64,000 bases of DNA from Phoronis australis (taxonomy: Eukaryota > Animalia > Phoronida): positions 1,163,736 to 1,227,735 of the forward strand of contig NMRA01000055.1 of the NCBI GenBank assembly GCA_002633005.1, given 5' to 3'. Position numbers and translations under genes: made by a program. Below are positions 1-64,000 of this stretch, in pieces (position 1 is the first letter of the stretch; every line of letters starts with the position of its first letter). The notes under the pieces are model-generated. The model had not been told where the DNA came from. It was given only the letters and a program-made list of their open reading frames with translations, and made no database searches.

Positions 1-13853
<13,853 letters not shown>

Positions 13854-13890
13854 CTCTAGATTCCTTTGGTATTCCACAAAGTGTATACCT

Positions 13891-13952
13891 GTTGCTATGG
13901 ATACCAGTTACTAAGGGCACCAGTTGCTAAGGTTACCAGTTGCAATGGATTG
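13891..13952. promoter_or_regulatory. Array of four X-box (RFX)-like motifs at 16-bp period
   Basis: GTTGCTATGGATAC (13891), GTTACTAAGGGCAC (13907), GTTGCTAAGGTTAC (13923) and GTTGCAATGGATTG (13939), each separated by CA. Confidence 0.6.
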
Positions 13953-16601
13953 TCTTGATGATGAAAAGCGACTGACTGGAAAAGAAAAATTTAAATTCCA
14001 CATCAATCATATGTTATGATCCAATGAGGTCACTGATTTGTAGGGTTGGCATAGTTACCGACTGGCCAGTTTTTAGAACTGCGTCTCACGTCTCGTCACA
14101 GTACCAAAATATCCCATCAGAGTATCCCACTTGACAAACATGACAGTATTTACATACCTGTAGTTACGCACTGGTACGGTATGTACGTGTTCAGGCATGG
14201 CTGCTAATGTTCACGATTATCCAAACAAAATTCCCAAATAATTTCCTGTTTCATTTTCAAGGTATGACTGATAAAAAATGCTGGCAGTCTAATGTCTCAG
14301 GGTTTTGCAGCAGACATTTTCCCTAATGCGATACCAGATATATCCTGCCTTTTCATTCATTTCAATGTTGGTGACTGTGTTTAATGCAACAGTGCTTCAT
14401 GCCATTTCGTTTCTTAATCTGTGTGAAACATCATGAACAAAATCACCAATTGTTGATTTGGACATTGCCCGACTGAAAGTAGCGAGGGGAAAACAAAAAT
14501 ACCAACATTATTATTAACTGAGCTGCATCGATTCAGACAGAGACAATAATTCATCATTAATGATGATCAAAAATTACTTTTTACAGTGTGTGAGCTCAAG
14601 ATATATTTACTTAATGCTACCAGGGCTTGAATTGGTGACCTTATGGTTGATTAACAACCTCAAATTTTTTTGGCAACCTTGTCTTATCTCAAGTCACCAC
14701 GAAGTCACCACACACACAAACATCCACGGACATGTAGGATGTAAGCAGACAGGAGTCGCAATTGTTTGGCAAAAAATTAATGGCCCGTTTATGAATAAGG
14801 TACTGTACAGGTACATGTAATGTGTGCCAATCGTTTGCTCCAGCCTCAGCAAGTGAGCCTGCATGGGAAATTGTCAGTGATTAGTTCTTTTGTACAAATT
14901 ACTGCAAAACTTATTCCCTTATCAATATGTATATGATACAACCAAGTGTAAAGCTATCACACTTTATATCTGGTTATGATTCAAATCACCACTGTGACAG
15001 TCATTTTTCATCAAACATGGCCAGCCCCGATATTAAACTTAATGCACTATTTCTGTGAACATTTTAAATAGATGGAGATTATCCAACAATTTCCTGGCCT
15101 ATAAAATATTTTTGGTGAGAACGCTGCTACTACATGTGCATCACACACTCTCGATGTCAAAGTCTACATCATGTTATCACGATTATACTCTCAACAACAA
15201 ACGAAACAGAAGTACTCAATAAATGAAAACAGGATGACAAATATTACCTCTGATCACATTTGTGTCCGTATTTTCCAGGTAGAATTTTTGACTCACAACT
15301 TTGTGAGATAGGGACCATGCACCGTATCACCACCTCGGAAATTTAGTATTTCATCATGTAATGCTCAGGTTTAAATTTGTTATCACTGTTATCTTATCAG
15401 GTAGAGGGCAACAGCATCTACATGTAGTTGTTGAAAGTGATAACAGAAATGCTGACTGCCCACATGTGTGTGAATGTATCTGCCCATGATGCATTATATT
15501 GGGTGAAAGTCTCCGATGTCAAGGGATATCATCGGCAATTCAGTACAAACAAAAATCAAAATTGTGACTATAATAACATTTTTGGTGTCATCTGAAAGCC
15601 CAGTCTCTCAAGTTTTAGCGGTCACATTTGAATTTCAGGACTATAAATTTCGATTTTTTCCTAAACGGACACTGAAATTTGAGTATTCTGCATTTATTTC
15701 ATATCTTAGCCGCACAACAAACAATTTAATACCAGAAATTCAGAGTGTACATCCATCACGTACATCTGTCACAATAACACATCTCGCACAGAGTTGTCTT
15801 AGAACAAAAATTTATTGGAAGATATCATCAAATAACAGTACGTTGTATGGAACTCACTGAAAATTAATGTTAAAAAATCTGCGTACTTCTGTCACATGTC
15901 ACACTCCCTTAAAGGCAATTTCCTCAGTCAGACAAAAAGATAGGAGAAAAGTTTATATAGTTTTACATTCTTTTAAGCTATCAATGAGACCTACCAATTG
16001 ATGTATCAATTATTTTGCTAGGATGAAAAATTTTTTAGTATTGGTCAAAATGTTCTCCGTCACAAATGGAATTGCCCATATATAGTTCCTTCTCACAAGT
16101 GTCTTAATGGGAGCTTCTAAGAATACGTTCATCAAGAAATAAGAGAGAGTATTGGTAGTTGTCCTAGCTGACCACAAGTGAACAACCCCACCCCTGCCCC
16201 GATCGAATTTATAACCAACAAAGGCTCACTTACTGAATAAGATGAAAAAGAACCAGAAAAATTACTCCAAGAACCTATAGATGTCCTTTAGAATTAAGAA
16301 CCTTGCAAAATGAACCCAGATTACATGTATACTGCCCAGCACCAGAGCCATAAAATCCCTACAGGGCAACAAATTTAAGCAGTCTTTCAACTGCCATGTA
16401 GTTTACAACACTGAAAAACAATATGAGTGAACAATTATAGTTAAAAGTCAATAACTGCTTGAACAACACAATAACAGGGTCTTCCCCACAAATGGAAATT
16501 CTCTTTCTCTGGGTCATTTCAAGTGATTTTACAAGACACTTGTAAGTACTTGTTCTATCCAGCTGCTTTGAGAACTGACTTCGATTGATCATCCAAAACT
16601 G

Positions 16602-17368
16602 GGTAATTGTTTACAATATGACGACATTGACTTACACATATGATTTTGGTATCGTTCCATTCCTTGCAACGTTTTCTTTCCAGAAATAAACTGAAATTTC
16701 TCCTACCCTGTTCCCTACATATTTTATCGGGAAATTTCTGCTCGCACTATTTCACGGTACTTGGTAGTAAATACCGCCATATTGAATGGAAAGAGTCACC
16801 CGACGGTCATAAAGTGAACTACCGTACTCTACCGACTTCTGCAGATCGTCGCTTTCCATAAGGTCAAATTGACAGAGACCCGTCTGTCCCCTGCCCGGGT
16901 TATGGTCCCAAGGGTTCAGATTCGATCTTATGGTGACTGGTACACATCTGCTAGCAAGAATCCACGAAAAAAGCAGAGGTTGTTTTTGAGGTCCAAATTG
17001 GTGAAAAATGTATCACTTCAGACAATTTCGTGACAAAATGGTCAAATGGTCATAATTCTAAAAAAATGAAAAAGGTGAAATGCTCCTACTTGTTTCTCTA
17101 TATCATGTCGGGAAAACTTTAGCGGGAATCTCGTTCGGGCAAACACCATTCAGAATCGATGATGCTGTTTCATTCGCTGTAATCTTGAGTTGAGTTGACA
17201 TGGCAGTGTCAACCGGGAAATAGTGCGAACCGAAATTCGACGATAAAATACGGAAGAAACGCAGTAGGGGATAGATTCATTTATTTTTGGAAAGATAATG
17301 TTGCAAGGAATCGAACGATACCAAAATCATGTGTGTAGGTTAATGTTGTCATATTGTAAGCAATTACC
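16602..17368. mobile_element. Non-autonomous DNA transposon, Merlin-like
   Basis: Imperfect TIRs of about 70 bp (GGTAATTG...CAATTACC) and a perfect 8-bp TSD CAAAACTG at 16594-16601 and 17369-17376. GGTAA termini with an 8-bp TSD fit Merlin. Confidence 0.75.
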
Positions 17369-18054
17369 CAAAACTGCCAATTACAACTTTCACATTCATT
17401 TTATCAGTCATTTAGGCAAATGACAAAATGAAAGAACTTTTTCAAAAACTCAAGATTAAGTAGTAACGGTACTAAAGCTACTCGACACACCCCCTCATAT
17501 GCCAATAAAATGAACTACCAATCAACTGGGGTTTCTACAAGCAAATGAAACCATGAGAAACTCTACTCACTGTCCGTGATTATGCTGACTACATGTGAAT
17601 TGCTGTGTCATCCGAGACCATAACAAACACAATATATTTACTGTACCACACAGGTACTTGCCACTTCACTGCCCATCATAAAAATCAGCTGACTGCAGTC
17701 GTGATGAGAAAGCACAGTGCTTTTTCCTTTCTCTCATATTTCCATTGTCTACAGAAACTACAGCACAGTTGATGTACATTTCCTTTCTAATGAACACATA
17801 ATTCCATTAGTAAAACGTGTTATGTACCTACCTGAAATATTTGCAATACTTTTTAAGATTAACTTCCTTCAGGTGTATACATTTCTAATTTCCCTTACTC
17901 TACAATAGAGGCGCTTGGTAGAATATTGTAAAGTGCATATTGATTCGCTATTTTACAAAGGAAAGTTTAATCTAGCCAATCACTGAGAGTCTATTATAGA
18001 ATTCATTAAACACGAATACTTACCCAGAAGTCACTGCGTACATTCCAAGCAAAG

Positions 18055-21000
18055 ATGGCGCCTGTTGCGGAGGTAAACTATGAGATAGTTTAGAAAAGTG
18101 TATTTTGTCTCTTCAAACTGTTTACGTGAGAGTAGAAGTTTGAACCGCACAGTACGGAAACAAACGTAATTTTTATTTTTGTTGCAATAACTATTTTAGG
18201 AATATCTATTCTCATATTTTACCGGATTGTTTGGTGATGGTTACTAAGAAAAAAAGTCTCGTTTATAAATACAGACGAATATTCGGAATATAGTTACAGT
18301 ATACACTGAATCAGATCTCATCCACAGCAAATGTCCGTACAAATTTTAAGATGTGCCTGTCTTGTTCATCTATCTGTGTCAAGCGCATATTGCGCAAAGT
18401 CTCACGAATCTCGTTTTCTTCCACAAATAAGGAAATATCCTTCTCTAATCTCTATCTTTTTCAATCTATTTACAACATACTTGGGTCGCCTGGTGAACAG
18501 GATTTTTTCGTTCTTATCGTACACAAGTGTTTACGATCTTCTAAAGAGTCATGGCATTCTTTTTCTTTGGTTCAATGCTTGCCAATGACTTAAACTTCGT
18601 TGAGATTCCAGTGACAACGGCATACTGTTTCGGCGACTGAAACTCAGCAGCCGTGTTATACTTCAGGGGCCTCATCAGGAAGCACTATCAAAAATTCTTC
18701 TCAAGTCAATAAATCATATCTTATCTGAGTGAGGAACAAGGTGAGCTGGTTTTATTTGGCAGGAGTTCTGAATCATTTGTTAATGGGCGGTGCAGTACTG
18801 AAAAAAGGAAGGCTAAAGCCTCCTAGCCAGCACCTTGTTACAGGAAGCACATGTTGATTACGCCTTTCAGTGATCTGGTCCCTCAATTTGGCTCTTAATT
18901 ACCGAGATTCAACAGCACTCTGTCTGTAACTCAACTCATAGTAAAGTCAAGAGTAAACAGGTCCGTCTTCAAAATGGCTACTGGTAAGCATTCTTCCCTG
19001 AAAAACGGACATTTTGTCGCTACTCATGGAAAACTGGTTTGTGGCAGTCACTTTCCAGAGAGACCCATTTACTCCACATTTATGTTTACTGACACTGCCA
19101 TTAGACTCATTTTCGATATCACTTAGTCTTTATTTTACGTTTGTTTACAGACCATGGATGAAAAGGGGTCAAGGAATGCCATTGTATTCAATGCATCGAA
19201 ACGAGAATTATTTACCCTAAGCAGTGGATTCAAAACACTCAACAGAAAACTTCGACAAACATGGAAAGTGGTTGGGTAAGAATTTTATTTGTGTCATTGC
19301 TGCACTACATGTTTATAGCTTTCCTCAGGTTTTAAGTTTTAAAATGTTTTTGTATCTTAGGCGTGTTTGATTCATTTCTTTGTGCCTTGAAGCCGAGATG
19401 TAATGGCAGTAAATGTACTTCTACTGATACACTAGTATTTCTTCTGTTGAGTAATGTATGGATGGTATGAATGGTATAAATACTTTTATTTTCAGCAACA
19501 AGGAAGAGATCAACCAAGAAAAACTGGACCAAACCAGGGTGTTTGTCCTTGGTGGACCACGGGAAAAATTTACAGCATCAGAGGTGAGCATGTTCGTGTT
19601 TGTGTGGTAGATACATTGTACATTCTTCAATAATACCTTTTTGAAATGGATGATGACATCTTTCTTACAAATACTGTAAATCATACATCAATTGGATCCT
19701 ATAGCACAAAGGAATTTTATCTAAGTAATGTCTAATTTAACTTTAATCTTAGGGACCGAGTGCATGAATTTGAACAACCACTACATAAAACGAATGTGAG
19801 GCAGCTCTCTCACAATACACCAGATGGAGTTATTGAGTCATTAGCATATTTATTTATCAATCTTTGTTGCACCTTTATTAATTAGTATTATTATTATCAT
19901 TATCTTCAGAACAGCATTTATGTAATACCCAGATCTGACTAATTTACAAAAAATGACAAAATATTTAGTATTTAAAAACATCATGTCTCTTGGCTCATAA
20001 ATAATTAAAAATGACTGTAAGATTGCTGGTAGTTAGAAACTAAAAGGTTATATGCATTCAAAAGCAATGGGTGTAGCTTCTACTGATTTTAATCATCAGA
20101 GATTGTAATTATGTTTTCCGTTGTACTATAAGTTTATAATTATAATGTGTCTTAATATAACTGGGCAACAATTTTGTTGTTTGATTGCGGTATGAGTGCT
20201 TTGCTATTTCCTTCCACAGTTGGATAGCATAAAGCGTTACCTAGACGATGGTGGGAGTGTCTTGGTGATGATGGGAGAGGGTGGAGAGTCTCGGTTTGAC
20301 ACCAACATCAACTTCCTGCTGGAGGAGTATGGTGTTTTTGTCAACAACGGTGAGTCGTGGCATCTGTTGTTGTTAACTGTCTTCCGTAAATTTTCGATGA
20401 TTTAAGATTATGTAGGATCCAAAAAATGTCAAAATTTGACGACTCCAAAATGTTAGGAAGTGTTTTTGAAATGTTTACTTTTTGACGAGGGACTATCAAA
20501 ACGTTGTCCATTTTTGATCTTTGTGCAAAAATCAAAAGTTGCATAAAACATAAATGAAAGATCAATTTAGTAAACTGCATTTGAAAATTTGTGTCAAACT
20601 TAATTTGGTGGTGTTATTTATAGCAACAGTTGCCAATGATTGTACCTTTCGTTTTAGTTCACCTAGAATACATAGTCATGTGACCCAGTTGATGAGTCAA
20701 GTTTAGAGTCAAGTTTACAGGATTTGTACTTTCATATTTGTAGCTATTTGGCTAAACAAACAGGCTTGTCGACAAAGTCCACAAAACTGCCATTAAACAC
20801 AAAAGTTGTGCCTTTATTTTTGATTCCTTTTTGATGTGGGCTTAATCTTAGTTGACAAAATCAGGTGCTGCTCCATGCCCAAAATTGTGAGATCTTACCG
20901 ACGTGTAAGTCCATTCAGGAACAACTATCGGGTAGCTGGGTAGGCGCAGTAACGTGACATTCAACTATAAAAAACCAACAGAAATAGTTATTGTGGCATA

Positions 21001-24000
21001 AGTTCAACTAAATTTCCAAATAACTCTGACAAGAAGTTTATACGAGATTGGATGTTTGACCGTAATTTTTGTAGTTTATTTTGATAACTCCTGGTTATTT
21101 TTTTGCAAGAAACATTCAACTAAACTGCTAAATAATTCTGATGAGAGATTTATCCAAGTTTATCAGAGTTTGATCGCAATATGTCCAATGTATTTTGAAG
21201 CTGCTTTCGGTATAAAGTGTTTGAAATACATTCAATGAATATTAATTGCCTTCTGTTTTAGATTCTGTGGTGAGGACATCCTACTACAAATATTTCCACC
21301 CCAAGGAGGCACTGGTGTCCAACGGTGTCCTTAACCGTGCCATTAGCCAGGCTGCCAAGAAGTCCTTGGCTTCAATAGAAGACGATGCAAATAACACACA
21401 GTAGGAACTTACACAACATTTTGTCGTGTCCTAATTAACTTGTGCGCATAATATTTTCGATTTGGAAGGGTGAGATGGTTTATCGAATTGCGAAACAGGA
21501 GCGTCCGATTGATAAGCTTAATCCCATTTTGATTTGATTCTTAATTTCAATTTTCGACGTTGTGTGTCTTACAAAGTTAAGGCTTATTATCCTTTCAAGA
21601 GTGCCATTGAGACATTGAATAAATTGACGGCACATGATCATATATTTGTTGGAATATTATCATATTTAATAATTTTGCTCAAGGGCTGACTTGTGAGTGT
21701 CACCATAACATGCTGACACGCTCTCATTTTTCAGAAGAGAAACTTAAAGTGAAAAGAAATAAAAGTTTAACACTTAAGAATCATGGAAAATAATCAAGTT
21801 CCTCCTAAAAGGAATCTGATTGAATTCCTAAACATTTATGTCATCCCATCCTTAGATTGTGGCGGAAAAAGTGATGAATTAAAGATAAATCACTTAAAAA
21901 ATCTAAGACAGATAAGTGATTTTGGACTAGAGCAGATTTATTGTTTTTGGCCTCGCCCTTTTTTAAACTTTTCCATTGCATAAATTGAGATTTGAAACTC
22001 ATATAAAACGTCCTCTTGCCAAACAAGTTGTAACAAAAATGTTTCTTAGCCATCAAGTCAACACTGACCAATGCTGAAAATATTGATACCCTAACTTCGC
22101 TGATTTTTTCGCTTGATATAGGCATCTTTTGAATACCCTTAATGGATTAAAGCAGTTTTACATTATTCAATTGAAATTTTAATCAATGTTAATTGATGTT
22201 AATTGTGTTCATGCCTTTTGTAGGGCTCTCACCTTTCTTTATCCATTCGGTGCAACATTAAATGTAATGAAGCCGGCACATGCTGTGTTGTCTTCAGGAA
22301 GTGTGTCCTTCCCACTCAACAGACCTGTGTGTGCACTCATGTCAAAGGTCAGTGGTAGACTCTTCTTGTAAATCTGCGAAAAGAAACTAATGGTCATTGT
22401 AGTAGCTGATTTAAGAGCTACCACAAATAGTGAATTACTTTTGGACTGTTAGCTTTATGCTGCGTTGAAGATGCATCAGGCATGCTGATTGTGCACTTAT
22501 CCGAAAAAGTTGTCAAGACTGGATGTCTGTCACTATCTGTTTTCATGTAATCACAGTAGATTTCAAAAAGGCGACCTTATATATTAGTATATTATGTTTG
22601 TGCAGTACAGTTTCCTAAGACTGTTTCATTGTAAATTTTGCAGTCAATGTGAAGAGTCTGTAATTGTATTCTCAACTTGCTGTTTCAGGCTTCAGGTGGT
22701 AAACTTGGCGTCATTGGATCGTGCCACATGTTCAGTGATCAGTATATTGAAAAAGAAGAGAACAGCAAAATATTTGTGAGTCCTTGTTACATGTGAATGA
22801 ATGTCGTTTTAAACTGTGCGTTGATTAAAATCAAACTCTGGGAACAGATGTTGAGTTATTTCATTTTGAAATGCATCGCTATCTAATCCTTTTTCTTATT
22901 GGATACCATGATTGTTTTGTTTGTCATGAACATATCACACCCAAATGTCATTTTTGGTATGCTCTTAACTCTGTGGGTGCATTGGAATTGTTAACTCTGC
23001 ATTGCATAAAGATCTCTAAAGTGAGCCACATGCTCCAGGCCTCATGGGCAAGTTGACCCAAAGCTATCGGCCTGTCCTGAGTTAGCACGGCACCCACAAT
23101 GCAAATGTGCGTCAAACTTTTGTATGTCTGCTTATTCTATTTCAAATGTCAGTGCTGGATACACAGTGTGTTGCTCTTCCTTTGATAATCAACTGAGTAA
23201 TCCCTGGCAATTTGAAAAATAAAATTGGTTGACTTTTATAATGCATGATGCAATTCAATTTCTTTGCAGGACGTTCTGATGCAATTCCTGACAACGGATG
23301 AAGTCCGCCTGAATGTTATAGACGCTGAGGCCCCAGAGGTATGCAGTGGAGTGAATTAGCTTCTAGGGTTTCAGTTCCTGTAATTTCTATCTTTTCCATA
23401 CTGTTGAAGCTGCACTTCTTGGTCATTATAGCCAAAGCGAAATTTTTAATGCAGCTGAATTTTCAGAATTTTAGACAAAATAAACAGCTTTCACTGTGTA
23501 GTGCCCTGGAAAAGTAATTAATGCTCTGATTTCTCTTTGGTTTCCTTCTGGTTTTTGGCTTTAACTTTAATGAAGTAAGTCGAATTTTGGCTACAGAACC
23601 AGACTTATTTCAAATTGACACCATTAGTAGTTATTATAATGGGAAGTTGCCACGAGAGTCATAGGCTCCGATCTGAACTTTTAATTAGCCACGGTATTCC
23701 AAGTGATTCAATATTCAATGGGAACAGTACTGTTGTAGTCATTATTGACCAGAAAGACTTCTGACAACAGAATCCATCAAACACTGCCAAACTTTTAGGT
23801 GCTTTGTGCCAGAACTGTCCTACTTATGAGATGGAAGCTCATCCTTACTTCAGCATAGTTGTCGAATTTTGACAAGCTATTCAGTTGGTTTTATTGTGCC
23901 TAGCTGCCTTTTGTTTTAATCAGACACTGCTAATCAGTCAATTTCCTGTAAATAGCCAGGTGCAACCGATGCTTTTAAAAAGTTTACATGGTTCTGTCAT

Positions 24001-27000
24001 AATGAGACTGAATCACATTCTTTTTGTCACACCTCAAATTTATGGTAAGGTAATTTTTCTGGCCTATTTTGGACGCTTGTTGTGTATTACGGTTTCACGC
24101 TGCAAAATTGTCGTTGACCTTGCAGATCGCCGACTACAACATGCTGCCGGACGTCACCAAATTGTCGGAGCAGGTGAAGACTTGTCTGCAGGAGAGTGAC
24201 GACATCCCACGTGACTTCACTAAGCTCTTTGACTCATCTTTGTACAAACTGGACACCAGCATGGTTCCTAAAGCTTTGAAGTGAGCAGTGGGACTTTTTT
24301 CCTTTGTATAGTGATTACCTGAGTGAGGTTTTGTTATGCAGGACTCTTCTGATAAGAATGCTTGCTCCATGATGTCAAAATGTTACTATGGCTATGTCCT
24401 CTAATCACTGTAGCAAGCAACAAAATTCGTGACATGGTTGGGTCAACGATAACTCATCAATTGATTCACTGAATTAGATTGATCATTGCATAGTGTCAAG
24501 TGCAAAGTGTAACGATGACTTTGTCTTATGGGACTCCTTTGTTTTCAGAGCATATGAGCAACTGGCTGTGCCCCATGAGACACTTGGACTCATCAACCCG
24601 CAATTTGAAACACCCCTGCCACCTCTACAGCCAGCGGTTTGTGGGCTTTTCTGTTTGTCACGATTATAGTCCCATGAAATCTTTTATTCCTGTACCCTGT
24701 TCGTTAAATATACAATGAATGAGTATGATATAAGACCTCAAATGAAACCGGTGCCTCTATTTCTTCGGGCATCATTGGCTAAAAAGCTGCAGCTTGTTGA
24801 AAAGCAAGTTTATTGCTTTTTTCAATTAACAATAATTCACAATATTTCTGTCTGTCCGCACTGTGAGTCATGCTCTCCTTTCAATGTCTAATCAGACAGT
24901 TGGATCAAATTTGGACTTTATGCATTAAAATTTTTTAAGCCTATTGTGAATGGATTTTTGTTATTTTGGATTGTATTGGGCTACCCTGATAGCCAGGGTA
25001 ATGCTTTAGCAACATGAGAAAACACTGTCGTCTGTAAGTTTAAAATGTGTGCTTTAGGCTTGTAAAATGATTAGTGAAGTATCCTTTTTGAGTCATAATG
25101 CATCATCGTGAAGCACAGAATGAAGAATGAAATGCCAAAAGTAGTTGTATGATGTCTGGATAGAACGCCGTATCTGGGTTTTTGCAGTGACGTAGTAGGC
25201 AAAATTGAAGCACCAAGGGCCCTGCCATTGAACACAGCCTGAGTTGGAGTTTACTTTTATGAATATGGTAATTCCATTGGGTCCTTGGATATGATTTGTT
25301 AACATAAGTCACACCAAGGTTACAGAGTAAATACTTTAAGAGTTTTCTTTTTATTGTTGTGTATGTTACACTGTCTCATCTGTCAATCGTGTCCCCTTTG
25401 CAGGTGTTTCCACCTACGTTTCGAGAGTTACCTCCCCCGTCTCTAGATCTTTTTGACCTGGATGAGCAGTTCTCTTCAGAAAAGGCGAGACTGGCACAGA
25501 TCACAAACAAGTGTAAGTATTTTGTCTGAAGATGTGTTTTGGGCTCGAATGTTTGCCCAAAAGATTTGATCTGGGGGATGGGGGGTCTTATGGACTTGTG
25601 TAGTTCCTCGATCTGGTATCTGAGGTTCTGGAATTTATTTTGGTTTGCCTTACCATTAAAATAAAGTGCCCGTCTATAAATGCCTGGTATTAGAATTTTT
25701 TAATTCAAATAGCTACATAGTTCAGTTTTGAATGCATTGATGGACAATAATAAAATTTGATATTAACGAAATGCAAAAATTTAATTGGACCCGTCCAATA
25801 GACGCGTTGTTCTTGAATGTCTGTTTTTTTTTGGAATACTGATGCAAAAGCCTAGAAATAGACCAAGCTTTGTCATTGATTGCTAGTAAGACAAACTACT
25901 GGGATTTTGTTGTTCAGGTGGTGACGATGACTTGGAGTACTACATTCGAGAGTGTGGCGACATACTGGGTGTTACAAACAAACTGCCTAAGGATGCACGT
26001 GACGGCCGGCACATCCTGGAGCACATATTTGCCCACGTCGTGGAATTCAAGAAACTCAACCAGGTAACTGGAGCAACCTAGTAGAATCTCAAAAGTTATA
26101 TCTAGGTTTTCTATACTCATGGAATCTCAAAAACCCAATGCATGTCTGGTTTGTTGGTAATTAGTTATTAAGAAAAAACTGAAAAGTAGTATCACTTTTT
26201 TTCTGAGATGAATGGTGATGTATTTTTAATTGGTAGTTTGCTAGAAGCAATTATTATAGGGTCTCATTCTGATGCGCTGCATTTCCATAGCGAATTTGTG
26301 CAGTTAAATTTAGGACTTGATTTGCAATTCTGCTTTTAAGGTGCACGTGAGGCGAAGTTTTTGTTTTGGTTAAAGCATAAGGCTATAATTATATACATAA
26401 TATTTGCTTTCTAATATTTGGAGTTTGTGACAGCTATTGGTGACTTTCTCATCTGACAAATCCTTTTTGAACATTTTGGACAAGAGAATGTTTTTTCAGT
26501 CAGATAACCACCATGTTTCTCTTGAATGTAATGCATCGTATGAATGTTCTTGCAACCAATGCCTTTGTAGTAATCAGGGACCAAGCTTTGAAGGTATAGG
26601 TGACAATCGTGTGCAAAATTTCAACTAGCTTTTTCTTCAAATCTCAGTTACCTTTTCCTCATTGGTGTATTAGTAAGCTCTGAAATATTGTTTGTTTCTA
26701 CAGATTGATGGTTTCTTTTAATTGTGGTTACATTAAACTCCAACTTGAATTCTGTTATGTCTCCTACTCTATGATGTTCAACACCTTCACATTTCCTGGA
26801 ACTCTGTTTCCTGTTTATATTTCTGTGTGAAAGAGGATTTTTGAAAATTAATCTATTTTAACAACTAGAATTATTCAGACAAATTTCTGGTTCCTTGTCA
26901 TGACTGGTACGATGATTAGCCATTTCTGGCTCAATCATACCAGCCATCAATGATTTGCTGACCAGTCATTGCTGATAGGATGAGCAGTCATTAGTGGTTC

Positions 27001-28130
27001 TGTGACCAGTCATTGCTTGAATGATCATAGTCGATGACGAGTCATTACAGATTTGATGACCAGTCAATAATTGTTCAATGACCGGTCATTCCTGCTTGCG
27101 CTCAGCAACCATAATGGACAATTCCGTTTATGCTTATTTGTCATAACATGATTATGGATCGTTTTGTCCAATCATTGTAGAGTCTACCTTTTATTATATA
27201 GTTTTTGAAGAATGCAATTTGTCAAGTAGCCCTAGGTGTTGCCCGACTACAAGAAATTTTGCATGTCACTAATTAGAACAACAAAAGGAGTGCACTTTTC
27301 CTCAATGTAGTCGGCTATACAGTGTTTTTCTTGTCTCCCCTGTATTTATTTGTCTACACGACATTATGTATAGTGTGTTTCACTGTTATGAATAGATGCT
27401 GGCTAGTAATCAAGATAAAAGTCCATGACATAACATGTGGTATTTGTTGTAGAACCCTCTATTTGTTCTCGGTTCATCTAGCGTCTACTGTCTGAATCTT
27501 AATCATAGTCGTTCGTCACTGACTGAGTTGCAGATCGGATCATTTCTCGGTCATAGAAAAAAGTGTAAACAAAAACTAATTTAATTATTGAAATGATGCT
27601 ATTTCAATAATAAAACAATTTCTTTGAAAAGGAGTGAAATTTTAATGAACATTATTTTTAATGAACTGATTTTTTTTGTTGGGGCTGGGGAACTTGTAAG
27701 ACACCAAATTTTACTTTTTATCAACTATAGTGAAAAATGCAAATATTTTATGAAGCTGTAAAGTACAGTACACGCCAAAGGAAATCAGTCAAATCCTTTT
27801 CATTCAAGCTGTTCAAACCTTGAGATCCATGTACTCTCAACTGTCATGAAAAGGAAATTTTCTTGTGACAGGGAATTCTGGGTAATTTTGTCTTGAATTT
27901 GCTGATTTTTGCTGTGAACAGAATGTACCTCTTTTGTTGAGGTTGATCATTCTGTGTTTTAGTTCATTGAAATTAATTAAAAATGGAAAATTATTTCCAA
28001 TATCTTAGTGTTTCTGTATGTTTGTTTTGTTCAAGGAAACGGAAAATGAAAATTGAAGTTATTTGAGACACAATTATATGGATTTACGATTTTGTTTCAG
28101 GACCCCGACAATGAAATGCAGTACGGATGA
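18055..28130 (+). CDS. IFT52: Intraflagellar transport protein 52 (IFT-B core, OSM-6 orthologue)
   Basis: Thirteen phase-consistent exons: 18055-18072, 19151-19275, 19496-19583 (VFVLGGPREKFTASE), 20220-20349 (GEGGESRFDTNINFLLEEYG), 21262-21400 (VVRTSYYKYFHPKEALVSNGVLNR), 22224-22347 (LTFLYPFGATLNV), 22689-22775, 23270-23338, 24126-24280, 24549-24636 (PQFETPLPPLQPA), 25404-25512 (VFPPTFRELPPPSLDLFDLDEQFSSEKARLAQITNK), 25918-26063 (DLEYYIRECGDILG...EFKKLNQ), 28101-28130. Total 1308 nt = 435 aa. The first and last exons are the least certain. Confidence 0.95.
18606..18685 (-). ncRNA. Degenerate type I hammerhead-like motif in IFT52 intron 1 (antisense)
   Basis: Minus strand: gtgcttc-CTGATGA-GGCccCTGAAG...TTTCAGtcGCC-GAAA-CAGTatgccGTT-GTC-actggaa. 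The core, stem II, stem III and a GUC triplet are present, but stem I is out of register. Confidence 0.4.
26910..27095. repeat. Degenerate minisatellite (core TGACCAGTCATT, period about 21-22 bp)
   Basis: The core recurs with variants at about 26958, 26981, 27003, 27035, 27057 and 27079. Confidence 0.6.
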
Positions 28131-31100
28131 ATCTAGTTTAAAGGACAAGGGGAATGTTTCTGAGATGTTACTCTCAGTTTGCTGGTCAAAAAACAAGAAC
28201 TTACAATTTAAATTTGTATATACTAGCTTGTAAATATTCGTTTGTAAGTGGCATCGTATATTTATTGTACATAGAATCACATCTTCAGCGACTACCGTCC
28301 AGCCTTTTCCTTTACAATTCGCATTTGTTTTGGAGAAGTTATTCTTTAAAAAATTATATCAACCAGTCACTGCTTTATAACATTTACTGCCTTGTTTTGT
28401 TCATTTTACTTGTTTTCAGCCAAATTGATTTGGTTGTTGAAAACTTTGACGGCAACAATGTCTGAGAACAGTCTCGGTTGGACTTGTAACGTGGTTCGAC
28501 TGTGGCTTCACACTGTACCACACGATTGTTTTTTGTAAGCATTTTGATCAGAGATCTGATTCATGAAAAGTGACTCTTGAATCAGGTTTTTAGCTCCTCA
28601 GCTGTTTTAATCATATATTAATAAAGTATAAAAATAGTTCCAGGTGATCACTACAGTGGGCCCACATGTGCGGCCTGCGCACTTCTGGTACGTGTATCAG
28701 TTTGCCTGCAATTATTTTTTTATTATAATTCTCGGTGATTATATTCTTTTGTTAGAGTAAGAATTAATTATTTTTCAGATAGTTTGGAGCACTAAACTAC
28801 ATTTCTGTCTGAAGTCACTTTTCGTGAAACAGATGTGATTGTGGTCATTTTCTGTTGTCACCAAAGCTATAAATGTTGAATTTTTTGTTGCAATTCTGAG
28901 TTCTTATTGTTCTGTGATTGTATTCAACGTCATTTTCTGTTCTATGCATTTTAGGTGTCAAGAAATAAATTTATTTAATGTACGTGCAAATTGTCCACTT
29001 TACCTTGAAGGGTTTGTTGTAACGTGGTTTGATAGCAGTGTCTCACAATGCATGGAAATCAACACTTGCTAGACAAAGTATTTGGATACAACATGTAATA
29101 AAATGAAAGTTTTTAAACCTTATGTGTAAGACACTGACAGAGCTATGCAACCATTATGTAACTCAGTCAAAGGAAAGTGAAAGGTAATGATCAACTCTTC
29201 GAATTGAATGACTGTCGTACATGCCAGTAATTTTAGTCTATGTCCCTATACCATCAACCTTCACTTATAACTGTAATGGGATGCTTCTCATGTGTAGTAT
29301 GAAATGACCATTTCTTCATCACGAAATAAAGTAATGAGCCATCATGACAGAGTCATTTTAGCTAATTTTGTGGTGATTTCCACTAGCACTCCCAACACCA
29401 TGAATGGAATTCGTTTGTGATCAGCTGTCAACATCGAATTCCTCAGAATTTTGCCTGGCTACCTGTGATGCGGACTGTATATGAAATGCATGAAGGGAAA
29501 ATTTGACATATCCGCTAGCAGACGTGCATTCAATTTTACTCAATTACAAATGAAAAGTATATAAGGATGTACTTAAAACAAGACTGACATCCAGTTTAAG
29601 GCGTGAACATTGTACATGTTCTCAAGGCGTCACGTGCTAGTCATATAATTCAGCTTAGGTGCATGGAAAATTCTTGGTCAAAAATTTCATTTAAAAGAAG
29701 TTATTTTGAATAAGGGCATCTGCCGGGACACGCTAAAACAGAGACACCAAGTGTTGAACACGTAAACTAAACGCAATCAAGATACTGCAGTACCTGAACT
29801 TGCCTTAAAGTTGTGAGCAAACTTTTGTACAAGGCTTTTAATACAACAAGAGCAATGTTAAACTGAGAAATTTTTTTACAATAATACGGATATAACCATT
29901 ATATTTTCTATGTTTCACAAGAACTACATAGAAATAATATCAACAAAACATCTACAAAATAATAATAAGTGTACAAAGACCCAATTTAAAGACCAATTAA
30001 AACAGATGAGGTAAATACTACTATGAATTGATTAAAAATGACCTAGAAATTTTCTAAATTATTTGTGTACATGACAGTAAAATGAAAAGAATAAATAGTG
30101 TTGAGCACATTACATAATGAAAACTTGAAATGTTTAACAATGGAAACACTTAACACTAAGCTCTTTACATGGTGATTTCAGCAGTTTTCCACTCGTTTAC
30201 AGTAACAACACTTGGTAACAATTAACACCTGGTCCAGTATTAACATATCAGCAGCTTTCACTCAACGGTTCATTTGAGCTACAAGTGTACAGCATGAAAA
30301 GATGTAAAATACAATCAATTTTTTACTTGGCTTCAACATATTTATCATAAATGAGAAATTTCATAGCAACAGGTAATAATGTCTGAGTGCTGCAGACTAC
30401 TTGAAACAAATACAAAAGTTAGTATGCTTGGTTTGGAGAAGCTAGGTTCTGAATCTTAGCTTTCAAACAAATTTAACTCGAGAGCTCACAGGCAATATAC
30501 AGTACATATCAAAATGAGAATAGGCTCACAGAAGTCAGTGTGGCTTATTGTACATGCCAATAATTATAATCATGTGAATGCGAGATCATAATTTTTAATA
30601 TGTCATTTCAAAGCCGTTTTGATTCAATTAAGAACAAACCAGTTTGCACGGCACATAAAACAAACACATGCAACACAGAATTAATGCAGAAGACAAATTT
30701 ACGGGTGCATGGATTGGGCTTAGACCCAATGGCTGTTAACAAATACTCAAACTGCCCGACTAGAGAGTGAACTTTGTATACTGCCTGCCACTATAACCAT
30801 GACCATACGAACAAGATTTGACCAGAAAACATGCCATAGAAACACTACAATCAATGTGTCACTCAATGGGGCACTATCCTACTATAGTAATTCTGCCTTT
30901 GAGAAAATGCATCCCTTAAAGGGAAACATAACCCTCAGAGTAAAATCACATAATGATCAGTGACCACAGAGTGGCATCACTTTAATTGTCACACAACAAC
31001 ATTAGGCAGCTGAGAAAACTACAGTGAGTACCGCTGATAAGTGAATGCTGGTCAAATGACCAATATTGGAGTGGCAGCATTACACTAAGCGTGACAAAAT

Positions 31101-31199
31101 AAATGGCAGTTCTCCAACGTCAGTTCACATTTTATTTTAATGCCAGTTTTGAGCGCTTGAAATTTATTTATAATGTCTGTTTCCTAGTAACATAGGGAC

Positions 31200-32684
31200 T
31201 CAGTGGGGTAAGATGAGACAGTGGTTGGACAGTGGTGGTTGCCACTTGGCATCTTTGTAGACCTTGGACTGTTCGAAAGACTTCAGTGTTAATTCATCCG
31301 AGTGAGGACCAGACTTACTCTTCACTTCCAAATACATTCCTGTAAAGAAAGGCTGACTTTTAAACATATCTGATATGTTGCATGCTCATAAATATTCTCT
31401 CAAACACACTGGCCATGAAGACTAATTATAACTAGGCTGGTTAGAAAATTTGACTGAGTCCAGTATTTTTAACACAATATTTGACAGGATTTAAAGGCCT
31501 ATACCATGGGTGGCACAGCACTGAAAAAAGTGGGGGCTATAACCCCCCAGCCCCCCTTTGATTCACCGCCCATAGGTCATGGGCACCGGAGCACTGAAAC
31601 AAATGGGGGAAGCCCCCTATGGCACGCCGTCCATGTATACATGTATCAGTATATTAAGAAGTCCATAAGCAGGGTAGTGACGGATTTGTGATCCTATATT
31701 ATGCTGCCACAGAGCATCTTCTCTAAGTTAAGGCTCGTTGTTCCTTTAAAATGAGAATCAAAGGTGGTTACACCAGAGAGTACACTAGACATTTGAAATG
31801 AGTTGCAGTTGGGCATCAACTTTAATATTGTATCAATTTTCCAATGGTATTTAGTATACAGCTCTGCCCAAAGGCTATAGTTATGACAATACTTTACCCG
31901 AGTTATACTAGAACGGGTTTTTTTACTTGATTAACATGTCAAATTGGAAAAAATTGTTGTATTTTGTTGTAAAATTGATACAGTGAATAAATTTATAATT
32001 ACTTACATCAAAATGTGCAACGTGGTTGGTTTTTGGCTAGATTTATATTTTAAATGTTGACCTTCTTTCAATTCTTTAAATATCATCATCACAAACTAAG
32101 TGGTGGGGTAGTCAAGATTCAATCCGTGGCGGTCATGCTTCCGTCTCCAGCATATCTGTTTTGTGCAGAGGAGGTCATATTTTTATAGGTGCCTCATTTC
32201 CATTTTCTGGTCTGGCGGTCCTGTTTTGTGGTGAGTTGGTCAGATTTGGACAACCGGCGGTCATATTTTGGGTACGGCAGTCATGTTGTTTCTCACCCGA
32301 TAGTACCCATAATGGATAACAATTTTGCGGACGGTTGCAGATCATGGATGTCGTTCATACATAACAGTTAATTGACATTGACATGCAAGGTGAGTGAAAC
32401 AGTTGTTTGTGATCCTTTCTCTTACTCCTACAACTGTTTCAGTTGGCCTGTGTAAGCAAACACTGCTTAAGAAAAGGTTTATGGTCCTACGTGAAAAGAT
32501 ACTTGTTTTATTACACTCTATGGATAACTGAATAGCTGAGCCCTGCATGCCATATTCCACAGAAAGTCTGATGAGCGAAGGCTGTAAATGACTAACCCAA
32601 GTCTTCCCTCGGAGGTATTGAGATACTTCTGAACCAGTCTGGGTCTTCAACACCAAGCATCTCTCGTATATTTTTAGTAATAAC
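31200..32684 (-). other. Duplicate (probably allelic) copy of SAMD15-like exons 3 and 4
   Basis: Exons 32684-32597 and 31339-31200 are intact and nearly identical to 37094-37007 and 35725-35586. This copy has no exons 1-2. Confidence 0.75.
31505..31634. mobile_element. MITE, CATGGGTGGC family, 5-bp TSD (other copies near 35893-36035, 54268-54397, 56165-56310)
   Basis: Termini CATGGGTGGC...CGCCGTCCATG, flanked by TATAC on both sides. The internal AAGTGGGGGCTATA motif is shared by all copies. Confidence 0.7.
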
Positions 32685-32977
32685 CTGGAATATAAACCGG
32701 TCATGTGACATATAAGCAATTACTGGATTAAGGAAAGGTGAGTCTGTAAACGAAACTTCCCCATTACCAAACTGTATGTTCCAATGAATAAGCAACGATA
32801 AATGAAAACTTCATGTGACACACAATCATGTAGTATCCAAGTTTACAAACTTTATCTTTATAAATCTATAGTAAGTTAAAGACCATGGGGTCACGCAACC
32901 ACTGATAAAAAATAGAACAACAATTATCCACTTATTTCACACAAAAACAACTGTTATTTTTTAATTTTTCAAAAGCN

Positions 32978-33562
32978 TAGTTTTGAAGAGAAACTGCTGT
33001 GAAAAAGTCACTCTTGACTTCTGTGCATCACGTACCATACACCTCTTATTTTTGGAGCACTCCCACCCAGGACAACATGAATATGTGCTGCTAGCCTACC
33101 CGGCATCGGGTGAGTTTCCAAAAAGAAACACTTAGTTCGACTCAATAAAGCTGTTATTCAGTGGGGTAACTGGTGGGGATAACATCACCGAACGATGTTG
33201 ATAGAAACTGATTGCTAAAAACTTACCAAGTAATGTTGTGTAGTCTTTGAATGGAACTGCATAGTCATAGAGACATAGAGCTCACACGGGGCTTGAGCAT
33301 TCACGCACTTTTTGTCAGTTAGTTGACCTTGTTGACCGCAATTGTCCACGAATATAGTAACCTTAGGTCTTTTGAGAATTTGTGGCCACCTGTCGAAGAC
33401 TTGCACCAGGGAAATTAGCAGTAATGAGGCTTAGCGCGACGACGTATTTTGATAAAAATTCCATCTTTTACCATTTGTTTACATGCAGACAGCCACGCAT
33501 GCGCAATTTAATCACCACTAGTACAGCAGCGACACCGCGAGGAGAATTCTCCGAATAGCCCC
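32978..33562. mobile_element. Terminal fragment of a DNA transposon (end reads GGGGCTATTCGG on the minus strand), possibly ISL2EU-like
   Basis: Lies between the N and duplicate copy B. It ends ATCACCACTAGTACA...CCGAATAGCCCC|AT, like 55267-55759. The empty site in copy A is GAATTG. Confidence 0.55.
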
Positions 33563-36500
33563 ATTGAATGACTGTCGTACATGCCAGTAATTTTAGTCTA
33601 TGTCCCTATACCATCAACCTTCACTTATAACTGTAATGGGATGCTTCTCATGTGTAGTATGAAATGACCGTTTCTTCATCATGAAATAAAGTAATGAGCC
33701 ATCATGACAGAGTCATTTTAGCTAATCCTGTGGTGATTTCCACTAGCACTCCAACAGCATGAATGGAATTCGTTTGTGATCAGCTGTCAACATCGAATTC
33801 CTCATAATTTTGCCTGGCTACCTGTGATGCGGACCGTATATGAAACGCATGAAGGGAAAATTTGACATATCTGCTAGCAGACGTGCATTCAATTTTACTC
33901 AATTACAAATGAAAAGTAAATAATAAGGATGTATTTAAAACAAGAGTAACATCCAGTTTAAGGCGTGAACATTGTACATGTTCTCAAGGCGCCACGTGCT
34001 AGCCATATAAGTCAGCTTAGGTGCATGGAAAATTCTTGGTCAAAAATTTCATTTGCCGGGACACGCTAAAACAGAGACACCAAGTGTCGAACACATAAAC
34101 TAAACGCAATCAAGATACTGCAGTAGTAGTACCTGAACTTGCCTTAACGTTGTGAGCAAACTTTTGTACAAGGCTTTTAATAAAACAAGAGCAATGTTAA
34201 ACTGAGAAAATTTTTTTACAATAATACGGATATAACCATTATATTTTCTATGTTTCACAAGAACTACATAGAAATAATATCAACAAAACATCTACAAAAT
34301 AATAAAAAGTGTACAAAGACCCAATTTAAAGACCAATTAAAACAGATGAGGTAAATACTACTATGAATTGATTAAAAATGACCTAGAAATTTTCTAAATT
34401 ATTTGTGTACATGACAGTAAAATGAAAAGAATAAATAGTGTTGAGCACATTACATAATGAAAACTTGAAATGTTTAACAATGGAAACACTTAACACTAAG
34501 CTCTTTCACTGAGAAAAGATCACATGGTGATTTCAGCAGTTTTCCACTCGTTTACAGTAACAACACTTGATAACAATTATCACCTGGTCCAGTATTAACA
34601 TATCAGCAGCTTTCACTCAACGGTTAATTTGAGCTACAAGTGTACAGCATGAAAAGATGTAAAATACAATCAATTTTTTACTTGGCTTCAACATATTTAT
34701 CATAAATGAGAAATTTCATAGCAACAGGTAATAATGTCTGAGTGCTGCAGACTACTTGAAACAAATACAAAATTTCGTACGCTTGGTTTGGAGAAGCTAG
34801 GTTCTGAATCTTAGCTTTCAAACAAATTTAACTCGAGAGCTCACAGGCAATATACAGTACATATCAAAATGAGTACAGGCTCACAGAAGTCAGTGTGGCT
34901 TATTGTACATGCCAATAATTATAATCATGTGAATGCGAGATCATAATTTTTAATATGTCATTTCAAAGCCGTTTTGATTCAATTAAGAACAAACCAGTTT
35001 GCACAGCACATAAAACTAACACAGGCAATACAGCATAAATGCAGAAGGCAAATTTACGGGTGCATGGATTGGGCTTAGACCCCTTTGGCTGTTAACAAAT
35101 ACTCAAAGTGTATGACTAGAGACTGAACTTTGTATACTGCCTGCCACTATAACCATGACCATACGAACAAGATTTGACCAGAAAACATGCCATAGAAACA
35201 CTACAATCAATGTGTCACTCAATGGGGCACTATCCTACCATAGTAATTCTGCCTTTGAGAAAATGCATCCCTTAAAGGGAAACATAACCCTCAGAGTAAA
35301 ATCCCATAATGATCAGTGACCACAGTTTGGTATCACTTTAACTGTCACACAATAACATTAGGCAGCTGAGAAAACTACAGTGTGTACCGCTGATAAGTGA
35401 ATGCTGGTCAAATAACCAATATTGGAGTGGCAGCAATACACTACACTTTCACAACTGCTTTCGATAACAAATGTGACAAAATAAATGGCAGTTCTCCAAC
35501 TTCAGTTCACATTTTATTTTAATGCCTAACAGTTTTGAGCGCTTGAAATTTATTTATAATGTCTGTTTCCTAGTAACATAGTGACTCAGTGGGGTAAGAT
35601 GAGACAGTGGTTGGACAGTGGTGGTTGCCACTTGGCATCTTTGTAGACCTTGGACTGTTCGAAAGACTTCAGTGTTAATTCATCCGAGTGGGGACCAGAC
35701 TTACTCTTCACTTCCAAATACATTCCTGTAAAGAAAGGCTGACTTTTAAACATATCTGATATGCTGTATGCTCATAAATATTCTCTCAAACACACTTCCA
35801 TGAAGACTAATTATAACTAGGCTGGTTAGAAAATTTGACTGAGTCCAGCATTTTTAACATTATAATATTTGACAGAATTTAAAGGCCTATACCATGGGTG
35901 GCGCAGCACTGAAAAAAGTGGGGCTATAACCCCCCAGCCCCCCTTTGATTCACCGCCCATAGGCCATATGGGCACCGGAGCACTGAAAAAAGTGGGGTAC
36001 TATAGCCCCCCAGCCCCCTATGGCACGCCGTCCATGTATACATATATCAGTATATCAAGAAGTCCATAAGCAGGGTAATCACAGATATGTGATCCTATAT
36101 TATGCTGTCACAGAGCATCTTCTCCAGGTTAAGGCACATTGGACCTTTAAAATGGGAATCAAAGGTGGTTACACCAGAGAGTACACTTGACATTTGAAAT
36201 GAGTTGCAGACCGGCATCAACTTTAATATTGTATCAATTCTCCAACGGTATTTAATATACAACTCTGCCCAAAGGCTATAGTTATGACATGATACTTTAC
36301 CCGAGAACCATTCAGTTATACTAAAACGGGTTTTTTACTTGATTAATACGTAAAACTGGAAAAAAAAATTGTTGTATTTTGTTGTAAAACTAATACAATG
36401 AATAAATTTATGATTATTTGGCTCAAAATGTAATGTGGTTGGTTTTTGGTTAGATTTATATTTTAAATGTTGACATTTCAATTCTTTAAATATCATCATC

Positions 36501-37397
36501 ACAATTAAGTGGTGGGGGTAGTCAAGTTTCAATCCCTGGCGGTCATGTTTCCGTCTCCAGCCAATCTGTTTTGTTTTGAGGAGGTCATGTTTTTATCGGT
36601 GCCTCGTTTCCATCTTCTGGTCCGGCGGTCCTGTTTTGTCGTGAGTTGGTCCGATTTGGACAACCGGCGGTCATATTTTGGGTACGGCAGTCATGTTGTT
36701 TCTCACTCGATAGTACCCATAATGGATAACAATTTTGTGGACGGTTGCAGATCAAGGCTGTCGTTCATACATAACAGGTAATTGACATTGACATGCAAGG
36801 TGAGTGAAACAGTTGTTTGTGATCCCTTCTCTTACTCCTACAACTGTTTCAGTTGGCCTGTGTAAGCAAACACTGCTTAAGAAAAGGTTTATGGTCCTAC
36901 GTGAAAAGATACTTGTTTTATTACACTCTATGGATAACTGAATAGCTGAGCCCTGCATGCCATATTCCACAGAAAGTCTGATGAGCGAAGGCTGTAAATG
37001 ACTAACCCAAGTCTTCCCTTGGAGGTATTGAGATACTTCTGAACCAGTCTGGGTCTTCAACACCAAGCATCTCTCGTATACTTTTAGTAATAACCTGGAA
37101 TATAAACCGGTCATGTGACATGTAAGCAATTACTGGATTAAGGAAAGGTCAGTCTGTAAACAAAACTTATTTCCCCATTACCAAACTGAATGTTCCAGTG
37201 AATAAGCAACGATAAATGAAAACTTCGTGTGACACACAATCATGTAGTATCCAAAGTTTACAAACTTTATCTTTAAATCTATAGTAACTTAAAGGCTATG
37301 GGGTCATGCAACCACTGATCAAAAATAGAACGACAATTCTCCACTTATTCCACACAAAAACAATTGGCAAACTGTTATTTTTTAATTTTTCAAAAGC
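33563..37397. repeat. Copy B of the ~3.8-kb duplication
   Basis: Colinear with 29203-32976 and continues into unique sequence after 37397. Confidence 0.9.
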
Positions 37398-40226
37398 TGA
37401 TAACGTTTTGTAAACAATGTGAATTTTAGCAAAATGTTATTTCATGACATCATTGCAAACTAAAATCCATACTTAAGAGTAATAGACTAAAATGTTGGTC
37501 GTCTAACTCTTGTGGAGAAATTTAACACAACGGAATTTCATTTACCGGCTCTGATGTGTTAAAAAAGTGAGGAATAACCATAAGTGACCAGATCCAAATA
37601 GAGATACACTGAACACTGATTTCAAAATTTGCAGTACATCTGAGCAGCTGTTCTCACACGGAGAGTTTTCATAATGACACTCTCTAGAATAATGAAAGCA
37701 GGAAAACGAGTTCCGCTTGATCCTAACTCAGATTTAGTGGACATAAACTCAATTACATTGTGGTTCATTAATAAAAATCAGAGAAATAAATTCCACTGTC
37801 AGTCCATCCCATATTGTTTCATTAGTTTAGTTCACTAATTTATTTCAACAGTTTGACATGGCTGGGATTAAAATTCTACCAATGGCTTGGTCACAGATAC
37901 TTTTTCACATTGAGAAATGTATGAAACACGATGTCCTTGCTCATCCACTGATATTTCAAAAGGCTTGCCTTTTTTCATGGTATTAATACATCCCACCATA
38001 CACATTAGTGGAAGTTTGCCAGGCTGACGATAATAGGAAGGACGTACATGCTCTTGATACCAGTAGGTTGAAACCTTATGTCAGCATTACATGAGATCTA
38101 TAGGTGGCGCTGAATGCATGTCCACCAAAGACCTGGTCGTTGACTGGTGAGATTATATGGCATGGCTATTTCGGAATTTATCTATTACATTAACAAACTT
38201 ATGTTGATGCTTTGAGGCAAATTAAAATGTTGGCAATTGTACCTTTATGTGCTCAAAATCTGTTACGCCGATTTTGGGGAGAGCTGAGGCCTCCATGATT
38301 ATAAGCTTCCTTCCATTCACAAGATTTGAAGCAAAACAGTCCTGTAAGAATAAAGCAACATGTAACAATTAGTTATCCATGAACCAACTTGCTGTACCGT
38401 GTCATTCCAATGGAGTTGCTCAAGGTAAGACCACAAAATGACACAACATGAACTGTCACCCTGAGGGTGCAGATTGATCCCAGAGCACAAAATATTATTT
38501 TTTTCACTAAAGGTGATAGTTAATTTCTTCCGAAGTTTGACCTCAGATTGAAGGTGCAATGGCACAAACTTCATGACAAACATTTATATTGTTATCAACA
38601 GTTCATTGACATTCTTGGTATTTTTGTGTTACCATTCATACATGGAAAGACAGCAAAACAACACTGGACATGCAGCCACAAAGACAGACAAACAGACAGA
38701 CCGACAGAAACACAGGCAGAGGGCAGAGATACTTTGTATCATGGTTATTTTTGTGAGTCAAGTGTCTTTGGAGAGACGTGCTGGAGGATTCAAATTTAAA
38801 GTTAGCACTACCAGTAACTTATACTTGGCCAATTTTGATGATTCAAATCAAATTCTGGATGTTCATTTTCTTAGAAGACTGATACACCCAGCAGAAATAC
38901 AAAAAGATAGAAACAATGTATAAGTATAGCCAGGAAAGGTTATAACTTGAACAACAACACGCAAAGAGGAGTCTCACGCTTAGCAGGATTGCTGCCACTT
39001 TCACAATAAAAACTGCATTTAACTTTGAGGTTGAGAATCTGGCGCCCCTATACGTGCCTCAGCTTGGTTTTCAAGTTCTCGATATTCACCCTATTGTGAC
39101 AGCAGTTTGAGCAAATCCACAAACTACAAATCATCATGCATTTCACATTGATTATCCCGAGCAACATATTGCACTTGTCTAGTTTCAATTAAATGGTACA
39201 AAACAGAAAAAAAATTCTCCATAGGCATTTTTGATGCTAGCCTACACAAAACATAGATCTAGCTGGCAGGCTAAGTCTCATTTAACCTTGATATAAATCC
39301 GTAAATATTGTTTGAGTCTTGAAGTTTGAAGCCAGGGGCTATGATGTCATACCATCTGCAGCACGCAGTGTTAAAAATGGAGAGTTTCTGATTTTGAGAA
39401 CTGAATGAGGGATTGCTTGAAGAACAGTTTGATAGCAGGAGTACGCTTATTTCACCACTCACTGAACGGCTTTTTCCAGGAACAAAGAGAGCGCGGTGCC
39501 CGAGCCAGCCACAGTTGCCATGACAGCATTGTGCGGTGAGAGCGAGATCCTGCTGAATTAAGTGTAATTACCCGACCATAAACAGTTTATGGCATAAACT
39601 GTAGTAAACAACTCTGCCTGCTAGCTATTATCTGTCCACTTCATTAGCTCAGATCTACCTCAATACAAGGGCGTGCTGAATAGGCATCCTAAATGCTGTC
39701 TGGAGCTTAGGGAATCTGAGCTGTGACCAGTGTAAGCGAGAAATTCTCCACATGTTGGAAGGAATTAATTACATCGACAGTCTCCTAAGGTGTCCCTCTA
39801 TGCGCAAAAGGTATTTATAACATGACTTTGATGTTTTAGTAAGTGTGATGCATAATTCATCAAAAAATTCCAGCGTATGAAGGTCCAATAGGAGCTACAC
39901 CATCTCTAGACATCTATAGAGACGGTGGTCACTATCTATCCTCTCGATGTATCAGCAATGGCAAGTCGGAGGCAAACTGTCAGTTACTAGGGCTAGCTAA
40001 TTTAAGCCCTGTTCACAAACAGAACCCATAACACCATTCCTTAACAAGAAGAATGCATCTCTCAAATCACCTTATAATACGGGAATCCTAACTCCTCTAT
40101 CCAATTGGCCACTTCGTCCACTGTCCAGAAAATGCAACTAGACACGCGATCGTCCTTAAAATCACCGTGTACATTGGTGCTTGACCTGCTGAGACTAAGT
40201 TTAGAATCGTTACTTGATTTCGACAT
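35586..40226 (-). CDS. SAMD15: Sterile alpha motif domain protein, SAMD15-like (about 160 aa)
   Basis: Four phase-consistent exons: 40226-40071 (MSKSS...CIFWTVDEVANWIEELGFPYYK), 38341-38243 (DCFASNLVNGRKLIIMEASALPKIGVTDFEHIK), 37094-37007 (VITKSIREMLGVEDPDWFRSISIPPREDL), 35725-35586 (GMYLEVKSKSGPHSDELT...stop). It has the SAM motif plus the RSIS.P.R..LG.YLE.KS..G tail I associate with SAMD15. Confidence 0.85.
38683..38712. repeat. Imperfect (ACAG)n microsatellite
   Basis: GACAGACAAACAGACAGACCGACAGAAACA. Confidence 0.6.
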
Positions 40227-40234
40227 ATTTAGGG

Positions 40235-40424
40235 GTTGTCACAGCAACAAATTTCAATCTGCCAACAGTTAAAGATCGGAGAGAAAACCGAAAACAAGTA
40301 ATAATCCCCTTGCAACAGGTGATTGCTACTGGGCAGCCATATTGAAACAAGTTGATTCCTTGGCAACTTCACGTTGGGCGGAAGTGCGTCATGGTAATTT
40401 GCGGGACTTCCCCAAGGGATTTCC
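40235..40424. promoter_or_regulatory. Divergent promoter with X-box, IRF-like, ETS and two NF-kB motifs
   Basis: X-box GTTGTCACAGCAAC (40235-40248) and GATTCCTTGGCAAC (40354-40367); IRF-like GAAAACCGAAAAC (40283-40295); ETS CGGAAGTG (about 40379-40386); kB sites GGGACTTCCC (40403-40412) and GGGATTTCC (40416-40424). All lie between two divergent start codons. Confidence 0.6.
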
Positions 40425-40735
40425 GTGACTAGCCGTCTGGCCTGTGTAGCACTTATTTGCCGTGAGCTGCTTTAATTCAGCAAGTCCTGTCTCTGTTGAC
40501 CAAATCACATGGAATAAACACACTTTCCGAGCGGAGATTTATGACAAGAAATTGGTCAAGTTGAACAAAACCGCTTTGTGAAGTCGTTGCGAACGTGGGA
40601 CTCTGCGGACTGAGGCTGATCCCGGCGATCGCCGCCCGGGACGCCGGAGGTCAACTAGATAATGAAAGTGTTCCGTCGTCGTTGCCTCTGACTATGATTT
40701 AGACAACTTCAGGACCGCAGCCGGAGAAAGCAATC

Positions 40736-43700
40736 ATGTGTAACTCTATTGGAATACTGTATCACGACTCAGACTCGGCACTTGTAACACAAATAGTCGA
40801 CATTCTTGAAGGACCATTTTTTACACAGTGCTTTTTCGCCGGTCGTGACATGGTAAAAGCCGATTCCATGACGTATGTCTTCGATTTCTTGGAGTACATT
40901 TTAAGTAAGTGTAGAAAGTTCGTCATCGTGCTTTCAGACAATTTCTTCTCGTCTCGCGAAACAAGACTTGACTTGATGTCCTTCTTTATTCGTTTCGACC
41001 AAGGAAACTGCAAGGTGTCCTTCATAACGGTCAACGGTAAGCCTAACATACCGTACCGAAGGTTGCTTGCGATGGAGAAGAGTAAAACGGCAAAATTCAT
41101 CAACTCCATCGAATATGAAGAATATCTTTCTCTGGTCAAAGCTATCAACAGAGCACTATCAGGTCAGTATTGCACAATTTTTAATTACATCGAATCGTCT
41201 TGTCAGTTATGATGAATCTAACCAACTTCCACGAAGCCGTAAGTTTTCTATAGTGAGCTGCGATGATCTGATCACAGTTGTGGAAATCAGAATTAAACGC
41301 GACTGGATGAGGAATATCACCGCGTTAAGGCCCGGCCTGGAGTGCCCCAGCCGCTGTAATAGGCCATTGACGGGGGAAAGTGTCGTCGTAAGATTATTAT
41401 AGTAAGACGCATTATTATATTAGTTAAGAGTCCCACTACGAGTCCAGAAGTCATACGCACAAGTGCCTGGTCGCACAGCCACGTGAAAAGAGCACTAGTG
41501 TGAGTCGTGGTATTGATTGCCAGGTTTGGCCCTCGATCTTCAAAGGCGTGCCGTGTGCCACGGGTATTTTATGGTTAGCATTTACACTATTCATGGATTT
41601 CCATTCACAACGCCACTTTTGAGGTACTAATGAAGAAATATGAAAATCCTAATATAAGGCACACGTGACTCTGGTCTCCACGCAGTTAATGTACGGCGTC
41701 AGTGAAATGCTGACAATTATACTGGTCCAATTATACTGGTCCAATTAGATTTAGCAGATGAATGAAAATTTAGGCTCTCTCAGAATTAATTATGTCTTTC
41801 ATCATAGTTTCCAGCCACCAATTTAAAGGTATTTTGCCAGCTACGACTTGAAATAACTAGTCATTCATGCGCGCACCCAGGGGGGGGGGCTCGGGGGAGT
41901 GGGGTTCAAAGGAGCCCGCCATTGGGAAAAGTGGGCAAAAAGGTCCGCCTGCGAGAAATAAAGTCCGAGAAAATGAGACAAAAGTCCACTAAACAAGCAC
42001 AAAACGCTCACAGAGGTGCGCGGGTTTTTTATTTTTTTTAGTCTGCCGGCTATTGTGTTACCAAAAAGTTCCACAACGTTAGAAATTCGAGCCCCCTATA
42101 AGGCCTGGGAGCGCGCATGTCCTTCCAAAGCGCCTATTTTACCATAGTTTTTTTGCCTCAGAATCTGCCGAGGCAACTGCCCTGGCTGCCCCCCATTGAT
42201 AATATTGCCCTAGTCGATTACATCTCTGCGTAAAATTATCGTTGGCCAAATAACTGAACGTTACGCACGTAAATAGTAAATACGTGCGTGAATTAATTCT
42301 TGCTAGTGGCGTAAATTAATTATGAACGGCTTCAATTAATTATTTGCGACGCAAATTATTGAAATTTTAAATAAGTAAATTAAATCTTGTTAGTGGCGGA
42401 AATAATTCTTATTAGTGGTGTAAATTAATTATTTTCGGCGAAAATTAACTTTTAACGGAGTAAATTAATTCTTTGCGGCGAAAATTAATTATTTACGTGC
42501 GTAACGTACACAACTTTGGCCAACGATATGAAAGCAGCCCTGGTATCTTCTTGTACACCCTTTTTGCTTACTTTACCACCTGAGTCTTTCGCGCCAAAGG
42601 TCAAACCGCTTTTTTAATTTCTTCATTACACTCTTTCTTGACGTCATTCTTAATTGCTGTCGCATTGCATACAGCGCCGATCCAATTTCGATTATCTTTG
42701 AGGTGCCCTTATGCCAGCAACTACGAGCAGTAGACAAACTGGTTTAGTAAGGAAAATAAACGAGGAGTTGCACCAATTACACTCGTCATATCGACGAGTA
42801 CATGTAGTTGCTGAGAGTTCCAGAAATTAGCGTTGCATGCAGACTTACAAATCGCTGTATGCCGGACAGACCTTAATGGCGAAGGCAACCTTTTTTCATA
42901 TCATTTTCAGCAAAAATAGGGTTCGTTGATTATCCCAGACATATTTTTCACTTATTTACAGCTTTTCGTAATTTAATTAATTACTCGTCCTCTACTCCGG
43001 AAGTGATGTTTTAGGAGGCAAGAATTTCGCGCCAATTTCTTTTCATACAGTCAGACTGTACCCCTGTTACATGTACGTTCAGCTAACGACCATGCCAGTA
43101 ATAATCGATGACCTTTTTACACATGGGTTCATAAACCCACCAGAGGTGTGCTTTTACCTGTGCACTGTGGTTACTAATTGACCCTATTCCTTGATTCAGA
43201 CGAAGCTGGCAGAATCTCCGAATTTCCGTTAAACAAATACAAGTTTGTATTCGGTAGCTGCAAAGATGGAGATGTTCATGAAGGTGGCCCTACTGGTGAG
43301 TCGTTGCAAATGGCTGATATTGGTGTGTCTTTTCTAACGATAGCTCATTTGCGGGCGAGAACTCTTCGATTCGTGCGAGACAATTTTAATTGTTTTCCGA
43401 AATCTTGAACATGTTTCACGTGAACTCAGTTTTTGTGGAATTATTATCTGTGTTGTATCAAACAGAATTTTTCCTAAAAATTACACAAAAACCGCAAATG
43501 TGGTCTTTCGTTGAATTTTGCCAATTTTTAAAGTTATTTCGAACACTAGAAAAATAGCTAAAGTTGGCTTATTTAGAACACCGTATCTCGGAAATGGCTG
43601 CTCGGTTTCATTTGAAACTTTCAGATATTTTGGTTTCTGCAATGTTCTCCTAAACGCTCAAAATTTGAATTTTGTATGAGACGCTTTTAAACATTAGGAC

Positions 43701-46700
43701 TTTTGTGCTTTTATGAAAAAAAATTAATAGTTGGACAAAACAAAAGCCGATAATATAGAAAGTGGTAACAGTTTTTAAGATTTTATCTTGAACATTTAAA
43801 TCGGACAAACTGTGGTCATTATATTGGTACCATTGTTAGCTATGAATAGCCACCGACCTCGATTTCAAAGAATGTTTGGCAGACAGCGAAGGGGTTTCAT
43901 GATTTGTAATAAAGTCACAACAACGCTAATTATTTTGTTTTTCACAACTCTGGCCAAAACCGATAACTACAAGCAATAATCATGGCCAGTTCCTTCTAAA
44001 TTCTGAAATCACGTTCATGTACAAGGCGGGTTCATAGACATTTAAATAGTTTTAAGAAGAATTTTGTGATATGCAATTTTTGTTTTGGTCCTTCGTGTCA
44101 CGCGTGGTTGCCAGAGCGCGAGAACATTTGATTGAAGTTTTGCTTAGATGTAGTTGCATTTTCTTCATCCAAGAACTGTTCGAACGTTGAAAATGACCTG
44201 AGAATATGTTTTTTCCCAATGTAGTCTCCGATCCACACGTGGTTTTGGACGTTCAGAACACTGTAGTGACCTTCAAAGCTGGCTTCAAGAAAGCCATATT
44301 GGGCGAAGGTGTCCAACTTTGTTCTTCCGGCAACCATGACTTTCAGGTTGTCGTTGAGGTAAGTGTATTTGTGTTTCTTGTCTAATTCTGTGCCACAAAA
44401 ATCAACTTTTTATCTTGTTTCCGCGCTGTTTTGCACTACTCTCCACCGATACACTTGCCATTGGCGCTCTGTATATGTGGACCCGATCGAAGCAGTGTGC
44501 GTAATTTCTTCCAAAGGCAAAGTTGTCTCCCCTACGAACCTCTGTAAGGCTACTGATAATATCCGAAAGAAGCCGACCCTCTTTACTAAATGGAAGCACC
44601 CGAACACAGCAGTACTGTGAATGCTCCTACCAACAGTAGTAATTAAGCATTGCATAAAAGTTACTGTCAATATTCCTCAAAATTCACTAGTGACAGCTAG
44701 AGAGTGCCTAATGAGAACCAACACCCTGCTTTGTCAAGGACCTAAGCACAGGAGAAACCCGACTTCTCTATACTTAGAACGATATTGGAATTCCTGTTGG
44801 CAAACAGTTCTTTGACATGATTTATAAATGTGTGCCTTCAGTTTGAATGTGAGTTGTGACCACGTTTACGTAGCATCGCTTTTAACAGTGCCGGAGGTAA
44901 TTTTTCTCCGGGTATTTTTCTTCACGGGGCCTAAATTAATGTGAAGAATTTTGAACCCATGAAAAATGACCTCCACATCCGCGAAAGCTTGTCCTGTCAG
45001 TGTTCAACGATTCCCCCGCCGTGTGGGAGTTGGGACAAGTAAATATACCCGCAACAGGTGATCTGTCAATAATGTTCGTCTGGGGGTGACCTCCTCGGGG
45101 GAGGGGGAAGAGGCTACTGGTGTGGGTTAGCCATCGAAAACTAAAACCCCCGAGACGTGGTGATCTGGGTCAGGTGGCGGTTAGACTATTCTTAAACGTA
45201 TAGGACTATTGTTGACCTGGGTGTCGGATTACTCAACACCCAGCCAAGGAGCTAGGCGCCAAGGATGTGTCAACGGGGTGGGGCAAGGATAAGGGTATTG
45301 GATATGTGGGGCTTGCGGGCAAGGAATAATGTAAAGGTACGTATGTCCGCGAACAATATGTCCATAAGAACTACAGTGTATGTTCGTTAGGCGCGACAAT
45401 TGTGCTCAGTGGATCGGGAGCATTTGCACTCGTGAGAGGGGAACAGCGTGCGTCTCTCACGGTGAGAGATGATTGAGTCCTGGCGCAGCAACATGGGGAC
45501 GGGCTTCATATCAAAGTAAGCGAGGGGGTGCAAGAATAGGGAACGGCGTGCGAGGGTATAGAATGGTGTTTCAGTGCAGGCTTGGAACCAAAGTGCGGGA
45601 GCAGAGATAGTCCCTGGTGGTCTCTGAGATCGAGAAACGTGTCTGATAAATTGTCAGTATAGAACTGTCAGAGAGTACGCAATCGACAACGCGGTGTGGA
45701 TGGATGATTTGCATCAGAGAGATAACGTAGCGGCGTGCAGGCCAGGAATATGACGTGTAGGAGCTGGGTTGCTCTGTTTACAAACAAAGAAAATTATGTC
45801 CATGACCACAAGGCTGAGTAGAAAAATGTGGTGCTGCCTCAATTGGATCGCAGGACTATGAATCCGGCCGTTAGAGGGTCAAGTGTGCGTGAGAGAAGAA
45901 TTTTAAATTTCTCGGCTGTGCGGCGCGCGGTGTATGAGATGGAGGGATGTGGATGATGTGTGAGAGCAGAGCTTATGTCTTTGCGAGCAAAAAGGTACAC
46001 AAAACGCCGAAAATGCATGGTGCTATATCGGGGGACTTCGTTCGTCATATGGCCATCACTGTTACTGCATGAGCTAGGCCTACTGCATATTAAGAGCCTT
46101 TCTGTTTTTTTTTTTTTAATTTAGGAACTTAAGTCTCCTCTCGACATTTTGTAATTGTTCTAGGTCCAAATATGGATTTTAATGAAGGTGTTTCTGCAAT
46201 CAGATATCCCACTGCATAGATAGTGTCTCATACCATTCAGCTTGAATTTGACCCGCGTGGGCCGGACTACAAATGATGTAGTGCCCGTGCAGCTTCCATG
46301 CTTTTTTCCTAACAGGGAACAACGTGATACTGTTCATTTTCTCTCGTGTGTAAGAATGTGTAACCGAGCCTGTTTCTATGTAGTGTCAATGAACTAACGT
46401 GTGAGCTTAATTTCATCCAACCGTACTTCACTACTTTTTGGACTTAGGAACCGGTGTAAACAAGGTTAGTTTGCGAATCTTCCCGCATTATTAGATGCTT
46501 ATCTTTATGGTGTTTGTATATCTGTAGTCCCTTGCACGTGTGTACAATGTACGTTAAGCTGTTTATCTCTTATATGGAATATAGATCGCTTCTTTTTAAA
46601 ATGTTCTTGCTTGCAGACTCTCTCAAATTGGCATGCGCAGTTGTATTAGACGCACCAACGCAGCAATAGGTGGAGTGAGATCTCAAAGGGACATTATCGG

Positions 46701-49700
46701 AAGAAAAGGCAATTTTACATAAATTAGCTGCATCGCTGTTTCGAACCCATTAGCTGCGCTGTAGCAGCTGGACGGCCCTTCCAGCAATGATTCCAAATGG
46801 CGTCTTTTGGTCGTAAAATCGATAGTGGACCTTTGAGACCCACATAGCAATCGTCCTATTGAACTGTCTAAAACACTGTGACGGTTTTTAGTTTGCCTGG
46901 GATGTCATGGTACTCGTTATCCAATGGCTTTGCGGCTAGTTAATCTCTCTCCGCTTCCTGTTGTGATATTCGGCATGTCGATGTGAAACGTCCCATCTAC
47001 CTCCATTTTGAGAATATACCGTTGAACTTCCGGTTGAGGGTATGTGTCAAGGTCACAAACTTGGGTGCGGGAGTAACGCTAGCACTTGCCGAGTCACGTG
47101 CAGTGAAAAGTCATGGCTTTGTTGCCATGTCAGTTTTGGAAGTGTGGCGAGAATCTTGATAGTGTGAGGTCTTGCTTTTCACCAGCAAAATCTTGAATTA
47201 TCCTGCAAAACTTGTAAAAACTGTCCCCTTGCTCTTACCCTTTGCATGCCGCTGTTTCAGCTCGATTGGCGAATATTTATTTTAAGATGTTGCTCCATTT
47301 TTACGCTTGACCATGCATTGGGGAGCACGGACTGTGGCTGTGAGGTACAAACCCTCATATTATGGGAAGGAGTTGTACCCCAAACTTGAATAGGACGGAC
47401 GAGAAATGGGAAGGCAATACCTATGACGCCAAAAGCGGTGGAACTAGATACTAATCTTCATGAGTAACATAATTCCATCGCTGACGATGTGGACCGTTAT
47501 TTTGCAGAGGCGGATCTACAGGGGGGGGGGGGGTTCAGGGGGTTTAAACCCCCCCCTCGGGACAGGATCAAAAATAAAAACTGGAAAAAAAATCGCCAGA
47601 AAAACGAAATTAGCTACTAAAAATCCAAAAAAATCTTACACGGGAGGAGGGAAACACTCTCGCGACCTTCCTTCCCCTCGGCGCTACGCGCCTCGGATTC
47701 TCTCGAGTCCTAAACCCCCCCTTACTGAAATCGTAGATCTGCTACTGTTTTGATATTGGTAACCGCTTTGATTTCAAAAGAACTGGTATGGTTGCCGATT
47801 TTGATGTCATGCTAGTGTAATTAATCAAAACCCCATCCTTCACATCTCTTGTCTTTCTCATTTCTGACTCGTCCTTCCCGTCCACAGTGTATGCTTCACG
47901 CTGCATGATGAAGCCTTATTTAGCCATCCGTGGTGCTAGGTTTAAGTGACATGCTCCGTTGTTTCGACCTTCCCCAATGGTGCCGCAACACACCTGTCCT
48001 TGCATTGCTCTGTACAACACGAAGCTGTAATTCTTGTTAAATATAGCCTCAGTTTTCCTCAGGTGCCTTATACACTTTTGCGGTTCTTAATGGCGAGTTG
48101 TGTAGCATTACTTTGTACGCGACTGGTACCAAGAATTTTAATAAAGAAAAGGCCTTAGCATTTCATTTCTTTTGCCAGAGAATGTACTTGTCAGCGGAAG
48201 TCATGAAGTCTGTCACAGATTCCAACCCAGCATTCGCTCCCCTGATTTCCAGCGTGACGCCGTTGTACTTTTTTTCTGTGAACCCGGCAAGAAATGCAGA
48301 AAATGGCTCCAGTAGTAAGCTCGACCATCCGGAGTTGCAAGCCCAGCTGCAGCTGTGGTCTCTGCGAGATTCTAAGGCATCCAGAAACTATCGAGTTATG
48401 TTCTCCGAGTCTGTCAATTTTTTTGGTGGAAATTGGTGCGATGCAACGGACAGATCTCTGTGTACTTTGAATGGAAAAGCAGCGTGCTTTGAACTGGTCC
48501 TCAACAAGTATGGCGTGTAAGTTCACAATGGCACCAATTGTTTGGCTTCGTCAGTTCCGCCGAGTCAACCAGCTAAGAGGTTTTCGCCTGCGTTCGGCAA
48601 CGCTAGGATATCGCTAAAAGACGTGATTTTGGCTAGATTTTAGCGAGGTCCTAGCGAAGGTCATAGTGTTACTGAACTCAATCGACAACGTTTTGTGGGC
48701 CTAAGTCGTTATTGAGAACCAATCAAAGGGCTTAGCCCTTTGACTCGGCGTGTCACGCGAAGTACTGTACCGCATTCAAGTGCACCAACTGTACAAAACT
48801 TTGAAATGTCTCATGCGCAAATTATTTACTCGAATGGACTTAGTTGTATTGAACTTAAATTCCCGATCATAATGCTAGCCTGCTTACTAAAGTTTTGTTT
48901 GTGAAATTGGAAAGCTCCAGTGCAAAATATACCCAAATCTCACTTGCTTTACGTTTATAAGCCTTAGGTGTCAATGTGAAAGATTCACAAGAATTCCGAG
49001 TCTGTTCATTTCAGAAACAGGTACGTCTATTTGTCGTTTTTAGCCTGCAACGTTTTAATGTGCTTAAAAGCACCGAGATCATAATGTTCCGTGGGTGACT
49101 TTAATTTTGAGGAAGTAAATCTAGGGTATAGCTTTTGGTAGTTGATTCAAACACATTCAGGTAAACTCATCTCTTTTCAATCCTAGTATTCTTAATTGGT
49201 GCTCGATATTTAACCGCAAGCTTGCAACTATTTTCCTAGGTATTTACTTTGCGAGGTAGACCAGTCATCCTTGGAAGACATGACCAAAGTGTCATGTATC
49301 CTCCAGGCCATGAGCGACTATCTTTCGCAAAACTATCAGAGGTTTTCTGCCATGGTTAGCTCTGACCGGCGGAAGGTTACCTTTTGCGCCATGAGGCCGT
49401 CAAATGGCAAGTATCTCAACGCAGTGTGCACGACTGAGTCGCGGTGGCATCGGCAGGCATTCATACGAGTACCAAAATCAACCATAAGGGGTACTTTGAA
49501 TGTGATCATCGATATAGAGGCCGGCTGCAAACGTATGTGCGTTCCTGCCACGTTTGACCTGCACAAGCAAAGCGTCATTTGCAAAATTCTGTCCTTGAGG
49601 GACATTTGCCATCAAGCCAAGATTACCTGTTGTATAACGGAGAAGAAAGACGTGGTATTCGAGTTTAAGTATCAAATGGTATGTGTGCATTTAAAATTGT

Positions 49701-50707
49701 TCACGATTTTATATGGTTACTTCAGCACAATAACGGATTTAGGATATCATGCTGGTTGGCACCATTTTGTCTCGTAGACAAGCACGCTTTGCAGCGCCCG
49801 AAAATGGTTGAAATACCTTTTTATAGAAGGTAGAAGGTGAAACGTGACAACTACACTACATACTAAAAACTACTTTGAAAAGGTAAAGTCTCCCTTAACC
49901 CTATATATATATGTATATGTATATACTATGGCCGTAGCTTACAGTATTACGAGGAAATGTCACCTGTTTATTTTACCAGGCTAGTCGCTTCTTGCGCTCA
50001 CCAGAGCTAACACGGTCGTTGATGGCTTCCAGCATCTCTTGCAAAGGAGACTGCAACCAAAACAGCGAGTACGAAGGTGGGTACAATGATCCGCGCTCAC
50101 TTGCAACAGATCAAAAGACGGGTTTGCGCGGTCGGTTTCTCTATTAAGACAGAGAAATAGATCTGAGTTGTATTAAAATTGATTGCGATGATCTCTTGGT
50201 TACAATACACATGTATGTATAGTCTACGAAAATCAACATTTGTACTAATTTCTTTAGCCGTGTTTGCAGTCAAATAAAAACGCACATTTTAGGCATAATT
50301 CCAAAAATCGCCCCGTAGGCGTGTAAACGGCATTTTATTTCAAGGAATGAAAAAGTCTATACCCCAATGTATCCCTGCAGTGTACACCTATACTGTATTA
50401 TTGTACTTTTTGTACACTTCGTACATGTAGGCCAGATGTTAATGCGGAGTATCGTATTTTATTCCTTGTTCCAGAATCATCTTCAAGAAGAAAACATTCG
50501 ATACCCGACCTTGACGCACGTGCTAGAAGCCTGCTGAAATACGGTAGTCGTTCGCCTTGGGACAGAGGCAAGAAGGAAAGAAAGCGTGATTCAAACGAAT
50601 CTCCAAAATATAACCCAGATGGTGTTATTACGGCACGCCATCTGACAAAAGCCGTGTCAGTAGACGATGAGGGCTATAAAGCCATTCGACAGTTGATTTA
50701 CCCATAA
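40736..50707 (+). CDS. Uncharacterised cytoplasmic TIR-domain protein, paralogue 1, with putative ZU5/UPA-like C-terminal module (about 581 aa)
   Basis: Exons 40736-41162 (TIR: ILYHDSD..V..I..ILE...C.FAGRD...CRKFVIVLSDNFFSS), 43200-43295, 48063-48516, 49240-49678, 49980-50076 and 50475-50707 join through GT-AG junctions into one 1746-nt ORF. Exons 1-2 are supported by the paralogue. Exons 3-6 rest on open frames, splice signals and phase. Confidence 0.75.
41866..42119. mobile_element. MITE, CATGCGCGCACCCAG family (other copies 54542-54785, about 56456-56706, 62816-63063, about 52798-52956)
   Basis: TIR CATGCGCGCACCCAG...CTGGG(T/A)GCGCGCATG, with a shared internal AAGTGGGCA.AAAGGTCCGCC. Flanking duplications of 5-6 bp in some copies (GAAAG; CAGGTG). 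Confidence 0.8.
42239..42526. mobile_element. MITE with TA target duplication and internal GCGTAAATTAATT subrepeats
   Basis: TA-TCGTTGGCCAAA...ACGTTACGCACGTAAATA at the left end and TATTTACGTGCGTAACGT...TTTGGCCAACGA-TA at the right end. Confidence 0.75.
44098..44830 (-). pseudogene. Decayed antisense coding sequence of unknown family in intron 2 of TIR paralogue 1
   Basis: ORFs 44670-44410 and 44337-44098 are in the same frame, separated by one stop. The translation (YTYLNDNLKVMVAGRTKLDTFAQYGFLEASFEGHYSVLNVQN) aligns with 63170-63540. Confidence 0.6.
45001..46070. mobile_element. GC-richer, strand-skewed insert, possibly a solo LTR or other retroelement fragment
   Basis: Abrupt shift to a G-rich plus strand, starting TGTTCA at 45001. 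I found no TSD and no recognisable ORF. Confidence 0.3.
47505..47747. mobile_element. hAT-like MITE
   Basis: TIR CAGAGGCGGATCTAC...GTAGATCTGCTACTG with subterminal poly-G and poly-C tracts. Confidence 0.7.
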
Positions 50708-51159
50708 TTGCATCTTTTGACAAGTGAATATAACTGACTTTCGGAATAGCCGTGCCATATTGAAAATAATTTTCCCGCCAGGCGGCCATCACGTCTTAAT
50801 TGGTCGATAAGCCTTCAGCGCCACCTACAGATCCCATGTAATGCGGACGAGAGGTTTCAACAGTGGTGTAAACAACATTTTAACACCTTTCCGGATGTGC
50901 AATTGCATGTACTAATGGCTTACCCATAGGCAAACCTCTTGAACTATCCGTAGAGGATGGACGTCATGTCGCATACATTTCTAACTGCCATGAAGAATTC
51001 GCGGTTGCATACATGTAGCCAGTTCTTCGAGTGGTCCTACTGGCTGGCGATGTCAACTTAGGCTAAACTAATTTAGTCAACTTAACCCCGCTAATCAAAC
51101 GATAATTAATTGAAAATGAGAATTCTTCCTCTATGATTATCAAATTAATAACCCATTAT

Positions 51160-53022
51160 AGACCTGCGGATTTAAGGGGGCTAATGATCCATGCCCCCCC
51201 CCTCAATTTTCCCAGATTCCATTTGGCAATTCAGGGTTGCCAATGTCTGATGGGCAGAATTCTAGCTAATAGTCTGGTGTACCCCCAACTGAAAATCCTG
51301 GATTCGCCCCTGTTATATGTAGCATTGAACTTTGGTTCACATAATCAAAGTCGGGATCAAGCCGAATCCTCTTTTTCGCTCTCATTACTCACTGAGAGCG
51401 CCAATATGAAAACCCTTATTACTCGTCTGACATAAAAATCTTAATGTCTAGTGTTTTTATACTTCAAGGCGGAGAGGAAGGCTGAATCAAAAGGCAGTTC
51501 CGCCGCTTATTAATGCAAATGTTCACAAAGGGCAACGTCCACGTCAGCTGTCTTACCCAGTATTTATCGTTGTATGACAAAAAACTGTAAAAAAGACTAT
51601 TTTTCCGGCCAATTAAGAGGGATCATCATGAGAGAACAGTCCCAAACGGCGGTTACGATGACAGATCTACAAATACAGATGGAGTACGATCAAATGCTGA
51701 GGAGGGTTTGCTTTTCAGGAGGTGAATCAGCCCATGAACACTGTATACACGTGTAATCCAATCACAGTGTTGTCAGTGTCATGCTTGTGCTGAAGCTGGA
51801 TTTAATGTGCGTCCGTGTACGGCGTAAGCAAGGTGTAGAATCGGACATTTCGATAGAGTCATAGTTAAATCAAACCTTATATACAATGCAATATTTTTGT
51901 ACTTTCAGTGTATTTTGTTTAATGTGTGCATCAATACATCAGATAATTCTTATTTTCCTCGTACCATATTCAACCGGTTCATGTCCCAGTCAGAGCACCA
52001 GATAGATTTTGAATATGAAAGAGCGAATCAGCCACGGGTCTCGATCTATTTACTGAGATGTCTGAACGTTGACGTTATTTCACGTGAATGACCCCCCGGC
52101 ATAACCAATGGAACAACGTTACTTTAGCATTCTTGCTGTTACGAATATCTCATTGACCGACTACATGTATTTATGTGATAATCGACTTTCAAGCCACCTC
52201 AGTTTAGGCGTACTCATTTTTCGTTAGTCAGTTTCATTTTTCTTTGGATGGGCAGCATTTTGCAATTTTTAAAAAGGTCAGTTGGAAAAATTCAGATCAA
52301 CATCATACGTTTCAGTTTTTGTTGCGGATGTTGAGCCAGTGTAGAGGCTGTTTATTTATGCAGTGGCGGATTTAGAGGGGGCCACGGGGCCATGGCCCCC
52401 CTAAAATTGTCCCAGATTCTGTTTGGAAGTTCAGGGGTACGAATGTCTGACGGGCCAAATCCTGACTAATACTCTGCCCTGGCTCCCCTAACTCAAGATT
52501 CTGGATCCACTTTTGTTCTGCATGTAAAGATACGCTTCCTTCACTACTCACGCATCACTGATTTTTCTTTTAATTTTTCGCTAAAAGTATTGTCTGTTCA
52601 GAGATGACTGTCTAGGAAAGATAATTGATTGTGAATGGACGTTGGAATCACGACTGTATATACACGCGTTAGCGCATGCAAACACGTACATTCATGCCAG
52701 TGGCGGATTTAGGGGGGGGGGGGGCAAGGGGGCCATGGCCCCCCTAAAATTCTACCAGATCCCATTTGTGAGTTCGGGTGCGAATTGTTGACTAGCACAT
52801 GCGCGCAACCAGGGGGGCTTGGGGATGAATAAACAACGCATACGCCATGAATAAACCCCGTTTACCGTTTAATTTTTCTTTTTTTTAGTCAACAGGTACG
52901 CAAACCCAAGAATTCGAGACCCCTGCATCCCTAGATTTTAGGCTGGGCTCGCGCGTCTACCGAAATACTGCTTATTCCTGTGCCCTGGCCTCCCTAACTC
53001 AAAATCCTGGATCCGCCCCTTC
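51160..53022. mobile_element. Cluster of three related CAGTGGCGGATTTA MITEs (about 51160-51313, 52361-52515, 52698-53022); the last has a nested insertion
   Basis: Shared internal CCCAGATTC(C/T)...GAATGTCTGA...AACTCAA(A/G)ATCCTGGATCCGCCCCT. The third copy is interrupted at about 52798-52956 by a CATGCGCGCA-family MITE. Confidence 0.7.
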
Positions 53023-53810
53023 ATGCAAGGCTTGCTGATATTGATTGAATCATCACAGGCGGATATCGGTGTTGACAATACAAAGAAAAGTTAGAGAGAT
53101 TCTGCTCAACCTAATATCTCACCTAAAACTGTTACTAATGATATATCAGAAGAGTTGTATCCTGTTAAGTAACAGTTATTTAAATCAGACTTAAGGGCAA
53201 AATTGTGGGAGGCCTCAGTGTTTTATTGAATCAGGCTGCAGTTGTCAAGATTATTTCAAAGACAAAGAATGCACATAATTCAAGACTCGGTCAGAAACAG
53301 ATAATTTCATACCTTGGCAATAAGAAGTCTTGTACGACCTGATTTTAACTCGTTTAGTTTACAGCACTTATGAAATTCACAAATACCCTCTACGGCGCGG
53401 TTGACACGACAGAAAAACGCTGTTGACATACCATTTTGATGTTTTATTTGCCATGAAAAGAACCCTAAGTCGATACTCTAACCGGTCGAGTTGTGCACCT
53501 CAGAATCTACCGGTTAAGATCAAAGATATCATGTTGTTGTTGTTAATTAATTCGTCTCAGACTGTTGATGTTATCATTCTCTAAATAATGAGACCCATCA
53601 CAAATTAACACTTTGGGGAATACGATAGTATTTTTAAATTTTCGTTTTGAAAGTTTGTAAATGGCATATTTGAATAGTTCGTGAAAAGCACACGTAATTA
53701 GGTTTATGAATTTTGGAAATTGGACGAGTAATGTGACTTTTGCTACCTAAAACGTTTGTTAAATGTTCCAATAATATGTTCCTCATCAATTCTACTGGGT
53801 GTGCAACATA

Positions 53811-55265
53811 ATTGGGCCAAGTACCCAACTACCAGGTAGCAGTTGGATTCTGAGGTACAATAGGCCGTTCGGTTTGCCTCATTCTGGAGAGTTATTTTTA
53901 TGTCCTTCACATGACACCGCGTCAAATAAAAATCTAGGCTTCAAATCAGCAGGACGTGAAGGGTCTCTGGGTCACAGAGACTATCCGTCATTTCCAGAGA
54001 GTCGTTTGATTTGTAGGTAGTTCTCCCATACTGTTGAAATTACTGCGCATTATTGACAGCCGCCGTTGTTTGCCAACAGTTTGGAAGTACCACGAAGAGA
54101 CGCTTTATAGTTTCCGTAACTGCACGTTCACTTTCATCCTCCAACCAGAATGGCCTAATGAGCCCATGTTTCGATCTTGTCAGGTGATCGTTATACTATT
54201 TAGTAGTGGAATGAAGTGGCCTCTGAGTTCATGTGTTTAGACAATAAAACAGAGCTTCATCAGACTACCATGGGTGACGCACCATAGGGCGCGGGGTGGG
54301 GGACTATAGCTCCCCACTTCTTTTAGTGACATAGGCGGCGCACCATAGGAGCCTTTGGGGCTATATCCTCCACTTATTTTATTGCTGTGCCCCCATGAAT
54401 ACCATTTGTCATCCAAGAAGTCGGGCCACAACAATCATCTCAGTTTGTCTCAACATGCATGCACGTTTCCGCAGAAAACGTTATTTCTGCAACTGTTCAA
54501 AGCATCTTGTAAAAAACCTGCTCAAAACGTTCACACAGGTGCATGCGCACACACATGGGGGGGGGGCTCGAAGGAGTCCCCCCATTTGGCGAAGTGGGCA
54601 TAAAGGTCCGCCCCTGAGAAACAAAAAGTACGAGAAAATGGTACAAAAGGGCACTAAATAAGCAAAAAAAGGTGCACCCGGTTTTTTATTTTTATTTTTT
54701 TTAGTTCGCCCGCTTTTTCGTTACCAAGAGGTCCACTACGTCAGAAATCCGAGCCCCCCCATATTGAAGGCTGGGTGCGCGCATGCAGGTGTACACTGGT
54801 TTTCCTAATCAAAACACAATTGTTGACGTGTTCATGTGCGTCATGTTTTTGGTCACCCGATACATGTACATGTACATAGATGTATTATCGCCACGGTCAT
54901 TTCAAAGGTCAATCAGTCTTATCTATCAAGGATGGACAAAGAACAATAGGCCGATACGTCACGTTGCGATAAAATTCCCTGAATTCGGATTTAGCCGAAC
55001 GTGAAAGTACTGACGCATAACTATACATTCTGTTTCTCTTGTGCTGCGTCCTCTCGACATCTAACAACAAGAAATACATATACTGTACGTCAACCTAAGT
55101 CGGTCAACAAACGAGGCAACGTTGCGACTGCGCAGAAATGGGTGAGTAACTTACATGTATATCGACTGTGAATAGCGACAAAATTTGGTTCACAGCTATG
55201 TGCGAATCCATAGGAATTATGTGTCACGACTCGGACAAAAATTTCGTGAAAAACGTTGTAGACGT
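53811..55265. repeat. Copy A of a ~1.45-kb near-identical duplication (probably the alternative haplotype); ends in the first 68 nt of the TIR paralogue 2 CDS
   Basis: Colinear with 55760-57176 and ends exactly at the N at 55266. Confidence 0.9.
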
Positions 55266-55266
55266 N

Positions 55267-55759
55267 CCATTGGGATTGGATTGTAATCTTAACTCATTAA
55301 CCTGTATCGAGTTGACAGCATAAAAATTCAGCATTGATTGATGTAACTGTCACTGATAAACTTTTAGAAATCATTCCAAACAATAATAATGCTTTGATGT
55401 ACGAAAGATCTCGATTGCTACGTCAAGTATCGTATCACATATCACAACATATAAAGATTAACCAGACTCTGGCTGGCGACTGACTGCCGCGAAGTCGACA
55501 TCGGCGAGTGCCTCAGTTAACAGGCATCGGTAGAATAATCATGGAATAATCGTAAAAATAATCACAAACCTTACCTTTGTATGAGGTCGTGCTTACTTCC
55601 TCTCATAGAAGCACCCTTTTTACGCAATCTCAGATTCAGTTGGCACGGCTGCAAGCCATTTCACCATGTATTTAAAGGGCTCGCAAAATCGAGGCTGTTA
55701 ATCTATCACCACTAGTACACGCACGCCCTCTAGTTATTGTAGATTTTCCGAATAGCCCC
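55267..55759. mobile_element. Terminal fragment of a DNA transposon related to 32978-33562
   Basis: Ends ATCACCACTAGTACA...CCGAATAGCCCC|AT. The empty site in copy A is TAATTG (53809-53814). Confidence 0.55.
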
Positions 55760-57108
55760 ATTGGGCCAACCACCAAACCACCAGGCAGCAGTTGGATTCT
55801 GAGGTACAATAGGCCGGGCGGTTTACCTCATTCTGGAGAGTTATTTTTATGTCCTTCACATGACATCGCGGCAAATAAAAATCTAGGCTTCAAATCAGCA
55901 GGACTTGAAAGGTTTCTGGGTCACAGAGACGATCCGTCATTTCCAGAGAGTCGTTTATTTGTAGGTAGTTCTTTCATACAGTTTGTACTGTTGAAATTAC
56001 TGCACATTATTGACAGCCGCCGTTGTTTGCCAACAGTTTGGAAGTACCACGAAGAGACGCTTTATAGTTTCCGTGACTGCACGTTCATTTTCATCCTCCA
56101 ACCAGAATGAAGTGGCCTCCGAGTTCATGTGTTTAGACAATAAAACAGAGCTTCATCAGACTACCATGGGTGGCGCACCATAGGGCGCGGGGTGGGGGGC
56201 TATAGCTCCCCACTTCGTTTAGTGCCGCGTCGCCCATGTTCACATAGGCGGCGCACCATAGGAGCCTTGGGGGCTATATCCTCCACTTATTTTATTGCTG
56301 TGCCCCCATGAATACCATTTGTCATCCAAGAAGTCGGGCCACAACAATCATCGCAGTTTGTCTCAACATGCATGTACGTTTCCTCAGAAAACGTTTTTTC
56401 TGCAACTGTTCAAAGCATCTTGTAAAAAACCTGCTCAAAACGTTCACACAGGTCCATGCGCACACACAAGGGGGGGGGGGGGCTCGAAGGAGTCCCCCCA
56501 TTTGGCGAAGTGGGCATAAAGGTCCGCCCCTGAGAAACAAAAAAGTACGAGAAAATGGTACAAAAGGGCACTTAACAAGCACAAAAAAGGTGCATTCAGT
56601 TTTTTATTTTGATTTTATTTTTTTAGTTCGCCCGCTTTTTCGTTACCAAGAGGCCCACTACGTCAGGAATCCACGCCCCCCATATTGAAGGCTGGGTGCG
56701 CGCATGCAGGTGTACACTGGTTTTCCTAATCAAAACACAATTGTTGACGTGTTCATGTGCGTCATGTTTTTGGTCACCCGATACATGTACATGTACATAG
56801 ATGTATTATCGCCACGGTCATTTCAAAGGTCAATCAGTCTTATCTATCAAGGATGGACAAAGAACAATAGGCCGATACGTCACGTTGCGATAAAATTCCC
56901 TGAATTCGGATTTAGCCGAACGGGATAGTAGTGACGCATAACTATACATTCTGTTTCTCTTGTGCTGCGTCCTCTCGACATCTAGCAACAAGAAATGCTT
57001 ATACTGTACGCCAACCTGAGTCGGTCAACAAACGAGGCAACGCTGCGACTGCGCATGTAACTTACATGTATATCGACTGTGAATAGCGACAAAATTTGGT
57101 TAACAGCT

Positions 57109-60100
57109 ATGTGCGAATCCATAGGAATTATGTATCACGACTCGGACGAAAACTTCGTGAAAAACGTTGTAGACGTTCTTGAAGGACCATTCTTTAACTC
57201 AAACTGCGTGTTCGCCAGTCGAGACATAGCATTCAGCACTGGGCCGGTAACATTCCAGTATGAATTTTTAGAACACTTTCTGCAAAATCTCACTAAGTTT
57301 GTGATCGTTTTATCCAACAATTTTCTCTCATCGCACCAAAGTCAGCATGATCTGGAAGCCTTCTACTGTCGCTTCGGTCAAGGAAACTGCAAAGTTGTGT
57401 TCGTGAAGAATGACGATCTGATCGACTTGCCGTTTAGGCTTCAAGCACTGGAGAACAAACAGGCAAAATTCATCAAAGCGAGTAAAGACAGAGGGCATCT
57501 CGATGTAGCCAAAGCTATCTGCAGAGCGTTATCAGGTAAAAATTTTCCGTTACTATTTGCATCTTTCAAGCTGTGCAGAACATACCTACTCTTTTAGATG
57601 ACCCCAACAAACCCCCGCCCCTCATAACGAATAATTTCAAAGTACATTTTTCCTAGAAATATTTACTTACTAAGTGACTGATTTCTACCGATATTTTCAA
57701 AAATAGTACGCCAAACATTATTGGCATATATAGACGCTTAGGAGAGAGCCCAGGTTGCCCGCCCCACATCCCCGAGCGTGTTAAAAACGCCGCCCATGAC
57801 GGTGTTGGGGTTAAGCGAACAATTTTCTCGCTACATCCTAGTGGCGCCGCCAGTATACTAAACGATCCCTAAAAAGTTTAAAAGGCGTTTGAGATATATG
57901 ATATTATAGCCCCAAAAGCAAATAAACATTTTATCCAGGTTACGAAATGTAAGTGTTCATCAGTCTATTTAAAAATCTCTATGTTTTATTGCAAACGCGA
58001 CATAGAAGTATGACCCAGGTAAACAGTAATAAACTTATCGAACTTAAAGCATAACTTGTTCCGTTAACTAAAAGAGGCAGGGAATGCGAAAGCTAGTCAA
58101 GCATAACGAAAGTACCCTCTTGCAACATCCATTAATGAGTAATTCACTTGCCCCTGTGAGGAAATTGTCAGAAAAAAATCATAAAATTCACTATTTTTGA
58201 AATACGCGCTAAGGAAAAACTATGTGGTCACCACACAGTTTCTAATTTCCCTCCCATTTTTGATAAATGCTCGCATGCACTCATAATCAGTTGCTTGAAG
58301 TCGCTTGAAGTCAAAGATCACATTTCCATGTAAAGGAAACTTAAACCAAAAGAAAAATGCTTAAATTCTACCAACATAAATTTAAATTCTATGCTAACAA
58401 ACCCTAAAATTCCCAGGTGAGCAGGTTGAATTCTGTTTCAGTGGCAAATAACGACTTACAATATTGCAATTTAGTCTGTTTATTGCGTTCCAGGCCGCTT
58501 TAAGTTAACATTTCACTGAAGATTTGAGACTCTAAACAAATTTCATAGACAAAAGGAAGCAACTCCGATATTATTCCTAAGAAATTCCTCAGGAGGCGCC
58601 ACTCTCTTCCGGTACATATCGAGTTGAGCATCGACGAGTAAGCGCGTGTAGAGAACTAGCAAACAAATCAATTTTCACATTGTGGGGAGCCCGATAAAAA
58701 TTCAGATTTCAAGTAAGTGGCAAACAGCGCTTGATGTTATATTCATGTCACCAGTGGCCTACGAATACTGCTTGTATGTTTCGACATAGAACTGTGATCT
58801 TTCGGATTATTCCTGAAGATAACTTTCATCTCTAGCATCGCGACTTCGCAAAGCTGCCGATGCCAGGGTATCAGTGGACTTCAAAAGCGAGGCCACGACC
58901 TTGCAAATTACTGGATAATTACCGTCTGACATCATCGATAACAATGTGCTTCAAATTTGACCATATATCGATACAAAGTTCTCAGGAAGACAAACGCGAA
59001 GTTTGTGACAATCATGAATACGTTGGAAATGGCTTAATTGCTACCATAAGCAATCTATTCGATATATTTCAAAAGTATTGGTTTTATCAGGCCTAGTTTT
59101 CCCGTCTACGTGCTGGGAAAACACACGTGTATTTGTTTGTTCAAATTACAAATAAAATATTCAAGATTGTAGACGAAACTTCAACGCAGTGAGAATATAG
59201 GCTACTGAACGTGTTGCCTGCCATAGCAGACATCAAATGGAATTAAGAGTAGTGAACAACTATTGTTAAAGGAGACCGATATGTGATCTTGGGAAGACCA
59301 GTCTACGGCTCATATTTAACGACCAATCACAAGCCAGAATAGATCGGAGCAATCTAGGCTCTGCAATTAATTACGGTACAATGTACTTGTTCAATGTAAA
59401 ACACCGAGCGCCGCTAGCAAATAGTTGCGATCCGGCCGATAGTAAAACCAAAAAGGCTTGTGTTTGGTGGCAACTATTGCATTGCTGGTTGCTGCTTGTG
59501 CGCGAGATAGGATATCTTGTGCAAGTGTTAGCGGTCAATAAGACGTTTATAGTCTTTGCGCAAACCTGAATTCAACGAAAACTTAATCCCACGTCATTTG
59601 ATTACCATAACGTCAACTGTTGCTCAAAGACAAACATGTTTTGAAATTTGGGGTGGGTTGCATAAATCTTTAAAACTGATGAGTTGGACAGGTTTGATTG
59701 TAGCACAACTTCAAATGTCTTGTCCGACAGTTGTCTGAAGTGTCACGTGGTAATGCGACGCCACTGAACTTTGCTACCCAGCATACGACGTTTGTGTAAC
59801 TGGAGCGCGGTGGTCTATCGGGGATCACTCATATTGACAAGGTGCCCGCAGGCGTGTACCAAAATTTGCTGCCAGAGAGACCCCCTATCGTAGGTGCCAG
59901 GTCTGCTTATTCTCACCCCCTTTTGGGGGCTGAGGCCAATGCAGTGGGTCTTTTGCGGGGACGAAATGAAAATTTAGAGGACTACTGGACCCCGCGCAGG
60001 TGCTGCAAAACTGGTTGAAAAAGTACTGCCTACCTGCAATTTTTGGTCACGCCTGCGGGCGCCTTGTCAATATGAGTGGCCCTTTTGGGGGTGGTCTACC

Positions 60101-60583
60101 AACAGAATGGCCGCTGCAGCTGAATGTCACTGCGAAACTTACTGTTTTACACTTTCATTACAAGATGTGAAGTGTTATCTGTTTGAATCATATTCCTTTC
60201 ACTTTGGCGAGAATTTCTCTGTGTCCTGAATTGGTATAAACAAAAGAAGTTTGAGACCTTACAAACACATAGCAACTGATTACAGTATGTTGCGTTGATA
60301 TTCAGTTATTGCACTGCAGGCAAAGAATGTCATTTTATGAACGTGATTTATAAGCATTTGATACGAGTCGTGTCCCCTTTTAAATGCCAAGGCAAGGTTT
60401 TATGCTTTAACTCGCACGTGGGCAAACGTTTCCTGAAAAACGGAATTTGCGTTAATCTGTGGTTAGGTAATAGTATTTTGCTTGATTTAGATGACGCGGC
60501 TAGAGTGTTAGAGTTCCCGCTGCAAAGTTACACGTTTGTCTTCGGTGATAAAGAGGGCGCTGTGCACGAAGTCAGTTTGGGTG
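57109..60583 (+). CDS. TIR-domain protein paralogue 2 (exons 1-2 only; the rest is presumably beyond the window)
   Basis: Exon 57109-57535 is 427 nt, the same length and phase-1 donor as paralogue 1, with about 71/142 identical residues by hand alignment. Exon 60491-60583 (DAARVLEFPLQSYTFVFGDKEGAVHEVSLG) matches EAGRISEFPLNKYKFVFGSCKDGDVHEGGPT. Confidence 0.8.
59826..60078. mobile_element. MITE with CACTC termini (CACTA/EnSpm-like)
   Basis: TIR of about 38 bp: CACTCATATTGACAAGGTGCCCGCAGGCGTG...CACGCCTGCGGGCGCCTTGTCAATATGAGTG. No TSD is evident. Confidence 0.7.
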
Positions 60584-63169
60584 GTGAGTAATGACTGTGA
60601 ACACATGATCAGTTTGTTTATTCAGAAATCATCTAGTAAAGGATCATTCAATGGCAAATAGATAAAAATTACATTTTGAGTCTCTAGACGAGTGTTGCTC
60701 TCTTTAGTCTTTTTAAATATTAAAATATTTGTAGGAAGGCCACATCATTTTTATTTAATTATCCAATTAGACGCTTTGTAACATGATTATGTTATGTTTT
60801 TGGACTTATTGTCTTCCATCAGATTCCGAGAAAGAACTTGGTCAGAGGTGTGTTTCATGAAAAGTAACTTAAGACAGAATATTGCACTTAGGCTTAGGCT
60901 TTGTATTGCTGAATAAAATTTTGGCCACGTAATTATGAGCGCATCACAGTCTGGAAGTAATTCATAGAAAATATCTCGGTAACTAGCAGCCCATGTGTAC
61001 ACTGTATGCTCTCAGCCACTTTCCACTTTTGCTCACTTGAGATTTAATTGCTTTACAAAAACGTGGAGTGCAGGACCTAATTTCTGTCTCAAGCCACTTG
61101 AAAGTCATTTTTTATGAACCAGGCCTGTAGTCACGAACCTTGAACATTTTTAAACGCGATTTACTGGCTCTAAAATGGTACGGCGTATTTACAAAGCGTA
61201 TCGGAGAGATTTGAGCTAGACGCATTAACCGTTGCGTGCGAGCGAATGATCCCCCACCACCATTTCGTTGCCAATTTTTCAGAAATCCCCGTTCCTGTAG
61301 TATTGTAGTACTTTTCCACAAAAGGCGCCTGCGTGTAACGGAATATTTGACAATTGAGGTTTAAAACGGCACAAATGTGTTCAGTGCAAGTAGCGGATGC
61401 GGTATAATTGCAGTATTTTTGCACCACGCCGTAACACTACAAAAACGGCATGAAACAAAGCGAATACGGAAAAACTGCAGAGGTTGACTTGTGGGCGAAG
61501 TACTTGACTTTCACACAGCGATTTTGTGTAGCCTTACACATGTCATCCCGAGTTCTTCGCATAAATACACAGCCCAGGTGCGGAACTAGTATGACTGTTG
61601 AGCTTGAACGTGGGCCAAATGATTAAAGTTAAGGTACAAATCCCCTTTTTATTTTTTGCAGTAATTGACATATACCTTCGCTATTCATCGTAACTTGAGC
61701 TTGCTTAATTGTACGCGACGCTCTGGAACACGGCTCAATCACGTTTTTGGTGATCAGAGTCTGAATTTTCAGCGCGTAAGGACATGAGCGGTGTTTCTCA
61801 GTTTTCCATGAGCCAAAAGTGGAGATGCCTGGGATGTGCGAAATAACTCCACACTCTCTTAGTACAGCTGTCTTTGGGCCTTAGCGTCAAGCGGATGTAC
61901 ATCCACAAACTAGGAACTTGCGAAAAAATCTAAATTGGTGACAAGCTCCGTTTGTATTTATTAAAACACTTTGGTTTCCGTGTGGTTCGAATGTGGAGTA
62001 ACTGGAGGTCACAATACTGATGTCTGTGTAAACAGTGAAGGATTACCCCGTTATACCTACATGTATTGCTGATACACTGCTTATGACGTCAAACACACGC
62101 AGCTACTGACATGTAACCTCGCTGGTTCCCTGCGTGCCGCTAGGTGGGGCGGTAGCCGCGCCAGCACGCAGGTATCACTTAAATTTCCTCTGTAAATTTT
62201 TTTACACCGGCGTTTCTGATTGGCTAGTCGATTCGTCAACAGGCAGCGCTTTGCGTAAACAAACTGGCATGGCTGATGGACTGAAGTGTAAATGTGGTCT
62301 GTTGTACAGACAAACCGGTGCTTAAAATTATGTTCAGGAAATGTGAAGCCTAGAAATTGTGATTGAGCCTTTTCGGAATGCATCTTTCTACTGTCGATGA
62401 CTTTTGTTTACAATAGTGTCCTTATACAGTATGAATAACACACCGTAATATGTGTTTATTGTGCATGTATGTGCTTCAAGCACGCAGCTATTAAACATCA
62501 CTGCACAAACGAAATAGTTGCTGCGACGCCACTTACATGACAAGGCTAAAATCATTCACAGTCTGCCATTTTTTCACGGTGTTGTAAAGCTAACCAATGA
62601 CTGCAAAGATTACACCGACCAATGCTAAAGCGCGTGCCACTGCGTGATACCTGCGTGCGTGCTGGCTGGGCTAAGCACGCAGGGAACCAGCGAGACATGT
62701 AACCTGCGCGCGGGCATTTGAGCGCGAATTACAAATGGCGAGTGAATGGCTAGACTTTTAAAAAGACGTCTGAAGATTATTGATGTCAGGAATTTAGTAT
62801 ACCAGGTAATGAAAGTATGCGCGCACCCAGCCTTTAGTTTGGGAGGGCTCGAATTTCTGACCAAGTGGACCTTTTGCTAACAAAAAAGCTTGAGAACTAA
62901 ATAAAGACGGGGTACCACCTTCAGCACTGGGAACTGTGAGTCTGCGCCTTTTTAGTGGACTTTTGTCTCGCTTCCACGGACTTTTGTTTCTCTGAGGCGG
63001 ACCTTTTTGCCCACTTCGCCAAGGGGGGCTCGTTCAAGCCGAGCCCCCCTGGGTGCGCGCATGGAAAGGGCTAATTTGTTAGCATTGAAACCGGATTTGT
63101 ACTTTTAACTGCACCAATATATCCATCACTATCTCATTTCATGAGCGAGGTTTACAAAATGTCTACATA

Positions 63170-64000
63170 GGGGCCTACTCTTATATACATTGTCTTTTTC
63201 AAAGAAGGCTGTCGCCAACATGACATTTTGGACATCCAGACTTCAGTAGTGACCTTCGTACGTGGCTCTCCAAACGCCATACTGGGCAAGGGTGTCCAAC
63301 TTTGTTACTCAGGCCACAACAGACTAGATATCGTCGTTGAGGTAGGCATAAGTATTGTGACTTTACTTTGAAATGTCGTACTGTTTAGACATGTCTCGTT
63401 TGGTGTATCCTCCACAATTGTTTTCACCCTAGGATTGATTGATCTAACCATTTATCTGTGTTTGCAATCTAGTTATATTCCTCTGTCTTCAAGGGTTAAT
63501 AGTCACACACTTTCAGAATACGAAGACGAGAGCGCTTCACGAAACACTACTGCCTCCCGTTCAGGAACGCTAGGACCACGCTAAAAAGCAAGACTTCGCG
63601 AGATTACGTGAGATATTGCCGTGCATTTTAAATAAGAACACGTGACTTTGAATAGGTTTTATCTAGGTACTAGCGTAGGTCCAGTAGCGTCTACTGAACG
63701 CACGCCAGCCTCCCGTTCAGTAACGCTAGGACCTCGCTAAAAAGCAAGACTTCGCGAGATTACATGTACGTGAGAAATTGCCGTGTATTTTAAATGAGAG
63801 CACGAGATCTTGACTAGATTTTAGCTAGGTCCTAGCGTCTACTGAACGCACGCCAGGCTTCTACTTCACGCCTGTTATTCCCGGACATGTTTAGGGAGTA
63901 TTAATCAGCATGCCGTGTGCCTGTTTGGGGTTTGAAAACCCCGTACCACTCAGTAGGGACTTTATTTGTTACCTATCAAAAGGGTCATCTGGAATCGTGG
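63170..64000 (-). pseudogene. Second, more decayed copy of the antisense coding sequence, in intron 2 of TIR paralogue 2
   Basis: The minus strand gives YAYLNDDI*SVVA*VTKLDTLAQYGVWRATYEGHY*SLDVQN and, further upstream, VKRSRLRILKV...KQLWRIHQTRHV. It has several stops and is interrupted by a MITE at 63552-63858. Confidence 0.6.
63552..63858. mobile_element. Tandem dimer of a ~155-bp MITE (short relative near 48586-48660)
   Basis: GCCTCCCGTTCAG(G/T)AACGCTAGGACC...GGT(A/C)CTAGCGT...CTACTGAACGCACGCCAG occurs twice, head to tail. Confidence 0.75.

Follow-up and report, generated by a model that had tools for sequence, protein, structure and literature searches.

Several described systems resemble parts of the locus reported here. 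In BCAP (PIK3AP1), BANK1 and Dof, an N-terminal TIR is followed by a beta-sandwich module in a cytosolic protein; in BCAP, the TIG domain, which ends in a helix-loop-helix, dimerises the N-terminal TIR and TLR signalling is inhibited (PMC7128310, in part). In proteins with ZU5 (approx. 150 aa) and UPA (approx. 125-140 aa) domains, the death-fold effector comes after the UPA in UNC5B, PIDD1, CARD8, and NLRP1, and the autoproteolytic ZU5 domains of PIDD1 and the FIIND carry HF/S or SF/S before the last ZU5 strand (PMC3210808, in part). UPA promotes filament formation by CARD8 and NLRP1 (PMC11874512, in part). Diverse TIR architectures are well known in invertebrates (PMC2575513, PMC7075850). ZU5 is paired with TRADD-N and NACHT, not with TIR, in passages of PMC8195603 and PMC8260672, and appears only among the sea-urchin NACHT partners in supplementary table 4 of PMC2575513, judged by column counts. 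The term ZU5 is absent from the main text of PMC7075850 and PMC2858798 and from one supplement of PMC8662601, and among the papers listed by literature searches no title or opening of an abstract announces a ZU5-TIR fusion.

In the window (the whole 64,000-nucleotide stretch of DNA that was analysed) there is a real pair of orphan TIR genes, for which a ZU5-UPA fold is unproven. Stranded RNA reads and translation of the supported exon chain show that the gene investigated is expressed and has seven exons encoding 587 aa. The features of the pair are as follows.

40736..41162, forward strand: exon 1, aa 1-142, from the start ATG, encoding the divergent TIR; sense RNA depth approx. 5-8
43200..43295, forward strand: exon 2, aa 143-174, a conserved linker or the start of the beta-rich region; donor used by 8 reads; kept in the paralogue
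44225..44358, forward strand: exon 3, aa 175-219; both junctions read-supported; 52% identity to paralogue exon 63208-63341
44359..48178, forward strand: intron 3, frequently retained, with RNA coverage on the sense strand
48179..48516, forward strand: exon 4, aa 220-332, possibly the C-terminal half of a degenerate ZU5
48517..49020, forward strand: sequence added to exon 4 when an alternative donor at 49020 is used; an in-frame stop follows directly on aa 332
49240..49678, forward strand: exon 5, aa 332-478, beta-sandwich-like and possibly UPA-like; 15 junction reads at its 3' side
49980..50076, forward strand: exon 6, aa 479-510, a low-complexity linker; 15 and 27 junction reads
50475..50707, forward strand: exon 7, aa 511-587 and stop, a basic tail, likely disordered by its composition; 27 junction reads
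57109..63341, forward strand: tandem paralogue, identified by tblastn and blastn (Pfam TIR_2 E 4.4e-5), with exons 57109-57535 (TIR), 60491-60583, and 63208-63341; the window ends before its exon 4

Three runs that carry one and the same species label (X1, X2, and X3) supplied the reads, approx. 18-19% of each run being used, and junctions were accepted as GT..AG at 97% likeness with a listing threshold of 3 reads. Five of the six junctions of the chain have read support, given here for X1, X2, and X3 in that order: 43295>44225 (2, 1, and 5; total 8), 44358>48179 (0, 0, and 10, thus X3 only), 48516>49240 (0, 6, and 3), 49678>49980 (2, 4, and 9; total 15), and 50076>50475 (5, 6, and 16; total 27). 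The junction between exons 1 and 2, 41162>43200, is absent from the RNA listing, and towards its 3' end exon 1 is covered by only 2-6 reads. Support for this junction is indirect: none of the reads extends into sequence that is unique to intron 1, and the exon boundary and its phase are identical in the tandem paralogue. An in-frame stop lies immediately upstream of the exon 1 ATG, and the TIR begins at Met1. The complete seven-exon chain is visible in none of the three runs singly.

The initial annotation, made from the DNA alone, had joined six exons into a 581-aa reading frame and had proposed that an N-terminal TIR is fused to a ZU5-UPA module. The six-exon frame holds in silico and its C-terminal exons are indeed spliced together in RNA; the chain as a whole is replaced by the seven-exon model. 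Its junction 43295>48063 is not among the RNA junctions, and it had overlooked the exon at 44225-44358, which is both supported by RNA and conserved in the paralogue. The ZU5-like motifs that it quoted are present in the DNA, however as exon 4 starts at 48179 one of the five, GALYTF..CSITLY, is intronic (48063-48178).

From its sequence, the N-terminal domain is a real, but divergent, TIR, as had been proposed. Pfam TIR_2 matches both the gene (E 1.8e-4) and the paralogue (E 4.4e-5), both below the gathering cut-off, and all 10 PDB matches at E<=10 of a profile of the two copies are TIRs of MyD88 or TLR2, the best being MyD88 (E 1.3e-3). When aligned to TLR2 and P0001, the WxxxE of helix C falls on E75..D79, with Asp79 at the Glu position and no Trp in either paralogue; we take this glutamate to be the catalytic NADase position. 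The BB-loop Pro is also missing from both copies in this alignment. Mutation of the catalytic Glu causes loss of NADase activity, and mutation of the BB-loop Pro abolishes TLR4 signalling (PMC8635717, in part). With both residues missing, the TIR is probably non-catalytic and may not signal canonically. This differs from the enzyme TIRs of SARM1, plant NLRs, and bacteria, which have the catalytic Glu in helix C where Asp79 would stand here.

The remainder of the protein was described initially as soluble, with a beta-rich middle and a basic, low-complexity tail, and this is borne out, as is the lack of a death domain, LRR, or membrane anchor. No exon has a Pfam match to Death, CARD, or LRR at E<=10, single exons have no Ig match, and there is no transmembrane helix, the best 19-residue Kyte-Doolittle mean over the 587-aa chain being 1.18. 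Residues 479-587 are polar and basic, with no Pfam match and no death-fold domain there; the scan of exon 7 by itself was likewise without a match. In TRIF/TICAM a RHIM follows the TIR; here exon 3 has a conserved GVQLC, which lacks the core Gly of the RHIM motif, and there is no Pfam match to RHIM.

In being soluble and without the catalytic Glu, and in its best TIR match, the protein is comparable to adaptors of the MyD88/TIRAP type; it differs in that the TIR is N-terminal, has no BB-loop Pro, is not accompanied by a death domain, and is followed by approx. 335 aa of beta-rich sequence. In MyD88 the death domain is N-terminal and the TIR C-terminal, whereas here the TIR is at Met1 and Death matches none of the exons. 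TLR and IL-1R proteins have an ectodomain and a transmembrane helix before the TIR, and here there is neither, with a maximum hydropathy of 1.18 and no LRR or Ig. The architectural logic of an N-terminal TIR and then a beta-sandwich module in a cytosolic protein is shared with BCAP, BANK1, and Dof, although single exons have no Pfam match to TIR_3, DBB, or ankyrin, and BCAP is not among the PDB matches at E<=10. Lineage-specific cytosolic TIRs with an unusual partner and tandem duplicates are also seen among the invertebrate orphan TIRs (group 18, PMC7075850) and in ecTIR-DC (as cited in PMC6321704). Unlike these, the present architecture has no homologue among the 1.84 billion representatives that were scanned by HMMER for the TIR profile, the one match being a generic double-TIR protein. 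The protein matches no named family, as had been stated originally.

The gene is under purifying selection, based on comparison with the paralogue and on an excess of synonymous read variants. Between the copies, 111 of 216 aligned aa are identical and dN/dS is 0.23 overall, 0.19 in the TIR and 0.28 in exons 2-3 (NG86; as dS is near saturation, these values are rough). Among the 40 of 54 variants listed there are 17 exonic variants, 10 synonymous and 7 non-synonymous, against totals of 386 synonymous and 1375 non-synonymous sites. Exons 4-7 account for 9 synonymous and 5 non-synonymous changes among the variants listed.

Relatives of the C-terminal part were sought in three homologue searches and none was found (0/250, 0/1241, and 0/89 candidates); single exons have no Pfam match to ZU5, UPA, or FIIND. 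For comparison with ZU5, metagenome contigs were scanned with a ZU5 motif, giving 78 loci, of which all seven frames scanned against Pfam were ZU5. Homologue search extended the reference set (30 proteins, among them the UNC5C-like ones from Dendronephthya, Saccoglossus, and Saccostrea). A further 34 bacterial ZU5-like domains were added, selected out of the 71 motif matches that lay in frame within 120 GTDB loci.

Using hhalign, aa 283-368 are colinear with the end of ZU5 and the first UPA strands (82 columns, 20% identity, E 0.15; E 0.11 for exon 4 alone), the likeness being to invertebrate UNC5C-like proteins, and a glocal aligner finds the same register. Of 42 sub-profiles, the highest-scoring one has z 3.8, with p 0.048 once the choice of window is allowed for (400 shuffles). 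The best-window score is above 251 of 259 natural control segments, which are mostly GC-rich bacterial frames and therefore lenient. Over the whole domain the likeness is not significant: the whole ZU5-UPA profile gives p 0.15 and 0.53, pairwise ZU5 scores have p 0.06-0.9 with reversed controls scoring equally or higher, and with ZU5-only profiles z is 0.6-1.8, where genuine animal ZU5s reach 8-15 even with the bacterial profile alone. In the protein that the RNA supports, these ZU5-only profiles pick out none of the N-terminal hallmarks of ZU5. A second register, which places aa 324-363 at the start of ZU5, has a comparable score. The incorrect six-exon chain has a ZU5 z of 1.6-2.6, slightly above that of the corrected chain, which indicates that chance sequence easily mimics ZU5. 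AlphaFold models of single exons have pLDDT of 37.5 and 34.8, with the start of exon 4 modelled as two helices at low confidence, and fold searches with these low-pLDDT models return generic beta sandwiches and no clear match. Faint similarity does not in itself refute the assignment, since true ZU5-UPA homologues may be very faintly alike, as are CARD8 and UNC5B (12% identity, E 0.028; PMC3210808, in part).

Of the ZU5-UPA fold that was originally called by eye, what stands is that the C-terminal motifs align in order, at borderline significance. A ZU5-UPA ancestry of the middle region, which would make the gene a TIR-ZU5-UPA fusion, is put at slightly under even odds. Compared with UNC5B, UNC5CL, PIDD1, ankyrin, and the CARD8-NLRP1 FIIND, the TIR would be upstream of the module, no death fold follows the UPA, and the HF/S autocleavage position aligns by hhalign to K329-Y330-G331, so that self-cleavage would be lost if this alignment is right.

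The reading that is favoured here, at a probability of roughly 45%, is that the gene encodes a lineage-specific, cytosolic TIR protein that has no enzymatic role and acts on TLR/MyD88-type assemblies as a scaffold or a dampener, under the control of a beta-sandwich module; this module may be a degenerate ZU5-UPA that can no longer be cleaved. The TIR would join other TIR domains in such assemblies, and the best TIR matches, MyD88 and TLR2, are scaffold-type TIRs. As there is no death domain, the protein itself would not be expected to recruit an IRAK-type kinase, and it may instead cap or redirect signalosomes, much like BCAP. The beta module could set the oligomeric state or the location, by analogy with UPA in CARD8 and NLRP1 filaments and with TIG/DBB in BCAP, and retention of intron 3 may tune the amount of full-length protein. 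A more specific version is doubtful: in a lineage-specific family, an uncleavable ZU5-UPA would be without its former death domain and have a non-catalytic TIR on its upstream side, clustering through UPA would nucleate or cap TIR filaments, and retention of intron 3 would decide whether the full regulator or a TIR-only decoy is made.

Gating of the UNC5 kind, as suggested in the initial annotation, is conceivable, however the topology makes a weak case for it, as the TIR here lies N-terminal to the module and the place of the death domain is taken by a tail that is likely disordered. A true autoinhibited TIR-ZU5-UPA sensor or adaptor, in which the module restrains the TIR until a ligand or modification frees it for NF-kB activation or cell death, would be consistent with the 82-column colinear alignment, the sub-profile and best-window scores (the latter against lenient controls), and domain lengths compatible with those of ZU5 and UPA. 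It is nevertheless quite unlikely: the effector is on the opposite side of the module from that in UNC5B, PIDD1, CARD8, and NLRP1, the missing cleavage motif leaves no autoproteolytic release, the TIR does not have the BB-loop Pro that is linked to signalling, and the N-terminal ZU5 motifs are not detected. That the middle is instead a beta-rich module which is new or has no relation to ZU5-UPA, such as an Ig/TIG-like one of the kind found in BCAP, BANK1, and Dof, with its ZU5 likeness due to chance, would explain why no whole-domain test gives a significant ZU5 or UPA score and why single exons match none of the Pfam ZU5, UPA, and FIIND models; the two low-confidence helices at the start of exon 4 could also be compared to the helix-loop-helix end of the BCAP TIG, as described in part of PMC7128310. 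This is considered unlikely, given that the borderline ZU5 signal returns in the same register, that single exons have no Pfam match to DBB or TIR_3, and that BCAP is not found among the PDB matches at E<=10.

RNA from intron 3 is on the sense strand only. Between 44512 and 47016 its depth is 1.5-6.8, compared with 6.6-8.6 for the bin that holds exon 1, or approx. one-third to two-thirds of the exon depth; introns 1 and 6 have zero RNA depth where their sequence is unique. In X1 there are 7-8 reads just within intron 3 and no spliced 44358>48179 reads. Read-through meets a TAA at 44383-44385 after 8 codons, for a 227-aa product of the TIR and a stub, and in the paralogue read-through into the intron after exon 3 meets a stop after 9 codons, with a short hydrophobic tail in both copies. 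The alternative donor of exon 4 is used by 0, 0, and 8 reads (49020>49240; X1, X2, and X3), and is favoured in X3 by 8 reads to 3 for the canonical donor. The read counts are small, and the retained-intron and 49020-donor forms could represent TIR-only decoys, effects of allele, incompletely processed transcripts, or targets of NMD. On this basis it could be argued that the working product is mainly the short 227-aa TIR isoform, or that the gene is decaying, and that the C-terminal exons matter little; the intron 3 depth, the X1 and X3 read patterns, and the hydrophobic tail and stop shared by both paralogues point that way. It is very improbable, as exons 4-7 retain an open frame, precise splicing, and the synonymous excess; the number of reads is low, and RNA that retains the intron may stay in the nucleus or be degraded by NMD.

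Invertebrates shuffle TIR with many partners, therefore the interest of one further orphan combination is moderate. Should the middle region be ZU5-UPA, the clustering module of CARD8, NLRP1, PIDD1, and UNC5 would be tied directly to TIR signalling, a pairing absent from the surveys examined, and it would offer a simple test of whether UPA-type clustering drives a TIR as it does a CARD. If it is not, then an immune domain is fused to a constrained, beta-rich stretch of approx. 335 residues for which no relative was detected. The neighbouring genes, an SGK3-like kinase, IFT52, and a SAM-domain gene, fit an animal genome.

The N bases in the window, two in all (32977 and 55266), are each the exact end point of one of two direct duplications:

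29203-32976 and 33563-37397, first direct duplication, 92-93 % identity
53811-55265 and 55760-57176, second direct duplication, 92-93 % identity

Both probably represent allelic overlaps where the scaffold has gaps. The second duplication includes the TIR fragment at 55198-55265, which is probably not a third TIR gene.

On its 5′ side, the TIR gene is transcribed divergently in the window from a SAM-domain gene, which we take to be SAMD15-like:

about 37870-40240, - strand, SAM-domain gene (SAM_2, E 0.027)

Between 40003 and 40503, reads from the opposite strand were present in the stranded RNA runs X1 and X2, and the two genes may have a short bidirectional promoter in common. Four short upstream ORFs of 2-9 codons (40509-40702) are situated in the TIR gene's transcribed leader, where they could dampen translation.

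Within intron 3 of the TIR gene, LSPLPVVIFG and KRPIYLHFE are encoded in two overlapping frames at 46905-47040 (+ strand), loosely resembling a ZU5 motif. None of the splice junctions listed from the RNA reads is located here, and the ZU5-like appearance of these frames is probably due to chance.

Elsewhere in the window, two genes are arranged head-to-head:

3581-9710, - strand, SGK3-like PX-domain protein kinase gene (Pkinase, E 1.2e-13; PX, E 0.005)
20196-26078, + strand, IFT52 gene (four exons matching IFT52 Pfam models)

This pairing may be old microsynteny, because an SGK-IFT52 neighbourhood is present in vertebrates as well.

Two of the metagenome contig loci carrying ZU5 encode intronless UNC5-like genes, closest to octocoral proteins, with the architecture Ig-TM-ZU5-(UPA)-Death:

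L011, 367-3333
L053, 212-2782

An HFS/HFT motif is retained at the ZU5 end in L011, L053, the further metagenome locus L063, and the comparison sequences P0006 and P0007; based on this motif, some invertebrate UNC5-like receptors may be capable of self-cleavage. ZU5-like domains also occur in bacteria: at least 34 were identified in the GTDB genomes (loci L079-L198), in Myxococcota, Gemmatimonadota, Acidobacteriota, and others. In one Gemmatimonadota group among these, the protein ends directly after HFS.YA.AW.
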